Part shown: piece after piece, positions 1 to 52,827 of the stretch
Layout of the letters: each line of letters opens with the position of its first letter
Position numbering within the stretch: the first letter of the stretch is position 1
Origin: an uncultured Anaerolinea sp.
Lineage (GTDB): Bacteria; Chloroflexota; Anaerolineae; Anaerolineales; Villigracilaceae
DNA length: 52,827 nt
Direction: 5' to 3'
NCBI GenBank assembly: GCA_964571615.1
Contig: CAZNCT010000004.1
Location: 10,758 to 63,584, forward strand
Position numbers and translations under genes: made by a program
Notes under the pieces: generated by a model
What the model saw: only the letters and a program-made list of their open reading frames with translations
Database searches by the model: none
Told to the model about the DNA's origin: nothing

Positions 1-710
1 ACCGAGATGCGTATCGGCGGTAGTGGACATGGAGCCAGAAATGACAAACGCCTCGAGCCTGCCCAGCGGGGGGAAGTCAATTTCTTCCAGTTCGGTAAAG
101 GTTGGTACGAGGGTGATTTTGCCATCACGAATGAATGTGGCTTCGTGGTCGTATTCATTGGTCAAGCCGTTAAGGTGAAAGGTGCAATAATAATTCCAGG
201 GCGGGGTCGGATTTTTGGGCAACCCGGCGTCGTACAGGTAAACCTCGCGGGGGGTATCGAGGCGCTCCATGACATAAACGCCCATGTTGTTGATTAGGCC
301 CGGCCCCATGCCGCAATCGGGCAAAAGGCTGACCCCGGCGCGCCTGGCGTCTGCATCCAGTTTCAACTGGCTCCAGACCACATCGGTGTTGCCGCCCATG
401 TCACACAGGCTGACACCGGCCTCGATGCAGGCGCGGCTGATGCTCAGGTTGTGGTAGTAGGTGACGGCGCTCAGGGCGACGTCCATGCCCTTCAGGCGGG
501 ATACAAGCGCCGGGTAGTCTGAGACATCCAGGAAAACGCCCCGGGCCACCTCGCGGCCTGCTAAGCGGTTAATCCTTGCGGCAGATTGAGTCGCCGCATC
601 TTCCTTAAAATCAGCCAGGATAATTTGTTCGGCATCGCCAAATTTGGCCAGATCGTAGGCGGCAGCGGTTCCCTGGCGTCCCGCGCCGAGAATGATGTAT
701 TTGTAGCCAT
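1..710 (-). CDS. saccharopine dehydrogenase-like NAD(P)-binding oxidoreductase; 3' end runs off the window and the 5' end has a frame problem
   Basis: The minus-strand frame is open to the window edge, so it is absent from the ORF track. It translates to ..GYKYIILGAGRQGTAAAYDLAKFGD..DCGMGPGLINNMG.., an N-terminal GxGxxG Rossmann fold. The only SD+ATG (GGAGG-N5-ATG at 708-710) is one base out of frame with this reading frame. Confidence 0.6.
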
Positions 711-777
711 AGTGCCCTCCGAGTTGGATTTTAGCATAAGAGTTTGCATGCAAGCCAAAAACAGATATACTTCAGGT

Positions 778-1215
778 ATGGACGCAAACCAGCAAGAAGC
801 CCTCAAGAAGTTTGTGATTAATGAACTGGCAAAACACCGGCGACAAAGCGATGTTACCCAGTCGGTCTGCGAAAAAACCGGCCTGTATTGGGACGAGGCC
901 GAGCGTTTTGTGCAGGAAGTGGCCGAGACCTACCACCTGCAGGTGCGCCGAAAACGTTCGCCAATTCTGGTGGCGCTTTCAATGGCCATTGCCCTGGCCG
1001 GTTTGGGATTGGTGCTGATGACCATTTACACAATCAGCGGGATTGTCATCTTTCACCGCTCTACCCAGCCAGAAGTGTTGAGCACCTTGAATATCTTGAT
1101 GCTGATTGTCAACGAAGCCTCGACGGCGGTCTGGCTTGGCTCAATTGGCCTGGCGATGCTGGTTGGGGGCATGTTAGGCATGCAACAGGTATGGAGCGAT
1201 TGGCTGGAAAGATAA
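778..1215 (+). CDS. hypothetical membrane protein (soluble N-terminal segment plus 2-3 TM helices)
   Basis: This is the internal ATG of track ORF 586..1215, which avoids overlap with the upstream minus-strand gene. Hydrophobic segments include ILVALSMAIALAGLGLVLMTIY and AVWLGSIGLAMLVGGMLG. TATACT lies 6 nt upstream of the ATG. Confidence 0.55.
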   Translation: MDANQQEALKKFVINELAKHRRQSDVTQSVCEKTGLYWDEAERFVQEVAETYHLQVRRKRSPILVALSMAIALAGLGLVLMTIYTISGIVIFHRSTQPEVLSTLNILMLIVNEASTAVWLGSIGLAMLVGGMLGMQQVWSDWLER

Positions 1216-1228
1216 ACTCAAACAAAAA

Positions 1229-1270
1229 AAAGAAGGGCTGTCTGAAAACCCGGACAGCCCTTCTTTTTTG
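1229..1270. terminator. bidirectional intrinsic terminator between convergent genes
   Basis: Hairpin AGAAGGGCTGTC-loop-GACAGCCCTTCT is flanked by an A-run upstream and a T-run downstream. Confidence 0.75.
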
Positions 1271-1287
1271 CTTACAGGAACAACCGC

Positions 1288-3753
1288 CTACCAGGCAGGT
1301 TCGGCCTGGCCTTGCGGGCCAATGCGGAAAGGCGCCCAGGCCAGGGCAACCAGGCGAACGTCAATATCGGTCTTTTTGGGTTTGATGACCAGTGTCTCAA
1401 GCGTTTCGGTGGCCGGGTCTATTTTGGCCGCCAGGGATTCGGCTTCGCGCTCAAACTCGGCATTCAGGTCTTGAAGTTGCTTTTTATAGGTTTCGAGCGT
1501 TTCTTTGGCCCGCTCGACATCGCTTTGCTGCTGCGCCGAACGCCCAACTCCCTTGAGCGCGCTGGCGGCTTTGCTGATGTTGCTGGTGCTGGCAAGTTTG
1601 CGGCCTGTAAAAGCGCCCAGTAAGGTTGCGCCAAAAGAAAGAGCGGTTTGAACTTTGGCCTGGCTGGCCTGGTCGGCTTCGCGTTGTACGGCCTGTTCGG
1701 CGCGCCGCACTTTTTCTTGCAAGGCGGTCATTCGGCTGGCATATTTTTTGCGCAAGGCATCCACTTGCAGGTCGCGCTGTTCGCGCGAAATCTGCGCCAG
1801 GCGCACCCTGAAATCACGCTCTTCTTCGTCAGGCGCCGAGACCTGGCCGAGACTGGCACTGCGAAGCAGCGTCAGGGTTTCGTGTCCAAAAATCCAGGTT
1901 GCGAAATCGCGCTGCCAATCGGCATAACTTTTGGCCTTGAAGGCGGCAGGGGGCAGGGTTTCAAAAGCAACCCCGGGGGTTGGAGTCTTTTCAAGGTCGT
2001 TGAGGGAAAGGTCGGCTTCTTGAGATTCTTCCCAATTCACCGGGATGACCCTATCCTGAATAGGGGTGAGGGCCACCAGGTCGCGGAACACATCGACCCG
2101 ATTACGGGTATCGTTAAAGCGAACTTTTGCGCCGCCAATCAGGGTAGGCTTGTAAACAACGCCCGAAGGATTGCCGCGCAAGGGGATGAAAAATTGCGGG
2201 ATGTCGGCTGTCAGCGTCGGCTGGGCGCCAGCGGCCAGTTCATGGGACGGAGTTGGCGTGGCTACCGGAGGCGCGGCTGCGGGGGTTTCGGCAGGGGCCG
2301 CAATGGCCGGGGCGGGTCGGCTGCTCTGCTGGCTGCTCTGCTTGTATGGATCCATCAGGTCTTTGATTTGGGCGCGCGTAAGCGGCCCACGCAGGTAAGA
2401 CAGGCACCAGCGGGTTGTAAAGACCACCGGTTCGTTTTCGTGGGTATTGCTCATCAAGAAGACACGACTGCCCAGGCCAGCCAGGAGTTGACTCATGCGC
2501 TGGCGGTCAAAACCCCCTCCGGCGCTGGCGGCGGCGCCTTCGAGCCCTTCCATCACCCTGGCTTTGTCGCGCTCGGTCTGCAAGCGGCCAATAAACCAGG
2601 TACCGGTGTTGGCGAGACCTTTGTAATCCAGGTCAACCGGGTTCTGGGTCGCCAGGACAACCCCCACCCCATAAGCGCGAGCCTGCTTGAGCAACGTCAG
2701 CAAAGGTTTTTTGGATGGCGGGTTGGCGGTAGGTGGAAAATAGCCAAAGATTTCATCCATATAAAGCAAAGCGCGCAGGCTGGTAGTGCCAGGCAGGGTG
2801 CGCATCCAACCCAGAATCTGGTTCAGCAACAAGGAGACAAAAAACATGCGCTCGTTTTCAGAAAGATGAGCAATCGAAAAAATCGCGACGCGCGGTTTGC
2901 CTTGCGGGGTGTACAAAATTTGTTTGATATCCAGCGGAATGCCATCCATCCAGGTACTAAAACCGGGTGAAGCCAGCAGGTTATTAAGCGCCATAACCAG
3001 GCCAAAACGGTCTTTGGATGGGTAAAAAGTCTCCACATCAAGCACGCCAATTTGGGTGATGGGCGGTTTTTGGACACTGGCAATTAAGGCGGCCAGGTCA
3101 AGGTCCTGTCCATTTTGCCACATCTGGCTCAAGATGCTTGAAATCAAGATGTGTTCGCGGCTCTGAATAGGGTCGGCCTGAATGTTAAGCAAGCCGAGCA
3201 GGCTGGTGACGGTGGATGAAATGCGTTCCTGAAAAAGCTCAGAGTCTTCGATAATCTCAGCAGGTGGGGCCGCAAAAGATTTCAAAATTGAAACCGGAAC
3301 GCCAGCGCTGCTACCGGGGGTGTAAATGACAAATTCGGCAGAATCGCGCAAACGCTGAATGCGAGCGCCATCTTGCTGCCAGTCGGCCAGGCCTTTCTTC
3401 CACAGGGCGGCTTGTTGGTTGGCAAACTCATCGGCAGACAGGCCTTTGCGGGCCGCATCTTCAACATTAATCCAGGGCCTGAAGTCTTCGCCGCGTAATT
3501 CGGGGAAGGTTAACAGCAAGTTTGCCAGGTCACCTTTAGGGTCAATCAAAATAGAAGGAACGCCATCAATGGCGGCTTCTTCTATCAGCCCAATGCAAAG
3601 GCCGGTTTTGCCGCTGCCGGTCATCCCTACCGCAACGGCATGAGTGACCAAATCGCGGGAATCATAGAGCAGAAGATTGTCGCCCATTTTGGCCGATTCA
3701 AGGTCATACTCCCGCCCCAGGTAAAGAACGCCTAGCTTTTCATAGTCTTGCAT
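1288..3753 (-). CDS. HerA/FtsK-like P-loop ATPase (DUF87-type) with a long Pro/Ala linker and a coiled-coil C-terminal extension
   Basis: 821-aa ORF. Walker A is GMTGSGKTG and the Walker B-like segment is LLYMDEIFGYF, followed by ATQNPVDLDYKGLANTGTWFIGRL. The C-terminal ~350 aa are rich in heptad-like Q/E/R/A segments. SD AGGAGG precedes the ATG. Confidence 0.7.
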   Translation of the reverse strand: MQDYEKLGVLYLGREYDLESAKMGDNLLLYDSRDLVTHAVAVGMTGSGKTGLCIGLIEEAAIDGVPSILIDPKGDLANLLLTFPELRGEDFRPWINVEDAARKGLSADEFANQQAALWKKGLADWQQDGARIQRLRDSAEFVIYTPGSSAGVPVSILKSFAAPPAEIIEDSELFQERISSTVTSLLGLLNIQADPIQSREHILISSILSQMWQNGQDLDLAALIASVQKPPITQIGVLDVETFYPSKDRFGLVMALNNLLASPGFSTWMDGIPLDIKQILYTPQGKPRVAIFSIAHLSENERMFFVSLLLNQILGWMRTLPGTTSLRALLYMDEIFGYFPPTANPPSKKPLLTLLKQARAYGVGVVLATQNPVDLDYKGLANTGTWFIGRLQTERDKARVMEGLEGAAASAGGGFDRQRMSQLLAGLGSRVFLMSNTHENEPVVFTTRWCLSYLRGPLTRAQIKDLMDPYKQSSQQSSRPAPAIAAPAETPAAAPPVATPTPSHELAAGAQPTLTADIPQFFIPLRGNPSGVVYKPTLIGGAKVRFNDTRNRVDVFRDLVALTPIQDRVIPVNWEESQEADLSLNDLEKTPTPGVAFETLPPAAFKAKSYADWQRDFATWIFGHETLTLLRSASLGQVSAPDEEERDFRVRLAQISREQRDLQVDALRKKYASRMTALQEKVRRAEQAVQREADQASQAKVQTALSFGATLLGAFTGRKLASTSNISKAASALKGVGRSAQQQSDVERAKETLETYKKQLQDLNAEFEREAESLAAKIDPATETLETLVIKPKKTDIDVRLVALAWAPFRIGPQGQAEPAW

Positions 3754-3893
3754 CAGTTGCCTCCTGAATGTTGGCTGAAACTATCAAATGAATTATATAA
3801 CAGGAAACCTCGAAGAAGTTGAAAACGAGCCAGGAGATTGCTCATCCCAAACCATTCAGGCGGCCTGGCATCGGAAACCAGATTGCTGAGCAA

Positions 3894-3927
3894 TGAAAAA
3901 GGGCTGCCCAATTTTTGGGGCAGCCCC
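3894..3927 (-). terminator. intrinsic terminator (minus strand)
   Basis: The minus-strand RNA reads GGGGCUGCCCC-AAAAAUU-GGGCAGCCC followed by UUUUU. Confidence 0.8.
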
Positions 3928-4002
3928 TAAGCGGTTCAAGAGCGGTTTCGCCTGTACGAAAACCGGTTTTCTCGCCTGCAATGCCGGGCGGTATCTTAGA
4001 GT

Positions 4003-4147
4003 CTATCCGAAAATTATTCTACCGCTGCGGCGCCGCTGTCACACCAACCCGCCTGAAGGCAGCCTTTAGCCCGCAAAGCGGGCTTTGTGTCCTAGCCGGG
4101 CGATTGATCTGCCGGCACGGCGGGCCGGAAAATAAATTTTCGGAGAG
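4003..4147 (-). ncRNA. candidate structured RNA (3'-UTR element or 3'-UTR-derived sRNA) downstream of the DUF4332 gene
   Basis: A long-range ~20-bp helix pairs 4125-4147 with 4003-4024. It encloses helices CCCGCC/GGCGGG and GGCAG/CUGCC and an apical hairpin AGCCCGC-UUU-GCGGGCU. No convincing ORF is present. The region ends about 75 nt further on at the terminator 3894-3927. Confidence 0.3.
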
Positions 4148-4152
4148 GTTTT

Positions 4153-4557
4153 TTAGTACTCAACCACCCGGGGCAGTGATTTGGCCGAATCAATCCAACC
4201 CTGCACCTGCTCCTGGGTAGGCAGTTTGCGAACCAGATTCTTGGATTCGTTCACTTCAGCCATTTTCTTATACAGATTTTCAGCATTGCGTTGGGCCAAT
4301 TCGGGAACAGTATCGACCCCGGCCTGCTCGAGCAAATCAGAATATTCTTCGCCAATGCCCTTAACGCGGAACAAGTCGGCGCGGTTGACCCATTCGAGAA
4401 TAAGTTTCTCGCTCAAGCCGGTAGCAGCTGCCAGGTCTTTGCGGCCTTTGGCAGTAGCGCCAGATTTGAGCAAAGCATCCAGGCTGCCAACGCCAGCGGC
4501 CTTCAGTTTTTCGGCATATGCGGGGCCAATGCCTTCGATTGCGGTTAATGCTGTCAT
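4153..4557 (-). CDS. DUF4332 domain-containing protein (helix-hairpin-helix-like)
   Basis: 134-aa ORF containing ..IEGIGPAYAEKLKAAGV.. and ..VKGIGEEYSDLLEQAGVDTV.., the repeats typical of DUF4332. SD AAGGAG lies upstream. Confidence 0.75.
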   Translation of the reverse strand: MTALTAIEGIGPAYAEKLKAAGVGSLDALLKSGATAKGRKDLAAATGLSEKLILEWVNRADLFRVKGIGEEYSDLLEQAGVDTVPELAQRNAENLYKKMAEVNESKNLVRKLPTQEQVQGWIDSAKSLPRVVEY

Positions 4558-4663
4558 TTTTATCTCCTTATGCTGATAACAATTTGAAAGACTCCACTAT
4601 GTTCAAGTATAGCCCAAAACGACAGGATTGCCAAAGAGAACCTGAAGGCTCAAGCCATCGGCG

Positions 4664-4672
4664 TGATATAAT
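4664..4672 (+). promoter_or_regulatory. extended -10 promoter element (TGaTATAAT) for the 4715 gene
   Basis: TGATATAAT lies about 43 nt upstream of ATG 4715. I did not identify a clear -35. Confidence 0.4.
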
Positions 4673-4714
4673 TTTTGAAGCCTACCAGATTGGGAAAAGA
4701 AAGGAATAGATGAG

Positions 4715-5185
4715 ATGACCAACATGCCGCCCAAAACAACCTCTATGGGAAAAGCAAACCCGGTGTCGTATGTCAAATTTTCAGACCAATTGACCGGAAC
4801 CCTGCAAGACATTACCAGGATGATCAATCAACAAAAAGAAACGATTGACTCGATTCAAGAGATGGGCATTCAACTCACGGCTACTTTTGGCACTTTGCAC
4901 ACCATGACGGTCAAATATGCGGGGATTGTGAATAACATTTTAGATTTGCTGCTCCCCTTCTTGAAGAAAATTCCACTGGTACCCCCCCAATTACTGGAGC
5001 TGGCTACGCAAATCGAGCGGATTACCCAACAAATTATTGACAACAGCGAAAAAACCAGCAAAACCATTGCAGATATTGATGCAGGCCTGAAAACTGCCGA
5101 TGTTAACCGCTTGAAGGGCTATTCTGGCGAGTTGCAAAACATCACCCAGGCTCTTTCGGCAATTTTGCCTGATGTGAAAAAATGA
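4715..5185 (+). CDS. hypothetical helical protein with no recognisable family
   Basis: 156-aa ORF that is visibly more AT-rich than its neighbours. The sequence is Q/I/L/T-rich and predicted helical. Confidence 0.5.
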   Translation: MTNMPPKTTSMGKANPVSYVKFSDQLTGTLQDITRMINQQKETIDSIQEMGIQLTATFGTLHTMTVKYAGIVNNILDLLLPFLKKIPLVPPQLLELATQIERITQQIIDNSEKTSKTIADIDAGLKTADVNRLKGYSGELQNITQALSAILPDVKK

Positions 5186-5262
5186 AAGCATAAAACCAAC
5201 AATATGCTATAATTTTCTTGTTCGTTCACCGCCATCCTGTCAACCAATTCAAGGAGCAGACC

Positions 5263-5793
5263 ATGAGTTTCTTTTCCACCATTCTCGAAAAAATTGGCAT
5301 CAAGAAGAAAGAAGAACCTGTTGCCAAGCCCGCTGAAGCTGCCAAGCCTGTCGCCGCGCCCCAGCAGCCCAAGCCAGCGCCTGCCGCGCAACCGGCCCAA
5401 CCGGCTGCCCCAACCCACATTCCTGGAACAGCCGCCGCGGCCTATATGTCCAGCGCAGCCAAACCTGCCGCTTCACCGGCTTCGGCAGAACCTGCTGAAC
5501 CCAAAGAACCTGCGAAACCGGTTGCGATTGATGTTGTTGATGTGGTCAGCAACCTTGAGAAACTTGCCGCTTCCCGCCCCGAAAAGCTGGATTGGAAAGT
5601 CTCGATTGTCGATTTGCTCAAACTGCTCGATATCGACAGCAGCCTGAAGGCCCGCCAGGAACTGGCCAAAGAACTCGGCTGCCCACCCGACACCATGAGT
5701 GACTCGGCCCGCATGAACGTCTGGCTGCACAAAACCGTCTTGCAGAAAATTGCCGAAAACGGCGGCAACATTCCGCAAGAACTGCTCGACTAA
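5263..5793 (+). CDS. DUF3597 domain-containing protein
   Basis: Start is the internal ATG preceded by AAGGAG. The N-terminus is MSFFSTILEKIGIKK, followed by a Pro/Ala-rich linker. The C-terminus LDWKVSIVDLLKLLDIDSSLKARQELAKELGCP...WLHKTVLQKIAENGGNIP matches my memory of DUF3597. Confidence 0.75.
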   Translation: MSFFSTILEKIGIKKKEEPVAKPAEAAKPVAAPQQPKPAPAAQPAQPAAPTHIPGTAAAAYMSSAAKPAASPASAEPAEPKEPAKPVAIDVVDVVSNLEKLAASRPEKLDWKVSIVDLLKLLDIDSSLKARQELAKELGCPPDTMSDSARMNVWLHKTVLQKIAENGGNIPQELLD

Positions 5794-5808
5794 TCCAAAG
5801 ACCCTCAA

Positions 5809-5839
5809 GGGGCTGCCCAAAACCGGGCAGCCCCTTTCT
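5809..5839 (+). terminator. intrinsic terminator
   Basis: GGGGCTGCCC-AAAACC-GGGCAGCCCC is followed by TTTCT. The stem is nearly identical to that of the terminator at 3901-3927. Confidence 0.75.
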
Positions 5840-5897
5840 AGTTTAACAAGACCTTTACCAATTTGTCGTTCCCTGAAATTTGGTATAAAAAACGGTG

Positions 5898-5936
5898 CAC
5901 GGATTACACGGACTGACGCGGATGAACACGGATAAA
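5898..5936. repeat. four tandem ~10-bp repeats with a CACGGAT core
   Basis: The units read CACGGATTA, CACGGACTGA, CGCGGATGAA and CACGGATAAA, with periods of 9, 10 and 10 bp. Confidence 0.7.
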
Positions 5937-6049
5937 CCATCAAAAGGCATTCAAAATTGGGCGCAGGGTTGAAATTGTTTGGACATATCAGGAAGAGAAA
6001 AAAATTGCTGAAAGATGCCAGTAATTAGATCGGTCTGGGCAAAATTCGT

Positions 6050-6078
6050 TTGACAAATCCATCTTCCCTTGCTATACT
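6050..6078 (+). promoter_or_regulatory. sigma-70-type promoter for rnj
   Basis: TTGACA (6050-6055), a 17-nt spacer, then TATACT (6073-6078). Confidence 0.7.
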
Positions 6079-6158
6079 GTCAGAGCAGTATCGTACCTGC
6101 CGCGTTTTGGCAGTGTTGCAAAGCGACATTTGTACCGGTCTCACGGCATGATTACAAA

Positions 6159-6198
6159 ACATCCCTCGGCAACACTTGCGAGGGATGTTCTCTTTCAA
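6159..6198 (+). promoter_or_regulatory. terminator-like hairpin inside the rnj 5' leader
   Basis: A perfect 10-bp stem ACATCCCTCG/CGAGGGATGT with a 10-nt loop is followed by TCTCTTTC. It lies about 70 nt upstream of the rnj ATG. Confidence 0.45.
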
Positions 6199-6258
6199 TC
6201 AGACTTCAACCGCAAAAGCGGATAATACTCTTAAACAACGAAAGGTTTTTGCTCGTTT

Positions 6259-7899
6259 ATGCAAAACAACAAATTAAGAATTATTCCCCTGGGGGGCCTG
6301 GGGGAAGTAGGCAAAAATATGATGGCCTACGAATTTAACGACCAGATTTTGCTGGTCGATGCTGGTTTAATGTTCCCAGATAATGACATGCTCGGGGTGG
6401 ACTATATCATCCCTGACTTTGAATATCTATACGACAAAAGTCATAAAATTGCAGGCATTATCATCACGCATGGGCACGAAGACCATATTGGCGCCATTCA
6501 CCATGTCTTACGCCAAATTCCGGCCCCTATTTTTGGCACCCCGCTAACCCTGGGGCTGGTAGAGGTCAAACTGGCGCGCAATGGCATGGCATCTAAGGCC
6601 GAACTACGCCAGGTGCAGGCCGGTGAAACTGTTCAGATTGGCCCCTTCAAGGTGGAGTTCTTTCACGTCAGCCACTCCATTCCCGATGCAGTTGGCCTGG
6701 CGATTGAAACCAGTGCGGGATTGGTGGTACACACCGGTGATTATAAATTTGACCATACCCCGGTCGATAACTGGCCAACCGATTTTGCCAAACTGGCGGA
6801 ACTCTCTACCCGTGGGGTGCACCTGCTGCTCTCTGACTCGACCAATGCCGAGCGCCCCGGTTGGATGCCTTCGGAGCGGGTGATCGAACCGGCCCTCGAC
6901 CAGGTAATCAAAAACGCCCGCGGACGGGTCATCATTGCCACCTTTGCCTCGCTCATCTCGCGGATGCAGCAGGTAGCCGATGCCGCCGTTCGTCATGGGC
7001 GCAAGCTGGCCTTTGCAGGCAGCAGCATGGTCGATAATGCCAAAATGGCGCGCAAACTGGGCTACCTGAAGGTGCCCGATGAAACCCTGGTCACCCTCGA
7101 AACAGCCCTCAACCTGCCCGACGCGCAAGTGATTTTGATGTGCACCGGCTCTCAAGGGGAACCTTCCTCAATCATCGGGCGGCTTTCAGCCGGAACCAAC
7201 CGTCAGTTTGACCTGAAACCCAACGATACGGTCGTTTTGTCGTCACATCCTATCCCGGGCAACGAGGAAGCGGTCAGCAAAACTATTAACCGCATGTTGC
7301 GGATTGGTGCCGATGTCATTTATGATGCCATTGCGCCGGTGCATGTTTCAGGACACGCCAGCCAGGAAGAGCAAAAACTGATGCTCAACCTGGTACGGCC
7401 CAAATATTTCATGCCTATTCATGGAGAGCTGCGGCAACTGAAACGCCATGCGGCCCTGGCCCGTCAGGTGGGCATTCCGGCAGAGAATATTTTTGTGGCC
7501 GAAAACGGCCAGGTCATTGAAATGGACAATGGAGTGGTCAGCATGGGTGAGCGCATTCCGGGCGGCTATGTGTTTGTGGAAGGCGGCTCGGTAGGCGACA
7601 TGGATCGCAACATCTTGAAAGAGCGCGAACAACTGGCGCGTTCTGGCATCCTGCTCATCAACCTGGGGATTGATAAATTTTCAAACCGTCTGCTCGAAGA
7701 ACCTGAAATCATCACGCGCGGGTTTGTCTCTGCCGAAGAAGCCGAGACCATCCTGCCGGCGGTACGCAAACGAGTGGTAGATGTCATTCATGGGGGCGGA
7801 TTTAATGTCGAAAAAGACATTGTAGATGTGGTGCGTTCGTTTGTGTATAACGAGACCAAACGCCGCCCGCTGGTTTTCGTGACCATGACCAAAGTTTAA
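6259..7899 (+). CDS. rnj: ribonuclease J
   Basis: 546 aa. It has the metallo-beta-lactamase motif ITHGHEDHIG, a beta-CASP region and the C-terminal domain typical of RNase J. Confidence 0.92.
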   Translation: MQNNKLRIIPLGGLGEVGKNMMAYEFNDQILLVDAGLMFPDNDMLGVDYIIPDFEYLYDKSHKIAGIIITHGHEDHIGAIHHVLRQIPAPIFGTPLTLGLVEVKLARNGMASKAELRQVQAGETVQIGPFKVEFFHVSHSIPDAVGLAIETSAGLVVHTGDYKFDHTPVDNWPTDFAKLAELSTRGVHLLLSDSTNAERPGWMPSERVIEPALDQVIKNARGRVIIATFASLISRMQQVADAAVRHGRKLAFAGSSMVDNAKMARKLGYLKVPDETLVTLETALNLPDAQVILMCTGSQGEPSSIIGRLSAGTNRQFDLKPNDTVVLSSHPIPGNEEAVSKTINRMLRIGADVIYDAIAPVHVSGHASQEEQKLMLNLVRPKYFMPIHGELRQLKRHAALARQVGIPAENIFVAENGQVIEMDNGVVSMGERIPGGYVFVEGGSVGDMDRNILKEREQLARSGILLINLGIDKFSNRLLEEPEIITRGFVSAEEAETILPAVRKRVVDVIHGGGFNVEKDIVDVVRSFVYNETKRRPLVFVTMTKV

Positions 7900-7921
7900 A
7901 CTGGCTGTCATTAAATATCGC

Positions 7922-7956
7922 AAACAGGGCTATCCATCAGATAGGTAGCCCTGTTT
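7922..7956. terminator. hairpin between convergent genes (probable bidirectional terminator)
   Basis: AAACAGGGCTA...TAGCCCTGTTT. Confidence 0.5.
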
Positions 7957-7977
7957 GGAAAAAAGCAGACCCGCAGG

Positions 7978-8409
7978 CTACAGGTCAAAACGGTAAACGT
8001 TGGTCTCCCAGCGCTTAAAGCCCAGGCGCTGATACAGGCGGTTGGCGGCCTCGCGGCGAGGATTCGAGGTCAGCGCGAGGTAGTTGGCGCCAAGTTCACG
8101 CGCCAGGCGAATCACCTCCAGCGTCAGCGCCGCACCAAGCCCCTGTCCGCGGGCCGACTGATCGACGATGACATCTTCAAGGCGGGCATGAACACCTGTC
8201 GGAACCCGAATCAGGCTGAGGGTGGCCGCGCCGATAATCGGCCCATCCTCCACAAGACGCGCAATCAGCAGAATACTGCCTTCAAAGGCCACCAGCGCAT
8301 CCAAATCGGCCCGGGTTGGCGGGGGAACATTGGTTGTTAGTTGTGGTATCAGGCGCTGAAAGGCTTCAAAAATTTCATCGCTAACGGCGGTAACACGTGT
8401 GATTTGCAT
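7978..8409 (-). CDS. GNAT family N-acetyltransferase
   Basis: The acetyl-CoA binding motif is VDQSARGQGLGAAL. I prefer the ATG at 8409 (MQITRV) because it is preceded by GGAGAG. The track start at 8421 is a TTG. Confidence 0.85.
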   Translation of the reverse strand: MQITRVTAVSDEIFEAFQRLIPQLTTNVPPPTRADLDALVAFEGSILLIARLVEDGPIIGAATLSLIRVPTGVHARLEDVIVDQSARGQGLGAALTLEVIRLARELGANYLALTSNPRREAANRLYQRLGFKRWETNVYRFDL

Positions 8410-8582
8410 GAGACTCTCCAAAGATGTATTGAATGAGGCGGCCTTGGCAGGTATTTCCTGTTTCGTTGATAGGAAAGCGGGGCTATATTCAATCTGACTT
8501 TGTCAGGGTACAATTAACCAAATTTTAACAATATTTTAAGCCCGAGTTGCGCAGAATCGCACTGCTGCTGCATTGATAATAA

Positions 8583-8607
8583 GGTGTAATTTGTGCGAAT
8601 TTACACC
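8583..8607. promoter_or_regulatory. 25-bp near-perfect palindrome upstream of the response-regulator operon
   Basis: GGTGTAATTT-GTGCG-AATTTACACC, with 9 of 10 arm positions complementary. Confidence 0.35.
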
Positions 8608-8712
8608 CAAAGGTATACTATAAGGTTAGAAACTTCGGGCCATGAAGAATGATACGCAATTTGATAGGGTTTTCCACGTAGGCGGCCAAGGCTTTTCTCA
8701 CGAGGGGGGTTC

Positions 8713-9399
8713 GTGAAGAAAATCCGCGTATTGGTGGTAGAAGACCACAATGTGGTAAGAGAGGGGCTGGTGGCGATTTTGTCGTTCCAGTCCGATATCG
8801 AGGTGGTGGGGCAAGCCAGCAACGGCCTCGAGGCTGTGCAAATGCTGCACCAGACCAAACCACATGTGGTCTTATTAGACTTGGTTATGCCCAAGCATGA
8901 TGGTCTGGGGGCAATTCCGAAAATTAAACAAATTTTACCGGATACACAGATTCTCGTCCTCTCCGGTTTTGCAGAGGGCGATTTAATCTTTAACGCCATC
9001 AAAGCCGGGGCTATCGGCTATATGCTCAAAGACACCACCCGTGAGCAATTGTTCCAGGCCATTCGAGATGTCTCTGAGGGGCTGGCCTCACTGCCTCCAT
9101 CAACCGCCCTGCGTGTGATTCGTGAAATCAACAACCCGAAGCCAGTCGAAGACGTCACCGCCCGACTGACCCAGCGCGAACTCGATACGCTGCGGCTGAT
9201 TGGACGCGGTTACAGCAACCAGGAAATTTCGGCAGAACTGGTGGTCAATGACCGCACGGTAGCCAAGTATGTCAGCAGCATCCTTTCAAAACTGCACCTG
9301 GCAAACCGCACCCAGGCGGCCCTTTACGCACTGCGCGAAGGTTTGACCGAAGAGCCTGCGGCCAAATCCGCCAAAGACAAAGACAGTGGATGGGAGTAA
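8713..9399 (+). CDS. NarL/FixJ-family response regulator (REC plus LuxR-type HTH)
   Basis: The REC domain reads VLVVEDHNVVREGL...LLDLVMP. The C-terminal LuxR HTH reads LTQRELDTLRLIGRGYSNQEISAELVVNDRTVAKYVSSILSKL. The start codon is GTG. Confidence 0.9.
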   Translation: MKKIRVLVVEDHNVVREGLVAILSFQSDIEVVGQASNGLEAVQMLHQTKPHVVLLDLVMPKHDGLGAIPKIKQILPDTQILVLSGFAEGDLIFNAIKAGAIGYMLKDTTREQLFQAIRDVSEGLASLPPSTALRVIREINNPKPVEDVTARLTQRELDTLRLIGRGYSNQEISAELVVNDRTVAKYVSSILSKLHLANRTQAALYALREGLTEEPAAKSAKDKDSGWE

Positions 9400-9403
9400 C
9401 TGA

Positions 9404-9832
9404 ATGGAAAGCCCGGCCAATACCCTATTTGATGAAATTCGCCAGGCCGTGCGCTGGAACCGTCCTTCCATTCTGGTAGCGGTGACGGCCTCGGCGGCTC
9501 TCCGCAAGCAGGCTCAGCAAGCCCTGAGTGAGCGGCTCGAAACGCTTGGTCAGGCAATTGTGCCTTATGTGGTCACCCCGCAAACGTTTGATATTCCCCT
9601 GCAACTGGCGCGCCACCCACAAAGAGAGAAAGCCGTCTTTTTTGTCTCGCGGCTCAATCGCGGTGGCGGTACGCAGAACCATAACGCCTTTAAGGCCCTG
9701 AATATGCGGCGTGAACTGCTGGTCGATTACCCAACCCGGGTCATCTTCTGGCTTTCACCAGCTGAAGCAAAAGCACTGGCGCGCCTGTCGCCCGATTTTT
9801 GGGCCTTCAGGCATGCCAGCCTGGAATTTTGA
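9404..9832 (+). CDS. uncharacterised ~140-aa domain protein, paralogous to the N-terminus of the TPR protein at 14826
   Basis: 142-aa ORF wedged between the RR and the HK, with a 4-nt gap upstream and a 2-nt gap downstream. It shares LxDEIRxAxxWxxPSxLxA ... AF...EL.D.P..IF ... P.FW..R...F with 14826..17213. Confidence 0.7.
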   Translation: MESPANTLFDEIRQAVRWNRPSILVAVTASAALRKQAQQALSERLETLGQAIVPYVVTPQTFDIPLQLARHPQREKAVFFVSRLNRGGGTQNHNAFKALNMRRELLVDYPTRVIFWLSPAEAKALARLSPDFWAFRHASLEF

Positions 9833-9834
9833 GT

Positions 9835-11412
9835 ATGCCATCTCTTCTTCTCCCGACCCTGGCCGGGGTGGCTGGCCTGGCCATTCTTGCGGTCATTTTC
9901 TGGCTGATGCTGCGCACCCGAGGGCAGCCCCAAAAGCACTCGCAATTCAATCGCGCCAAGGCGATTGAAACGGTCAAAGTCGGCTGGATGGCACTTGACC
10001 GTGAAAACAAGATTGTTGACCTCAACCCTTTCATGGAAATTGTCCTGGGGCAAAACATCAACCAGTTGCTTGGCAAGCCCGCAGAGCAGGTTTTGAGCAA
10101 TTTCAACATCTTACGCGAGGGCAAAATCAGTACCCCCATTGCGGCGACCGCCAATTTTAATGGCTTCACTTATTCGTTTGAAGTTCACAGCCTGGACTAC
10201 CTGGACGAGAACGGACAGGTTGCGGGGCATTTGCTGCTCTGGCAGGATGTGACCGAAAAGAGAAAACTGGACGAAATGCGCTACCGCGCCTCGGCGGCGA
10301 AAATCAACCTGATGCGCTCGATTTCTTTTGCCGCCAGTCATATTACCGACCTGAAAATTTTCCTGGAGGCCTCGCTCTTTCAGATTGTCTCCAGTTACGG
10401 CGGCCTGGCCGGTTTTATTGTTACGCGAAATTCGGAGTTTTTGGGCGACACGAGAGCGCCTTTCAAGATAGATGCCGCCTACAGTTACACCGATGCGCTT
10501 GATGAAACCCGCATTTTGAGAAACCTGGGGCGCTCTTTTTTCTCGCTAGGCCCCGAAAGCCGCAACATTCAAACCATCCCCCTGCGCTCCGATGAAATTG
10601 TGATTGAGCGCGGGCATGCGCCCATCGATGGGGCTTTGCTGATTTGCCCCATTTTGATTGATGAGCATCTGCAAGGTGTGATTGGCATTTACCGTGACAA
10701 CCAGCAACCTTTCAGCCGCGATGAAATCAACAGCCTCGATATGATTGCCAACGAACTGGCAATGCTCATCTATGTTGACCATCAGCGCCGCCAGGCTTTG
10801 TCTTTTTCAGAACGCAAAAAACTGGTGCGCGACCTGCACGATACCGTCACCCAGCAGATTTATGGATTGCTCTACCAGGTTGAGATTGCTCAGGCACAGG
10901 CCGAGCGGGAGAAGTTTGAAGAACTGCCCGCCTCGCTGGTCAAAATTGGCGATTCGGCCCGTCAGGCCTTGCGCGAAATGCGCCTTTTTATGCATGAATT
11001 ACAGCCGGTGGATTTGAAAGAAGAGGGATTGGTCTCAGCCCTGCACCGCCGCCTGACCTCGGTGGAGGGCCGCGCTAACCTGCAAATGCGCTTTATTGCG
11101 CCTGATTCATTACAACTCTCAAACCAGCAAGAATTGGTTCTGTATCAAATTGCGCGCGAGGCGCTCAACAATGTTTTGCGGCACTCACGGGCCAGGCATG
11201 TGACTGTGAACCTGAAACAAGGACGGCGCCTTACCTGCCTGGAAGTGCACGATGATGGCATCGGATTTGACACCGGCGCGCTATCTGACTCTGGGGGAAT
11301 GGGCGTAAAAAATATGCGCGAATGGGCACGTCAGGGGCATGCCCGGTTGCGCATTCGGTCAGGCCCTGGGAAGGGTACAATCATCAAGGTACTGGTGCCG
11401 CACCAGCCATAA
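9835..11412 (+). CDS. sensor histidine kinase (TM, PAS, GAF, HisKA_3, HATPase_c)
   Basis: Start at ATG 9835 (MPSLLLPTLAGVAGLAILAV), immediately after the upstream stop. The HisKA_3 H-box is LVRDLHDTVTQQIYGL. The ATPase region contains ...REALNNVLRHS...DDGIGF...GGMGVKNM. Confidence 0.88.
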   Translation: MPSLLLPTLAGVAGLAILAVIFWLMLRTRGQPQKHSQFNRAKAIETVKVGWMALDRENKIVDLNPFMEIVLGQNINQLLGKPAEQVLSNFNILREGKISTPIAATANFNGFTYSFEVHSLDYLDENGQVAGHLLLWQDVTEKRKLDEMRYRASAAKINLMRSISFAASHITDLKIFLEASLFQIVSSYGGLAGFIVTRNSEFLGDTRAPFKIDAAYSYTDALDETRILRNLGRSFFSLGPESRNIQTIPLRSDEIVIERGHAPIDGALLICPILIDEHLQGVIGIYRDNQQPFSRDEINSLDMIANELAMLIYVDHQRRQALSFSERKKLVRDLHDTVTQQIYGLLYQVEIAQAQAEREKFEELPASLVKIGDSARQALREMRLFMHELQPVDLKEEGLVSALHRRLTSVEGRANLQMRFIAPDSLQLSNQQELVLYQIAREALNNVLRHSRARHVTVNLKQGRRLTCLEVHDDGIGFDTGALSDSGGMGVKNMREWARQGHARLRIRSGPGKGTIIKVLVPHQP

Positions 11413-11432
11413 TTGCATCTACAAACAAAGGT

Positions 11433-11473
11433 AAAAAAAACACCATCAGAGTGCATCTTGATGGTATTTTTTT
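11433..11473 (+). terminator. intrinsic terminator after the kinase gene
   Basis: A-run, stem ACCATCA/TGATGGT, then TATTTTTTT. Confidence 0.7.
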
Positions 11474-11947
11474 ATCCATTTTCGGGGTCAAAAACAGGCA
11501 TTTTTATACCCATTTTGTGACCAATTATGGGGCACAAACAGGCTTTTACTGCCCTATTTCTGCCCGCAAATTAGGCCACATTAAGGCAAAAAACTGTCAC
11601 TTAAGCGAAAAAGATTGTCTCTTTTTGCCCACAATCTGACCCCAAAAATTCGCAAAAACAATCCAATAAGCGCATCAATTCCAGCGCCAAAAAGCGCAAA
11701 TCTTACGCAAAATCATGCTCTTTTTCACCGCCATAAACGCACATTTCACCGCCCCAAAACCCTATTCCTGTCACCCCAAAATAGCGTCAGAACAGCAGGC
11801 AAAAACGCAGAAATGCCATACTAATTCAGCCACTAAAACCAAGAAAAATCAACCCAAATTGCCATACTTCCTTCATTATGCGCAATTTATAACAAAGAGA
11901 TAATCTGAGCAACATTACATTTCCATCTCAGCACGGGGTTTCCAGCC

Positions 11948-12376
11948 ATGTTACTTGGACGTCACCTGATCACCATCAACAAAAGAAAGGCATTCAGGAT
12001 GCCCGACATCCTGAGCCCGGGATTGTATTACCTGACCCAGGGCTTTGAGCAAAACCTGCTGCTGGTCTCAGAAGACAACTTCAGAGCACTGGCAAGAGAT
12101 TTCAGCCGCCTGAGTCTGACCGACCCATTGAGCCGCTTGCTCTCGCGCCTGGTACTTGGCAATGCCGCGCAGGTGCGCATCGAAGAAAACCTGAGCATTC
12201 AGATTCCTGAGCGCCTGCTGGAATTTGCCCAGATTTCTAGAGAAATGTTGCTGGTTGGACAAGGCAGTTACTTTGAAATCTGGTCACCCGAACTCTGGCA
12301 GGAACAGGAACAACGCCTGCGCGAAACCCACCTGAACGCCGACCGTTTCCACTCGATACAAATCAGCCTGGCCTGA
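11948..12376 (+). CDS. mraZ: divergent MraZ-like (UPF0040, SpoVT/AbrB-type) transcriptional regulator
   Basis: 142 aa. The segment LLSRLVLGNAAQVRIEENLSIQIPERLLEFAQISREMLLVGQGSYFEIWSPELW aligns with the second half of MraZ (E. coli [51 protein letters not shown], recalled from memory). Both DxxxR motifs are degenerate. Confidence 0.65.
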   Translation: MLLGRHLITINKRKAFRMPDILSPGLYYLTQGFEQNLLLVSEDNFRALARDFSRLSLTDPLSRLLSRLVLGNAAQVRIEENLSIQIPERLLEFAQISREMLLVGQGSYFEIWSPELWQEQEQRLRETHLNADRFHSIQISLA

Positions 12377-12411
12377 ACTAAACACAGCATTCGTCACAGA
12401 GGAGACCTGAA

Positions 12412-13572
12412 ATGACCGTTATTGGCATCGATATTTCAAAATGGAACGGCGATTGGGACGCCAAAAAGGCCCGGGCGGCTGGGGCGCACTTTGTCTTTAT
12501 CAAATCTTCGCAGGCGACCTTCACCGACCCGCGCTTCCTTGCCAACTGGCGCAAAGCGCGTGAAGCCGGGTTACTGCGGGGCGCCTATCACTATCTTGAT
12601 TACACCCAATCGGGCGTAGACCAGGCCCGTTACTGCCTGAGCCTGCTGGAAGACGACCCCGGCGAATTGCCGATGGTTGTAGATTTTGAACATCCACGCG
12701 AAGATAACAATGCAGCCGCCGCCCGCTCGTACCTGAAGCAGTTTGTAGAATACGCGCTCGAACAAGGTCAGACGCCAATAATTTACACATCTCCCGCGTT
12801 CTGGAAATCATACGGTGACCTTTCGACGTACTGGTATCAGTTCCCCCTCTGGATTGCCCACTACACCGTTGCCTCTGCGCCCATCGTCCCGCCGCCGTGG
12901 CTGTCGTGGAAATTCTGGCAATTCTCCAAAAAAGGCCCGGGGCAATTGTTCGGCAGTGAAGCCCTCGACCTGGATGTTAACCGCTTCAACGGCAGTCTCG
13001 AAGAGTTGTACGAACTTGCCAGGCGAAAACCTGATACTGGCACCAGCCTCGGAGAGCGCCTGGTGGCTCTCGAAACGCGCCTGGCCTCGCTGGAAAAAGC
13101 CTTACAGCAGGCCGGTCTGGCAGATACGCCGCCAATTGAAAATACAGATAACGCCGAAGGAGAGCCAGAACCAGAACCGGAAGAGGATTTGAAACAGGCA
13201 ATTGTCATTCAAGACGATACCCCGGTTTACCTGGGGCCCTTTACCGTGCTCAGCGCTGTAGCGCGGCTGAAGCGCAACACACCAGTCGAAATCATTGACA
13301 GCCAATCGGGCTGGTCGAAAATCAAGTCTCCGGCAGGCTGGGTTGAAAATCAGGCCTTGAAAATAGCCGCAGAGACACCCGAAGAAAACGAGGGTTATCT
13401 GGTCTGTCGGGTCAGCGCCCTGAACGTGCGCGCCGGGCCGGGCAGCGCGTTTCCGGTGATTGGCTGGCTGCAAAAAGGCCAACGTGTCAGGGTGCTTGAA
13501 CGCAGTAACGGCTGGGCACAGCTCCAATCGCCTGCCGGTTGGAGCATGGAAACTTATCTCGGACCTCTGTAA
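12412..13572 (+). CDS. GH25 muramidase (lysozyme) with two C-terminal SH3b-like domains
   Basis: The N-terminus GIDISKWNGDWDAKKARAAGAHFVFIKSSQ...DFE... is GH25-like. An acidic linker follows. The two repeats read GWSKIKSPAGWVENQAL and GWAQLQSPAGWSMETYL. SD GAGGAG lies upstream. Confidence 0.85.
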   Translation: MTVIGIDISKWNGDWDAKKARAAGAHFVFIKSSQATFTDPRFLANWRKAREAGLLRGAYHYLDYTQSGVDQARYCLSLLEDDPGELPMVVDFEHPREDNNAAAARSYLKQFVEYALEQGQTPIIYTSPAFWKSYGDLSTYWYQFPLWIAHYTVASAPIVPPPWLSWKFWQFSKKGPGQLFGSEALDLDVNRFNGSLEELYELARRKPDTGTSLGERLVALETRLASLEKALQQAGLADTPPIENTDNAEGEPEPEPEEDLKQAIVIQDDTPVYLGPFTVLSAVARLKRNTPVEIIDSQSGWSKIKSPAGWVENQALKIAAETPEENEGYLVCRVSALNVRAGPGSAFPVIGWLQKGQRVRVLERSNGWAQLQSPAGWSMETYLGPL

Positions 13573-13579
13573 GGCGAGT

Positions 13580-14848
13580 ATGGAATTTATTACCGCTGTT
13601 GACTTCGACCGCGCCTGGTTGAATTTTGAACTCGACCTGCCCCTGCCCGCCGGAAAAAACGGCGAACCCAACCCGTTTTATGTGAACCGGCCCGGCAACC
13701 CCATCTCAGACCTGACCGATGCCCTGATGGCGCCGCTTTATCGCCCGCCCAAGTTCTATTTTTCGGGGCATCGTGGCTGCGGCAAATCTACCGAGCTGTT
13801 ACACATTATGGCCTCCAGCCAGATACGCAGCAAATACTGGCCGATTAATTTCAGCATCCGCGAAGAGGCCGACATCATTGACCTCGATTTTCTCGATATT
13901 CTGCTGGCCATTGGCGGGCGCATGTATCGCGCTTACCGCAAACGCGGCGGCGACTTGCCTGAAAAACTGCTCAAAGACCTCGACGGCTGGAAAGGCAAGG
14001 TGGAGCAGGAAATTCGCACAGTGCTGGTCGGTCAGGTAAACGGCTACGAGTTGGGCGCCTCGATTGATGCGTTTTTCTTCAATGCCGGGCTAAAAATGAA
14101 ACTGGAACCGGCCACGCGCATCGAGTTGCGCCAGGTGATTGAGAAAGACATTACCGGCCTGATTGGCGTCATCAACAGCATTGCGGCGGCCATTTATGCC
14201 CGCGAAAAACGCATCCCGCTGATTCTGATTGATGACCTCGACAAGCCCGACCTGGAAATTGCGCGTTCCATCTTCCATGACCGGCGCGAAATCATGATGC
14301 AGCCCAACTGTGCAATTGTCTACACCGTTTCGAGCGCCTTGTTTTACAGCAAAGAATTTGATGCCATTCGAGACCAGGCTATTTTTTTGCCCAACATCAA
14401 CCTGCACAGGCCGCTTTCGCCCGAAAGCCACGATGAAGAAGGCTACGCCACCATGCGCCAGTTTGTCCGCAGCCGCATGGCCGCCCACCTGATTGAACGC
14501 CAGGCACTCGATGCAGCCATCTCTTATAGCGGCGGCGTTTTTCGTGAAATGGCGCGCATTATGCGCACCACGCTGGGGCGCGCGCGCCGCCGGGGTGCCC
14601 GGCAAATTGAACAGGAAGACGTAGAAATGGCGGCTACCGAAATCCGCAATGAATACCGCCGCATTCTGGATAAAAATGACCTGAACTTCTTACGCAAAGT
14701 CCACGAGCACAACCGGCTCGAGTACAACGACAGGCTGCGGCCGCTGATGCAATTACTGGCCATCCTGGAATATCGAAACGGCGATAACTGGTGTGACATT
14801 CACCCCGTATTGAGGAGATTAATCTATGACCAGCGAGACCATCCTTGA
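13580..14848 (+). CDS. P-loop NTPase, ORC/Cdc6- or STAND-like AAA ATPase with a C-terminal winged-helix-like region
   Basis: Start at ATG 13580, 8 nt after the lysozyme stop. Walker A is GHRGCGKST and Walker B is LILIDDLDK. The C-terminus reads ...LLAILEYRNGDNWCDIHPVLRRL. Confidence 0.7.
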   Translation: MEFITAVDFDRAWLNFELDLPLPAGKNGEPNPFYVNRPGNPISDLTDALMAPLYRPPKFYFSGHRGCGKSTELLHIMASSQIRSKYWPINFSIREEADIIDLDFLDILLAIGGRMYRAYRKRGGDLPEKLLKDLDGWKGKVEQEIRTVLVGQVNGYELGASIDAFFFNAGLKMKLEPATRIELRQVIEKDITGLIGVINSIAAAIYAREKRIPLILIDDLDKPDLEIARSIFHDRREIMMQPNCAIVYTVSSALFYSKEFDAIRDQAIFLPNINLHRPLSPESHDEEGYATMRQFVRSRMAAHLIERQALDAAISYSGGVFREMARIMRTTLGRARRRGARQIEQEDVEMAATEIRNEYRRILDKNDLNFLRKVHEHNRLEYNDRLRPLMQLLAILEYRNGDNWCDIHPVLRRLIYDQRDHP

Positions 14849-17213
14849 AACCATGCCCCATTACCCTTCCGTTGAAGACGGCATTGCCGCACTTCTGGAT
14901 GAAATCAGACTGGCAATGCAATGGCGCAAGCCCGCTTCGCTGATAGCCATTCACCGTCAGCCCGGTACCCAAAGCCGCGCCATCGAAGCGCTCACCCAGG
15001 CCCTGGCCAAAGATGGCGCCAGGCTTTACGTCCTGAACGCAAATGAAATTACCCTCGATGAATTTTTGCAAATGACCCGCCAAAACAACGAGCCAGAGCC
15101 AAAAGTTTACCTTATCGAAAATGTCATGGCGCACGATAGCCCAGGGGCATCCCAAACCTGGTTAGCATTTGGCGCACACCAGGAAGAATTAGACCACCAA
15201 CCCGCCCAAATCATTTTCTCGATGGGTGAGCAGAATCTGGTCAAACTGGTGCGCGATTTTCCAGCCTTTTGGGAAAACCGCTACCGGGTGATTGACTTTA
15301 CCGGCGCAAGCGAGGAGACTCTCGCGCACGAGCCCACCACAACCGCAAATGCCCCCGACAGCGAAGATCTGGGCGCCGCCCTGACCCGCGAGGCGCGCGA
15401 AAATCTGATGAGCGGCGTGCTGGAATGGAAAAATCACGACCTTGAGAGCGCCTGCCAGTATTTACAGAATGCTGTCGAACTGGCCGAAGTCGCCTCAGAT
15501 GCGAACCTGCAAATAGAGTGCTACACAGCCCTGGCCCTGGCGCTGATGGAGAAAGACGCCACCACCGAAGCGATTGATGCCTACCAGAAAATCGTTGAAC
15601 TCAACCCGGCCTCGGCCCTGCCCTGGAACAACCTGGGGAATCTGTATTTGCGCCTGCGGCATTACGAGCAAGCCGAACACGCCTTCCGCCAGGCGCTTGA
15701 ACACAACCCGACCAACCCGGTCAGTTGGGCCGGGCTGGCAGACCTGCGAACGCAAACAGGCCGGCATCGTGAAGCCATCCGGGCCTATCAGAAAGCCTTA
15801 CAATCCGCGCCCGAATACAAAGAAGCCTGGTTTGGGCTGGCGCTAACCCTTGAAGCCCTCGGGCATCCCGCAAAAGCCACCAAGGCCTATAAAATGGTTC
15901 TTCAAAAAGACCCGGCCTACGTTGAAGCCTGGCTGCGGCTTGCACGGCTGTACCACCGCAAGCACAAAGTTCAAGACGCGCTCGGCATTTTGCACAAAGC
16001 GCTCGAATATTCGGCACACTCGTTTGAACTGTGGGCCGAGTTGGGCCGCCTGGCCGAAGGCCAGGACAAAGCACTGGCCGCAGAAGCCTACAAAAAAGCC
16101 CTGGCAATTAACCCGCGCCACGGAAAAACTTACTGCCTGCTGGCCCGTGTCCACAAGGAGATGGGCAATAACCTGGATGCCATCAACTGCTACGAGATTG
16201 GGATTAATTTCCTCGAGGAAGACCACGAACGGGCTGCCGCCTGGGGAGATTTGCTCAGCCTGCTGGCCGAAAGTGTTCCGCCCGTTGCCGCCGCACCCGA
16301 ACCCGAAGTGCTGGCCGAGGCCGCGCTGGAACGCATCGAAATCCAGGCGGATCCAACCCCGACCTTGACGCCCGCTGAGGCCCCAGAATGGCTGGAGATC
16401 CCCGAAACAACCGGCACCCCGGCCCCGCTCATCCAACCCATCCAGCCGCTCAATTTTGAAGCCGAAAAGGAAGACCTGCGCCCTGGTGAAACGCCCATTG
16501 CAGTCCTTGAAAACCTGCCCGAGCTGTTTGAGAATGAACCGCTTTCGGCCCCGGCCTGGTTCACAAACCCGCAGCGCCTTGAACAGGAACTGCGCTATGT
16601 ATCCATGCTGCGAACGGCCCGTTCACGACACGAGCAAATCAAACTGCTCTCTGATGCACTGCTCGAAAGCCCACGAGCCGAATTCTGGCAGCCGCGCAAA
16701 AAAGTCCGCCAGGGAGTGGCCCGCAAAACCGAAGAATTCGCCCAGCCCGCTGCACTGCCCGAAAGCGGCCCGGCAGACCAGCCTGTCCTGTATCAGGCCG
16801 AGGAACTGGAACTGGACGACTTTCTGCCGCGCGTTGAGCATGAAAAAGAATCCCGGGCCTGGATACGCCAGGGAAAACGCCTGCTCAAACAAGGGTTATA
16901 CGATGACGCCCTCTCGGCTTTTACGGCGGCCATTCAGGCTGCGCCCAGCCTGGGAGAACCCTACATCAACCTGGGCGTGACCTACTTCCTGAAGAGCAAG
17001 TATGAGCAAGCCATCATCCAGTTCTACAAGGGCATTGAGCTGACCCGCGACCTGGAGCAAAAATCGCTGGCCTGGAACTATATCGGTGACGCCTACCGGC
17101 GGCTGCATGACCGCGACAATGCACTGCGCGCGTACCAGAAAGTCTCCGAGCTCAACCGCAGTGCTAACCCGCTCAGACAGCGGGCCAGACAAGTGCTGGC
17201 CTTTGGCAACTAA
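14826..17213 (+). CDS. TPR-repeat protein with an N-terminal uncharacterised domain paralogous to 9404..9832
   Basis: 795 aa. GAGGAG lies 8 nt upstream of ATG 14826, which overlaps the ATPase stop by 23 nt. There are about 8 TPRs in residues ~200-470 and more at the C-terminus (YINLGVTYFLKSKYEQAI..), separated by an acidic/proline-rich spacer. Confidence 0.8.
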   Translation: MTSETILETMPHYPSVEDGIAALLDEIRLAMQWRKPASLIAIHRQPGTQSRAIEALTQALAKDGARLYVLNANEITLDEFLQMTRQNNEPEPKVYLIENVMAHDSPGASQTWLAFGAHQEELDHQPAQIIFSMGEQNLVKLVRDFPAFWENRYRVIDFTGASEETLAHEPTTTANAPDSEDLGAALTREARENLMSGVLEWKNHDLESACQYLQNAVELAEVASDANLQIECYTALALALMEKDATTEAIDAYQKIVELNPASALPWNNLGNLYLRLRHYEQAEHAFRQALEHNPTNPVSWAGLADLRTQTGRHREAIRAYQKALQSAPEYKEAWFGLALTLEALGHPAKATKAYKMVLQKDPAYVEAWLRLARLYHRKHKVQDALGILHKALEYSAHSFELWAELGRLAEGQDKALAAEAYKKALAINPRHGKTYCLLARVHKEMGNNLDAINCYEIGINFLEEDHERAAAWGDLLSLLAESVPPVAAAPEPEVLAEAALERIEIQADPTPTLTPAEAPEWLEIPETTGTPAPLIQPIQPLNFEAEKEDLRPGETPIAVLENLPELFENEPLSAPAWFTNPQRLEQELRYVSMLRTARSRHEQIKLLSDALLESPRAEFWQPRKKVRQGVARKTEEFAQPAALPESGPADQPVLYQAEELELDDFLPRVEHEKESRAWIRQGKRLLKQGLYDDALSAFTAAIQAAPSLGEPYINLGVTYFLKSKYEQAIIQFYKGIELTRDLEQKSLAWNYIGDAYRRLHDRDNALRAYQKVSELNRSANPLRQRARQVLAFGN

Positions 17214-17256
17214 TCCGCCCGGCACAACCTTACCCTCGAGGACAGGCAGGCAAAAT

Positions 17257-18585
17257 ATGTACATTCCAACAATTCTCAATTTTCTGATTGGTATGCTCTT
17301 CATCTGGCTGGTCACCAGCCTGGTGGTGATGTTCATTCACGAATGGCTGGCAACCCGCCTGAAATGGCGCCCCAAAATGCTCGAAACCACCATTCGCAAT
17401 ATGCTCTCCGACCCGGCCCTGACCGACCAGTTATACAACCATCCGCTTATTCGCAGTCTGTATAGCGGGCCCGATGGCGCATCAAAACCATCTTACATCC
17501 CTGCCAGCCAGTTTGCGCAAGCCCTGATGGATATTGTCGTCAACGCCGCATCAGAAGCCTCGCTGTACCAGCACTATCTTTACAAATTGCGCTGGGAGTT
17601 GCCCCGGCTCGACCCCAAAGAACGCCCTGAAGCCCAAAAACGGCTCAACCTGCTGCTGGCCCTGACGCGCCGCGCCCTGGCAGCGGCCCCCGACCCCGCA
17701 ACGCAAGACACCCTGCTGGAAGAAATCCGCAGCGGGCTGACAGACCTGGCCGAAGGATACCCGGCCCTGAAAACGCCCATTGAAAGCGTCCTGGGCACGG
17801 TGGGTATTCAGCAAAACCAGATTCGGGAGGCCATCAAGGCCAGCGAAGGCGATAGAAGCACCGAAACCGGGCCAATTCCGGCCAACCGTTACCGCAGCGG
17901 ACTGGCCGCCCTGAGCGTAACTCACCCGCGCCTGAAACAAACGCTGGGCGCCTTGCTAAGCGAACTGATCAATGCCAGCATCGAAAGCGAAAATGGCCTC
18001 TTTCGCGCCCGCCAAAATTTGGAAGAATGGTTCAACAACAGCATGGATCGGCTGACAGGCTGGTATCGGCGGCGCGCCCAAACCCTGGCCTACACAATTG
18101 CCTTGCTGGTCGCCCTGGTGCTCAATATCGACTCCATTCAACTGGCGCAAACGCTCTGGCAAGACCCCGTCAGCGCTGCCCGCCTGGCTGATGAAGCCGC
18201 CCTGGTTGCTCAAAACCCATCCATTCAAATTTCTGAAGACGCTCAGCGGATTTTGCAAGAACAAATTTACAAAACCTGGTATCTCAGCCTGCCAATTGGC
18301 TGGATTGGCCTGCCGGTTGACCCCATTCTGACCCCGTCCCCGCTCTGCCCCTGGGAAATAGCCCCCGACCTGAGCGGCGTGCGCTTGTTTGGACAGTGTT
18401 ACCCGCTCCTGAACCTACCCGCCAACGCCTCGCTGATAGGCTGGCTGGCAAAACTGGCTGGTCTGGTTATCACAGGCATTGCCGCAGCCCAGGGAGCGCC
18501 GTTCTGGTTCGATTTGCTCAAAAAAGTGGTCAACATTCGCATGACCGGCGCAAACCCGGTGGAAACCAAGCGCGTTTTTGGCTAA
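17257..18585 (+). CDS. hypothetical integral membrane protein (N-terminal TM, central TM, C-terminal TM ending in the GAPFWFDLLKK motif)
   Basis: Start at ATG 17257, after the TPR stop. TM segments are ILNFLIGMLFIWLVTSLVVMF, LAYTIALLVALVLNI and LAGLVITGIAAAQGAPFWF. Confidence 0.65.
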   Translation: MYIPTILNFLIGMLFIWLVTSLVVMFIHEWLATRLKWRPKMLETTIRNMLSDPALTDQLYNHPLIRSLYSGPDGASKPSYIPASQFAQALMDIVVNAASEASLYQHYLYKLRWELPRLDPKERPEAQKRLNLLLALTRRALAAAPDPATQDTLLEEIRSGLTDLAEGYPALKTPIESVLGTVGIQQNQIREAIKASEGDRSTETGPIPANRYRSGLAALSVTHPRLKQTLGALLSELINASIESENGLFRARQNLEEWFNNSMDRLTGWYRRRAQTLAYTIALLVALVLNIDSIQLAQTLWQDPVSAARLADEAALVAQNPSIQISEDAQRILQEQIYKTWYLSLPIGWIGLPVDPILTPSPLCPWEIAPDLSGVRLFGQCYPLLNLPANASLIGWLAKLAGLVITGIAAAQGAPFWFDLLKKVVNIRMTGANPVETKRVFG

Positions 18586-18618
18586 AACTGCCCATCATCT
18601 TGTTTTACGGAGAGAACC

Positions 18619-19314
18619 ATGTCTGCCATTCCCCAACACGTCACCGATGTCATCAATTCGCTCATTGAAGCCTACCCAACCGGCCTGCCGGAGGGCATTC
18701 AAATCAACATCAACCTGTCGGTGCCACTTGAAGCCACGCAAGGACAGGCCGTCAGCGCCAGCATTCAGGGAGCCTCATCCCTTCCGGTTACACAAACAGC
18801 CCCCAGCGTCGAGCCGCCAGCCGCCCCAGCCTACAAAGGGCCTTTCCTGGGATTGTATCGCGTGATTGCGCGAAACCCATCGAAGCGCATCAAAATCCGC
18901 TCCGATTTTGATATGGCAGCCCCCGAAGCCAGCGTGCACCTGACCCCCAGACAATACGAATTTATTCGCGCCCTGAACGCCAGCCGCCCTCAATATCTCG
19001 AAAACAATGGCTACATTTACCGGTCTGAGGATGGCTTACCGTACACCTTTTATAAACAGTTCGGCTACAACAACCAACTGCTGGTCATCTCTGAAATCAA
19101 ACGGGTGGGTTCGGCGGTCATGGGGCGTGTGGTTGGCATCGGAGAAGACCCCTATCTTTCAGACCCCAAACCACTCGACCCAGCAGTCACCAACCACAAA
19201 ACAACCCCCTGGCTGGTTCATCTGATTGAAGACTTGCAGGTTTACGCCCCCATCCTGACTGCAGACAGTTCGCCGGGCTGGGTCAATATGCAGGAAGTGG
19301 AAAAAGTGCGGTAA
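18619..19314 (+). CDS. hypothetical protein with no recognisable family
   Basis: 231-aa ORF with SD GGAGAG. It is the last gene before the terminator at 19315-19352. Confidence 0.6.
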   Translation: MSAIPQHVTDVINSLIEAYPTGLPEGIQININLSVPLEATQGQAVSASIQGASSLPVTQTAPSVEPPAAPAYKGPFLGLYRVIARNPSKRIKIRSDFDMAAPEASVHLTPRQYEFIRALNASRPQYLENNGYIYRSEDGLPYTFYKQFGYNNQLLVISEIKRVGSAVMGRVVGIGEDPYLSDPKPLDPAVTNHKTTPWLVHLIEDLQVYAPILTADSSPGWVNMQEVEKVR

Positions 19315-19352
19315 ATAAAAAAAGATGGCCTCACTCAAGAGGCCATCTTTTT
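19315..19352. terminator. bidirectional intrinsic terminator that overlaps the 3' end of the aldolase gene
   Basis: A7, AGATGGCCTC-ACTCAA-GAGGCCATCT, then T6. Confidence 0.8.
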
Positions 19353-20015
19353 TCGTAGTTCATGCAGTTTTTCAAGCATTTCAGGGGGCAGGTGATGAAT
19401 GCGGCCCAAGCCCTGAGCCAGGACAATCACCCGGGCGACATGCTCAACCCGCTCAAGGTGAATCAGGGCTTCTTCCAGGTCACGTCCAACCGTCAGGGCG
19501 CCGTGATTGCGAATCAGCACCGCGTTATGACCCCGAATCGGTTCACGAATCGCGGCTGCATTTTCTTCACTGCTGGGGGTGGCAAAATCGGTGGTCGGAA
19601 CAGGGCCAAGCCCCTCAAGCAGCTCGGGCAGGACATCTTCAGGAAACGGTATGCCAGCGACGGTGAGCGCGGTCGCGTACGCCGGGTGGGCATGGATGAC
19701 CGCCCGAACATCGGGCCGCTGGCGATAGGCTTCGAGGTGCATCGGCGTTTCTGACGAAATGCGGTGTTTCTTGCGCGGGTTCGATTTCAAAACCCGGCCT
19801 TCCAGGTCAATCACCAGCAAGTCATCCAACTCGAGGCGGCCTTTGCAAAGCGTTGAGGGCGTTATCACCAGGCGGTCTTCGCCCATGCGGGCTGAAATGT
19901 TGCCGTTATTGGCAGGCATCAGCCCCTGGGCATAGCACAAACGCCCGGCTTCAACGACTGCTATTCGCAAGTCGCGCTCGGTGGCTAACTGGCTAAAACG
20001 GAGCAGGCTCGACAT
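19335..20015 (-). CDS. class II aldolase/adducin family protein (fuculose-phosphate aldolase or MTRu-1-P dehydratase-like)
   Basis: 226 aa containing ..NNGNISARMG.., ..SSETPMHLEAY.. and ..VIHAHPAYATAL... Confidence 0.85.
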   Translation of the reverse strand: MSSLLRFSQLATERDLRIAVVEAGRLCYAQGLMPANNGNISARMGEDRLVITPSTLCKGRLELDDLLVIDLEGRVLKSNPRKKHRISSETPMHLEAYRQRPDVRAVIHAHPAYATALTVAGIPFPEDVLPELLEGLGPVPTTDFATPSSEENAAAIREPIRGHNAVLIRNHGALTVGRDLEEALIHLERVEHVARVIVLAQGLGRIHHLPPEMLEKLHELRKKMAS

Positions 20016-20024
20016 AGACGCAGG

Positions 20025-20752
20025 TTAAGCGGGCAGTTCGGAGGCAGTGCGGCGCGGCCACAGGCTGAGCGCAACGTAATAAGCCACATAAATAAACGAT
20101 GCCCACACCGCCCACTGCGGCACATTGGGATATTGCAACAGGCTCCAGACCCCAATCGCCGCGTAGAGATACGAGAGCAGCAAGGTCAGGCGGCGCAGGC
20201 GCGTATTGCGGCTGGGATAGACATATTTGACCGGCACAAACACCAGGATATTGAACAAGACCAGGAATGCCAGGTTAAGCCAGGGATTTAACTGCATCAC
20301 CAGCATGTAAATCACCATCACATTCCAGTAAGACGGGAATCCCTTGAAGAAATATTCCTCGGTCTCATCGGTCTTGGCATCCACCTGGGTAAACTGATAG
20401 GCAGAAGTCAGCAGGATGGCAAATGCCCCCGGCCAGCGAAACATTTCCGGCAGAAAATCGGCCTGAATCAGAAACAGGGCCGGGACAACGACATAGTTCA
20501 GGTAGTCGAGGATATTATCGAGCAAGGCGCCATCAATATTTTTGGCATAGGTCTTGACATCGGCCCAGCGCGCCAACATGCCATCGAAGCCATCCACAAA
20601 CATGGCCAGCACCATCCAAAAAATCGCCATGCGCCAATCGCGGTTAAAAACGGCAACCAGCGCCAGACAGCCCCCGTGGCAGTGAACAGGTGCACGCCCA
20701 TTGCCAGGGCCTTGCGAAACAAAGGACTGGAAGGAAGGGTGAAATTGATCAT
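20025..20752 (-). pseudogene. pcs: phosphatidylcholine synthase-like CDP-alcohol phosphatidyltransferase, split by an apparent 1-nt frameshift near 20665-20675
   Basis: The downstream frame carries the family motif DGFDGMLARWADVKTYAKNIDGALLDNILDYLN. The N-terminal ~28 aa (MINFTLPSSPLFRKALAMGVHLFTATGAV) are in another frame. The two frames join cleanly if one base is added at or next to the CCCCC run at 20671-20675. Confidence 0.6.
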
Positions 20753-20799
20753 GAGCGCAATTATAGCCGAATGTCGTTTCTGCCGCCCCGAGTGACTCG

Positions 20800-20841
20800 T
20801 TAAGAAATATGCAAGCCGCCGGGCTTGCAAAACCCGGCGGC
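20800..20841 (-). terminator. intrinsic terminator downstream of ileS
   Basis: The minus-strand RNA reads GCCGCCGGG-UUUUGCAAG-CCCGGCGGC followed by UUGCAUAUUUCUU. Confidence 0.65.
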
Positions 20842-20864
20842 CTGGAAACAAGCCAAACGACAAA

Positions 20865-23800
20865 TTACAGCATTGCGCCAGCCTTCACCAGGGCAATGGT
20901 TACGCGCTCACCGTCAAACTCCTCCACCTGAACTTTGGAGGTAACCAGCGACTGAGCAAAGTTCAATTCAACACACAGGGTTTCGGCCATAATCGTCTCA
21001 CGGTGGGCTTCGATGGCGGCCTTCAACTCAGGGGTTGCGCTCAGGTAGAGCAGAATGCGGTCGGCCACGTTGAACCCGGCCGTCTTACGGAAATCTTGCA
21101 CGCGGCGCACAAATTCACGCGCCAGGCCCTCGCGCACCAGTTCAGGCGTCAGGTCAGTCACCAGGGCGGCCACATACGGGCCATCCTCTGCAACCGCAAA
21201 CCCTTCTCTTGCCAGGGTCTTGACCTCGACCTCGTCGGCCTGGATGTCGTAAGATTGGCCTTCGACCTCGACCCTGAGCAGTTGACCGACGCCAAAAGTT
21301 CGCGCAACTTCTTCGGGGTTCATGGCCTGAATGGCTTTGGCAATGGCCGGGAAGCGGTTGCCGTACTTCTGACCCAACTGTTTGGGCAAGGGCTTGACCG
21401 AGTGCGAGACGGCCTCGGTCGAGGCGTCGAGCAGGCGAACCTTTTTGACATTCAATTCATCGGTCAGCAGGTCATCAAAATCGTGCACGGCGCGGCGTTC
21501 ATCGGGGTTGCCAACCGAGAATGCGGCTTCAGCCAGCGGCTGGCGCACTTTGCGATTGGCTTTGGCGCGGGCTGCATGACCGAGCGACGCCAGGCGCATC
21601 ACCAGGCGCATATCGCGGTTGAGGCCTTCATCAATCCATTTTTCATCGACAGCGGGCCATTCGGCCAGATGCACCGATTCGGGCGCGAATTCGTTGTGCG
21701 AGCGAACCAGGTTTTGGTATAGTTCTTCGGCCAGGAAAGGCATGGTCGGAGCAAGCAACTTGCTCAGCGTCACCAGGGCGGTGTGCAGGGTGGCATAAGC
21801 CGCCTGCTTATCCGAGTCGGAATCTGATTTCCAGAAGCGGCGGCGCGAGCGGCGCAGATACCAGGTCGAAAGATTTTCAACAAACTTCTCAATCGGACGG
21901 GTCGCCCCGGTGACGTCATATTGCTCCAGCGCATCGGTCACATCACGAACCAGGGTGTTGAGTTCTGAAAGCAGCCACTTATCCAGTTTGGTGTAGGCCA
22001 GATTGTTGGCGGGCCCAACAGGCTTCCAGCCGTCCAGATTGGCGTAGGTGACAAAGAACGAGTACACATTCCAGAGCGTCAGGGTGAAGTTACGCAACAC
22101 CTCGCTGACCAGGTCAACCGAGAAGCGGCGCTCGTTGCCAGGCGGGGTGGCGGTGTAGAGATACCAGCGGAAAGCGTCGGCCCCATTGACGGTCAGCACA
22201 TCCCAGGGGTTGACGATGTTGCCGCGCGATTTCGACATTTTGTAGCCATCGCCATCCAAAATCAGGCCCAGGCAGATGACGTTTTTGTAGGCCACGCTTT
22301 CAAAAACCATCGTGCTGATGGCGTGCAGGGAATAGAACCAGCCGCGCGTCTGGTCAACGGCCTCGCAGATGTAATCGGCGGGGAACTGACGCTCAAACTT
22401 GTCCTTGTTCTCAAAGGGGTAATGCCACTGGGCAACTGGCATGGCGCCCGAATCAAACCAGACATCAATCAGTTCGGTCACGCGGGTCATTTTTCCGCCG
22501 CATTTCTGGCAGGCAAAATGGACGTTATCCACATGCGGGCGGTGCAGGTCGAGATTCGACTGGTCGCGCCCGGTCAGTTGCGAAAGCTCGGCCACCGAAC
22601 CGACGCAGTGCTGATGCTTACAAGACTCACACTCCCAAACTGGCAGGGGCGTGCCCCAGTAGCGCTCACGCGAGAGCGCCCAGTCAATGTTGTTGCTCAA
22701 CCAGTTGCCAAAACGGCCATCCTTGATGTGTTCAGGAACCCAGTTGATGGTCTGGTTCAGGTCAACCATCAGGTCTTTATACTGGCTGGTGCGAATGTAC
22801 CAGGCCTCGCGGGCGTAGTACAAGAGCGGGGTTTTGCAGCGCCAGCAGAACGGGTAGGTGTGGTCATAAGTTTCGGCGCGATAGAGCAGGCCGCGGTTGC
22901 GCAAATCCTGGGTGATGAAGGGATCAGCATCTTTGACAAACTGCCCGCGCCAGGGGGTCACTTCAGGGATGAAAGTGCCATCGGGCGCAACGGTCATGAT
23001 GACCGGCAGGTCGTGTTCCATTGCCACGCGCATATCGTCTGCGCCAAAGGCCGGGGCAATATGCACCAGGCCGGTACCGTCTTCGGTGGTCACAAAGTCG
23101 CCAAAGATGACGTAATGGGCGGGCTTGTCGGGCGGCAGGAAGGTGAAAAGCGGCTGGTAGCGCAACCCTTTCAGTTTCTTGCCTTTGAAGGTCTCCAGCA
23201 CCTTGACTTCCTCGCCCCGGAAGACTTTCTCGAGCAAAGCCTGAGCCAGAATGAGCCGCTCGGTGCCGCCCTCCTCGAGAGCGCGCTCAACCTTAACGTA
23301 GTCCACATCTTCACCGGCGGCTACGGCTACGTTGGAGGGCAGCGTCCAGGGGGTTGTCGTCCAGACCAGCAGCGAGGTGCCCGGCTCGTCCACCAGCGGT
23401 AAACGGACAAAGACCGAGGGGTCGGTAGCGTCATCGTAACCCTGGGCTACTTCATGGTCTGAAAGCGGCGTCCCACAACGCGGGCAGTAAGGAACGACCT
23501 TGAAGCCCTGGTAAAGCAGGCCTTTATCCCACAACTGACGCAACAACCACCACAACGACTCAATGTAGTCGTTGGTGAAAGTGACGTAGGCTTCCTTCAG
23601 GTCAACCCAAAAAGCGATGCGGTCGGTCAGGCGTTCCCAATCCTGAATGTAATCAAACGCCGATTTACGGCACAGTTCATTGAATTTCTCAATGCCGTAG
23701 TCTTCGATTTGCTGTTTGCTGGTAAAACCGAGTTTCTTCTCAACTTCAATTTCAACCGGCAGGCCGTGCGTATCCCAGCCGCCGCGGCGCGAGACGTGAT

Positions 23801-24032
23801 ACCCGCGCATAATTTTATAACGCGGAAACACATCTTTGAACGCGCGCGCCAGAACATGATGCACACCGGGTTTGCCATTCGCAGTAGGCGGGCCTTCATA
23901 GAAGACATACTCGGGGCCGCCAGCGCGGGTTGAGAGAGTCTTTTCAAAAATTTTCTCTTTTTTCCAGAACTTCAGCACACCCTCTTCCAGCGAGGTCACA
24001 TCCAGTTTTGGGGATACAGGTTTGAACGCCAT
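20865..24032 (-). CDS. ileS: isoleucine--tRNA ligase (long, type-2-like form)
   Basis: 1055 aa. It has the HIGH-region sequence PPTANGKPGVHHVL, the KMSKS motif, an editing domain and a long C-terminal extension. Confidence 0.95.
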   Translation of the reverse strand: MAFKPVSPKLDVTSLEEGVLKFWKKEKIFEKTLSTRAGGPEYVFYEGPPTANGKPGVHHVLARAFKDVFPRYKIMRGYHVSRRGGWDTHGLPVEIEVEKKLGFTSKQQIEDYGIEKFNELCRKSAFDYIQDWERLTDRIAFWVDLKEAYVTFTNDYIESLWWLLRQLWDKGLLYQGFKVVPYCPRCGTPLSDHEVAQGYDDATDPSVFVRLPLVDEPGTSLLVWTTTPWTLPSNVAVAAGEDVDYVKVERALEEGGTERLILAQALLEKVFRGEEVKVLETFKGKKLKGLRYQPLFTFLPPDKPAHYVIFGDFVTTEDGTGLVHIAPAFGADDMRVAMEHDLPVIMTVAPDGTFIPEVTPWRGQFVKDADPFITQDLRNRGLLYRAETYDHTYPFCWRCKTPLLYYAREAWYIRTSQYKDLMVDLNQTINWVPEHIKDGRFGNWLSNNIDWALSRERYWGTPLPVWECESCKHQHCVGSVAELSQLTGRDQSNLDLHRPHVDNVHFACQKCGGKMTRVTELIDVWFDSGAMPVAQWHYPFENKDKFERQFPADYICEAVDQTRGWFYSLHAISTMVFESVAYKNVICLGLILDGDGYKMSKSRGNIVNPWDVLTVNGADAFRWYLYTATPPGNERRFSVDLVSEVLRNFTLTLWNVYSFFVTYANLDGWKPVGPANNLAYTKLDKWLLSELNTLVRDVTDALEQYDVTGATRPIEKFVENLSTWYLRRSRRRFWKSDSDSDKQAAYATLHTALVTLSKLLAPTMPFLAEELYQNLVRSHNEFAPESVHLAEWPAVDEKWIDEGLNRDMRLVMRLASLGHAARAKANRKVRQPLAEAAFSVGNPDERRAVHDFDDLLTDELNVKKVRLLDASTEAVSHSVKPLPKQLGQKYGNRFPAIAKAIQAMNPEEVARTFGVGQLLRVEVEGQSYDIQADEVEVKTLAREGFAVAEDGPYVAALVTDLTPELVREGLAREFVRRVQDFRKTAGFNVADRILLYLSATPELKAAIEAHRETIMAETLCVELNFAQSLVTSKVQVEEFDGERVTIALVKAGAML

Positions 24033-24405
24033 TCACACCTCCGAAAAATAAAACTCCCGTCCACACACCTGGGACGAGAGTATCAAACTCACGCGGTACC
24101 ACCCGGATTTCCTGTCCTGGCTTTTGACGACGGACAGACGCTCGGCAAGGGACAATCATCCCTCTGCCCGGGTAACGGTGGGCCTCCGGCTTGCTTACTT
24201 ATCTCAGTATTCAGTGAACAGTGACCAGTATTCAGTAACCATAACATCGAAAAACTGGATACTGACCACTGGATATTGATTACTGGCAACTGCTTTTCAG
24301 CGCGCGGCTCCGGAAGGATTTTCGGTTGGACATCCCTGCCCGGCTCACACCAGTCCCGGGTTCGCTGAAAGTCTGGCCCAACCTACTCGTTTCCATCACA
24401 GCCTT
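24033..24405 (-). promoter_or_regulatory. T-box riboswitch leader of ileS
   Basis: On the minus-strand RNA, the T-box sequence is AAUCCGGGUGGUACCGCGUG (plus 24090-24110). The terminator is CUCUCGUCC-loop-GGACGGGAG followed by UUUUAUUUUU (24044-24080). Stem I has a GA/K-turn-like base, AGUA and GAA in the specifier loop, the candidate specifier AUC (Ile, plus 24317-24319) and a distal GGUGUGA motif. Confidence 0.85.
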
Positions 24406-24412
24406 TCGCGCA

Positions 24413-24440
24413 ATTATACACAAATTCCGGTTACATTCAA
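24413..24440 (-). promoter_or_regulatory. promoter of the ileS T-box leader
   Basis: On the minus strand: TTGAAT (24440-24435), a 16-nt spacer, then TATAAT (24418-24413). Confidence 0.6.
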
Positions 24441-24500
24441 GGCCAACACAAACTTGAGAAAAGTGGTAAGATATGCCAATTTTTTATAAGGAGAGAGGAT

Positions 24501-25154
24501 ATGCCAACGATTAAAGCCTTGATTGAGAAGAACCGCGCCTGGGCCGAAGCCGTCACAGCCGAAGACCCAACCTTTTTTGAAAAACTCAGCCGTCAGCAGG
24601 CGCCCGCCTATCTGTGGATTGGCTGCGCTGACAGCCGTGTCCCGGCGACCCAACTGACCGGGCTGATGCCGGGTGAAATGTTTGTGCACCGCAACGTGGC
24701 AAATGTGGTTGTGCATACCGATTTGAACTGTCTATCGGTAATTCAATTTGCCGTAGAAGTGCTCAAGGTGGAGCATATCATCGTCTGCGGACATTATAGT
24801 TGCGGCGGGGTAGAAGCCGCCCTGCGTGACAGCCAGTTGGGGTTGATTGATAACTGGCTCAGGCATGTGCAGGATGTGCGCAACCAGCATCGCAGCCTGA
24901 TTGAAGCGGCGGGCGATTTTCCGGCCCAGTCGGCGCGATTGTGTGAGCTAAACGTCATCGAACAGGCGGTCAACGTCGCCCAGACCACCATCGTGCGGCA
25001 GGCCTGGGAACGCGGGCAAAACCTGACCGTCAATGGGTTGATTTATGGGTTGAAAGACGGACTGCTGAACGACCTGGGTCTGCGCATCAAAAATACTGCC
25101 GAGTTGCAATCAGAGTATCAAAAGGCGCTGGAAAAGGTAGCAAAAACAGCGTAG
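24501..25154 (+). CDS. beta-class carbonic anhydrase
   Basis: 217 aa with the zinc-ligand context CADSRV...HYSCGG. SD AAGGAGAG lies upstream. Confidence 0.9.
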   Translation: MPTIKALIEKNRAWAEAVTAEDPTFFEKLSRQQAPAYLWIGCADSRVPATQLTGLMPGEMFVHRNVANVVVHTDLNCLSVIQFAVEVLKVEHIIVCGHYSCGGVEAALRDSQLGLIDNWLRHVQDVRNQHRSLIEAAGDFPAQSARLCELNVIEQAVNVAQTTIVRQAWERGQNLTVNGLIYGLKDGLLNDLGLRIKNTAELQSEYQKALEKVAKTA

Positions 25155-25184
25155 GAAAAACCTGGCGCAACCAAAACGCTTTCA

Positions 25185-25224
25185 AAAACAACGACCACCC
25201 GCTCGGATGGTCGTTGTTTTCTTG
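25185..25224. terminator. bidirectional intrinsic terminator
   Basis: AAAACAACGACCA-loop-TGGTCGTTGTTTT. Confidence 0.75.
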
Positions 25225-25262
25225 TTGTTAGCCCGTCTTCAGGGAAAATTTTCGGGTTGCGT

Positions 25263-27965
25263 TCAGGCCAGCGCGCCAGGCAGGGCAGCCACAGCGCCCG
25301 GCTTGGGCAAATGGATGCGCAAAATGCGCCGTCCGCGGCTGGCGAGAGCATCGTAATCACCGAGGGCCTGACCGCGCTCGAGGGTACCGAAGGTCAGACC
25401 CTGACCAGGAATGTCGAAATCTGCTTCGGGGTCGGCAGTGATTTGCAGGAAGACGCCGTTATCGGCGCCGCCCTTGTGCAACTGGCCGGTAGAGTGCAGG
25501 AAGCGCGGCCCAAAGCCCAGGGTGGTCGGCAAGCCGGTTTTCTTCGTCACCGCGGCGCGCAGAGATTGCAGCAGGGCGTCCAGATCGGGGTTGCGCGGCA
25601 GGTAGGCGTTGATGGCAACATAATCGCCCGGGCGGGTGTTGGATAGAAATTCATTCAGTTTGGCGGGCAGTTCTGGCGCTTCGGATGAGATAAATTCCCC
25701 CGCGCTCAGTTTGCCGTTGGCGCGGAACTCGGCAATTTTGGCTTTAGCAATGTCTTTGGCAATTTGCACATCCGGCTGGTCGAAGGGATTGACCTCGAGC
25801 AGGGCGCAGGCCATGGCGGTTGCCACTTCCCAGCGGAAGATTTCGCCGCCCAGGTCGTAGGGGTCGCTCAGGTCAAAGGTCAAGACGGGGTGCCCGGCGG
25901 CGCGCAAGGCGGCGGCGAAAGAATCGAGGCCGCCATCAAAGCGCAGATAGACAAACAGGCGGTCAGCGCCATAGGCGGGCGAATCGGCTGTGTAGCGCGG
26001 TTCGCCATCCACCACAACGATGCCCTTCCCCAGTTTGCCGCTCGATTCGGCAATCAACTGCTCGAGCCACGAACCGACCGAAGCCAGGCGCTCATCGGCC
26101 AGGATGGTCAGTTTATCGCGCCCGGCCAGGGCACAGCCGCCCATGGCCGCGCCCAACGCCAGGCCAGGATTGCGGGCCGCGGGCAGGTCGGGGGTGCATT
26201 GTTTCATCATGCGCTCGGCGCTGGCCAGGAATTTGTGCAGGTCAATGCCCATCAACCCGGCGGGCACCAGGCCAAAGTGAGTCAGGGCCGAATAGCGGCC
26301 CCCGACCATTGGGTCGGCATTGAAAACTTTGCGGAACCCGCGCTCATGGGCCAGTTTCTCCAGCGAGGTGCCCGGGTCGGTCACAGCAATGAAGCGCGAA
26401 CCGGCTTTTTCGCCGAATTTCTGGGTTGAAAGGTGATAGAAATAATCGAAACCGGCCATCACCTCGGCGGTGCCGCCCGACTTGGAAGCGACGATGTAGA
26501 GCGTGGTTTCGGGGGTGAAGCGGGCGGCGGTGGCGGCCACCTGGCCGGGGTCGGTGGAGTCGAGAATGGCAAAATTGCCCGCGCCAAAGACCAGCGAGAA
26601 AACCTCGGGCCCAAGCGATGAGCCGCCCATGCCTATCAGCAAAATGTTTTGAATGCCTTCGGCGCGGACGGTTTCGGCAAAGGCGCTAATCTCGGCAATG
26701 GCAGCACGGGAGGTTTCGGGCAGTTTCAGCCAGCCCAGGCGGATTTTGATTTCGGCCTGCCCGGCGGGGTCATCCGTCCACAGGGTTGGGTCAATCGCCC
26801 ACATGCGCACGGCGGCAGATTTGACCTCCAGCGTAGAGATAGCTTGTTTGACGGTAGCCAGGATGGGGGTCGCCTGTTCCGCAGCGGATTGGCGGCGGGC
26901 TTCGAGCGAGTCGAGCAGGGCGGTGAAGGCATCCGCAAAGGCTTTCACCCCTTCTTCTTCCAACTCATCAGTCACTTTTTGAAGCGAAATGCCCAGCGAT
27001 TCGAGTTCGGCCATCTGGGCGCGGCATTCATCCAGGCCTTCGAGCAGGGTGTTTGCGGCTGTGCCGTGGTCGCGGAAGGCATCCAGCGTTTGGGGCGGGA
27101 CGGTGTTAACCGTCGCAGGGCCAATCAGGTTATCGACGTACAGGGTATCGGGGTAAGCCGGGTTTTTGGTGCCGGTCGAGGCCCACAGAGGCCGCTGGAA
27201 GTTGGCCTTAGCCAGTTGCAGTTTGCCAAAGCGTTCACTGCCAAAGGCTTCGCGGAAGACCTGGTAGGCCAGTTTGGCGTTGGCAATTGCGGCCTTGCCG
27301 CGCAGGGGCGAATCGGCGGGCAGTTGCGGGTCAATTTTGCTGTCGAGGCGCGAGACAAAGAAGGAGGCTACCGAATGGACGTTCTCGATACTGCCGCCCG
27401 CCAGCAGGCGGTCTTCCAGGCCGCTGAGGTAGGCTTCGATAACTTCGCGGTAGCGCTCGAGCGAAAAAATCAGGGTGACGTTGACGTTGATGCCCGCGGC
27501 AATGGCCTGACGAATGGCCGGCAGACCCGCCCGGGTGGCCGGAATTTTTATCATCAGGTTGGGGCGCGCAACGGTCTGCCACAGTTTTTTGGCTTGTTCG
27601 ATGGTGGTGGCGGTCTCGTTGGCCAGGTAGGGGCTGACTTCCAGGCTGACGTAGCCATCGACGCCATAGGTTTCGGCGTAGAGCGGGGCGAACAGGTCGC
27701 AGGCGGCGCGGATGTCTTCGACGGCCAATTGCCAGAAGATGGCTTCAGCATCCCAGCCCGCAAGCGCCAGCGGCACAAGAGCCGAGTCGTAATCGGAAGT
27801 TTTGCTGATGGCGTTGTGGAAGATGGTCGGGTTGGAGGTCACGCCGCGAATATCGCCGCGCGCTATCATGGCGGCCAGTTCGCCATTTTCGAGCAAGCGG
27901 CGCTGAATGTTGTCGTACCAGAGCGATTGGCCGAGCGATGTAAGGGTTTGAATGGGAGTGTTCAT
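25263..27965 (-). CDS. bifunctional transaldolase / glucose-6-phosphate isomerase
   Basis: 900 aa. The N-terminal ~370 aa are transaldolase-like (SLWYDNIQR...VTSNPTIF) and the C-terminal ~530 aa are PGI-like (..IGMGGSSLGPEV..). Confidence 0.88.
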   Translation of the reverse strand: MNTPIQTLTSLGQSLWYDNIQRRLLENGELAAMIARGDIRGVTSNPTIFHNAISKTSDYDSALVPLALAGWDAEAIFWQLAVEDIRAACDLFAPLYAETYGVDGYVSLEVSPYLANETATTIEQAKKLWQTVARPNLMIKIPATRAGLPAIRQAIAAGINVNVTLIFSLERYREVIEAYLSGLEDRLLAGGSIENVHSVASFFVSRLDSKIDPQLPADSPLRGKAAIANAKLAYQVFREAFGSERFGKLQLAKANFQRPLWASTGTKNPAYPDTLYVDNLIGPATVNTVPPQTLDAFRDHGTAANTLLEGLDECRAQMAELESLGISLQKVTDELEEEGVKAFADAFTALLDSLEARRQSAAEQATPILATVKQAISTLEVKSAAVRMWAIDPTLWTDDPAGQAEIKIRLGWLKLPETSRAAIAEISAFAETVRAEGIQNILLIGMGGSSLGPEVFSLVFGAGNFAILDSTDPGQVAATAARFTPETTLYIVASKSGGTAEVMAGFDYFYHLSTQKFGEKAGSRFIAVTDPGTSLEKLAHERGFRKVFNADPMVGGRYSALTHFGLVPAGLMGIDLHKFLASAERMMKQCTPDLPAARNPGLALGAAMGGCALAGRDKLTILADERLASVGSWLEQLIAESSGKLGKGIVVVDGEPRYTADSPAYGADRLFVYLRFDGGLDSFAAALRAAGHPVLTFDLSDPYDLGGEIFRWEVATAMACALLEVNPFDQPDVQIAKDIAKAKIAEFRANGKLSAGEFISSEAPELPAKLNEFLSNTRPGDYVAINAYLPRNPDLDALLQSLRAAVTKKTGLPTTLGFGPRFLHSTGQLHKGGADNGVFLQITADPEADFDIPGQGLTFGTLERGQALGDYDALASRGRRILRIHLPKPGAVAALPGALA

Positions 27966-28009
27966 AAGGTTTTCTTTCTCACGGTTTTCAAAAGATAAGT
28001 TTGGTATCC

Positions 28010-29578
28010 TTAAGCGCTCATTTCATACATGACCGCAAAGAGGTTGACCGGCTCGGCCTTACCGCGCACAGCGACAGAATCGAGCGGTTGGACAGCAACA
28101 GAAATAGTGCGGGCCGCGCTGCGAATGGCGGCTTCGTTGGCCAGAATGTTCTGGCCGAGTTCTTTGGTCAAGTCTTGCAGGCGGGCGGCCAGGTTGACCG
28201 TATCGCCAATCACTGTATATTCAAGGCGGCCTTCCCCGCCGACGTTGCCAGCCACAACCGGGCCGCTAGCCAGCCCAATCCCAATCTGCAAACTGGGTTG
28301 TGAGCGCGCGGCTTGCCCGGCGTTGAAGCCCTTGAGCGCGTCCTGCATTTGTAAGGCCGCCCGAACGGCCTGGGCAGCATGGTCAGCAGAGGGGTTGAGC
28401 GGAGAGCCAAAAACCGCCAGCAGCGAATCGCCGCCAAATTTATTAACCAGGCCGCCGTTGGCAATCACCACTTCGACCATGCGGCTCATGTAACGGTTGA
28501 GCAGGTCAATCAACTGCTCGGGCGGCATCCGCTCCGAGAGGGCGGTAAAGCCGCGAATATCCGAAAAAAGCACGGTACACTCGACCAACTGCCCACCCAG
28601 TTTGGTGCCGTGTTCAATCGCCTCGCGGGCCACTTCGGGGCTGACATACAGGTTGAGCAGGTTGCGCATGACTTCAGCCCGGCGCAGTCCGCTGATCATT
28701 TCATTGAAGCCTTGCGCGACATAACCCAGTTCGTCATTGCTATCGGCCAGCATTTGCACATTCAAATCGTTGTTTGCCACGCGATTCATGGCATCTCGCA
28801 AACGCTCAAGAGGAGCCACAATCGAATGCGAAACCAGAATCGCCAGGGCAATGCCAGCCCCGGCGGCAATCAGCGAAATAATTGCCACAGCAATATACAG
28901 ATTTTGCAGCACCACCTGCGGATTTTCAGCCTCGAGCAGGGCCTCAGCCCGGCTGACCGCTGACAGCGAGAGCAGGGCTGCCGGGTAAAACCCGACCAGC
29001 ACAAATCCCAACACCAACCGCCATCTGACTGAATTGCGCCAGGCCCGGGCCTCGTTGGTGCGCGCATCGGGGAAGAACAGCCAGACCACCGGCCGCCACA
29101 TGGCATCCACGGCAAAATACACAATTGCCGAGGTAATCACCCCACCCACCCCAAAAACACTCACCAGCGCCTGCCAGGCCCCAGTCATCAAAAAGCCAAA
29201 GAAGAACCCAGCAAAAAACCACATCGCCAGCGAAATCAGGGCTGTCGCAGCCGCATATTGCAACACTTCGCGTCGGGCCGCATCGGGCACTTCTGAAGCA
29301 GGCACACCATCAATCAACTGCGGAACCCATTGGGGATAGTAGCGATTGAAATAACCGGCCAGCACATTCCCGAGCATCAACAAAGACACAATCGCGGCCA
29401 CCGAAATCAAGCCGTTCCAAAAAGGAACTTCAATGACCGGCGCACTGCCCTGCGGAATAGGTTCAACGGAAGACAGGTAAAAGAGCGTAATGAGCGCACC
29501 CAAAAAGTTCGCGCCCAGGGTCAGAACCGATACCCGCTGTCCAATTTTTTTATATTCCGCATGGCTCAAAGCACTCAT
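28010..29578 (-). CDS. membrane-bound class III adenylate/guanylate cyclase (multi-TM, HAMP, cyclase domain)
   Basis: 522 aa with about 6 TM helices and a HAMP-like segment. The catalytic domain reads CTVLFSDIRGFTALSE...FGDSLLAVFG...GIGLASGPVVAGNVG...YTVIGDTVNLAARL. Confidence 0.88.
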   Translation of the reverse strand: MSALSHAEYKKIGQRVSVLTLGANFLGALITLFYLSSVEPIPQGSAPVIEVPFWNGLISVAAIVSLLMLGNVLAGYFNRYYPQWVPQLIDGVPASEVPDAARREVLQYAAATALISLAMWFFAGFFFGFLMTGAWQALVSVFGVGGVITSAIVYFAVDAMWRPVVWLFFPDARTNEARAWRNSVRWRLVLGFVLVGFYPAALLSLSAVSRAEALLEAENPQVVLQNLYIAVAIISLIAAGAGIALAILVSHSIVAPLERLRDAMNRVANNDLNVQMLADSNDELGYVAQGFNEMISGLRRAEVMRNLLNLYVSPEVAREAIEHGTKLGGQLVECTVLFSDIRGFTALSERMPPEQLIDLLNRYMSRMVEVVIANGGLVNKFGGDSLLAVFGSPLNPSADHAAQAVRAALQMQDALKGFNAGQAARSQPSLQIGIGLASGPVVAGNVGGEGRLEYTVIGDTVNLAARLQDLTKELGQNILANEAAIRSAARTISVAVQPLDSVAVRGKAEPVNLFAVMYEMSA

Positions 29579-29581
29579 GGC

Positions 29582-30037
29582 TTAGCCTTGCTCCAGTTTG
29601 CGAACCTTACCCACCCGGCGCTTGTGACGTTCCTCGCCGGGGTCATTGCCGACAAAACGCGCCCGCAAAAAAGCCGCCACAATCTCTTTGGCCGGTTCGG
29701 GACCAATAATGCGCGCTCCCAGGCAGAGCAGGTTCATATCGTCATGCTCCACGCCCTGGTGCGCCGAATAGGTATCATGGCAGATGCCCGCGTAAATGCC
29801 CTTCATTTTATTGGCGGCAATGTTTGCGCCCACCGCCGACCCACACAGCATAATGCCGCGTTCGGCCTGGCCGTCCAAAATTGCGCGGCCTACCTTCTCG
29901 GCATAATCGGGATAATCCACCGCCTCGGTCGAGTGCGTCCCCAGGTCTATTGGCTCGTGCCCGGCGGCCCGCACGGCTTCGATCACCGTCTGCTTAAGCG
30001 GGAACCCGGCATGGTCAGCCCCAATGGCAACCTTCAT
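29582..30037 (-). CDS. rpiB: ribose-5-phosphate isomerase B
   Basis: 151 aa: [15 protein letters not shown]...[17 protein letters not shown]... Confidence 0.9.
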
Positions 30038-32034
30038 TTCATCACCTCGCGCGCTTTTGCAATCACATTTTCAATTGTAAAGCCAAATTCCTTGAACAAA
30101 ATCGGGGCCGGGGCCGAAGCGCCGTACCGTTCCATAGAGATAATTCCGCCGGACTGCCCGACGAACTTTTCCCAGCCCATGCCGATACCGGCCTCGACAG
30201 CAACTCTGGCCCGAACAGCGGCGGGGAACACGGACTCACGATAAGCGGCATCCTGTTTCTCGAACAGTTCCCAGCTCGGAACCGACACCAGGCGCACATT
30301 GATGCCTTCCATCGCCAGGCGCGAGCCGGCCTCGACAATCAACGACACTTCTGAACCCGAAGCCATCAGAATCAATTCCGGCTGTCCATCGCCCAAATCG
30401 GCCAGCACATAAGCGCCCTTGTGCAGCAAGGCCGCCTCTGAAAACTGTTCGCGGTTGAGGGTCGGCAGGTTCTGGCGGGTCAAGACCAGGGCGGTTGGGC
30501 CGTGCAGGTTGCGCAGAGCGGCTCTCCAGGCTTCGACCGTCTCGTTGGCATCCGCCGGGCGGATGACCGTCAGGTTCGGGATGGCGCGCAGGCTGGCGAC
30601 ATGTTCCACCGGCTGATGGGTCGGGCCGTCTTCGCCCACGCCGATGCTATCGTGCGTGAAAACAAAAATGGAAGGCAGGTGAGAAAGCGCGGCAATACGC
30701 AAAGCCGGGCGCATGTAATCGGCAAAAACCAGGAAAGTCGCCCCAAACGGGCGCAAGCCGCCGTGATAGGCCATGCCATTGACCACCGCGCCCATGGCAT
30801 GTTCGCGCACCCCAAAGTGGAAGTTGCGCCCATCAGGAGTAGCGTGCTGGAAAGCAGGCGTGCCATCTAATTTGGTGTTGTTGGATGGCGCCAAATCTGC
30901 CGAACCGCCGAGCAGTTCGGGCACTTTGGCAGCAATCGCATTCAGGGCTTTGCCCGAAGCGGCACGCGAGGCCATGCCTTTTTCATCCGTCGGGAAGACC
31001 GGCAAATCGGTTTCCCAGCCTTTGGGCAGTTCGCCGCGCATCCGGCGGGCCAGTTCGGCGGCTTTTTCGGGCAGGGCGGCGCGATAAGCATCAAAACGGG
31101 CCTGCCACTCCGCCTGGAACTTCGCCCCGCGCGTAACCGACTCACGGAAGTGAGCCAGGACATCATCCGGGATGTAAAAACGCGGCTCAAGCGGCCAACC
31201 GGCGGCTTCTTTTGCGCCGTTCAATTCAGCATCGCCAGGCGGTTCACCGTGCGCTTTGGCTGTCCCGGCGCGGGTCGGCAGGCCATAGCCAATCACCGTC
31301 CGGCACATGATGATGGACGGGCGCTCATCGGCCTTGGCGGCCTGAATGGCGGCGTCAATCGCCTCAACATCGTTGCCATCCGAGACAATCTGAACATGCC
31401 AGCCGTAGGCCTCGAAGCGTTTGGCGCGGTCTTCGGTGAAGGCCAGGTCGGTAGAGCCATCAATCGAAATTTTGTTATCGTCGTACAGATAAATCATCTT
31501 GCCGAGTTTGAGATGCCCGGCCAGCGAAGCCGCTTCAGCGGCGACACCTTCCATCAGGTCGCCATCGGTGACGATGGCGTAGGTATAATGGTCAATAATA
31601 TTGTGTTCTGGGGTATTAAATTCCGCAGCCAGGTGCGCCTCGGCAATGGCCATGCCAACACCATTGGCAAAGCCCGCGCCCAGGGGGCCGGTGGTCGTCT
31701 CAACCCCAGGGGTCAGGCCAAACTCGGGGTGGCCGGGGGTCAGGCTGCCCCACTGCCGAAAACGCTTGACATCCTCGAGCGGCAGGTCGTAGCCAGTCAG
31801 ATACAAAAGCGAGTAAAGCAGGGCCGAACCGTGCCCGCCGGAGAGAACGAAGCGGTCGCGGTTGGGCCATTTGGGGTTTTGCGGGTTATGGCGCAGGTGA
31901 CGCATCCAAACCGTATAGGCCATCGCCGCCGCCCCCATCGGCAGGCCCGGATGTCCCGAATTGGCCTGCTGAACGGCATCAGCAGAGAGGAAACGAATGG
32001 CATTCAGGGCGCGTTGCAACAAATCAGGATTCAT
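30034..32034 (-). CDS. tkt: transketolase
   Basis: 666 aa with the ThDP-binding motifs [11 protein letters not shown] and GDLMEGV. It overlaps rpiB by 4 nt. Confidence 0.95.
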
Positions 32035-32100
32035 AGGAGCCTCTTTTCAAAGAAAACTGGAATAAGCGCAAAATTGGCTAATTGTACTACTTTGCACAAA

Positions 32101-33132
32101 TTATTGGCCCAGGAATGTCTCCAGGTCGTGCAAATAGCGTTCGGCGATTTCGATAATGACCACATCAGGCGAGGTCTGCTCGACCCAGGAAGCCGACCAG
32201 ATGGAACGGCCCGAGTAATGCGGCACCGAAAGCGACTCGCGAAAGTGCATGGCCAGCAGCCCAAACAAGCGCGGGCCAAAAGAGTCGTGATACATCAACA
32301 AGCGCGGCTGCGAGGCATTTTCTGTCCAGGCCATCAGCAGGCGGCGAGACCCGGCCTGCAATTCGCGGTAACGGGCCGGGTTTTCAAAACGCGGCGCAAT
32401 CACCAGGGGCGGCTCAAGCAGGCTGACACTGCCGGTGTTGGCGGCCAAATCCCAGAGCGCAGGGTCATCTTCGCGAAATTCAAACTGGTCGAGCGCATAA
32501 GGAGCCAGTTCGGGACGTGACTTTGCCAGCTGAGACAGGATGGCCTGATAAGCCAGAAAGACGCCGTAATCGTTCCAATGCGTGTCGGTCTGGTAATACA
32601 CATCACGAACCTTGCGGCCCTCGGCCAGCACCGGGCGCAGGTCGAGCAAAACACCAGGCAGGTTTTGTTCGAGATGAGCAGTCAGGCGGTCAAGGCGCGA
32701 GGTTTCAGAGAGTTTGCCAAGTTGCGGCGGGACAATATCAGGGTAAACGGTTGGTTTGTTGGGGGCCACCACCACCAGCAGGGTGCCTCCACGCGCCGCC
32801 AGGCGCTCTTGCAGGCGTCCTAACAGCCAGGTGATTTCGGCCAATTGCTGATCGCTGAACTCAATCACATTCTGGTAATCATCAAAACTGCGCTCAGCGG
32901 TAAACACCAGCCAGCCGCGCTCCCCCACCAGCACATTCGGGAAGACCCGGTCACCCAGGGCCAGGCGCAGGTCGGCGTAAGCGGCTATCAGTTTGCGATA
33001 ACCCCACAAGGAGGTATCCAGGCCAAAAACGCCCACGTCCGCGCTGCGGATGAGCACAAAGTACAACCCGCCCAGAAAGACCACGACCAGCAGGCGGCTG
33101 TACCACAAACGGAGAGAGTCGAGATTCATCAT
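32101..33132 (-). CDS. AlgJ/AlgX-like SGNH-fold O-acetyltransferase partner protein
   Basis: 343 aa with an N-terminal TM and the motif YYQTDTHWNDYG characteristic of AlgJ/AlgX/PatB-type proteins. Its start overlaps the MBOAT stop. Confidence 0.7.
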   Translation of the reverse strand: MMNLDSLRLWYSRLLVVVFLGGLYFVLIRSADVGVFGLDTSLWGYRKLIAAYADLRLALGDRVFPNVLVGERGWLVFTAERSFDDYQNVIEFSDQQLAEITWLLGRLQERLAARGGTLLVVVAPNKPTVYPDIVPPQLGKLSETSRLDRLTAHLEQNLPGVLLDLRPVLAEGRKVRDVYYQTDTHWNDYGVFLAYQAILSQLAKSRPELAPYALDQFEFREDDPALWDLAANTGSVSLLEPPLVIAPRFENPARYRELQAGSRRLLMAWTENASQPRLLMYHDSFGPRLFGLLAMHFRESLSVPHYSGRSIWSASWVEQTSPDVVIIEIAERYLHDLETFLGQ

Positions 33133-34556
33133 CAGAAATTGGCGTAAATATTGGGCGCAAAGCCGCCCGCCAGCAAGGCCGCCAGCCCCAGCACAAACAA
33201 GCCCGCCAGGGCGGCATCTTCAAGCGGTTGAAGGACAAAAAACCAGGCCGGGCGGGCCGTTTCGAGGCGGGCGCGCAAGGCACGCCACCAGGGGCCAAGC
33301 GGCAGGCAGAACAAAACACCCACCCCAAAAGCCAGCCAGAAAGACGGCTGAATGAAAGGCAGGGGCATGGTCTCAGAAAACGGACGCGCCACCAGGCCGG
33401 TGGTATCGCCCATCAGGCGGCGGAAAAACTCCAGCGCAAACGGAAAGTTGTTGGCGCGGAAGAAAACCCAACCCGCCAGCACCACCGCCAGAACGTAGAA
33501 ATGGCGCACAGGCCGCCAGGCCGATTTCAACCAGCGCCCCAGTCCGCTCATTTCGAGCGCAATCGCCAGCCCGTGCAGCAGTCCCCAGGCCAAAAAGGTC
33601 GGCTTGAAACCATGCCACAGACCGGTGAGAGCAAAGACAATCAGAATGTTAATTTGCTGGCCCAAAACCGGCAGGCGGCGGCGTTCCAGCGGAAAGAAGA
33701 CATACTCACGAAACCAGGTTGAAAGCGAAATATGCCATCTGCGCCAGAAATCGCTAATGCTTTCGGCCACATAAGGCAGGTTAAAGTTCTCAGGCAGTTT
33801 GACCCCGGCCATGGCCGCAAGACCAAGCGCCATATCGGTATAACCCGAAAAATCAAAATAGATTTGCAGGGCATAGGCCAGCAAGGCCAGCCAGGCATGG
33901 CCCGGCTCAAGGTTGGCGGTCGGCTGATTGAAGGCCGCATCGACCAAAACCGCCAGTTGGTTGGCGATCAGGGCGCGTTTGGCAAAACCGGCCAGCAAAC
34001 GCCGAATGCCATCTGCAATTTGCCCGGCGCTGGGGTTCAAATCATTCAACTGCTCGGCAAAAGGCCTGAAACGCACCAGCGGCCCCGAAACCAGTTTTGG
34101 AAAGAAGAGCAGGTAGAGCGCCAGCCGGGCCGGGTCACGCTCGGCAGGGATTGTCCCGCGCCAGGTATCGACCAGGTACGAAACCGCCTGAAAAGCAAAG
34201 TACGAAAGCCCCAGCGGCACCGCCAGCCCACGGGCGGCATCCGACCAGTTTAACGGTAGCCAGGCCAGGCCGTAGAGCGGAGTCCACTTGAAGAAAGCCA
34301 AAAGCGCCAGGTTGGCCGCTATGCCGGCCCACAGCCAGGGCAGGCGGCCCCGCCCCCGTTCCGCCAAAATTCCAAAAACATAGGTGATGGCAAAAGCGGC
34401 CCCCAGCCAGGCCAGCGCCACGGCCTGCCCCCAGGCCAGAAAGACCAGGCTGGCGGCCAGCAGCACATAAACGCGCACCCGCCGCTCACTGAGCAAAAAA
34501 ACCGTCAGAAAGAGCGGCAGGAAAAGAAAAAGGAAGGTGGGGGTCGAAAAATTCAT
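33132..34556 (-). CDS. MBOAT family O-acyltransferase (AlgI/DltB/PatA-like)
   Basis: I prefer the start at ATG 34556 (MNFSTPTFLFLFLPLF, the typical MBOAT N-terminus); ATG 34565 is an alternative. The conserved His region is LWHG. The track ORF extension to 34907 overlaps the divergent gene and is rejected. Confidence 0.85.
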   Translation of the reverse strand: MNFSTPTFLFLFLPLFLTVFLLSERRVRVYVLLAASLVFLAWGQAVALAWLGAAFAITYVFGILAERGRGRLPWLWAGIAANLALLAFFKWTPLYGLAWLPLNWSDAARGLAVPLGLSYFAFQAVSYLVDTWRGTIPAERDPARLALYLLFFPKLVSGPLVRFRPFAEQLNDLNPSAGQIADGIRRLLAGFAKRALIANQLAVLVDAAFNQPTANLEPGHAWLALLAYALQIYFDFSGYTDMALGLAAMAGVKLPENFNLPYVAESISDFWRRWHISLSTWFREYVFFPLERRRLPVLGQQINILIVFALTGLWHGFKPTFLAWGLLHGLAIALEMSGLGRWLKSAWRPVRHFYVLAVVLAGWVFFRANNFPFALEFFRRLMGDTTGLVARPFSETMPLPFIQPSFWLAFGVGVLFCLPLGPWWRALRARLETARPAWFFVLQPLEDAALAGLFVLGLAALLAGGFAPNIYANF

Positions 34557-34563
34557 CGGCCCC

Positions 34564-34571
34564 ATTATAAT
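34564..34571. promoter_or_regulatory. palindromic ATTATAAT providing a -10 hexamer on both strands for divergent, apparently leaderless genes
   Basis: Plus-strand TATAAT (34566-34571) lies 6 nt before ATG 34578. Minus-strand TATAAT (34569-34564) lies 7 nt before ATG 34556. Only 21 bp separate the two start codons. Confidence 0.45.
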
Positions 34572-34577
34572 GGACGT

Positions 34578-35546
34578 ATGAACATTCACCGCCAACGACT
34601 GGAAGCCGCCCTGCGCGGCGAGATTCTCGACAGGCCGCCGGTTGCGCTCTGGCGGCACTTTCCGGGCGACGACCAGACCCCCGAGGGCCTGGCCGCTGCC
34701 AGCGCGCACTGGCAGGCGCTCTACGGCTGGGATTTGGTCAAAGTTACCCCGGCCTCCTCGTTTTGTCTGAAAGATTGGGGCGCAGAAGATGTCTGGGAGG
34801 GCAACCCCGAAGGAACACGCCGCTACACGAAAAGAGTGGTCGCTGCGCCCGAAGACTGGGCCAGGCTCAACGTGCTGGAGGCGGACTCCCCGCATCTGGC
34901 CGCCCAATTAAAGTGCCTGCGTCTGCTCCGTGAGCGGCTGCCAGGGTCTGAACCGCTAATTCAGACCATTTTCAGCCCCCTGTCGCAAGCCAAAAACCTG
35001 GCGGGCGGTGAGCGGCTGATTCTGCACCTGCGCCAACACCCCGAGCAGGTGCATCGCGGCCTCGAAGTCATCGCAGAGACAACCCGCCGCTTCATTAAAG
35101 CGGCCATCGAAACCGGCATCGATGGGATTTTTTACGCCGTACAGCACGCCCAGGCCAGCCTGCTCAGCCGCGATGAATTTGCTGCCTTTGGGCGCGCCTA
35201 CGACCTGCCCACGCTGGAGGCTGCCAAACCGCTGTGGTTCAACATGGCCCACCTGCACGGCGAAAACGTCTATTTCGACATGGTTGCCGATTACCCGGTG
35301 CAGGTGCTCAACTGGCACGACCGCGACACCGAGCCAAATCTCGCCGAAGGGCAAAAACGCTTCCCCGGCATCACCTGCGGCGGACTGCGGCGCGAGACCC
35401 TGGCGCTGGGCAATCCTGCCGAAATCCGCGCCGAAATTGAAGACGCCCTGGCGCAAACCGGCGGCAAGCGCTTCCTGCTCGGGACGGGTTGCGTGGTCGA
35501 AACCATTGCGCCGCATGGGAACTTGATTGAAGTAAGCAAAGCCTGA
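34578..35546 (+). CDS. uroporphyrinogen decarboxylase (URO-D) family protein
   Basis: 322 aa with general similarity to URO-D/MtaA-like enzymes (..PPVALWRHFPGDDQ.., ..GIDGIFYAVQ..). Confidence 0.65.
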   Translation: MNIHRQRLEAALRGEILDRPPVALWRHFPGDDQTPEGLAAASAHWQALYGWDLVKVTPASSFCLKDWGAEDVWEGNPEGTRRYTKRVVAAPEDWARLNVLEADSPHLAAQLKCLRLLRERLPGSEPLIQTIFSPLSQAKNLAGGERLILHLRQHPEQVHRGLEVIAETTRRFIKAAIETGIDGIFYAVQHAQASLLSRDEFAAFGRAYDLPTLEAAKPLWFNMAHLHGENVYFDMVADYPVQVLNWHDRDTEPNLAEGQKRFPGITCGGLRRETLALGNPAEIRAEIEDALAQTGGKRFLLGTGCVVETIAPHGNLIEVSKA

Positions 35547-35635
35547 TGTTTCAGTCAATTGTTGCATTAACACAAAACACTCATCCGAAAACGAGCCTGA
35601 TACAACCTGTCAGGTTTCACAACGACTAAAACCAC

Positions 35636-36214
35636 ATGCCACTTCGAGTCATCGCAGGGACGGCCAAAGGCCGCAAACTAAAAGATGTGCCGGGCGATAC
35701 CACCCGCCCGGTGACTGACCGCGTTAAAGAAGCCTTGTTCAACATCCTGGCCCGCGACGTGGACGAATCGCGCTGGTGGGATTTGTTCGGCGGCACAGGC
35801 GCCATCGGCATCGAGGCCCTCAGCCGCGGGGCGGCTTTTGTCCGTTTTAGCGACCTGAACCGCCTGCCGATAGAAACCATCAAAAGCAACCTCGAAACCA
35901 CCGGCTTCAGCAAACAGGCCGAAGTGCGGCGCGGCGATGCCTTCGCCATGCTCGCAGGCCGCCCCGATGCCGAGTTCGATTATCTCTACATTGCCCCGCC
36001 GCAGTACAAAGAAATGTGGATCAAGGCCCTGCAACTGGCCGACCAGCACCCCGACTGGTGGAGCGAGGGCGCCTGGATCATCGTGCAGATTAACCCGGTG
36101 GAATACAAAGATGTCGAACTGCAACACTTTGAAAAATTCGACGAACGTAAATACGGCAGCACGCTATTGATTTTTTACGAAAAGCTGGCCTTACCGGAGT
36201 CCAAAGTCTCCTGA
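35636..36214 (+). CDS. rsmD: 16S rRNA (guanine966-N2)-methyltransferase RsmD family
   Basis: 192 aa: MPLRVIAGTAKGRKLKDVPGDTTRPVTDRVKEALFNIL...DLFGGTGAIGIEALSRGA. Confidence 0.85.
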   Translation: MPLRVIAGTAKGRKLKDVPGDTTRPVTDRVKEALFNILARDVDESRWWDLFGGTGAIGIEALSRGAAFVRFSDLNRLPIETIKSNLETTGFSKQAEVRRGDAFAMLAGRPDAEFDYLYIAPPQYKEMWIKALQLADQHPDWWSEGAWIIVQINPVEYKDVELQHFEKFDERKYGSTLLIFYEKLALPESKVS

Positions 36215-36258
36215 CTTTGGACTTTAAGAGATGAGAAAATTTAAGAGAGGAGAAAACG

Positions 36259-36597
36259 ATGTTTGAAATTCTGAAACTGATTGCCGCCATCCTGACCATC
36301 GCCACCGGCGCCCTGGCGCTCTTTTCTCCAAAGTCGGTGCCAGGGTTCACTGGCCTGCAACCAATCGGCGGACGCGGCATCACTGAAATTCGCTCCATTT
36401 TGGGCGGTCTGTTCATCGCCCTGGGCCTGTACCCCATCCTGGCAGGCAGCAGCGATGGATACGCAATGCTCGGCTGGGCCTATCTCGGCATCGCCATCGT
36501 GCGGCTGGTCTCAATTTTTATCGACAAATCGGCCAGTCAATCGAACTGGATTAGCCTGGGCGTCGAGATTGTCTTTGGTGGCATCCTGGTGCTATAA
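36259..36597 (+). CDS. small 4-TM membrane protein (DUF4345-like)
   Basis: 112 aa with four hydrophobic segments. The family assignment is from memory only. Confidence 0.5.
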   Translation: MFEILKLIAAILTIATGALALFSPKSVPGFTGLQPIGGRGITEIRSILGGLFIALGLYPILAGSSDGYAMLGWAYLGIAIVRLVSIFIDKSASQSNWISLGVEIVFGGILVL

Positions 36598-36640
36598 ACT
36601 GGCGCCGGTGCGCCAGTAAACGTTTTTTTGGGAGCAGAAA

Positions 36641-37126
36641 ATGGACATCCAACTTGTGCAAATTGAAAAACCCGAACCAATTAACTTCATCCTGGGCCAG
36701 TCGCATTTCATCAAAACGGTCGAGGACATTCACGAAACCCTGGTCAATACGGTGCCTGGCATCAAATTTGGCCTGGCGTTTTGCGAAGCCTCGGGCAAGT
36801 GCCTGGTACGCTTCAGCGGCAGCGACGAGGCCATGATTGAACTCGCCAAGAAAAACGCCCTGGCGATTGGGGCCGGGCATTCGTTCATCCTGTTTTTGGG
36901 CGAGGGTTTTTACCCCATCAACATTTTGAACGCGGTCAAAAACGTGCCCGAAGTGGCACGCATCTTCTGCGCGACTGCCAACCCCACCCAGGTTCTGGTC
37001 GCCGAAAGCGAACAAGGACGCGGCATTTTGGGCGTCATCGATGGCTCGGCCCCAAAAGGAATCGAGGACGAAGCCGAAAAAGACTGGCGAAAATCCTTCT
37101 TGCGGATGATTGGCTACAAGTTCTAA
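36641..37126 (+). CDS. adenosine-specific kinase family protein (PF04008-like)
   Basis: 161 aa: ..GQSHFIKTVEDIHETLVNTVPGIKFGLAFCEASG...NILNAVKNVPEV...ATANP...GVIDG...FLRMIGYKF. This is very similar to archaeal and bacterial members of the family as I remember them. Confidence 0.8.
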   Translation: MDIQLVQIEKPEPINFILGQSHFIKTVEDIHETLVNTVPGIKFGLAFCEASGKCLVRFSGSDEAMIELAKKNALAIGAGHSFILFLGEGFYPINILNAVKNVPEVARIFCATANPTQVLVAESEQGRGILGVIDGSAPKGIEDEAEKDWRKSFLRMIGYKF

Positions 37127-37130
37127 ACCT

Positions 37131-37157
37131 GGCGCGGGCAAAACCCGCGCCTTTTGT
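37131..37157 (+). terminator. intrinsic terminator
   Basis: GGCGCGGG-CAAAA-CCCGCGCC followed by TTTT. Confidence 0.75.
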
Positions 37158-37190
37158 TGCGCCAGACGACCATTCTCGTATAATAGAATT

Positions 37191-38135
37191 ATGCGAAGCA
37201 TCATTGCGTTCTTGCTGACATCCCTGCTCCTGCTGACAGGCTGCGCAGGAACCCAGGCAACCCCTGCCCTGACGGCAACCGCCACACCCCGCCCGGCCAC
37301 CCGCACCCCAGGCGCTCTCCCAACCCTGCCAGCGACCAACACCCTGCGCCCAACCATCACCCTGGAGCCGAGCGCCACCCCAATGCCCACCCTGGGCCCG
37401 CCCGACATCCTCGACCCCAGGCCAATTGGAATCAGTTTCAAAACATCCGACGGCATTACCCTGCGCGGGTTTTTCTACCCGGCGGCGCGCAAAAACGCCC
37501 CGGTTGTGGTCATGATGCACCAGCACCACGGCGACCAGAGCATGTGGAATGCCGAAGACTCAGGCTTTATCCCCTGGCTGCAAAACTGGCGTCCGAGCAA
37601 TGGCGCACTGCCGACCCCCAGCGCGGGCGGGATGCTGCCTATCCTTGACCCCAACCTGACCTTTAACGTCATGACGTTTGATTTTCGCGGGCATGGCCTG
37701 AGCGACGGCCAAAAATCGGACGATTTCAGCATCTACCTGCTTGATGCGCGGGCCGCATACCTGGCGGCCAAAAGCCTGCCGCATGTTGACGTGACCCGCA
37801 TCGTTGGGATTGGCACCAGCATTGGGGCCGATGCGGTCATTAACGCCTGCGAAGAAGATTGCGTTGGCGCATTTGCCATCTCACCGGGCAGCTGGCTGGG
37901 AGTCAACTATGCCGAAAGTGCGTCTGCCATGCTGGCGGCAGGCAAGCCGGTGCGCTGCATGTACGCCGTCAACGATGGCCCTTCCCCGGCCACCTGCTGG
38001 AGCATTGCCCCGGGCGGCAATCAGATTTTTGCTTACCCCGGCCTGAAGCACGGAATGACCTTTTTTGTACCGCGTAAAATGGAAGCCGATTTTGGAAAGA
38101 ACATCATCGAATTCTTATATGAAGCCACCCAATGA
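37191..38135 (+). CDS. alpha/beta hydrolase lipoprotein (dienelactone hydrolase-like)
   Basis: Start at ATG 37191. The signal peptide with lipobox is MRSIIAFLLTSLLLLTGC, followed by a Pro/Thr-rich linker and the nucleophile elbow GIGTSIG. TATAAT lies 6 nt upstream of the ATG. Confidence 0.75.
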   Translation: MRSIIAFLLTSLLLLTGCAGTQATPALTATATPRPATRTPGALPTLPATNTLRPTITLEPSATPMPTLGPPDILDPRPIGISFKTSDGITLRGFFYPAARKNAPVVVMMHQHHGDQSMWNAEDSGFIPWLQNWRPSNGALPTPSAGGMLPILDPNLTFNVMTFDFRGHGLSDGQKSDDFSIYLLDARAAYLAAKSLPHVDVTRIVGIGTSIGADAVINACEEDCVGAFAISPGSWLGVNYAESASAMLAAGKPVRCMYAVNDGPSPATCWSIAPGGNQIFAYPGLKHGMTFFVPRKMEADFGKNIIEFLYEATQ

Positions 38136-38142
38136 GGTCCTT

Positions 38143-38682
38143 ATGAAAAGTGATGAGTATGCCAACCGCCAGGGAGTAGAAAGAATTAGTTGGGAACGCT
38201 TTGGTGACCTGACACGCGGGCTGGTAGAAGTGTTGGCCCGCGAAAAGGTGGATGTTGTGATTGGCATTGCGCGCGGCGGGCTTATTCCAGCCGCGGCAGT
38301 CGCAACCGCCCTGCGCTGTGAGATGTTCCCCATCCGTCTGACGCGCCGAATGCATGATGAAATTGTGCATTCGACCCCGGTTGTCCTGTTGGATGTCGCC
38401 ATTCAGGTTGCCAACCGCAAATGTGCCGTTGTGATTGACGAAATTGCCGATTCGGGCCAAACCCTGTTGCGGGCTGTGCAACTGGTCAGCCGCCGCGGGG
38501 TGCCGCGCGTCCTGACCGCCACGCTGGCGGCGCATTCGTGGGCCAATCCGTGCCCCGATTACACCGCCCTGAAAACTGACGGGCTGGTGATTTTCCCCTG
38601 GAACGAACAAGCCTACATCAACGGCCAATGGCAGATTCATCCAGAAATTGAAAAAGCATTACAATTGCAAGAAAGTTCATAA
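38143..38682 (+). CDS. phosphoribosyltransferase family protein
   Basis: Start at ATG 38143 with SD GAGG. The PRPP-binding loop is VVIDEIADSGQT. Confidence 0.8.
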   Translation: MKSDEYANRQGVERISWERFGDLTRGLVEVLAREKVDVVIGIARGGLIPAAAVATALRCEMFPIRLTRRMHDEIVHSTPVVLLDVAIQVANRKCAVVIDEIADSGQTLLRAVQLVSRRGVPRVLTATLAAHSWANPCPDYTALKTDGLVIFPWNEQAYINGQWQIHPEIEKALQLQESS

Positions 38683-38762
38683 AGATATTCTAGATAAGCC
38701 AGAAAATTTGACTTTTTGGCATAAAATTAGGGTATGTTGGTCTATCTGTAAATGAGGAACGC

Positions 38763-39958
38763 ATGTATCAAAATCTCAACCTGCCACGCAAAAGCCTGCC
38801 TTCGCCAAAGGAAATTCGCGGGCCTTTCCGGGAATTTCTCAATTAGAAATCGACGAACTGGTAACGCGCAGCAAGGTCAACAACTACCCTAACGGAATCA
38901 CCTTATGCCATGAAGGCCAGGTTGAGAACAAGTTTTACATTGTGCTCGATGGACAGGTAAACGTCACAAAAACCATCAATAATGTTGAACAAAAACAATT
39001 GAAGACCCTCGAGGCCGGCGACTTCTTCGGGGAAATGGCCATCATCCATAATGCGCCGCGGGCCGCTTCGGTCACAACTGCCGGGCCGACGACGGTCATG
39101 GAAATTGATAAAGAGAATTTTGACCGCGTCTTACAGCGCTCGAGCAGCATCTCAATGGCAATGGTGCGCGAAATTTCGCACCGCCTGCGCGAAAACGATG
39201 AGATGGCAATTGAAGACCTGAAGATGCGCGCCTCCGAGCTGGCAGAAGCGTATCAAAAACTGGCGGAGCAAGAACTGGCCCGCCGCGAGTTCCTGACGAA
39301 TATTGCCCACGAGTTGCGCACTCCGCTTATGGCCGCCGGGGGATTCTTGCAATTGATGCAAAAAGGCCTGATTACGTCTGAAAAAATCCCGGCTACGATA
39401 GACACAGTAGCCCGCAACATCCAGCAAATTACCACCCTGGTAAACGATATTCTCTTCCTGCAAGAAATGGATCTGATTTTGCCCAAATTCCAGCCGGTTG
39501 ATTTGCGCCTGCTGGCCGAAGACGTGGCAGATAAATATGAAGACCGGGCCGCCGCCAGCCTGATTACCCTGCACATTGAAGCGCCCTCCAACCTGGCGAT
39601 GGTATCGGGCGACCCCAAATCGCTTGAGCGCGCCCTGACCGCGCTGGTCGATAACGCCATCAAGTTCAGCCCACATGGCGGACAGGTTTTCATCCGCATC
39701 CGCGAGGAAGAAAATTATGTCATTCTCGATGTCGTTGATGAAGGCATTGGCATCGAAACCTCGCAGATTCCGAAAATCTTCGACCGCTTCTACCACCTCG
39801 AGCGCTCTGGCGACCAGTTGTTCAGCGGCATTGGGTTGGGCCTGGCCATCACCAACCAGGTCATCAAACAGCACAATGGCCGGCTGACCGTGCAAAGTGA
39901 ACCGGGCAAAGGCAGCACGTTCAGTGTGCGCCTGAAGGCCATCAAGGTCGTATTTTAG
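38763..39958 (+). CDS. cNMP-binding-domain histidine kinase (CAP_ED, HisKA, HATPase_c) with an apparent 5' frameshift
   Basis: The intact frame from 38942 encodes ..FFGEMAIIHNAPRAASV.. (the cNMP phosphate-binding cassette), the H-box FLTNIAHELRTPL and an ATPase domain. The same frame stays open and domain-like upstream (AFPGISQLEIDELVTRSKVNNYPNGITLCHEGQVENKFYIVLDG) but has no start codon. A good SD+ATG at 38763 is in another frame and hits TAG at 38844. Confidence 0.7.
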
Positions 39959-39973
39959 CAATCAGGATAAATC

Positions 39974-40006
39974 AAACGGCGGCTGAGCGTGACAGCCGCC
40001 GTTTTT
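39974..40006. terminator. bidirectional intrinsic terminator between convergent genes
   Basis: AAACGGCGGCTG-AGCGTGA-CAGCCGCCGTTTTT. Confidence 0.8.
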
Positions 40007-40033
40007 GATTCAATCTATCTATGTGGAAAAATT

Positions 40034-40576
40034 TTACTCAACCAGTTGATTAAACTCAGCCCTGAAATCATCGGCACGGACAAAACCAACCCATTTTTTC
40101 ACCAGGTTGCCCGAGGCATCGAACAGGTAAAACTCCGGCTGAAAGCGAAAGCCCAACTGACGCTGTAAATCGCGGGTCGCGGGGTCATCCGCATCGAGCA
40201 AATGAAAATCTATCTTACCGGCATATTCCACTTCAAGCCCGTGCACGACGGGCGCCAGGGTGCGGCAAGTCCCTCAGGTAAAGCGGAAAAATTCAACCAG
40301 CACCGGGCGGCCTGTATTGAAATTGACCAGCGCCGGGTCGGTTGCCACCAGCGAATCACCACGCGAGGTCGGAACAGCCTGCGGAAGAGGGGCCGCAGCC
40401 AGCGGGGTGCTCTCTGCAACCGTCCCCTCCTCAGGGGTTGCAGATGCAGATTCAGCCGGTGGTACATTTGTCGTGGTTGCAGAAGGCAAAGGGGGAACAG
40501 CAGGTTGAGAAACCGCCGACGGGGCGCAAGCGGCCAGAAGAAAAGCCAGCGCCAGCACAACACTCAATAAACGCAT
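40034..40576 (-). CDS. thioredoxin-fold lipoprotein with an in-frame TGA at the first position of the redox motif (candidate UxxC selenoprotein)
   Basis: SD AAGGAGAGAG precedes ATG 40576. The signal peptide with lipobox is MRLLSVVLALAFLLAAC. Track ORFs 40274..40594 and 40034..40246 are in the same frame and are separated only by TGA 40276-40274. The reading is ..PVLVEFFRFT-TGA-GTCRTLAPVVHGLEVEYAGK... Confidence 0.6.
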
Positions 40577-40624
40577 CTCTCTCTCCTTGAACAAGACAAT
40601 CGTACCATTTCGGAGTATTTTTGT

Positions 40625-41545
40625 CTAATATTCAAGCAGAATTTGAGAGATTTTGCCAGCAATGCCCGAAAGATCACTCACCCCTACAAAGGCCGCCCGG
40701 GCATACGGATTTCCGACCAAGAGCAAGGGCACCGGGTTGGCAGTATGTCTGCGGGTTGCCAGGTCTTCGAGGTTGCCGTGGTCAGAGGTCAGCACGATAA
40801 GGTCGCGGGTCATATCCCAGGATGCGCACAGGCCCGCGAACACAGAATCAAATTGCTCGAGTAGGGCCAGCGCGTTGGGCATATCCTGTTCGTGACCGGC
40901 GTAATCGCTCAGCCAGTATTCAAAGAAAGAAAAGTCAAAAGTGCGCGCCAGGTCAGCCAGGCGGCGGCCCGCTTCAGCGGGGGAAAGCAGCGGCATCTCT
41001 GGATGATTCAAGCGGTCACGCCAGCCCTGACCCGTAAAATCGGCAGAAATAGCGCGGCCCGCCAGCAAGTCCTGGTCGCTAAAAAAGGGCAGGCCTGCCC
41101 GCGAAACAGCCAGGGGAATGGCAGAAAAAAGACGCCGCCCCGATTCAATACCGGCGAAATAGCCTGGAGGGTAAGCATTCAGGAGCGCGGCTCGTTTACC
41201 AACCCGCGCCAGTGCGCCAAACAAACCGCCGTCTTGCAAAAAGGCCGCAACTTCAGGGTTGGGTTTGGGGCCATAGTGATACCCCAGAGCAGCCGGAACG
41301 TTTTCCCCCGTCAACAGCACCGCCTGACCCGTGGCCGATTGAGGCAATCCGCGCACACCGAGGCAGGCATCAATCGCTAACAAATCGGCCTGGAGGCCCT
41401 GAAAAGGAGCGGAACCAGCAACCAGCCTGCGCCCGCCCAGGAGAGATTCTAAAAAGGGCATTTTGGCAACGGCAAACGGGTTACGCGTCCGGTCGTCATC
41501 ACCCAGCCCAACACCATCGAGAAAAAGAAACAGAATGCGCGTCAC
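40625..41545 (-). CDS. alkaline-phosphatase-superfamily metalloenzyme (cofactor-independent phosphoglycerate mutase or phosphopentomutase-like)
   Basis: 306 aa. The N-terminus is ILFLFLDGVGLGDDD and the C-terminus is LTSDHGNLED, matching the metal-binding motifs of this superfamily. Confidence 0.7.
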   Translation of the reverse strand: MTRILFLFLDGVGLGDDDRTRNPFAVAKMPFLESLLGGRRLVAGSAPFQGLQADLLAIDACLGVRGLPQSATGQAVLLTGENVPAALGYHYGPKPNPEVAAFLQDGGLFGALARVGKRAALLNAYPPGYFAGIESGRRLFSAIPLAVSRAGLPFFSDQDLLAGRAISADFTGQGWRDRLNHPEMPLLSPAEAGRRLADLARTFDFSFFEYWLSDYAGHEQDMPNALALLEQFDSVFAGLCASWDMTRDLIVLTSDHGNLEDLATRRHTANPVPLLLVGNPYARAAFVGVSDLSGIAGKISQILLEY

Positions 41546-41551
41546 AGAGCC

Positions 41552-42121
41552 TTAATCGCGGCCAAACCAGAACCAGGATGCTTCGCGCCCGCCGGGGTCA
41601 AAACCGTCCTGGCGGTGGCGCAAATGAAAATGTGAGGCAATATCGGCAATTTCGGCATCTGACAGCCCAACCGTTGCTTCACTGCCCTGGTTGCGCATGG
41701 CATACAAGAGCCAGGTTCCGCCAGGGACCAGAACGCGGCTGAGAGTCTTCAGGTAAGCAGGCCGCAGACGGGCATGAATGCCATGAAAACAGCCAATGTC
41801 GAGGGCCAGGTCAAAGGGGCCAATGGCGTCTGGCAGACGGGTGACATCATCCACCAGAAATGTGACCGGCAGATTGGCCTGGCGGGCTTTTTGGCGGGCG
41901 CGCTCGATGGCGACGATGGAAAAATCGACCCCGGTAACATGCCAGCCATGCCCGGCCAGCGTCAGAGCATTGGTGCCGGTGCCACAGCCCAGGTCGATGG
42001 CCCGGCCCGATGGATGATTGCGGATAAATTCAAGCAGTTCGGGCGGGCTGATGCCGCTGTCCCAGGGTGGACGGCGAAAGGCATACCACAGGTTAAAAAA
42101 CCAACGGCGCAGCAGGTTCAT
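41552..42121 (-). CDS. class I SAM-dependent methyltransferase
   Basis: Motif I is AIDLGCGTGTNALTLA. Confidence 0.85.
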   Translation of the reverse strand: MNLLRRWFFNLWYAFRRPPWDSGISPPELLEFIRNHPSGRAIDLGCGTGTNALTLAGHGWHVTGVDFSIVAIERARQKARQANLPVTFLVDDVTRLPDAIGPFDLALDIGCFHGIHARLRPAYLKTLSRVLVPGGTWLLYAMRNQGSEATVGLSDAEIADIASHFHLRHRQDGFDPGGREASWFWFGRD

Positions 42122-42124
42122 AGG

Positions 42125-42613
42125 TCAGGGTTGAGATAACTCCTGGCGCAGACGGGCCTCGTCAAAAGAGCCGATGGTGCGCCAGCGTTCGACACCGCCG
42201 CCATCGATGAAGATGAAAGTCGGCGTAAACTGAAAACGATAGACCGGCGCCAACTGCACGCCAACCGGTTCCTGAACATTAATTCGCAAGACAATTAAGC
42301 GGCCCGCAAATTCGGCTTCGATGGCATCAATCGCAGGTTTGAGGGCGATGCAGGCAACGCAATACGGCGACTGGAATTCGAGCAAAACCGGGGTGCCTTG
42401 TCCAATCATGGCCTGCACTGCGGCGGCTTCACCTGCCAGTTCGGTTTGGGTCGGCCTGAGATAAAAGTAAAGGCCAATAATGGCCGCAAACAGGCCTGCG
42501 ACTGCCAGCACCTCGGGCAGGCGTGGTTTGCGCCAGAAAAGAGCCAAACCAACAGCCACCGCCAACCCGGCCAACAGCCAGACGGCGGAGTAATATTGAA
42601 GTCCGTCAAACAT
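42125..42613 (-). CDS. membrane-anchored thioredoxin family protein (CVAC motif)
   Basis: 162 aa with two N-terminal TM helices. The thioredoxin fold reads PVLLEFQSPYCVACIALKP. Confidence 0.8.
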   Translation of the reverse strand: MFDGLQYYSAVWLLAGLAVAVGLALFWRKPRLPEVLAVAGLFAAIIGLYFYLRPTQTELAGEAAAVQAMIGQGTPVLLEFQSPYCVACIALKPAIDAIEAEFAGRLIVLRINVQEPVGVQLAPVYRFQFTPTFIFIDGGGVERWRTIGSFDEARLRQELSQP

Positions 42614-42774
42614 GAAACACTCCTCCTCGATGTTGCTTCAAAGTTTTGGCAATTATACCCACAGAAAACAGCCTGAAAACGTGATTCCGAGTGAAAGATT
42701 GAAAACTTGACAGGCACAGGTCAGATTTGTGACTTATTACGCAAGAAAAAGGGTAGATTGGCGTCCTTTTCGCT

Positions 42775-42803
42775 TTGACAATTAGCCAGACTTCTCTTAA
42801 AAT
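42775..42803 (+). promoter_or_regulatory. sigma-70-type promoter for the EF-G paralog
   Basis: TTGACA (42775-42780), a 17-nt spacer, then TAAAAT (42798-42803). Confidence 0.65.
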
Positions 42804-42905
42804 TCACGGGCTTGTTTGTCTCTGGAATGCAACCCCGCGCTAAATCGCTCACTCTCCCTGGCGCGGGTAAGAAAAATAAAATCCATTGAGAAAGGTATCA
42901 ACTCC

Positions 42906-44987
42906 ATGAAAGAGTATACCACCGAGTTCCTTCGCAACATCGCCCTTGTCGCCCACGGCGGCGCAGGCAAGACGATGATGACGGAGGCTTTTTTGTATTT
43001 CACCGGCGCAACCAACCGCCTGGGCAAAGTGGAAGATGGCACAACGGTTTCAGATTACGATGAAGAAGAAATCCGGCGCAAAATTTCACTCTATACCAGC
43101 GTTGCGCCCCTCGAATACCGTGACCACAAGATTAACGTGCTCGATGCTCCCGGGTTTACCGATTTCGTCGGTGAAATGATTTCGGCCCTGAGCGTAGCCG
43201 ATGGCGCTCTTATTCTGGTGGACTCGGTTGCCGGGGTTGAAGTTGGCACCGAACTGGCCTGGCGTTATTGCGACAACTTCAAACTGCCGCGCTTTGTGGT
43301 CATCAACAAGATGGACCGCGAAAATGCCGATTTTGCCAAAGCCTATCAATCGGTTGAGCAGTTTGCGCAATCGAACGAAGCGCGCCTGGTCAAAGCGCAG
43401 CTGCCGTGGGGAGAAAAACTCGATTTCAAGGGCGTCATTGACCTGATTAGCATGAAGGCCTATAGCGGCGACGGGAAAACCGCCCAGGACATCCCCGCCG
43501 AATATAAAGATGCCGCCGAAGAAGCCCGCATGACCCTGGTGGAAGCCGCCGCAGAAGGCGATGACAGCCTGATGGAAAAGTTCTTTGAAAGCGGTGACCT
43601 GACCCAGGAAGAACTGCTGACGGGCCTGCGCAACGTTGTTCAGAGCGGCGCTTTTGTGCCTGTCTTTGTGGCCGCAGCCGGTCATGCCAAAGGTGTCGGC
43701 CCGCTGCTTTCGGCCATTGTTGACCTGATGCCCAACCCGGCCCAGCGCCCGGCGTTTAAGGCCCAGGGCAAATCGGGCGAAGAAGAACTGACCGCCAGCG
43801 ACAGCGGCCCGGTTGCCGTCTATGTCTGGAAGACAACCGCCGACCCGTTCGTTGGGAAAATGACCTACTTCAAGGTCTTCTCGGGCAGTGTTGCCGCCGA
43901 TGGTCATTTGTGGAACATCTCGAAGGGTGTCGATGAGCGTATGGCAGGGCTGCACCTGCAACGCGGCAAAGAACAAATTGCGATTAAAGTTGCCCATGCG
44001 GGCGACATTGCGGTTGTCTCGAAACTGAGCGCCACCGTCACCGGCGACTCGCTCTGCGACAAAAACCGCCCGCTCACCATTCCGGCTCCGCACTACCCGG
44101 TGGCGCTCTACCGCGTGGCAGTTGCCCCCAAGACCCAGGCCGATGCCGCCAAGATTTCCTCGGTGCTGACCCGCCTGTGCGAAGAAGACATGACCCTTTC
44201 GTGGTACAACGAAGCGGCCACCCGTCAGACTATCCTGCAAGGCATGGGCGACCAGCACATTGACGCGGCCATCCACCGCGCCCAGACCAAGTTCCAGGTC
44301 GGCATCTTGACCGAAGAGCCAAAGGTTCCCTACCGCGAAGGCATTACCCGCAAAGCCAGCGCCCAATATCGCCACAAGAAACAATCGGGCGGCTCTGGTC
44401 AGTTCGGCGAAGTGCACCTGCGGATTGAACCCCTGCCCGAAGCCGACTTTGAGTTCACCGACGAACTGGTTGGCATGAACCTGTCTCGCTCATATCTGCC
44501 CCCCATCGAAAAAGGCATCCGGGCTGCCCTGGAACAGGGCGTCTTTGCCGGATACCCGATGAGCAACGTCAAGGTAATTGTGTACGATGGCAAGGAACAC
44601 CCGGTTGACTCAAAACCGATTGCCTTTGAAACCGCCGGGCGTGAAGCCTTCAAACTGGCTGTTCAAGATGCCGGGCCGGTGTTGTTTGAGCCAATCATGA
44701 ACGTGCGCGTGACGGTGCCAGACGCCAACATGGGTGATGTAATGGGTGACATGAACTCGCGCCGCGGGCGGGTGCAAGGCACCGAATCGGAGCGCGGATA
44801 CACCGTTGTTAACGCTCATGTGCCGCTGGCTGAGATGCTGAAGTACACCACCGAACTGCGCTCGATGACCGGCGGACGCGGTTACTTCTCGATGGAGTTT
44901 GACCACTACGACATCGTCCCAACTCACCTGGCCCAGCCCATCATTGAAGCCCACAAGAAAGAAATGGAAGCCAAGAAGGAAGAGTAA
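42906..44987 (+). CDS. elongation factor G family GTPase (EF-G paralog)
   Basis: Start at ATG 42906. The sequence reads NIALVAHGGAGKTMMTEA...DAPGFTDF...NKMD.. and is 693 aa. Confidence 0.88.
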   Translation: MKEYTTEFLRNIALVAHGGAGKTMMTEAFLYFTGATNRLGKVEDGTTVSDYDEEEIRRKISLYTSVAPLEYRDHKINVLDAPGFTDFVGEMISALSVADGALILVDSVAGVEVGTELAWRYCDNFKLPRFVVINKMDRENADFAKAYQSVEQFAQSNEARLVKAQLPWGEKLDFKGVIDLISMKAYSGDGKTAQDIPAEYKDAAEEARMTLVEAAAEGDDSLMEKFFESGDLTQEELLTGLRNVVQSGAFVPVFVAAAGHAKGVGPLLSAIVDLMPNPAQRPAFKAQGKSGEEELTASDSGPVAVYVWKTTADPFVGKMTYFKVFSGSVAADGHLWNISKGVDERMAGLHLQRGKEQIAIKVAHAGDIAVVSKLSATVTGDSLCDKNRPLTIPAPHYPVALYRVAVAPKTQADAAKISSVLTRLCEEDMTLSWYNEAATRQTILQGMGDQHIDAAIHRAQTKFQVGILTEEPKVPYREGITRKASAQYRHKKQSGGSGQFGEVHLRIEPLPEADFEFTDELVGMNLSRSYLPPIEKGIRAALEQGVFAGYPMSNVKVIVYDGKEHPVDSKPIAFETAGREAFKLAVQDAGPVLFEPIMNVRVTVPDANMGDVMGDMNSRRGRVQGTESERGYTVVNAHVPLAEMLKYTTELRSMTGGRGYFSMEFDHYDIVPTHLAQPIIEAHKKEMEAKKEE

Positions 44988-45014
44988 GTCCTTCGAGCAA
45001 ACCTTCTCAAGATT

Positions 45015-45056
45015 ATCACGATGCCATTCACGCAGGATGGCATCGTGATTGTTTAT
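45015..45056 (+). terminator. 13-bp perfect hairpin after the EF-G gene
   Basis: ATCACGATGCCAT-TCACGCAGG-ATGGCATCGTGAT followed by TGTTTAT. Confidence 0.65.
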
Positions 45057-45065
45057 AATTACTTT

Positions 45066-45980
45066 ATGAATGCCACTTCCCCTGCCAGCCTGACGGTTGT
45101 TGTTCCGGCCTACAACGAATATGACTCTCTGCCAAATTTTGCCCCGGCACTGGTGGAATTTTGCCTGGCTCGCGGCTGGCGGCTGGTTTTCGTCAATGAC
45201 GGCTCATGCGATGGAACAGGCGAATTTCTGGAGGGTCTGGCCCAGACCCCGCAGGTCTGCGTCGTGCATCACCGCCTGAATCGTGGCTATGGCGGTGCGC
45301 TCAAAACCGGCATCCGACAGGTTGAGACGCCCTACCTGGTGACAATTGACGCGGACGGACAACATCAAATGGAGGACATTGAAACCGTTTTTCAGTTTAT
45401 GCTGGCCTAGGATGCCGATATGGTGGTCGGCAAACGGGATGAAAGGCAAAACCCTGACCTGTATCGTTCGCTGGGCAAAAAGTTAATCCGCACGTTTACC
45501 CGAATGCTGATGCCGCTGCCAATCAACGACCTGAACTCGGGGTTCAAACTCTACCGCACCGGGTTGGCCCAGCGTTACATCAACATTTGCCCGAACAGCA
45601 TGGCCTTCAGTGATGTGATTACACTGGTCTTTCTGAACGAGCGCAACCTGGTGCTGGAACATCCCATTCGGGTGGCGGCGCGCAAGGGTGGCAAAAGCAC
45701 CATCACCGCCTATACAGCGTTTGAAACAGTGGTCGAAATTCTCAACATTGTCTTGATGTTCAATCCGCTGCGTGTCTTTCTGCCGCTGGCGGCGGCCTGC
45801 ATTCTGGTCGGCGCAGGCTGGGGCCTGCCGATTATCCTGATGGGGCGCGGCGTCAGCGTGGGGGCCATGCTGGCCATTGTCAGCGGGCTGATATTTTTTG
45901 TCGGCGGGCTAATTGCCAGTCAGTTATCGGCTCTGCGCCTGGAACGTTTGCAAGACAACATCAAACCGCCCGGCCCATGA
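45066..45980 (+). pseudogene. GT2 polyprenyl-phosphate glycosyltransferase (GtrB/ArnC/DPM1-like) interrupted by an in-frame TAG at 45408-45410
   Basis: LTVVVPAYNE...VNDGSCDGT...IDADGQHQ, then ..FMLA-TAG-DADMVVGKRDE.. continues in the same frame into two C-terminal TM helices. Track ORFs 45021..45410 and 45420..45980 share a frame. Confidence 0.65.
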
Positions 45981-48463
45981 AGCATTCACGCTCAAAAATC
46001 CTGCTCTTTTGCATGGGGGTCTTTTCTGGCCTGCACCTGCTGGCCGCCTGGCAGGTTTACAAGGCTCCATTGCGCCCGGCCTTGCTGTTGGGTGGATTCA
46101 CACTGCTGGGGTTGCTCTCGCTGGTGGGGCTGGCCTGGTTGGTGCGCCAGACAACCTGGCAAGAAAAACTGCTCTCTCGGATGGATACCTGGAAAACCCC
46201 AATCGCCTGGCTGGCCCTGACCGGACTGCTGAGCGCCTGGTTGGCCAATGGCCTGAGCGCGGAGGCCCAGGCAGGCTGGCCGCTGGCCCTGCGCCCGGCC
46301 TTTGGCTGGCTGGCCGGACAATCCCTGCTGGTTTTACTCGCCCTGGCGGCGCTGGCGCCCCAAAAAACAGAAAAACAGCCCATCCTGAAGAACAGCCTGG
46401 CCGTTTTTGGCTTGCTCGTGCTGGTTGCCGGATTTATGGCCCTCAGCTGCCTGGGGCTGGAACGGGTCGGGTACTACTGGTATGCGCCAGGTACTCCCCT
46501 GCTGATTGGGCAGGTAGGGATCGCCCTGTCCGCCGGGGCCGGGCTGTCGGTTTGGCTGGGTTCGAAAATGGGGCAAAAATTTTCCACCGCCCGCCTGGAT
46601 ACGGCTCTTTTTATCGGTTTGTTCTTACTGACAGCAGCGCTCTGGCTGAGCGAACCGCCGGGCCGCCCGGTGAACTTCTTACCGGCAGCAATGCCGCCAA
46701 ATTATGAAATCTACCCCGATTCAGATTCGGCCTACCTCGACATCAACGCCCAACGCCTGCTGGCCGGACAACCCTTCTCAGTAGACCCGGCAGACAAACC
46801 AACCTATTCCTACTTTGTTTATCTTTTGCACCTGCTGGCAGGCCAGGACTTTGCCACCCTGCTCAATCTGCAAGCCGCCGTGCTGGCGCTGATTGCTCCG
46901 CTCTTCTACCTGCTGTTTGCAATTGGTTTCGACAATCGCCCGGCGGGCCTGGCCGCCGGAATTCTATTCTCGCTGCGCGAACTCAATTCCATTCGCTTGA
47001 GCAACGTCATCCTGGTTTCACATCCCAAACTGCTCTTGAGCGATGTGCCCTCGGCAGGGCTGATGATTTTGCTGGCCCTGTTATTGCTCGGCTGGCTGCG
47101 CGCCCCAAGACAGCGCCTGACCTGGCCGCTTTGGGCGGGGATCGTCTTCGCCGCCCTGCTGCTCCTGCGGACACAAGTCATCGTCCTGGCGCCGTTGGTG
47201 GCGCTGGGGGCCTGGTTCATCCTGCGACACCAGCCCCGCCGCCTGCTGGGACAGGCCGCACTCCTGGCCGCGCTTGGGTTCGGGGCCTTCAGCCTGCCCT
47301 GGGCCCTCTACGGGCTGAATGCGCCTGCCAGCGCCAACGCCAGCGCCTACAGCCGCCAGCTGGCCATTCAGTTTCAGTTTGACCCGCTCAATCACAACGT
47401 TCGTCCGCTGGCCGGCGAAAGCGAAGCGGAATTTAACGCCCGTATGCGCGAGCAGGTGCTAACCTTCGTGCGCGAAAATCCTGGCTATACGCTCAAAGCC
47501 ATCAGCGCCTATTTCTTCCGCAACCTGGCGCAGGGATTTCTCTTTCTGCCCGCCTCGCTGCGGCTGGAGATAAACCCGGCGGCCTACACCTCCCGGCTGC
47601 CCTACTGGAACAACTGGTTCGGCGGACTGCCGTCTGAATCGTGGGCGCCGCTAACGCTCAACCTGTTTCTGATTGCAAGCGGATTGGCCCAGGCCTGGCG
47701 CAAATTCCGTTGGATTGGTTTATTCCCGCTGCTGCTTTACCTGGGATACCTGACCAGCCTGGCCCTGCCCATGATTTCTGGCTGGCGCTTCCTGCTGCCC
47801 GCCGATTGGATTGTGCTGACCTATTACCTGCTCGGCGTAACCGCACTGGCAGACTTTTGGGCAGGTCGGTTCGGTCTGACAAAGACCTTACGGCCCACAG
47901 AAAACGTCCTGACAGCCGAAACCCGCCCGGCATGGCGGCGGGCCTTTGCAGGCCTGGCGCTGGCCTGTTGCTTTAGCGCCAGCCTGTTTGTGGCCCAGTC
48001 CCTGATGCCCAACCGCAGCCCCGCCCTGACAGAAGCCGAACGGCTGGAGGCCTACCTGAGCGCCAGCCAGGGCCAGCCAGAAGCCCCCAACCCGGAAGCC
48101 GTTAGAGCATTTCTAAGCCAACCAGGGGCCGGGTTGCGCTATGGCCGGGCACTCTACCCACGCTTTTTCGAGGCCGGGGAAGGATTTTCGCGCAACGGCT
48201 TAATCAGTTTTCGGCCCTATGAGTTTGCGCGCCTGGGGTTTTACCTGCTTGGGCCGCAATCGGAGCATGTCATCCTGCCGCTGACAGCCAGCCCGGAACA
48301 CTTCCCGCACGCCGCCGAGGTCTGGGCGCTTGGCTGCCGCCGCGAGGAAGAATTCTTTCATCGCACCTACCTCGAGGCCATTATGGTACTCTTGCCAGGC
48401 GAAAACCTGGTTGTCTGGCAAGAACCACACCCGAATAACCTGAGCGCAGGATGTCAGAAATGA
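45977..48463 (+). CDS. large polytopic membrane protein, GT-C-like (ArnT/PMT_2-type) glycosyltransferase candidate
   Basis: 828 aa with more than 12 predicted TM helices. An ATGA overlap couples it to the GT2 gene. The first-loop acidic segment is YPDSDSAYLDINAQRLLAG. Confidence 0.55.
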   Translation: MKHSRSKILLFCMGVFSGLHLLAAWQVYKAPLRPALLLGGFTLLGLLSLVGLAWLVRQTTWQEKLLSRMDTWKTPIAWLALTGLLSAWLANGLSAEAQAGWPLALRPAFGWLAGQSLLVLLALAALAPQKTEKQPILKNSLAVFGLLVLVAGFMALSCLGLERVGYYWYAPGTPLLIGQVGIALSAGAGLSVWLGSKMGQKFSTARLDTALFIGLFLLTAALWLSEPPGRPVNFLPAAMPPNYEIYPDSDSAYLDINAQRLLAGQPFSVDPADKPTYSYFVYLLHLLAGQDFATLLNLQAAVLALIAPLFYLLFAIGFDNRPAGLAAGILFSLRELNSIRLSNVILVSHPKLLLSDVPSAGLMILLALLLLGWLRAPRQRLTWPLWAGIVFAALLLLRTQVIVLAPLVALGAWFILRHQPRRLLGQAALLAALGFGAFSLPWALYGLNAPASANASAYSRQLAIQFQFDPLNHNVRPLAGESEAEFNARMREQVLTFVRENPGYTLKAISAYFFRNLAQGFLFLPASLRLEINPAAYTSRLPYWNNWFGGLPSESWAPLTLNLFLIASGLAQAWRKFRWIGLFPLLLYLGYLTSLALPMISGWRFLLPADWIVLTYYLLGVTALADFWAGRFGLTKTLRPTENVLTAETRPAWRRAFAGLALACCFSASLFVAQSLMPNRSPALTEAERLEAYLSASQGQPEAPNPEAVRAFLSQPGAGLRYGRALYPRFFEAGEGFSRNGLISFRPYEFARLGFYLLGPQSEHVILPLTASPEHFPHAAEVWALGCRREEEFFHRTYLEAIMVLLPGENLVVWQEPHPNNLSAGCQK

Positions 48464-48498
48464 CGCGTAAGCATTGCGTTAGCATTGGCTTTTTTGTC

Positions 48499-48527
48499 TT
48501 GACAAATTGCTCCAACTTGAATAATAT
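48499..48527 (+). promoter_or_regulatory. promoter of the cys operon leader
   Basis: TTGACA (48499-48504), a 17-nt spacer, then TAATAT (48522-48527). It is preceded by the direct repeat AGCATTG-N4-AGCATTG (48470-48487). Confidence 0.6.
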
Positions 48528-48564
48528 CTATCAAAATACTCTAATAAATCTTGAGAGAACCGCG

Positions 48565-48600
48565 ATGAACTATTGCTCCTGTATGCGGCGGGCTTCGTAA
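48565..48600 (+). CDS. candidate leader peptide uORF MNYCSCMRRAS (two Cys codons)
   Basis: ATG AAC TAT TGC TCC TGT ATG CGG CGG GCT TCG TAA, with GAGAG 7 nt upstream. It lies in the ~240-nt leader of the DUF4395-trx-cysK-cysE operon. Confidence 0.35.
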   Translation: MNYCSCMRRAS

Positions 48601-48683
48601 GTACCGTCGCTTCGTCAAAGAAACTTAGGCCAACTGACCGAAGAACGGTACGCGAATCCCGCATGTGACATTCAAACTGTCTC

Positions 48684-48714
48684 ATGGCGTTTGCCGCCGT
48701 TCTTTTTGTTTTCC
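48684..48714 (+). terminator. candidate attenuator terminator in the cys leader
   Basis: Stem AUGGCG/CGCCGU (4 G-C pairs plus U.G and A-U) with a 5-nt loop, followed by UCUUUUUGUUUU. Confidence 0.35.
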
Positions 48715-48773
48715 TGCCCGGGCAGGGAGACAGGTTCAGTTGGTTTTTTATTTTTATCACTTTCGAGGAGACT

Positions 48774-49244
48774 ATGAGCGAAATCACCACAAAAGTTGAC
48801 CACGCCGCGCTGAAAGCCAACCAGTTGACGATTATCGGCCTGAATGTGCTGGCGTTTGTACTCAATCAACCCTGGCTGGCCGCGCTGGTTGCAGCGGTGA
48901 TGCTGGCCGGTGCACTGGCGGGCAAGCCGTTCTTTGGGCAGGCGGTTCGTCAGGTTGTCCGCTATCAGCCCGATGTCATCACTGACAACCCTGAGCCACA
49001 CCGCTTTGCCCAGGGCCTGGGCGGATTGTTCATGCTGGGCGGCGCGCTGGCGCTGTTTGCGGGCGCAGGCGTGCTGGGCTGGAGCCTGGTCTGGATGGTC
49101 ACCGGGCTGGCCGCACTGAACGCTTTTGGCGGGTTCTGCGCCGGGTGCTTTATGTACTACTGGCTGGCCCGTTTTGGCGTGCCCGGGTTTGCGAAACAGG
49201 CCCCAGCCGGAACAGTTCCGGGCTTTCGTCCCAAGGAAGGTTAG
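48774..49244 (+). CDS. DUF4395 domain-containing membrane protein
   Basis: Start at ATG 48774 after GAGGAG. The sequence reads ..VDHAALKANQLTIIGLNVLAFV...HRFAQGLG...FGGFCAGCFMYYWL. Confidence 0.75.
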   Translation: MSEITTKVDHAALKANQLTIIGLNVLAFVLNQPWLAALVAAVMLAGALAGKPFFGQAVRQVVRYQPDVITDNPEPHRFAQGLGGLFMLGGALALFAGAGVLGWSLVWMVTGLAALNAFGGFCAGCFMYYWLARFGVPGFAKQAPAGTVPGFRPKEG

Positions 49245-49247
49245 CCG

Positions 49248-49667
49248 ATGAACGCCGAGATTTTAGAACGGCTCCTGATAGCGGCAGCCATTGGCGGGTT
49301 GGGCGTTACGGTTTTCATCCTGTTTAACCGTTTTACGCTCAAACGGGCCGAGAGCAAGGTAGCGCGCTTCTCGTCCTATCGTCCTGGCCTGCCTGCCCTG
49401 GTTTACTTCACCACCCCCACCTGCGCTCCGTGCAAGACCGTGCAACGGCCGGCCATTGAGCGCATGAAATCGAGGCTGGGACAGTGGTTTCAGGTTATCG
49501 AGGTCGATGCCAGCGCCCGGCCTGACCTGGCCCAGGAATGGGGTGTGATGAGTGTACCCACTACTTTTGTGATTGACGCCAGCGGCAAGCCGCGTTATGT
49601 CAATCATGGTGTCACCAACGCTGAAACGCTGATTAAACAACTTGAACTGGAGGACTTTTCGATATGA
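49248..49667 (+). CDS. membrane-anchored thioredoxin family protein (CAPC motif)
   Basis: 139 aa with an N-terminal TM. The thioredoxin fold reads [19 protein letters not shown]. Confidence 0.85.
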
Positions 49668-50596
49668 AAATCGCTGCAAATGTGACCGAATTGATTGGCA
49701 ATACCCCGCTGGTACGCCTGAATCGCCTGAACCCCGGCCCAGCGGAGGTGGTACTAAAACTGGAATTTTATAACCCGGCCAAGAGTGTCAAAGACCGGAT
49801 TGGGTTTGCGATGATTGATGCCGCCGAAAAAGCGGGCGCGCTCAAAGCAGGGCAAACGATTGTTGAACCAACCAGCGGCAACACTGGCATTGCGCTGGCG
49901 ATGGTGGCGGCAGCCAAAGGGTACGGATGTATCCTGTTTATGCCTGAAACAATGAGCAAAGAGCGCCGCATGTTGTTACGCGCCTATGGCGCCGAACTGG
50001 TACTCACCCCCGGGCCAGAAGGCATGGGCGGGGCCATCAAACGCGCCGAGGAACTTGTGGCTTCTGACCCGCAAAAATATTTCATGCCCCAGCAGTTCCA
50101 AAACCCGGCCAACCCCGAAATCCACCGCCGCACCACTGCCGAGGAAATCTGGCGCGATACCGATGGACAGGTGGATATTCTGGTCTCAGGCATCGGCACC
50201 GGCGGGACGATTACCGGCACGGGTGAAGTGCTCAAAAGCCGCAAAGCATCGCTGCGCGTGGTGGCTGTCGAGCCAGACGCCTCGCCGGTGCTTTCAGGCG
50301 GTACCAAAGGCCCGCACAAAATTCAGGGCATTGGCGCCGGGTTTGTGCCGCAGGTGCTGAACACCCAAATTTACGATGAAATCATCCGCGTCACCGACGA
50401 TGATGCGATGGACACGGCCCGACGCCTGGCGAAAGAAGAGGGCATCCTGGTTGGCATCTCATCGGGCGCGGCAACCTGGGCTGCCCTGCAAGTGGCCCAG
50501 CGCCCCGAAAATGCAGGCAAGTTGATTGTGGTCATCATCCCATCGTTTGGCGAGCGTTACTTATCTTCCGCGCTGTATGCGCATTTAGCAGATTGA
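49664..50596 (+). CDS. cysK: cysteine synthase A (O-acetylserine sulfhydrylase)
   Basis: 310 aa: ..[11 protein letters not shown]...[11 protein letters not shown]...[10 protein letters not shown]... Confidence 0.95.
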
Positions 50597-50597
50597 T

Positions 50598-50691
50598 GTA
50601 TCAGGTTCTTCGGTATCAGGTTTCAGGTTAAACCCTTGATTGGCAAAGCAGAAAACCTGGCACCTGACACTTGATACCCAACACCTGAAAC
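50598..50691. repeat. imperfect ~95-bp inverted repeat between cysK and cysE
   Basis: The left arm carries three TCAGGT units (GTATCAGGTT, GGTATCAGGTTTCAGGTT). The right arm carries three ACCTG units (AACCTGG, CACCTGACA..TTGATACC, CACCTGAAAC). Confidence 0.6.
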
Positions 50692-50700
50692 GGAGTGTTT

Positions 50701-51456
50701 ATGCAAGCAGAACTGACCCAATCAAAAAATCACAAAATCACCCAATCACCCAATTTTTTCGCTTCGGTGCGTGATGACCTGAAATCGGCCTTGCAGCGAG
50801 ACCCGGCGGCGCGTTCGCGGCTCGAGATTGCCCTGCTCTATCCGGGCCTGCACGCCATCTGGATTCACCGCATCAGCCATTGGTTGTGGCGGCGCGGGGC
50901 AAAACTGCCCGCCCGCTGGCTTTCACAACTGGCGCGCAGTTTGACCGGGGTTGAAATTCATCCTGGCGCAATCATTGGTCAGCGGGTTTTCATTGACCAC
51001 GGCATGGGAGTCGTCATCGGCGAGACTGCCGAAGTCGGCGACGACGTGACCCTGTATCACGGTGTTACCCTGGGCGGCACCTCGCTCGAAAAAGGCAAGC
51101 GGCACCCGACGATTGGCCCAAGGGTGACGATTGGGGCAGGCGCAAAAGTGCTCGGAAATATCACCATTGGCGCCGACAGCCGCATTGGAGCAAACGCCGT
51201 CGTGGTCAAATCAGTTCCTGAAAATTCGGTGGTGGTCGGCGTGCCAGGGCAAATTGTGAAACGCGCCAGGCCGCACCAGGCCGGTGATGCGCCAGACTTG
51301 AATCACACCGCCCTGCCCGATGTGTTTGCGGTAGCCATCAAAGACCTGATGGCGCGTGTGGATGAACTCGAGGGCCGGGTGGAAGGCCACTCACACCCGC
51401 ACCACGTCCACGCCCCGGTGGATGACACCTGGCAGGAGGCCGATTTTGTGATTTAG
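50701..51456 (+). CDS. cysE: serine O-acetyltransferase
   Basis: I prefer ATG 50701 after GGAG. The sequence reads ..[30 protein letters not shown].. followed by left-handed beta-helix hexapeptide repeats. Confidence 0.92.
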
Positions 51457-51475
51457 GTTGTCAGCGACCATACAC

Positions 51476-51523
51476 ATAGAAACAGGCGGTGAAGGGAAAA
51501 AATCCCTGACCGCCTGTTTCTAT
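51476..51523. terminator. 15-bp hairpin between convergent genes
   Basis: ATAGAAACAGGCGGT ... ACCGCCTGTTTCTAT with a nested AGGGA-AAAAA-TCCCT. There is no strong U-tract. Confidence 0.5.
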
Positions 51524-51673
51524 CTATACGTACTCCATACCTGCTTTAAGCATTCCAGCCTTGCCGAAATACCATCTCGAAAACCAAACCGAAATCTGCC
51601 TTAAAGGGCCAACCATTGCTTTTGGTGCAGTCTATCTCTTTACTTTCAACCCGGCACACTGCCAATCTGATGC

Positions 51674-52477
51674 TTATGGGGCTGAAGTATCGATCTCCGG
51701 CATAGGCTGCAAAATGACATCCGGGCTAGATTCCGCTGAGGCTGGAGCCAACGAGGATGCCGCAACCGTAGAAGTTGGAGCAAAAATAAAGGTGGTTCGC
51801 CCAATTGCAAACTGAGCATTTGCAGCGGCCCAGTTAACCTGGATAAAAAAATTGACCCCATCATTCGGGCCTAACACAACCGGCGTAGACAGGGTGTATG
51901 TCCGGCAGGCATTACCAGTGCGCGTGGTGGAATCGGAAAATCGGAGAGTTCTCCCAAGCGATCCGGTTGTATGGCTGTATGTATTGATTTCTACATAATT
52001 AAGCGCGGTGCTGGTGAAAGTGTCATAGCAGAACACAACCCCCTTAAAGAGCAAACTCCTGCCATACAATACGGGCGGAATATCTGGATTAACTGACAGA
52101 AAACTTGAGCCGCTGGCTGATCGGGTAACCTGCGTTTGACTGGAAAAATAAGCATAAGACAGCGGGTCAGTTGAATTGAAGGGATGCCAGTTCCCAAACC
52201 CAGCACTGATCAAAATATCGCCAGTGGAAGGCGGTATCTCAGCCGATTTCGCGATAAACACCGCCATCTCGGCCCGCGTTACATTCTTGTCAGGACGATA
52301 AGTTCCATCGCCAAAACCGCTGGTTATTCCGCCATCTTTCATCCAGCAAATAAAAGTTTCCGCCCAGTGGCCGTTTGTATCAGGAAAACACCCGGTTGAG
52401 GCATAAGCATTACCCGCATAAAAAGCGGTCAGAACAAAAACAAGCACAGATACGCCCAATAGAATTCTTTGTTTCAT
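51674..52477 (-). CDS. secreted SLH-domain protein with an uncharacterised beta-rich C-terminal domain
   Basis: The signal peptide is MKQRILLGVSVLVFVLTAFYAGNAYA. The single SLH motif reads FPDTNGHWAETFICWMKDGGITSGFGDGTYRPDKNVTRAEMAVFI. The gene is visibly lower in GC than its neighbours. Confidence 0.75.
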   Translation of the reverse strand: MKQRILLGVSVLVFVLTAFYAGNAYASTGCFPDTNGHWAETFICWMKDGGITSGFGDGTYRPDKNVTRAEMAVFIAKSAEIPPSTGDILISAGFGNWHPFNSTDPLSYAYFSSQTQVTRSASGSSFLSVNPDIPPVLYGRSLLFKGVVFCYDTFTSTALNYVEINTYSHTTGSLGRTLRFSDSTTRTGNACRTYTLSTPVVLGPNDGVNFFIQVNWAAANAQFAIGRTTFIFAPTSTVAASSLAPASAESSPDVILQPMPEIDTSAP

Positions 52478-52583
52478 TTTTCTCTCTTTTTTTTGGATAA
52501 ATTACATCTTTATTGTACGCATTAAGGCAAAATAAACGTATTGCGAAGTTATTGCAATCCCTGTTTCCGTGTATACTTAATTC

Positions 52584-52827
52584 ATGCCCACCTTACGCGT
52601 CCCGACCCTGCTGAAATATTATCTCGATAACCAGACCGAAATCCGCCTGGAGGGTCAAACAGTTGCCCAGGTGCTGGCGGCGCTCTCACAAACATTCCCC
52701 AAAATTCACAGCCATCTCTTCGATAGCAGCGGGCAGGTGCGCCGCCACATCAACCTGTTTGTCAATGCCGACAACATTCGCGACCTGAACGGATTAGAGA
52801 CCCCGGTTGGCGAAAATGACGTTGTCA
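52584..52827 (+). CDS. MoaD/ThiS-family ubiquitin-like sulfur carrier protein (3' end outside the window)
   Basis: MPTLRVPTLLKYYLDNQTEIRLEGQTVAQVLAALSQTFPKIHSHLFDSSGQVRRHINLFVNADNIRDL... is the typical MoaD/CysO-like pattern. TATACT lies 6 nt upstream of the ATG. It is not in the ORF track because it has no stop in the window. Confidence 0.7.
   Translation, partial: MPTLRVPTLLKYYLDNQTEIRLEGQTVAQVLAALSQTFPKIHSHLFDSSGQVRRHINLFVNADNIRDLNGLETPVGENDVV

Follow-up and report, generated by a model that had tools for sequence, protein, structure and literature searches.

Some of the closest described relatives of the locus reported here are the conflict systems of multicellular bacteria. Examples are nSTAND2, a two-gene operon that encodes one active and one inactive STAND protein, and EAD-linked effectors (Kaur et al., 2020, PMC7159879; Kaur et al., 2021, PMC8195603), and peptidoglycan-hydrolase effectors are precedented in such systems (PMC7159879). 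The available parts of the same two papers contain no description of the ATPase family that is the subject of this report or of the ND domain with which it is paired.

We analysed a 52,827-nt stretch of DNA from an uncultured Anaerolinea sp. (the window). The original prediction was that five adjacent genes, here G1 to G5, form one conserved module. The data show a different arrangement: the block is a composite, in which a widespread two-gene ATPase/TPR switch is joined to a muramidase and a membrane partner in one Anaerolineales branch. The muramidase and the three-transmembrane (3-TM) protein are restricted to one subclade, and G5 is found in the closest relatives only. The features of the locus are as follows.

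8713..9399, plus strand: LuxR-type response regulator, REC and GerE HTH (Pfam Response_reg 1e-25, GerE 3e-14)
9404..9832, plus strand: stand-alone ND protein, 142 aa, paralogue of the G3 N-terminal domain (tblastn, ND HMM, alignment)
9799..11412, plus strand: cytoplasmic histidine kinase, PAS-GAF-HisKA_3-HATPase_c (Pfam)
11442..11472, plus strand: terminator-like hairpin and T-run 3' of the kinase gene (consensus scan and sequence)
11473..11947: AT-rich intergenic region, GC 0.47, presumed promoter/operator of the six-gene operon
11948..12376, plus strand: MraZ-like (AbrB/MazE-fold) DNA-binding protein, first gene of the block (Pfam MraZ 9e-14)
12412..13572, plus strand: G1, leaderless GH25 muramidase with two C-terminal SH3b wall-binding domains (Pfam GH25 4e-40, SH3_3/SH3_4)
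13580..14848, plus strand: G2, Orc1/Cdc6-like AAA+ ATPase with a C-terminal winged helix, half of the core pair (AF2 and Foldseek)
14826..15305, plus strand: ND domain, N-terminal ~160 aa of G3, the constant ATPase partner (ND HMM)
15306..17213, plus strand: TPR arrays of G3 (about residues 190-470 and 680-790) with a Pro/Glu-rich linker between them, the variable sensor/scaffold part
17257..18585, plus strand: G4, 3-TM membrane protein with PSYIP, MDRxxGWYKR and GAPFWFD motifs, presumed muramidase partner
18619..19314, plus strand: G5, 231-aa soluble protein, a recent add-on (only in L001, L002, L004 and L082/L083)
19324..19353: bidirectional intrinsic terminator, 9-bp stem, 6-nt loop, flanking A-run and T-run (sequence read directly)

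The five ORFs are all on the plus strand (G3 as a whole spans 14826-17213) and are spaced, in order, by a 7-nt gap, a 23-nt overlap, a 43-nt gap and a 33-nt gap. There are 35 nt between the MraZ-like gene and G1, and SD-like motifs lie upstream of G1, G3 and G5. The spacing, the SD-like motifs and the terminator are compatible with a single transcript, and the five genes are real and probably co-transcribed. The hairpin behind the kinase gene suggests that a separate transcript begins at the MraZ-like gene; the region between the two has a low GC content in comparison with the window mean of about 0.56. The operon would comprise six genes, the MraZ-like gene and G1 to G5, built in three layers. 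The terminator at its end reads GATGGCCTC-actcaa-GAGGCCATC followed by T6, and it is taken as bidirectional because an A-run precedes the stem. It overlaps the stop of a convergent aldolase gene. The consensus terminator scan missed this element; the probable reason is that the stem runs on into the T-run through A/T pairs. The genes flanking the block are housekeeping genes and form no defence island, and those scanned have no match to phage, integrase or holin families. In these respects the original prediction was accurate: its gene coordinates, gaps and overlap, Walker A motif, three TM segments and GAPFWFDLL motif are all present, the MraZ-like gene and a terminator do bound the block, and phage, integrase and holin genes are absent from its neighbourhood as scanned.

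The part of the locus that is conserved furthest is G2 together with the N-terminal domain of G3. The pair is present in every lineage sampled, down to an ATPase identity of 27-30 %, and an HMM for ND matches the gene directly 3' of the ATPase gene in each of them. In 91 of 95 Anaerolineales-type loci (89 with ND and two with TPR) and in all 24 distant loci, the gene that immediately follows the ATPase gene encodes the partner. A lack of co-localisation in other genomes would have refuted the original prediction, and for the ATPase and TPR genes these counts show co-localisation. It had also suggested a conservation check on a trio that included the membrane protein, and here the deeply conserved unit is instead the ATPase and the ND domain. 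In independent gene calls the overlaps or gaps between ATPase and partner are 8, 35, 23, 4 and 3 nt, and single-chain fusions occur (ATPase, ND and TPR in P0139; ND and ATPase in P0207). In distant clades the pair is flanked by unrelated housekeeping genes, and one copy is inserted between PFOR subunits. Comparison of these lineages shows an autonomous two-gene core, a putative switch made of the ATPase and an ND partner with a variable, usually TPR, C-terminus, and the two components appear to be translationally coupled. The ATPase family alone forms at least 2,372 clusters when grouped at 50 % identity; the ATPase/TPR switch is very widespread, and it is undescribed. ND would dock the TPR scaffold onto the ATPase. 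The TPRs would sense a signal, which ATP binding or hydrolysis would turn into an on/off state.

The AF2 model of G2 (pLDDT 92.8) has the Orc1/Cdc6 architecture of an AAA+ base, a lid and a C-terminal winged helix. The top Foldseek matches are 2qby_A, 1fnn_A and 1w5t_A (E about 1e-6; for 2qby_A, E 7.9e-7 and TM 0.46/0.52), which agrees with the original assignment as an Orc1/Cdc6- or STAND-like ATPase with a winged-helix tail; RdrA and TnsC are also among the matches. Walker A (GHRGCGKS, residues 63-70) and Walker B (LILIDDLD) are intact, and the family keeps both together with sensor-1 T249 and R299. The predicted fold and the motifs point to an active AAA+ enzyme. Alignments with homologues begin at residue 1, in support of the chosen start. 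No Pfam family and no known defence or phage family matches the ATPase, and relatives were absent from the phage, plasmid and IMG/VR collections searched.

The TPR part of G3 is readily recognized (Pfam TPR_1/TPR_2, 1e-46) and diverges fast, with identities to orthologues of 23-43 % as against 67-89 % for the ATPase. The ND domain is matched by no known defence, phage or Pfam family and has no PDB or profile relation, including none to STAND or AAA+ domains. The original prediction of a domain common to G3 and the protein at 9404-9832 proved real: tblastn with the latter finds the upstream paralogue and the N-termini of TPR proteins, and the ND HMM and an alignment agree. This small protein has no Pfam, NCBIfam or PHROG match, and two ND copies are present in 46 of 79 loci. 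ND could be an adaptor with an EAD-like role.

Within the Anaerolineales, three ATPase clades correspond to three locus architectures. The ATPase is the most conserved protein of these loci and, for most neighbour families, is more conserved than the neighbour in 91-100 % of genome pairs. The LuxR-type response regulator adjoins the MraZ-like or ATPase genes in most Anaerolineales-type loci, and the histidine kinase gene is syntenic in at least 58. The suggestion that the functional unit reaches back to the regulator, ND and kinase genes at 8713-11412 is thus borne out by synteny. The MraZ-like protein scores 51.6 bits against Pfam MraZ (cut-off 23) and matches TIGR00242 over its full length at 68.8 bits, under the equivalog cut-off of 98.35; clustering calls the gene in 69 of 85 mapped sequences, the window included. 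We considered whether it is the MraZ that heads a dcw cluster, where rsmH/mraW and ftsL/ftsI follow, and rejected this, as the next gene is always GH25, a response regulator or the ATPase wherever the gene is called. Taken together, these comparisons show an Anaerolineales switch that is vertically inherited, strongly constrained and tied to the MraZ-like gene and to a LuxR-type two-component system with a second ND protein. The MraZ-like protein and the two-component system presumably set expression and supply signals to the switch.

G1 is a clear GH25 enzyme (PF01183, E 4.3e-40, 138 bits, cut-off 27; residues 6-175 cover positions 1-175 of the 180 in the model). Residues D7, D91, E93 and D188 are at least 95 % conserved in an alignment of 36 sequences, the window protein and 35 orthologues. 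We take these to be the GH25 catalytic acidics, namely the N-terminal Asp, the DxE motif and the C-terminal Asp, with roles as in Cpl-1-type enzymes. All 35 orthologues start with MT(V/I)xG(I/V)D, which supports the chosen start; G1 has no room for a signal peptide, and all 35 are leaderless; in most of them a stop codon lies in frame a few codons before the start. Being leaderless, G1 would depend on a membrane partner, as an endolysin does.

G4 (442 aa) has hydrophobic segments at residues 1-33, 276-299 and 391-411, with GAPFWFDLL at residue 413, and a large cytoplasmic helical domain; its cytoplasmic helical insert is Anaerolineales-specific. Homologues cover 100 % of the protein, which supports its start. 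The AF2 model (pLDDT 81) has no PDB or BFVD match, and the sequence matches no holin family, no Pfam family and none of the known defence or phage families. It is unlike any known holin, and much larger. Its motif core is conserved in the Chloroflexota, Proteobacteria, Bacteroidota and Cyanobacteria, and short relatives in other phyla directly adjoin leaderless peptidoglycan hydrolases: a CHAP/SleB-like hydrolase in Rhizobium and, across a 2-nt gap, Amidase_2 enzymes in Hymenobacter and Caballeronia. The G4-like gene of Rhizobium NXC14 adjoins a gene for a patatin-like lipase and has one for an M15 peptidase in its vicinity, and three of the eight plasmid contexts examined have no wall hydrolase.

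Among 71 loci with enough sequence, 22 have both GH25 and G4, two have GH25 only, four have G4 only and 43 have neither. The loci with both form one monophyletic subclade, and in three loci of the response-regulator clade G4 is found elsewhere in the same extended locus with no GH25. This distribution shows that GH25 and G4 are co-inherited; their function we infer. The co-inheritance in one clade amounts to a single evolutionary event, and the two genes flank the switch and are not adjacent to each other. G5, which has no family, PDB or phage match, is by its distribution a recent accessory of the closest relatives only.

Our best reading, in which we place somewhat less than even confidence, is that the locus is an ATP-gated switch controlling a holin/endolysin-like wall-opening pair, to open or lyse cells on command. 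One subclade, this genome included, would have put the GH25-SH3b muramidase just upstream and G4 downstream of the switch. G4 would give the cytoplasmic muramidase access to the wall, as a holin-like protein or conduit, and the switch would gate this access, possibly via the helical insert of G4. The output would be controlled peptidoglycan cleavage, that is, sacrificial lysis of a filament cell or breakage of the filament. The switch lacks GH25 and G4 in the majority of Anaerolineales loci, however, which argues that its primary function is not muramidase control. We lean towards a physiological or developmental trigger rather than phage defence.

An anti-phage abortive-infection system, in which the ATPase/TPR pair senses infection and brings about suicide through the muramidase and the membrane protein (NTPase, sensor and effector), is unlikely but has several points in its favour. 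One relative, P0261, carries EAD8 (5e-22) and PNP_UDP_1, another, P0213, carries AAA_21/AAA_15, and in locus L087 a pentapeptide-TIR_2 gene is directly upstream of the ATPase with a PIN/MazE pair beside it. That EAD8-PNPase, TIR and OLD-like ATPase domains are found fused to relatives or next to them argues for conflict-system ancestry, and these relatives point to immunity rather than development. The unrelated contexts of the cassette in other phyla, as if it were mobile, the fast divergence of the TPR partner, the RdrA match of the ATPase and the precedent of peptidoglycan-hydrolase effectors (PMC7159879) also fit this explanation. However, no described defence system was matched, as originally predicted: in PADLOC-DB v2, G1, G2 and G4 have no match, G3 has generic TPR matches only and G5 reaches 0.034, and relatives give only weak generic matches to mad8, PifA or VakA. 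The collections of phage, plasmid and IMG/VR sequences hold no ATPase relatives and the window flanks are housekeeping. Additionally, the Anaerolineales locus is syntenic and vertical with the ATPase as its most conserved protein, whereas defence genes typically behave in the opposite way. That the ATPase is under strong purifying selection and vertically inherited speaks against a mobile defence system of the usual kind.

The ATPase, the TPR protein and the LuxR-type regulator(s) might instead be a split transcription regulator of the MalT/LAL type that acts on DNA, with GH25 and G4 merely its regulon and no post-translational gating. We regard this as improbable. AAA_16 is matched by 37 of 47 ATPase family members, TPR_MalT by partners in distant loci, in the largest Anaerolineales clade the gene immediately before the ATPase encodes a GerE-type response regulator, the modelled winged helix is like that of DNA-binding Orc1/Cdc6 proteins and linkage with the MraZ-like DNA-binding protein is constant. 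In the distant clades, however, the pair has no neighbour that would serve as a DNA-binding partner, none of the relatives examined carries a LuxR HTH on its ATPase or on the partner protein, and DNA binding by the winged helix is putative.

Just as doubtful is that one operon holds unrelated functions, with GH25 and G4 as an ordinary autolysin (for example for daughter-cell separation under MraZ-like control) and the ATPase/TPR pair unconnected. The switch does occur without GH25 or G4 in most loci, G4-like genes pair with hydrolases elsewhere where there is no such ATPase, and the gain of GH25 and G4 was a single event. Nevertheless, GH25 and G4 came to lie one on each side of the switch by insertion and stayed there through divergence down to about 40 % identity, G4 is kept without GH25 in the three extended loci mentioned above, and the gaps are tight or overlapping.

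A remnant prophage lysis cassette or a holin/endolysin-type (type 10-like) secretion device is very improbable, as the original prediction held for a simple cassette: G1 is leaderless and matches PHROG endolysin families, its GH25 domain being 30-36 % identical to phage endolysins, and G4-like proteins are encoded on two IMG/VR contigs, but G2, G4 and G5 are unmatched in 50,697 phage records, the phage collections searched hold no ATPase relatives, the scanned flanks have no phage genes, the locus is vertically conserved across many species and no cargo gene is evident.

The broadest form of the gated-lysis reading, namely that there are two undescribed families, the ATPase and ND switch and G4-like holin-like partners for leaderless wall hydrolases, and that the switch directly gates the device in this Anaerolineales clade, we consider fairly unlikely as a whole. 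If true, it would describe a chromosomally fixed, signal-controlled cell-suicide or filament-severing machine in a multicellular bacterium, and G4-like 3-TM proteins would be a new class that lets leaderless wall hydrolases cross the membrane.

G2 shares with archaeal Orc1/Cdc6 and the wider Cdc6/Orc-STAND clade its predicted fold, intact Walker A and B, sensor-1 and the conserved arginine. It differs in that TM-scores are only 0.40-0.52 and in that G2 is bacterial, always paired with an ND protein and outside any replication-origin context. By sequence, membership is not significant and was rejected: G2 matches neither TIGR02928 nor PF24389, and relatives match them weakly (10 and 6 of 47). 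G2 was likewise rejected as a STAND protein (NB-ARC, NACHT or nSTAND), as the TPRs are on a separate protein and no STAND model matches it; weak nSTAND_NTPase5, NACHT or NPHP3_N matches occur in 3-10 of the 47 relatives, and NTPase-repeat fused forms are found in P0127 and P0139.

The best named sequence neighbours of the ATPase family are the Sll1717 family (NF047389), whose model matches 31 of 47 relatives (best 1.6e-9), and the KAP NTPases (PF07693), which match 19 of 47 (best 1.8e-12). G2 belongs to neither: it scores 15.7 bits against the Sll1717 cut-off of 75 and has no match to the KAP model. A transmembrane insert in the P-loop domain is typical of KAP NTPases, whereas G2 has no hydrophobic segment.

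Like MalT/LAL-type STAND regulators, the locus has an AAA_16-like ATPase, a TPR sensor and a LuxR/GerE HTH. Here, however, the parts are split over genes, the HTH is on a phospho-receiver protein, and the pair of distant lineages has no HTH partner.

The likeness to phage holin-endolysin pairs lies in a leaderless muramidase with intact catalytic residues and wall-binding domains that is co-inherited with a multi-TM protein, whose family is found repeatedly beside leaderless hydrolases that belong to three enzyme classes. The differences are the size of G4 (442 aa) and its large cytoplasmic helical domain, with no match to a holin family or known structure, the non-phage context, and the ATPase and TPR genes that separate G1 from G4. 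A holin-endolysin cassette proper was rejected, as no small holin of a known family is next to G1 and no phage genes are nearby.

Finally, conflict systems of multicellular prokaryotes similarly combine a constant NTPase and a second constant module fused to variable parts, and lysozyme-like effectors are known among them (PMC7159879). ATPase/ND relatives carry EAD8-PNPase, TIR and OLD-like ATPase domains, and the host here is filamentous and multicellular. In contrast with those systems, ND is only ~160 aa long with no detectable STAND or AAA+ relation, and EADs are detected not in the window proteins but in the relative with EAD8 and PNP_UDP_1. Additionally, the Anaerolineales locus is vertically inherited, highly conserved and accompanied by a MraZ-like gene and a two-component system.

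The genes that concern us are arranged as follows (window positions).

8713-9399: LuxR-type response regulator (RR)
9404-9832: stand-alone paralogue of the ND domain
9799-11412: HisKA_3 kinase (HK)
11948-12376, + strand: MraZ-like gene
12412-13572, + strand: G1, muramidase with a GH25 and two SH3b domains
13580-14848, + strand: G2, AAA+ ATPase
14826-17213, + strand: G3, an N-terminal domain of about 160 aa (ND) followed by TPR arrays
17257-18585, + strand: G4, membrane protein with three hydrophobic segments and the motif GAPFWFDLL
18619-19314, + strand: G5, 231-aa protein

The original prediction treated G1 to G5 as a single module, but they are not one unit: the GH25 and G4 genes are clade-specific and G5, confined to the closest relatives (at least 80% ATPase identity), is a recent passenger. 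Three real units can be told apart instead: the ATPase/ND-TPR pair, an Anaerolineales regulatory locus (8713-17213) and a clade-specific GH25/G4 pair.

The predicted anatomy of the block holds in the window. The five ORFs between 12412 and 19314 are co-directional and separated by a 7 nt gap, a 23-nt overlap and gaps of 43 and 33 nt, the MraZ-like gene ends 35 nt before G1, and there is a hairpin just past the G5 stop (19324-19353). Read directly, this hairpin is GATGGCCTC-actcaa-GAGGCCATC, followed by TTTTTT and with an A-run on its 5' side, and it overlaps the stop of a convergent aldolase gene. It is a predicted bidirectional, intrinsic terminator; a consensus terminator scan did not list it downstream of G5. 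A second terminator-like hairpin lies 3' of the kinase gene (11442-11472), and an AT-rich gap follows, the kinase and MraZ-like genes being 535 nt apart. This suggests a separate transcript of which the MraZ-like gene is the first. The GC content is unremarkable, and the flanking genes scanned (RNase J, GNAT, class II aldolase, IleRS, carbonic anhydrase and transketolase) have housekeeping roles. An Rfam scan of the entire window gave zero RNA families, and PADLOC, PHROGs and NCBIfam searches of the window proteins gave only GH25, SH3b, TPR and MraZ matches and weak P-loop matches. Long antisense ORFs, such as 13102-13671, were rejected as artefacts of ORF listing. Elsewhere in the window, an 821-aa protein at the edge (1288-3753, - strand) has weak matches to HerA/DUF87 helicase-ATPases. 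A 900-aa ORF next to the transketolase gene (25263-27965, - strand) contains a transaldolase domain (2e-85) and a phosphoglucose isomerase domain and is a putative bifunctional fusion.

The AF2 model of G2 (pLDDT 92.8, pTM 0.91) has an AAA+ base, a lid and a helix-helix-helix-β-hairpin tail. Its best PDB matches are archaeal Orc1/Cdc6 proteins (2qby_A, 8e-7; 1fnn; 1w5t), followed by RdrA, TnsC and RuvBL, and model and Foldseek matches agree with the predicted P-loop ATPase with a winged-helix-type tail. The Walker A sequence is GHRGCGKS. Residues G63, G68 and K69 (Walker A), D219 (Walker B), T249 (sensor 1), R299 and G318-G319 are invariant or nearly so across the family, and from these conserved residues we read G2 as an active enzyme. 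None of the curated sequence families fits the window protein. Among 47 relatives there are weak matches to AAA_16 (37/47), the Sll1717 family (31/47), KAP_NTPase (19/47) and Orc1/Cdc6 (10/47); a literature search on Sll1717 found nothing relevant. PDB sequence searches with G2, ND and G5 gave no significant match.

An exhaustive HMMER search with G2 returned 2,372 clusters (50% identity) at E ≤ 1e-3 and 203 at E ≤ 1e-30, including a Promineifilaceae protein and a Thermodesulfobacteriota 'P-loop NTPase fold protein'. No relatives were found in the phage, plasmid and IMG/VR collections. Anaerolineales are hard to culture. Homologues at least 70% identical are present in over 100 metagenome-assembled genomes that carry the label Anaerolineales, Anaerolineae or Chloroflexota. 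Four typical Anaerolineales-type loci with 70-71% ATPase identity and RR and MraZ-like neighbours carry other labels (L016 and L023, Gallionella sp.; L080, Pseudomonadota; P0396, Bacteroidetes) and are probably mis-binned contigs.

The window proteins were mapped onto 80 genome loci and 80 metagenome loci, the metagenome scan using an 11-sequence alignment. A conservation test had been proposed for a trio of ATPase, TPR and membrane genes; conservation holds for the ATPase and its ND partner but not for the membrane gene G4, which is clade-limited. An ND-first gene lies directly 3' of the ATPase gene in 89 of 95 Anaerolineales-type loci, with two more called only as TPR, and in 24/24 distant loci, where ATPase identity to the window protein is 27-35%. 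Independent database gene calls place the two genes with few-base overlaps or gaps. The ND consensus is ...ELELAxxWxRPSILLAVYxSE...VFFVxGL...LNxxRE...RxVFWLT...APDFWAFRHRVxEF, and the region past it is variable: TPR arrays (341-1200 aa), a STAND-STAS module (L088, 6708-8528, where the partner is ND-AAA_16/NB-ARC-STAS) or nothing (L087, 163 aa). There are also fusions of ATPase, ND and TPR (P0139), of ND and ATPase (P0207) and of ATPase and TPR (P0127). The data show a constant ATPase/ND pair, and the fusions confirm it. As the pair is surrounded by unrelated housekeeping genes in distant clades, it behaves as a self-contained two-gene cassette. For example, in L101 (6809-12202) and L106 it has a PFOR alpha-type gene (POR_N/PFOR_II) on one side and a TPP-binding beta-type gene on the other; the latter has an intein splicing domain inside. 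The metagenome contig Ga0255429_1027 (L098) has two family ATPase genes, the first with its ND-TPR gene and then the second copy, which suggests that the cassette was duplicated in tandem. ND itself had no match in Pfam, NCBIfam, PHROG or PDB, and a homologue search with it gave only 11 close hits. Since hhalign shows no relation between ND and the ATPase family profile, the idea that ND is a decayed ATPase copy is unsupported.

The 9404-9832 protein does share a domain with the TPR protein, as had been proposed: it is a stand-alone paralogue of the G3 N-terminus, and two ND proteins are found in 46/79 loci. Only in the Anaerolineales type is the pair joined by the MraZ-like gene, the LuxR-type RR and the HisKA_3 kinase; most loci of this type have them, and the linkage is kept despite rearrangements and outer flanks that are not conserved. 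In a neighbour-joining tree of the ATPase there are three clades corresponding to three architectures (MraZ-ATPase, MraZ-RR-ATPase and MraZ-GH25-ATPase), a match that we take as vertical inheritance. Over the same genome pairs the median identity of the ATPase is 73-79%, in comparison with 38-68% for HK, MraZ-like, G4, GH25 and RR proteins, and almost all neighbouring genes, as well as most unrelated flanking genes, are less conserved than the ATPase. Taken together, the data show that the ATPase/ND pair is vertically inherited and strongly constrained in the Anaerolineales. In the RR clade, about 20 genomes (including L021, L025, L029, L030, L034, L040, L043, L063, L065, L067, L079 and L081) have a Y1_Tnp-like gene (~188 aa) and an Mrr_cat-like gene (~285 aa) in synteny 5' of the ND-TPR/HK genes; in L025, L065 and L078 these two flank a G4 homologue.

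The MraZ-like protein is probably a divergent member of the MraZ family, and lies outside the dcw context; a search for literature on MraZ in Chloroflexi found nothing relevant. There is an enriched motif, TGGTCATT (TGGTCA, one to three copies), 5' of the MraZ-like gene in about half of 97 loci, approximately 125-175 nt ahead of the start (for example L006, L021, L028, L034, L045, L072 and L081) and often with a TATAAT-like box some 70-90 nt past it. This motif could serve as an operator for the MraZ-like protein or for the LuxR-type regulator. It is absent from positions 11473-11947 of the window and from the closest relatives, which instead have CATTATGCG(C/A)AA...GATAAT in common. Repeats of CCCCAAAA 5' of the MraZ-like gene were rejected as a MraZ box, as they are not enriched across loci.

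The GH25 and G4 genes are found together within a single monophyletic clade of about 36 loci (both, 22; GH25 only, 2; G4 only, 4; neither, 43), showing that they are co-inherited. All GH25 orthologues (35/35) start MT(V/I)xG(I/V)D(I/V)SKW and most are preceded, within a few codons, by a stop codon, so they have no signal peptide. Residues D7, D91, E93 and D188 are conserved. Judged by these features, the GH25 protein is an endolysin-like, active muramidase made in the cytoplasm. The AF2 model of G4 (pLDDT 81) consists of helices and a small β-hairpin, and Foldseek found no match to it in PDB or BFVD. From the positive-inside charges and a pair of invariant cysteines in the 300-390 loop, residues 35-270 are predicted to be cytoplasmic and this loop to lie outside.

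A pattern scan found shorter G4 relatives (~280-400 aa), all annotated as hypothetical, on two IMG/VR contigs and on plasmids from Rhizobium, Agrobacterium, Paracoccus, Caballeronia, Hymenobacter, Vitreoscilla and Nostoc. PSY, MDR..G.Y.R, N290, GW and GA.FWFD are invariant throughout, and the Anaerolineales form has an extra helical insert of roughly 130 aa in comparison with the short relatives. Directly 5' of the G4-like gene there is a leaderless CHAP/SleB-like 'cell wall hydrolase' in Rhizobium phaseoli, and a patatin-like phospholipase in Rhizobium NXC14, which also has a divergent M15 peptidase. In Hymenobacter and Caballeronia the gene directly 3', across a 2-nt gap, encodes a leaderless Amidase_2 that has a PG-binding domain, and in Nostoc a PG-catabolic glycoside hydrolase is 2 kb away. 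No wall hydrolase was found in the three Paracoccus, Agrobacterium and Vitreoscilla contexts. The data show an association between the G4 family and hydrolases, and G4-like proteins recur next to leaderless envelope-degrading enzymes of several classes, the GH25 link included. Near the pair on the Caballeronia plasmid (L174, 1-1950) there are a LuxR C-terminal-related regulator and, on the opposite strand, an adenylate/guanylate cyclase-domain gene of about 3.3 kb, a neighbourhood that echoes the regulator-rich Anaerolineales context.

Relatives of the ATPase are fused to EAD8 and PNP_UDP_1 (P0261), match AAA_21/AAA_15 (P0213) or have a pentapeptide-TIR_2 gene directly 5' (L087, 7862-8947). 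Because of these, and because of a published conflict-system framework for multicellular bacteria that includes lysozyme-like effectors (PMC7159879 and PMC8195603), a conflict-system ancestry of the switch is suggested.

From this purely computational analysis we infer that ND docks the TPR scaffold onto the ATPase and that the ATPase-ND-TPR complex would act as an ATP-dependent switch. Transcription would be set, and signals supplied, by the MraZ-like protein and the two-component system, and the second ND protein may couple the kinase module to the switch. Access of the muramidase to the wall would be provided by G4 and gated by the switch, the outcome being local wall cleavage or lysis of one filament cell. 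We hold this mechanism as a whole tentatively, at slightly less than an even chance. An anti-phage abortive-infection system is unlikely: in contrast with typical defence systems, the locus is vertically inherited, its ATPase is extremely conserved, its flanks are housekeeping and it is absent from the mobile-element collections searched. We are somewhat more doubtful still that the locus is a split MalT/LAL-like transcription regulator, and equally so that two unrelated functions share one operon. A prophage or secretion device is highly improbable; a prophage lysis cassette was rejected, as there are no phage genes in the scanned flanks and the locus is vertically conserved.

The recurring pairing of G4-like proteins with leaderless hydrolases suggests a non-phage route by which muramidases and amidases made in the cytoplasm could get to the wall, which bears on autolysis, filament fragmentation and bacterial programmed cell death. 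The ATPase/ND pair occurs widely, and the window ATPase and ND have no home in Pfam, NCBIfam, PADLOC or PHROG; defining the family would annotate thousands of 'hypothetical' gene pairs. It would also document an unusual outcome, in which a multicellular lineage keeps, under strong conservation and by vertical inheritance, a module that has relatives among conflict systems. The locus does not belong to Orc1/Cdc6 (by sequence), STAND, KAP, Sll1717, the PADLOC systems or holins, and the ATPase/ND and G4-like families are apparently undescribed. In its proposed working it resembles both the known NTPase-plus-repeat sensor switches and holin/endolysin pairs.

Follow-up and report, generated by a model that had tools for sequence, protein, structure and literature searches.

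The gene at 40576..40034 on the minus strand of the window (the whole 52,827-nucleotide stretch of DNA analysed, from an uncultured Anaerolinea sp.) represents, on the comparisons given below, a widely conserved and routinely mis-annotated selenoprotein gene in Anaerolineales, and its in-frame TGA is very probably a selenocysteine (Sec) codon. We consider it highly probable that the gene encodes an exported, lipid-anchored thioredoxin-fold oxidoreductase, with the UGA read as Sec and a hairpin downstream of it serving as the SECIS.

Gene organization and reading frame

The minus-strand frame starts at the ATG at 40576, with AAGGAG ahead of it, and reads MRLLSVVLALAFLLAAC..GRPVLVEFFRFT (sequence reading). 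The TGA at 40276..40274 is followed by GTCRTLAPVVHGLEVEYAGKIDF.. and by 79 further codons, and the frame ends at the TAA at 40036..40034. Thus, the observation from which this study started, an in-frame TGA at the first Cys of a CxxC motif in a frame going on to a normal stop, was confirmed on the minus strand. The features of the gene are as follows.

40034..40576, minus strand: whole gene, 180-residue thioredoxin-fold lipoprotein with U at residue 101 (PF00085; orthologues in 80 genomes)
40526..40576, minus strand: lipoprotein signal peptide with the lipobox L-A-A-C, Cys17 codon at 40528..40526 (sequence reading)
40370..40525, minus strand: low-complexity linker rich in Pro, Ala, Thr and Glu, residues 18-69 (composition)
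40037..40369, minus strand: thioredoxin domain, residues 70-180 (Pfam, PDB alignment, model of P0002)
40274..40276, minus strand: in-frame TGA, proposed Sec101, at the site of the nucleophilic first Cys of CxxC (alignment and conservation)
40265..40267, minus strand: TGC, Cys104, the resolving Cys of U-G-T-C (TGC in 82/82 sequences, TGT never)
40254..40266, minus strand: possible second small hairpin, nt +11..+23, GCCG-loop-UGGC (RNAalifold prediction)
40237..40253, minus strand: SECIS-type hairpin, nt +24..+40 (covariation, frozen synonymous sites, likeness to selD)
40136..40138, minus strand: CCG, Pro147, the thioredoxin cis-proline in Q-P (aligns with I-P of 'SIPT')

The context of the active site is FFRFT-U-GTC, with the TGA in place of the first Cys. 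Two paralogues in the window, which the sequence-only reading had aligned with the gene around this site, can indeed be aligned there: the first Cys of CVAC in the paralogue at 42125..42613 (minus strand) and the first Cys of CAPC in that at 49248..49667 (plus strand) both fall on the TGA. A PDB search placed the TGA opposite the first WCGPC cysteine of classical thioredoxins. As had been expected of automated annotation, the gene is split in public records into a 100-aa 'hypothetical protein' and a 70-aa 'thioredoxin-related protein', and every public record checked gives it either as two fragments or with a spurious W.

Conservation of the in-frame TGA

A pattern scan with one genome per species found relatives in 330 genomes, and the best 80 of these, almost all of them Anaerolineales or Chloroflexota MAGs, were examined. 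The codon corresponding to Sec101 was TGA in 80/80 of these best species-level genomes. Furthermore, the strain of the window has been assembled independently six more times, from different samples, always with TGA (6/6); TGC or TGT on resequencing had been named beforehand as a result that would speak against Sec. Elsewhere in the window, a glycosyltransferase gene has TAG at 45408..45410 where a different assembly of this strain reads CAG. This one case in the window lends some plausibility to the idea that the TGA arose through faulty sequencing or assembly, or that a nonsense mutation of TGC or TGT produced it in this strain alone; nevertheless, the idea is refuted by the six other same-strain assemblies and the 80/80 other species, and we regard its probability as negligible.

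Thirteen diverged metagenomic fragments with 41-51% identity came up in a protein search, all of them terminating exactly at ..VEFFRFT, and with them one full-length form that has Cys at the site and three that have W. The Trp forms (P0003-P0005) were rejected as true variants: their DNA has TGA, and the W is an artefact of gene calling under another code. In the Cys form (P0002, from locus L087), the codon is TGC and the hairpin is still intact, and thus a recent change from Sec to Cys is suggested. Such 'fossil' SECIS elements have precedent (PMC1794560). These counts also answer the question, raised by the sequence-only reading, of whether orthologues carry Cys or TGA at this position. The proposal that Sec occupies the redox-active Cys was supported as well, since the TGA lies on the nucleophilic Cys, is conserved throughout the 80 species and has Cys homologues.

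The reading frame continues as a coding sequence beyond the TGA. It closes 78-81 conserved codons past the TGA in 81/82 sequences; the downstream residues are kept, and their synonymous sites vary, so that Arg+4 is encoded by CGT, CGC, CGG or CGA and Thr+2 by four codons. Conserved residues with synonymous variation, together with the closure of the frame, argue that sequencing error, pseudogene formation and a genuine stop are ruled out. Decay downstream of the TGA, the sign of a dying gene that the sequence-only reading had proposed to look for, was absent, with no frameshift or additional stop in the 80 species and a conserved end of the frame. Gene callers annotate the TGA as a true stop that cuts the lipoprotein short at 100 residues; a separate 70-residue C-terminal piece, for which the GTG at 40246 could be the start in the window, may or may not accompany it. 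Alternatively, the gene might be a decaying pseudogene. However, the sequence GTCRTLAPV between the TGA and the GTG, which includes the second active-site Cys, is conserved as protein across 80 species, and neither half alone would form a thioredoxin fold, as judged from the model of P0002. Decay of a gene that stays intact at such divergence is not credible, and stop and pseudogene together seem to us highly improbable.

TGA is also the stop codon of 11 of the 34 other well-defined genes in the window, and it is the terminal stop of the orthologous gene itself in 14 orthologues. TGA thus has two context-dependent meanings, which rules out its genome-wide reassignment. Although the JGI gene calls that give the orthologous TGA as W (P0003-P0005) would fit a genome that uses TGA as a sense codon everywhere (code 4 or 25), this explanation is refuted by the genes that end in TGA, and its probability is practically nil; moreover, a scan of the window for further in-frame TGA candidates found none that was convincing and no other conserved one. 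The position of the TGA in the gene is clearly more than a matter of chance, to judge from the aligned orthologues.

Hairpin downstream of the TGA

The sequence-only reading had noted a hairpin, GCCCG-UCGUGCA-CGGGC, 20 nt past the UGA, and its position and sequence were found as claimed (40253..40237; the spacing rule of bSECISearch is 16-37 nt). An extra U-A pair lengthens the stem in the window to 6 bp (GCCCGU, CGUGC loop, ACGGGC), and the commonest form among the orthologues, GCCCAUG-GUU-CAUGGGC, has 7 bp. When the hairpin is numbered with the U of UGA as base 1, the apical loop reads GUU or GUG (in the window, C-GUG-C), and G31 and U32 are invariant.

Covariation was analysed in 79 aligned sequences, 78 of them distinct. 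Columns 24-30 pair with columns 34-40 in 97.1% of the cells, compared with 12.6-51.1% in a control in which one arm was slid by 1-3 bases. Double changes were seen in three of the seven pairs (16 cells), and none of 500 shuffles reached the covariation score. At pair 28:36, 70 distinct sequences have A-U and 8 have G-C, and intermediates are absent; the codons are those for Met (ATG) with His (CAT) in the former and for Val (GTC) with His (CAC) in the latter. Pair 25:39 is C-G in 71 sequences, U-A in 6 and U-G in 1; here, a change from Pro to Ser (CCC to UCC) is offset by a synonymous change from GGG to GGA. Pair 24:40 has changed from G-C to A-U two times. In a neighbour-joining tree made without the hairpin codons, the switches of stem pairs are spread over several separate groups, and therefore they do not go back to one inherited event.

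The stem also appears in the choice of synonymous codons. Pro+8 is CCC in 73/74 sequences and Gly+12 is GGG in 75/82, the remaining seven having the compensating GGA, whereas all four codons are in use for the control Pro and Gly residues elsewhere in the gene. In Cys-type homologues that share the residues A-P-x-V-H-G-L, only 3-5 of the 7 pairs are retained, and Gly+12 is invariant only among the Sec forms; thus, the RNA structure is no by-product of the protein sequence. If anything, it is the RNA stem that would constrain the protein.

The hairpin of the window by itself does not stand out. The 48 nt that follow the UGA are no more stably folded than shuffled sequences (z = +0.63; 148/200 shuffles fold as well), and no Rfam family matches the hairpin or any RNA of the window. 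The support for the hairpin is comparative, the single sequence of the window being within what chance would give. The sequence-only reading had called the SECIS weak on account of its 5-bp stem: this is true of its stability as a single sequence, but the stem is longer than was thought, conserved and covarying across species, and the alignment makes the SECIS call much stronger than a single sequence could show.

In the possible second hairpin, the four pairs are kept in 82/82 sequences, and G14-U20 is replaced by A-U in one, a one-sided change only. A larger three-way RNA, with an outer helix (CGCUU/AAGCG) and the small 5' hairpin, was also tried and set aside; its pairs are mostly kept, but they are fixed by the coding sequence and show almost no covariation, and such a structure is possible only.

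In the SECIS of E. coli fdhF, the stem has a bulged U and the loop lies at about +23. The hairpin described here resembles the SECIS elements of E. coli fdhF and Moorella in that it stands directly 3' of the UGA inside the open reading frame and has G-U in a small apical loop. It differs from them in having no bulged U, in the position of its loop (+31..+33 compared with about +23) and in an unrelated stem sequence. According to PMC1088965, a bacterial SECIS is a stem-loop that follows the UGA immediately within the coding sequence and has a G in its small apical loop; the present hairpin fits this description both in its position and in its loop. Taken with the alignment, the hairpin is a conserved SECIS-type element.

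Selenocysteine machinery and the selD gene

Neither selA, selB nor tRNA-Sec, the genes that the sequence-only reading had proposed to look for together with selD, was found in the window or in any fetched locus. ARAGORN and Rfam gave no tRNA or RNA family in the window, ARAGORN found no tRNA-Sec in loci L001-L094, and the extra flank beyond the window contains no sel genes. A tblastn search with E. coli SelA, SelB and SelD against the window and loci L001-L088 returned only selD, in L012.

In this locus, from an Anaerolineales MAG, selD lies 1.7 kb from the orthologue on the same contig, and the orthologue groups near the clade of the window in the neighbour-joining tree. The encoded protein is 39% identical to E. 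coli SelD, and the gene has a TGA in frame at the codon corresponding to Cys17 in E. coli (SSCAG-U-ASK). This TGA recurs in each of the five distinct selD loci fetched from Anaerolineales, with GGCGCAG-GU(G/U)-CUGCGYC behind it, a 7-bp stem with a GUN loop that starts 26 nt past the UGA. In another MAG (DYPU01), selD is on DYPU01000022 and the orthologue (L035) on DYPU01000103, a link between L035 and L089 that depends on binning. Within 10 kb on either side, three selD neighbourhoods contain no selA and no selB.

The Sec form of SelD in Anaerolineales (TIGR00476, UxxK) thus resembles the lipoprotein in that a 7-bp stem with a GUN loop comes after the in-frame TGA of its gene, although its fold and function are unrelated and its hairpin starts 26 nt past the UGA instead of 20 nt. 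Two unrelated genes with TGA at a Sec/Cys site and hairpins of the same design point to one SelB that would recognise both. A selD gene alone is no proof of the Sec trait, but one that itself contains Sec implies that the trait is present. In addition, Sec-specific elongation factors (SelB) have been reported in single-cell genomes of Anaerolineales and in A. thermophila (PMC4959059).

These results bear on the possibility that the UGA is read through without Sec, a near-cognate tRNA putting in Trp, Cys or another residue and the hairpin being only a stimulator of read-through. The lack of SelA, SelB and tRNA-Sec in the window and the fetched loci would agree with this possibility, as would a hairpin that is short and, in the single sequence, thermodynamically unremarkable. 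However, the UGA occupies the place of the nucleophilic Cys in a redox motif, where Sec is classically found, and selD of the same lineage has TGA at a known Sec/Cys site with the same hairpin design. Furthermore, the sole natural replacement is Cys (TGC), not Trp, the W of the JGI calls being TGA in the DNA, and SelB is reported in the order (PMC4959059). We therefore regard read-through without Sec as improbable, and insertion of Sec as the preferred reading.

Anchor, linker and thioredoxin domain

The N-terminus MRLLSVVLALAFLLAAC fits the lipobox pattern [LVI][ASTG][GA]C. A regular expression found a lipobox-like motif in 77/80 complete orthologues, and L085 has the near-match LNAC. In the orthologues, 64-94 residues separate the lipobox Cys from Sec, and the linker of P0002 has low pLDDT in its AF2 model.

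With U replaced by C in the query, the protein scored 41.1 bits against PF00085 (gathering cut-off 23.5). Q146 and P147 are invariant in alignment A1. The AF2 model is that of the Cys orthologue P0002, which is 49% identical to the window protein; its 10-residue blocks from about residue 80 onward average a pLDDT above 90, and its Cys92 lies just before the helix 93-108 (helix 1). The top Foldseek matches of this model were classical thioredoxins, with a target-normalised TM of about 0.8 and an rmsd of 1.1-1.7 Å. Pfam, the PDB alignment and the AF2/Foldseek analysis of P0002 agree on the thioredoxin fold predicted for the protein. Its role is most likely that of an anchored extracytoplasmic thiol-disulfide oxidoreductase, a redox role that we infer from the fold only.

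Homologues and related thioredoxin-like systems

Among 1.84 billion representative proteins searched, there were many homologues with 35-48% identity that have a lipoprotein signal, a long linker and the pattern ATDP..EFFAFW-CxxC..MAP..LE..YLDIDDP. Among the best 150 homologues, 51 have W-CxxC (FFAFW-CxxC) and 56 are without both Cys (DxxS, SxxS, NxxS). The view that Sec is nearly universal in the family was rejected, given the many FFAFW-CxxC homologues and the redox-dead ones with DxxS or SxxS; by the sequences compared, near-universal Sec applies only to the FFRFT subgroup. The distribution appears to be the ordinary one of Sec/Cys pairs, with Sec fixed in one branch (FFRFT-U). Neither the window protein nor its Cys relatives reached the cut-off of any curated NCBIfam model. 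Automated catalogues of the BSepDB type (PMC13326102) may already list the protein under a generic thioredoxin label.

Thioredoxin-fold proteins with UxxC are the commonest class of bacterial selenoproteins. The present protein resembles them in carrying Sec, at the N-terminal end of helix 1, in place of the first CxxC cysteine, in the existence of Cys homologues, in a SECIS hairpin inside the coding region just past the UGA, and in passing PF00085. It differs from them in being predicted to be exported and lipid-anchored through a long linker, and its motif FFRFT-U-[GS]TC has Thr where thioredoxins have Trp. Its score against the TrxA equivalog model TIGR01068 (39.7 bits) is far below the cut-off (96.8), and thus it is, by this model, not a canonical TrxA. 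A 2026 review lists Thioredoxin (PF00085), Thiol:disulfide interchange protein (PF13098), Redoxin, DsbA-like, DsbG-like (NF041057) and other groups (PMC13188914).

NF041057, the Rcas_1661 family of thioredoxin-like (seleno)lipoproteins, is similar to the present family in being a UxxC lipoprotein with Sec and Cys forms; its name presumably refers to Roseiflexus, a genus of Chloroflexota. By HMM, however, it is not the family of this protein, which scored 24.6 bits (cut-off 190) and matched profile positions 2-106 of 247 only, the domain here being about half the length of NF041057. The same model is given as 'DsbG-like protein, UxxC' in the review (PMC13188914).

The reductase role proposed here is modelled on ResA, TlpA, DsbE/CcmG and pneumococcal Etrx. 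These are anchored extracytoplasmic thioredoxin-fold proteins with a CxxC-type motif, which belong to the AhpC-TSA/Redoxin branch and use Cys. The likeness lies in the anchored thioredoxin-fold domain outside the cytoplasmic membrane and in the CxxC-type motif; the branch and the use of Cys instead of Sec set them apart. The DsbE model (TIGR00385) gave 23.5 bits (cut-off 123.15), and the models of ResA and TlpA were also far below their cut-offs, with weak matches in Cys homologues only. No CcdA/DsbD partner was seen in the annotated parts of the window.

Proposed mechanism

In the mechanism that we infer, from Sec insertion and SelB binding through export and lipidation to the redox direction, the substrate and the electron donor, the UGA at 40276..40274 would be read as Sec in translation. 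The hairpin at 40253..40237 would act as a bacterial SECIS that recruits SelB with GTP and Sec-tRNA(Sec), with the UGA in the A site. The product would be exported through the Sec translocon and lipidated at Cys17, and the linker of about 50 residues would hold the domain on the outer side of the cytoplasmic membrane, where Sec101 and Cys104 may cycle between the selenol/thiol form and a selenenylsulfide, so that extracytoplasmic disulfides are reduced or exchanged; Sec101 would make the attack and Cys104 would resolve the selenenylsulfide.

Gene neighbourhood

In the window, the Sec-thioredoxin gene comes last in a string of four, after a transmembrane thioredoxin (CVAC), a methyltransferase similar to TPMT/TehB and a protein of the metalloenzyme superfamily. 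Among 63 loci with enough upstream sequence, each gene of the string was matched in 5-6, and the four-gene string was found only in the nearest relatives of the window; in 40 loci, a divergent gene similar to that for aldehyde dehydrogenase lies next to the Sec-thioredoxin gene on its upstream side. A function derived from an operon was therefore rejected: the neighbourhood is not conserved beyond near relatives, and thus the function cannot be read from the context.

Implications

The general understanding of selenoproteins is not changed by this gene, as UxxC thioredoxin-fold selenoproteins, including a (seleno)lipoprotein family of Chloroflexota, are already established. A family model with a Sec column would correct the split records, there being relatives in 330 species genomes of which the best 80 all have TGA. 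The gene also provides evidence for widespread Sec decoding in Anaerolineales, which are abundant in sediments, wastewater sludge and groundwater. Its hairpin is a well-supported SECIS of Chloroflexota, of a design common to two unrelated genes, and could help to train predictors beyond the E. coli type.

More tentatively, the gene may define an uncatalogued family of exported seleno-lipoproteins in which Sec has become essentially fixed across Anaerolineales, the order depending on Sec for an extracytoplasmic redox task. This is a speculative reading, to which we give a rather low probability; it draws on the occurrence of Sec in all of the best 80 species, with one Cys revertant that still bears the hairpin, and on the relatives outside the FFRFT subgroup, which would be Cys forms or have lost the redox motif. 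If it is true, the task in the near relatives of the window might be tied to the handling of selenium or metalloids, as hinted at by the TPMT/TehB-like methyltransferase in the four-gene string and by the selD gene adjoining the orthologue in L012. Under this reading, the fixation of Pro+8 as CCC and of Gly+12 as GGG would also make a clear example of a protein sequence moulded by its SECIS. The order as a whole would then rely on Sec decoding for a redox task that is poorly served by Cys.

Sec position and hairpin region

In the FFRFT subgroup, the Sec-type branch that contains the thioredoxin-fold lipoprotein gene, only one Cys form (TGC) was found, at locus L087:48-563. It retains the complete hairpin GCCCAUG-GUG-CAUGGGC, and this points to a recent change from Sec to Cys. 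The JGI gene calls have W at the Sec position in three homologous proteins (P0003, P0004 and P0005). The DNA of P0003 (L088:102-665) has TGA at the W site, and thus its contig was translated with a TGA=Trp code; P0004 and P0005, with the same W, are presumed to be alike in origin. Such records could mislead checks of Sec/Cys pairs that are based on homology.

RNAalifold gave two further possible elements around the SECIS-type hairpin:

40254..40266, minus strand (+11..+23 from the U of UGA): small 5' hairpin
40230..40233 with 40281..40284, minus strand: outer helix

The outer helix pairs CGCUU 5' of the UGA with AAGCG at +44..+48. The pairs of both elements are kept, and the Glu codon that is the 14th after the UGA (Glu+14) is GAA in 81 of the 82 sequences; there is almost no covariation, the bases being fixed by coding.

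Orthologue contigs and selD

Three contigs that carry this Anaerolineales gene are probably mis-binned: L043, which has almost the same sequence as locus L040 of Chloroflexi CFX5, is assigned to a Gammaproteobacteria MAG, L074 to a Micrarchaeota MAG, and L071 to a Herpetosiphon MAG.

The selD genes of Anaerolineales (L012:2460-3530, plus strand; further loci at L089:8737, L095:9965, L097:3877 and L098:215) have TGA at the position of E. coli Cys17 (SSCAG-U-ASKL), with a hairpin, GGCGCAG-GU(G/U)-CUGCGYC, 3' of it. They are selenoprotein genes in their own right. Public gene calls start them downstream of the TGA, giving products of about 320-325 aa.

Neighbouring genes

40625..42613, minus strand: three genes directly upstream of the Sec-thioredoxin gene, in the same orientation
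48684..49667, plus strand: DUF4395 membrane-protein gene, then TM-anchored thioredoxin-like gene (CAPC)

Of the upstream genes, one codes for a TM-anchored thioredoxin (CVAC), another for a TPMT/TehB-like SAM methyltransferase and the third for a metalloenzyme-superfamily protein resembling phosphoglycerate or phosphopentose mutase. This string is conserved only in the nearest relatives, each gene being matched in 5-6 loci (among L007, L008, L009, L035, L037, L047 and L067). Since TehB/TPMT enzymes methylate Se and Te compounds, a selenium link of the string is conceivable by analogy. The CAPC gene, which is the window's third thioredoxin-like gene, follows the DUF4395 gene after a 3-nt gap, and their products may form a separate membrane redox pair.

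An in-frame TAG at 45408..45410 (plus strand) divides a GT2 glycosyltransferase gene (45021..45980). In L001, another assembly of this strain, the site reads CAG (Gln) and the gene is intact at 311 aa; the TAG thus reflects either nonsense variation at the strain level or an error in the assembly.

Wider lipoprotein-thioredoxin family

Two Cys-type homologues (L100:1-670 and L101:1-744) both adjoin a divergent AhpC/Redoxin-family gene and the prolipoprotein diacylglyceryl transferase gene lgt; in L100, genes for a CsoR-like repressor, an HMA protein and a P-type ATPase also lie downstream.

Among the best 150 representatives of the family (P0144-P0293), both active-site Cys residues are gone in many members (W-DxxS in 27, W-SxxS in 26, W-NxxS in 3), and this loss implies that much of the family has a role other than redox chemistry.

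Follow-up and report, generated by a model that had tools for sequence, protein, structure and literature searches.

Transcription attenuation by a leader peptide and an intrinsic terminator is textbook biology for the operons of Trp, His, Phe, Leu, Thr, and Ile/Val. In the trp paradigm, a short upstream open reading frame (uORF) carrying codons for the amino acid of the operon is combined with mutually exclusive helices (1:2, 2:3, and 3:4) and an intrinsic terminator. For leader attenuation of cysteine biosynthesis, the only studied cases found in the literature are mycobacterial, and these act on translation. The mycobacterial "Cys ribulon" consists of polycysteine, leaderless small ORFs (sORFs) at which ribosome stalling controls cysteine operons, including those of the CysO/CysM type (Canestrari et al. 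2020, bioRxiv 10.1101/834739), and in the characterized case control is translational, through unmasking of a ribosome-binding site (bioRxiv 10.1101/834739). Such mycobacterial cys leaders had been predicted earlier, without terminators (Seliverstov et al. 2005, PMC1262725). A predicted ribosome-mediated attenuator, the uORFC-8-2 motif, lies before cysS in Rhodobacterales (Brewer et al. 2021, PMC8632094). Literature searches found no description of leader-peptide attenuation in Chloroflexota and nothing relevant on a cysteine attenuator from this phylum.

In the 52,827-nt stretch of uncultured Anaerolinea DNA analyzed here (the window), a preliminary description had placed an attenuator built on a Cys-codon uORF before a DUF4395-trx-cysK-cysE operon. 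All of the features that it listed were present at the positions given for them, and its headline held: the uORF and its Cys codons are kept, the helices change in a compensatory manner, and no Rfam family matches. The wiring drawn between the helices did not hold. With a probability of roughly 0.85, judged from sequence comparison, the leader would be a ribosome-mediated (leader-peptide) transcription attenuator reporting charged tRNA-Cys. This is a known type of switch, but the Chloroflexota version, from Anaerolineales and relatives, appears to be undescribed. If confirmed, it would place a Cys attenuator of the classical kind, working through a terminator, before cysteine-synthesis operons. 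Its design is of interest because a single 5' strand serves two nested terminators and because orthologous uORFs are either leaderless or led by a ribosome-binding site.

As in the enterobacterial trp, his, phe, leu, thr, and ilv attenuators, the codons of a short uORF match the amino acid of the operon, exclusive helices of the 1:2, 2:3, and 3:4 type lead to an intrinsic terminator, the stop codon sits where a ribosome terminating on it would keep the antiterminator from forming, and the terminator is more stable than the antiterminator, which implies kinetic control. Unlike those systems, the leader would sense cysteine by two nonadjacent codons (C-x-C), its antiterminator is extended by a basal helix using the last uORF codons, its two terminators share a 5' strand, some members are apparently leaderless, and the host is a member of the Chloroflexota; sequence similarity to the enterobacterial leaders and matches to their Rfam families are both absent. 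With the Cys ribulon it shares predicted ribosome stalling at the Cys codons of a short leader ORF before cysteine-metabolism operons, and part of the Chloroflexota family also looks leaderless. However, the Chloroflexota leaders keep two U-run terminators, show C-x-C (in the type I leaders described here) where the mycobacterial ORFs have at least two consecutive Cys codons, and belong to another phylum with no sequence relationship. The window uORF thus falls outside the ribulon definition (a leaderless sORF with at least two consecutive Cys codons), having a 37-nt untranslated region (UTR) and Cys codons one codon apart. The uORFC-8-2 motif likewise combines a uORF in which two Cys codons are conserved with a terminator stem and its U-run, but it heads a Cys-tRNA synthetase gene, whereas the Chloroflexota leader heads biosynthesis genes. 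By its description, the motif is a two-stem alphaproteobacterial one with tandem Cys codons at about positions 14 and 15, within the first stem.

A uORF with two conserved Cys codons

Relatives of the leader were collected from 27 further loci in Chloroflexota metagenomes, giving 27 distinct uORF regions with the window counted; all sources are uncultured genomes assembled from metagenomes. Comparison of these loci showed that the uORF is conserved in its frame, in its Cys codons, and in their spacing, and it brought out three sets of helices with compensatory changes, the U-runs, and the cysteine-synthesis genes downstream. A covariance model (R1) built from sequence starting after the second Cys codon, and so blind to the Cys codons, recovered four diverged leaders (L009, L011, L012, and L013), each with a Cys uORF just 5' of the match. 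It also matched 11 of 12 newly fetched loci, again with a Cys uORF directly upstream in every match. A second model (R2) did not reach L011 or L012 at E ≤ 0.01 or E ≤ 1e-4. A covariance model is ready for annotating Chloroflexota genomes.

The window uORF (48565-48600; like all features below, on the plus strand) runs from an ATG at 48565 to a TAA at 48598-48600 and encodes MNYCSCMRRAS. Its two Cys codons, pointed out in the preliminary description, are kept in every orthologous leader, and the uORF itself is conserved in the window and all 27 further loci. The regulatory codons of the window are UGC (48574-48576) and UGU (48580-48582), the only two Cys codons present and not adjacent. Among the 27 distinct regions, the first is UGC in 26 and UGU in one (L041, a synonymous switch), and the second is UGU in 27 of 27, with UCC, UCA, UCG, UUG, or AUG as the middle codon of C-x-C. 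The consensus of these 27 leaders is an N terminus of variable length followed by C-x-C-[MLI]-x-R-x-x-stop, in uORFs of 11 to 19 codons; exactly five codons lie between the second Cys codon and the stop in all leaders, a fixed spacing of 18 nt. Because codons +2 to +5 and the stop fall inside the hairpins P1 and LH described below, conservation of the frame in this downstream part is inseparable from constraint on the RNA.

All 18 of the ATGs that lie past the predicted transcription start and before the first Cys codon are in frame. The window uORF is preceded by a Shine-Dalgarno-like GAGAGAA (48553-48559), and GGAG/GAGA-type motifs occur 7 to 12 nt before the ATG wherever a 5' UTR exists. 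The leader offers a short ORF with a plausible start signal and codons for the amino acid of its operon. Initiation takes two forms across the family. In one, a GGAG-like site follows a UTR of 25 to 46 nt, as in the window with its ribosome-binding site and 37-nt UTR; in the other, the ATG lies 7 to 9 nt past the −10 element (L004, L005, L008, L010, L023, and L044 to L047), and these uORFs appear, by their sequence, to be leaderless.

Mutually exclusive helices downstream of the Cys codons

Hairpin P1 (48585-48610), returned unprompted by RNAalifold, pairs GCGGCGGGCU (48585-48594) with AGUaCCGUCGC (48600-48610), and the stop codon sits in and beside its loop. Four of the 10 pairs change on both sides, 96 to 97% of alignment cells are paired, and P1 folded alone has an energy of −14.0 kcal/mol. 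In the modeled folds P1 would compete with the antiterminator, and it may act as a pause hairpin.

A long hairpin, LH (48588-48662), emerged from folding and compensatory changes. Its basal helix pairs GCGGGCUUCG(U) (48588-48598) with (G)CGAAUCCCGC (48652-48662), and its upper helices pair GUACCGU (48601-48607) with ACGGUAC (48645-48651) and CUUCGUC (48610-48616) with GAcCGAAG (48636-48643). In segments ending after LH, LH was the minimum-energy fold in 16 of 17 leaders; the L009 segment had ended too early, and model R2 aligns the LH of that leader over 1268-1379. The MAFFT alignment has 88.6% of the LH cells paired, with both-side changes in 6 pairs. Across 23 distinct sequences the values are 89.3% of cells and 10 of 25 pairs, against 1 to 5 pairs in slid controls, with the 23-sequence counts here and for the terminator state taken from alignments fitted to the models. 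Two pairs covary cleanly in the 23 sequences (UA 11/CG 12; AU 15/GC 7/GU 1). Pairs 20:71 and 21:70 of alignment A6 show perfect covariation that only LH explains, because their 3' partners are unpaired or in G-wobble in the terminator state. The basal helix is nearly invariant, so that covariation is no test of it, while the apical part varies in sequence and length.

Because LH holds GAAGAACGGU (48640-48649), the 5' strand of the conserved terminators, these comparative data make it the antiterminator. The preliminary description had assigned the opposite role, reading a helix 1:2 and the hairpin it encloses as the structure that permits termination. The interrupted hairpin at 48601-48651 that belonged to this scheme is present, with conservation beyond chance.

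RNAalifold also returned a terminator, T1 (48640-48712), in which GAAGAACGGU pairs with GCCGUUCUUU (48696-48705) ahead of the U-run UUUUUGUUUU reaching 48712. The T1 helix has 5 pairs that change on both sides, with 93.6% of cells paired, and T1 folded alone has an energy of −26.5 kcal/mol. A second terminator, T2 (48630-48755), pairs CCAACUGACC (48630-48639) with GGUuCAGUUGG (48733-48743) ahead of the U-run UUUUUUAUUUUU (48744-48755); its outer helix is nested around T1 and stacks on the T1 stem. Eight of the 10 outer pairs show both-side changes, and no fewer than six sequence versions of the helix occur. The MAFFT alignment (A3) misplaced this helix in L006, L008, and L025, which makes its T2 helix counts too low; the model-based alignments A8 and A9 repair the misplacement, although they have been fitted to the structure. 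In every leader, each of the two stems is followed by a U-run. P1 and T2 had been missed in the earlier reading.

For the terminator state as a whole, 92.8% of cells pair on the MAFFT alignment, against 30 to 55% in slid controls, and 12 of 43 pairs change on both sides, which 0 of 500 shuffles reach, bearing in mind that the leader sequences share kinship and shuffle counts overstate significance. In the 23 model-fitted sequences, the count rises to 24 of 43 pairs, against 9 to 14 in slid controls. Folding was used for L009, L011, L012, and L013, the middle of which the model aligned poorly. When folded at full length, 17 of 17 leaders form P1 plus T2 (z, −3.9 to −8.8), and the window segment 48535-48780 has a z of −4.6 against shuffles.

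Enclosed by the T1 stem is an inner hairpin (48662-48686) of 10 pairs, joining CAUGUGACA (48662-48670) to UGUCUCAUG (48678-48686). Both-side changes occur in 3 of its pairs among 13 sequences and in 7 among 23, with 93 to 94% of cells paired. Proposed earlier as the antiterminator, this hairpin is real and covaries, but it nests in the terminator stem and fits either state, and the antiterminator role was not upheld. Between T1 and the 3' arm of T2, a small variable hairpin (48713-48726; CCUGCC with GGCAGG) is found in most leaders but not in L006 or L008 and is probably a spacer. P1, LH, and T1/T2 share strands and are mutually exclusive, with hairpin-plus-U-run terminators at the end of the series.

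Ribosome position and a proposed mechanism

The energies of the antiterminator and terminator states were compared in 17 leaders with a ribosome masked from −15 to +12 of its A site, a footprint size taken from general knowledge. A ribosome with the first Cys codon in its A site gave a mean difference of −9.5 kcal/mol, with the antiterminator favored in 16 of 17 leaders. For the second Cys codon, the states were nearly equal (mean, −2.2 kcal/mol; antiterminator in 13 of 17 and terminator in 4 of 17), and at the stop codon the terminator was favored in 17 of 17 (mean, +9.4 kcal/mol). In geometry, the spacing thus allows the antiterminator to form when the ribosome is stalled at the Cys codons and not when it has reached the stop codon.

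When leaders were simply folded thermodynamically around a masked ribosome, no clean switch emerged. For example, the window transcript ended at T1 adopts the terminator fold when the second Cys codon occupies the A site, and several ribosome-free leaders fold as the antiterminator. For this reason the two constrained states and the barriers along the path between them were compared. In the window, the barrier from antiterminator to terminator is an estimated 12 to 30 kcal/mol with the ribosome stalled and 3 to 7 kcal/mol with the ribosome at the stop codon, values obtained with a direct-path heuristic only. At T2, the terminator is thermodynamically favored in every ribosome state tested, and this, together with the near-equal energies at the second Cys codon, makes the model dependent on kinetic trapping.

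From the conserved features we infer translation of the uORF, Cys-specific stalling, the timing of events, a role for P1 in pausing or in default termination, and the outcome with no ribosome. Transcription would start a few bases past TAATAT (48522-48527), and the 11-codon uORF would be translated while RNA polymerase transcribes the leader, with P1, LH, and T1/T2 as the three mutually exclusive folds available downstream of the Cys codons. When cysteine is plentiful, the ribosome would reach the UAA (48598-48600) and cover approximately 48583-48610, including both LH 5' strands. With LH blocked, 48640-48649 would be free to pair with 48696-48705, forming T1 or, failing that, T2, and the operon would be off. 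When Cys-tRNA is scarce, the ribosome would stall with UGC or UGU in the A site, its leading edge only at about 48586-48592, so that P1 is blocked and most or all of LH can form once transcribed. LH would then trap 48636-48651, neither T1 nor T2 would form, and DUF4395-trx-cysK-cysE would be transcribed.

Alternative explanations

In the wiring first drawn, termination would occur at the small hairpin 48684-48700 and the U-run behind it, 48662-48686 would be the antiterminator, and the long hairpin would be an anti-antiterminator disrupted by the stalled ribosome. All of these pairings can be drawn, a scan confirmed the small hairpin followed by UCUUUUUGUUUU, and GGCG and CGCC are invariant in 13 close leaders. 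Since 48662-48686 and the small hairpin overlap by just 3 nt, however, GGCG:CGCC can form either way, and the small hairpin is weak (−6.7 kcal/mol; 4 to 6 pairs). L012 lacks it and no such hairpin is evident in L009, although both keep the long stem, and the long and outer stems are found in 17 of 17 leaders; as a functional terminator it was rejected on conservation. The scheme also leaves unexplained the covarying helices 48640-48649:48696-48705 and 48630-48639:48733-48743, in which 5 and 8 pairs change on both sides. Its basal register, AUGCGG (48583-48588) with CCGCAU (48659-48664), is complementary in the window, but the 5' side varies without compensation in relatives (AUACGG, CUGGGG, AUGGCG, CUUGGG, and others). 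That register was rejected as the functional basal helix, the conserved one being GCGGGCUUCG (48588-48597) with CGAAUCCCGC (48653-48662), and the first wiring as a whole is very improbable.

Two further explanations have the same low standing. In one, cysteine, O-acetylserine, sulfide, or tRNA-Cys would be sensed directly by the leader RNA, acting as a riboswitch or binding a protein or a tRNA (in the manner of a T box, for example), and the uORF would be incidental. A terminator combined with two alternative folds is riboswitch-like, and U-UGC-NNN-UGU is nearly invariant as nucleotides, more than "any Cys codon" would demand; we take the leader UUGC to be complementary to bases 34 to 37 of the tRNA-Cys anticodon loop, and ACGGUAC-GCG loosely resembles the T-box core. 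Against this, Rfam (release 15) gave no match at gathering score over the whole window, and at E ≤ 10 over 48400-48850 it gave only noise with no T-box or SAM family, the best subthreshold matches in the leader being unrelated eukaryotic or viral families at E values of 5 to 9. The absence of T-box and SAM-I elements noted earlier was thus borne out by the scan proposed there. The T-box hallmarks, Stem I with a specifier loop and a UGGN antiterminator bulge pairing with the tRNA 3' end, are not borne out: GGUAC is replaced by GGCGC, GGUGC, or GGUAG in relatives, and the roughly 20 nt from start site to Cys codons in the leaderless subgroup leave no room for Stem I or an aptamer. Nearly all conserved bases are used by the alternative helices, leaving no conserved junction or pocket; the LH apex takes inserts of 25 to 30 nt in L011 and L013; and the ATG, frame, and stop are kept in all leaders despite N termini of different lengths. 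In the other explanation, which we consider just as improbable, the uORF matters but its output is not Cys-specific intrinsic termination, the leader being a general translation-stress sensor, a Rho-dependent attenuator, a translational attenuator that masks a ribosome-binding site as in mycobacteria, or an arrest peptide working by way of its conserved C-terminal R-x-S. A stall anywhere in the first six codons would act alike structurally, and in mycobacteria the Cys leaders exert their effect on translation (bioRxiv 10.1101/834739). The C-terminal R-[AG]-S is conserved, with L012 retaining Ser by AGC in place of UCG, but the uORFs of L013, L011, and L050 end with Leu, Met, and Ala, respectively, as the last sense codon, and the L012 Ser codon differs. 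Two U-runs, each right after a covarying stem, are kept in all leaders, the two Cys are the sole conserved residues in the structure-free part of the uORF, and the downstream genes are always cysteine-synthesis genes. Compensatory changes in the alternative helices and Cys codons kept in every orthologous leader, the comparison called for in the preliminary description, agree with leader-peptide attenuation.

Downstream genes and a second leader type

The operon begins with DUF4395 (48774-49244) and a membrane-anchored thioredoxin (49248-49667), both assigned by Pfam, followed by cysK (49664-50596; NCBIfam TIGR01139, 486.7 bits against a cutoff of 351) and cysE (50695-51456; NCBIfam TIGR01172, 251 bits against a cutoff of 211). 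The DUF4395 start, previously put at 48776, was corrected to the ATG at 48774, and its ribosome-binding site, GAGGAG (48765-48770), lies outside every conserved helix. The same leader heads two cysteine pathways, cysK-cysE and a set of cysM, a JAMM protease, a CysO-like carrier, and MoeZ; relatives carry cysM-like, JAMM, MoaD/SAMP-like carrier, and MoeZ-like genes, so that the amino acid sensed would be the one synthesized. In L012, DUF4395 is fused to a CysO-like carrier. A literature search on DUF4395 function returned nothing relevant, and the leader provides a regulatory argument for placing DUF4395 and its partner thioredoxin in cysteine metabolism.

A second type of leader, with CCC or CC-x-C in the uORF, was found at L014, L028, and L048, in the last case preceding a tRNA-Cys gene. 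Folding of the L014 leader gave no clear antiterminator model. Type I may thus be a C-x-C design with nested twin terminators, leaderless or led by a ribosome-binding site, and type II a poly-Cys uORF with a single terminator. Several leader types are present among these Chloroflexota, which hints at a regulon-like arrangement. A tentative extension, to which we give slightly less than even odds, is that Anaerolineae-type Chloroflexota have a ribosome-read cysteine regulon, in which at least two unrelated leader-peptide designs jointly control both synthesis routes plus DUF4395/membrane thioredoxin. If so, the uncharacterized pair of DUF4395 and membrane thioredoxin would emerge as a probable novel part of cysteine or sulfur-carrier metabolism.

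Promoter and upstream sequence

A promoter scan confirmed the sigma-70-type promoter TTGACA-17-TAATAT (48499-48527) as the only such site in 48000-49300, where 0.4 were expected. Ten other leaders have a promoter at the same position, in the form TTGACA-16/18-TAnnnT, a conservation beyond chance. Just upstream, a direct repeat had been noted, AGCATTG-N4-AGCATTG (48470-48487; copies at 48470-48476 and 48481-48487). It is present but probably not functional: the window contains 116 seven-base direct repeats with a period of 8 to 15, nine of them with a period of 11, and the repeat is missing from the closest orthologous leaders (L001, L003, L021, and L022). As an operator it was rejected for its chance-level frequency and lack of conservation.

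Between the −10 element and the uORF's ribosome-binding site, alignment revealed a conserved AT-rich box, TATCAAAATACTCTAATAAAT (48529-48551), which may, from its sequence, be a candidate protein-binding site. In the leaderless subgroup, a related run of 12 bases, TTTTATCATAAA (exact in L013), lies upstream of the −35 element in the opposite orientation. At related loci the upstream genes end in canonical hairpin-plus-UUUUUGUU terminators, indicating that these organisms use intrinsic termination.

Conservation of a cysteine-codon leader upstream of DUF4395

The operon beginning at window position 48774 (ATG, plus strand, with GAGGAG 5' of the start) has the gene order DUF4395, thioredoxin, cysK, and cysE. 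Its leader had been proposed in the preliminary description to be an attenuator built on an upstream reading frame (uORF) with two Cys codons. Reading 48200 to 49100 recovered every feature listed there, all on the plus strand: a sigma-70-type promoter, TTGACA-17-TAATAT (48499 to 48527); the direct repeat AGCATTG (48470 to 48476 and 48481 to 48487); the uORF MNYCSCMRRAS (ATG 48565 to TAA 48600), with Cys codons UGC (48574 to 48576) and UGU (48580 to 48582); an interrupted hairpin (48601 to 48651); an inner hairpin pairing CAUGUGACA (48662 to 48670) with UGUCUCAUG (48678 to 48686); and, by scan, a small six-pair hairpin (48684 to 48700) followed by UCUUUUUGUUUU. The promoter was the sole promoter-like site in 48000 to 49300, where 0.4 would be expected, and is taken to be real. 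The AGCATTG repeat is at chance level (116 comparable repeats in the window) and absent from the closest relatives. The leader folds more stably than shuffled sequence (z = −4.6). Rfam gave zero matches at the gathering score across the window and noise matches alone at an E of ≤10 in the leader, in agreement with the proposal that this is not a known riboswitch. The gene 5' of the leader (45977 to 48463) encodes an apparently multi-pass membrane protein of 828 residues with no Pfam match at an E of ≤0.001, and no obvious terminator lies between it and the cys promoter.

Homologous loci were collected with the DUF4395 protein as the query, from a reference-genome scan (L001 to L020), a metagenome-contig scan (L021 to L038), and twelve look-ups of more distant homologues (L039 to L050); the named records are Chloroflexota metagenome-assembled genomes, mostly Anaerolineales. 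Among loci L001 to L038, 12 visibly retain the leader 5' of DUF4395. A covariance model of the leader, R1, was built from 13 leaders with input that purposely began 3' of the second Cys codon. R1 recovered four diverged leaders (L009, L011, L012, and L013; E, 2e-5 to 2e-4) and matched 11 of the 12 look-up loci (L039 to L050). Just 5' of every leader found by R1 was an in-frame uORF, though the uORF was invisible to the model.

The uORF and both of its Cys codons persist in 27 of 27 distinct leaders. The first Cys codon is UGC in 26 and UGU in one (L041), the middle codon is UCC, UCA, UCG, UUG, or AUG, and the second Cys codon is always UGU. From there to the stop codon (UAA in 13, UAG in 14) there are exactly 5 codons in all leaders, a conservation of frame 3' of the Cys codons that is confounded with RNA structure. 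The N terminus varies in sequence and length: when the most 5' in-frame ATG past the predicted start site is taken as the start codon, 1 to 9 codons separate it from the first Cys codon. In 16 leaders, the stretch from the predicted start site to the first Cys codon holds 18 ATGs, every one of them in frame. The base 5' of the first Cys codon (48573) is U in 27/27, though the codon it ends specifies seven amino acids; U-UGC-NNN-UGU (48573 to 48582) is thus constrained more than coding demands, and RNAalifold returned no conserved pairing of these bases.

Initiation appears to take two modes. One, which includes the window, combines TTGACA-16/18-TAnnnT with a 25- to 46-nt untranslated region (UTR) and a GGAG-like site. 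In the other, TTGACT-16-TAAAAT, the uORF ATG lies 7 to 9 nt past the −10 element (L004, L005, L008, L010, and L023, and by eye L044 to L047; for example, L005:2712-2757). With this spacing, transcription would begin at or beside the first base of the ATG. Such a uORF would be leaderless and, if so read, indirect evidence of leaderless translation in Anaerolineae. Retention of the start codon under both modes argues for translation of the orthologous uORFs. An AT-rich box (48529 to 48551) is kept directly 3' of the −10 element in UTR-bearing leaders, and in the leaderless loci the −35 element is preceded by a similar stretch in reverse orientation (e.g., L005:2676-2700). The two have the core TTTTATCATAAA in common; ATTTATGATAAAAAT is nearly palindromic. 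The box may bind a transcription factor and so bring in a second layer of control.

Mutually exclusive folds of the leader

Three sets of helices, P1, LH (the predicted antiterminator), and the terminators T1 and T2, use common strands and are therefore mutually exclusive. P1 and T2 had been missed in the preliminary description. Alignments were made with MAFFT or fitted to covariance models (A8 and A9). RNAalifold, unaided, returned P1, in which GCGGCGGGCU (48585 to 48594) pairs with AGUaCCGUCGC (48600 to 48610); 96 to 97% of cells are paired, and both partners change in 4 of 10 pairs. Two of these covarying pairs, 48586:48609 and 48587:48608, involve bases left single in the other folds, which places P1 itself under selection.

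Folding and comparison placed the basal helix of LH between GCGGGCUUCG (48588 to 48597) and CGAAUCCCGC (48653 to 48662), in a different register from the AUGCGG:CCGCAU helix drawn earlier, whose AUGCGG is not conserved. This helix is nearly invariant, conserved yet beyond the reach of covariation. Above it, GUACCGU (48601 to 48607) pairs with ACGGUAC (48645 to 48651) and CUUCGUC (48610 to 48616) with GAcCGAAG (48636 to 48643); the hairpin at 48601 to 48651 is real. LH is the minimum-energy fold of its segment in 16 of 17 leaders, the segment being shortened in L009. In the MAFFT alignment 88.6% of cells are paired, versus 28 to 45% in slid controls, with 6 pairs changed on both sides; among 23 distinct model-fitted sequences 89.3% of cells are paired and 10 of 25 pairs change on both sides, versus 1 to 5. 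Two LH pairs covary perfectly (UA/CG and AU/GC), and because their 3' bases are unpaired or in wobble pairs in the terminator, only LH explains them. The long hairpin, earlier cast as the structure permitting termination, is better assigned as the antiterminator.

T1 pairs GAAGAACGGU (48640 to 48649) with GCCGUUCUUU (48696 to 48705), encloses the conserved hairpin at 48662 to 48686, and is followed by a U-run to 48712. Stacked on it, the outer helix of T2 pairs CCAACUGACC (48630 to 48639) with GGUuCAGUUGG (48733 to 48743), followed by UUUUUUAUUUUU (48744 to 48755). The hairpin at 48662 to 48686 is real, but it is nested in the terminator stem rather than being the competitor of the terminator that had been supposed. 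The small hairpin at 48684 to 48700, the terminator originally proposed, is weak (−6.7 kcal/mol); L012 lacks it and it is not evident in L009, although both retain the long stems. In the MAFFT alignment the terminator fold has 92.8% of cells paired (30 to 55% in slid controls) and 12 of 43 pairs changed on both sides, a count reached in 0 of 500 shuffles, which overstate independence because the leaders are related by descent. The 23 model-fitted sequences gave 24 of 43 such pairs versus 9 to 14, and 8 of 10 in the T2 outer helix alone. Folded at full length, 17/17 leaders form P1 together with the T2 hairpin (z, −3.9 to −8.8). Upstream genes in related loci end in ordinary hairpin-plus-UUUUUGUU terminators, indicating that these bacteria use intrinsic termination.

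Ribosome position and the predicted switch

The best antiterminator and terminator folds of 17 leaders were compared at completion of T1, with a standard ribosome footprint masked (−15 to +12 nt relative to the first base of the A-site codon). With the A site at the first Cys codon, the antiterminator was favored in 16/17 (mean difference, −9.5 kcal/mol); at the second, in 13/17 (−2.2 kcal/mol). At the stop codon the terminator was favored in 17/17 (+9.4 kcal/mol), and with no ribosome the folds were balanced (+0.5 kcal/mol). At T2, the terminator was thermodynamically favored in every ribosome state tested in the window, so read-through must depend on LH forming first and being displaced slowly, a reliance shared with the trp paradigm. 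The estimated barrier from preformed antiterminator to terminator in the window was 12 to 30 kcal/mol with a stalled ribosome and 3 to 7 kcal/mol with one at the stop codon.

Sequence comparison and folding together make the proposed Cys-codon uORF attenuator very likely, with the following switch. When cysteine is plentiful, a ribosome at the UAA would cover both 5' strands of LH, allowing T1 or T2 to form. When charged tRNA-Cys is scarce, a ribosome waiting at 48574 to 48582 would block P1, LH would form and hold 48636 to 48651, and polymerase would pass both U-runs. We infer that P1 serves as a pause site or in default termination and that T2 is a back-up terminator.

Judged by its sequence, the leader has every feature of a classical leader-peptide attenuator. 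It differs in nesting twin terminators on one 5' strand, in an antiterminator whose 5' side takes in the last uORF codons, and in uORFs that are apparently leaderless in some members and preceded by a ribosome-binding site in others. Cys-codon leader peptides without terminators have been predicted upstream of actinobacterial cys operons (PMC1262725), and in Mycobacterium smegmatis leaderless poly-Cys ORFs were shown to control translation through exposure of a masked ribosome-binding site (bioRxiv 10.1101/834739). The features that define the mycobacterial class, and those that define T-boxes, are lacking in the Chloroflexota leader. Another predicted element, upstream of Rhodobacterales cysS, combines a terminator with a uORF in which two Cys codons stand in tandem (PMC8632094). 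Open-access papers and bioRxiv yielded nothing on a Chloroflexota Cys attenuator or on terminator-type Cys attenuation of biosynthetic operons.

A second leader type with a poly-Cys uORF and a single terminator (type II) also occurs 5' of DUF4395. In an Aggregatilineales genome (L014:2786-2935, identical in L028), the uORF MMKTQFVVCCCNLEVRALRSMAASYQ has three consecutive UGU codons before a single GC-rich terminator. Folding predicts that this terminator forms when a ribosome occupies the stop codon and that in other cases its region is paired with the distal uORF. In L048 (2190-2500), the type II leader comprises the uORF MKTTFSSSINCCICPGEGSAPRAGFAFLD and a terminator that is strong, and the genes behind it are DUF4395, cysK, and one for a Cys/Met PLP enzyme. 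A tRNA-Cys(GCA) gene (2403-2474) lies between this terminator and DUF4395, so the tRNA read by the sensor may itself be sensor controlled.

Genes downstream of the leader

In five loci (L009, L011, L012, L013, and L050) the leader is not directly 5' of DUF4395. In the three that are annotated (L011, L012, and L050), a cysM-like gene follows it, then genes for a JAMM protease, DUF4395, thioredoxin, a MoaD/SAMP-like sulfur carrier with GG at its end, and a MoeZ-like E1 enzyme carrying a rhodanese domain. The same leader thus heads two routes to cysteine, this one and cysK-cysE.

Several relatives carry a ThiS/MoaD-like gene immediately 3' of cysE in their cysK-cysE-type operons (L040:5217-5471, L043:5252-5471, L046:5375-5498, L047:5268-5483, L050:5277-5483, L042:4222-4494, and L049:4188-4460); the L042 and L049 operons lack cysK. 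In the window no such gene follows cysE, and an SLH-domain protein is encoded there instead, on the minus strand.

DUF4395 lies behind a Cys leader in 31 of 31 leader-bearing loci, in cysK-cysE and cysM/CysO-type operons alike, and thioredoxin adjoins it in nearly all (48774 to 49667, plus strand, in the window; not in L048). Nothing on DUF4395 function was found in open-access papers or bioRxiv. In L012 (2719-3465) one ORF runs from MPTLKIP...IAGG into DUF4395, an apparent fusion of a CysO-like sulfur carrier to DUF4395. Gene context and this fusion suggest that DUF4395 acts in the metabolism of cysteine or of sulfur carriers.
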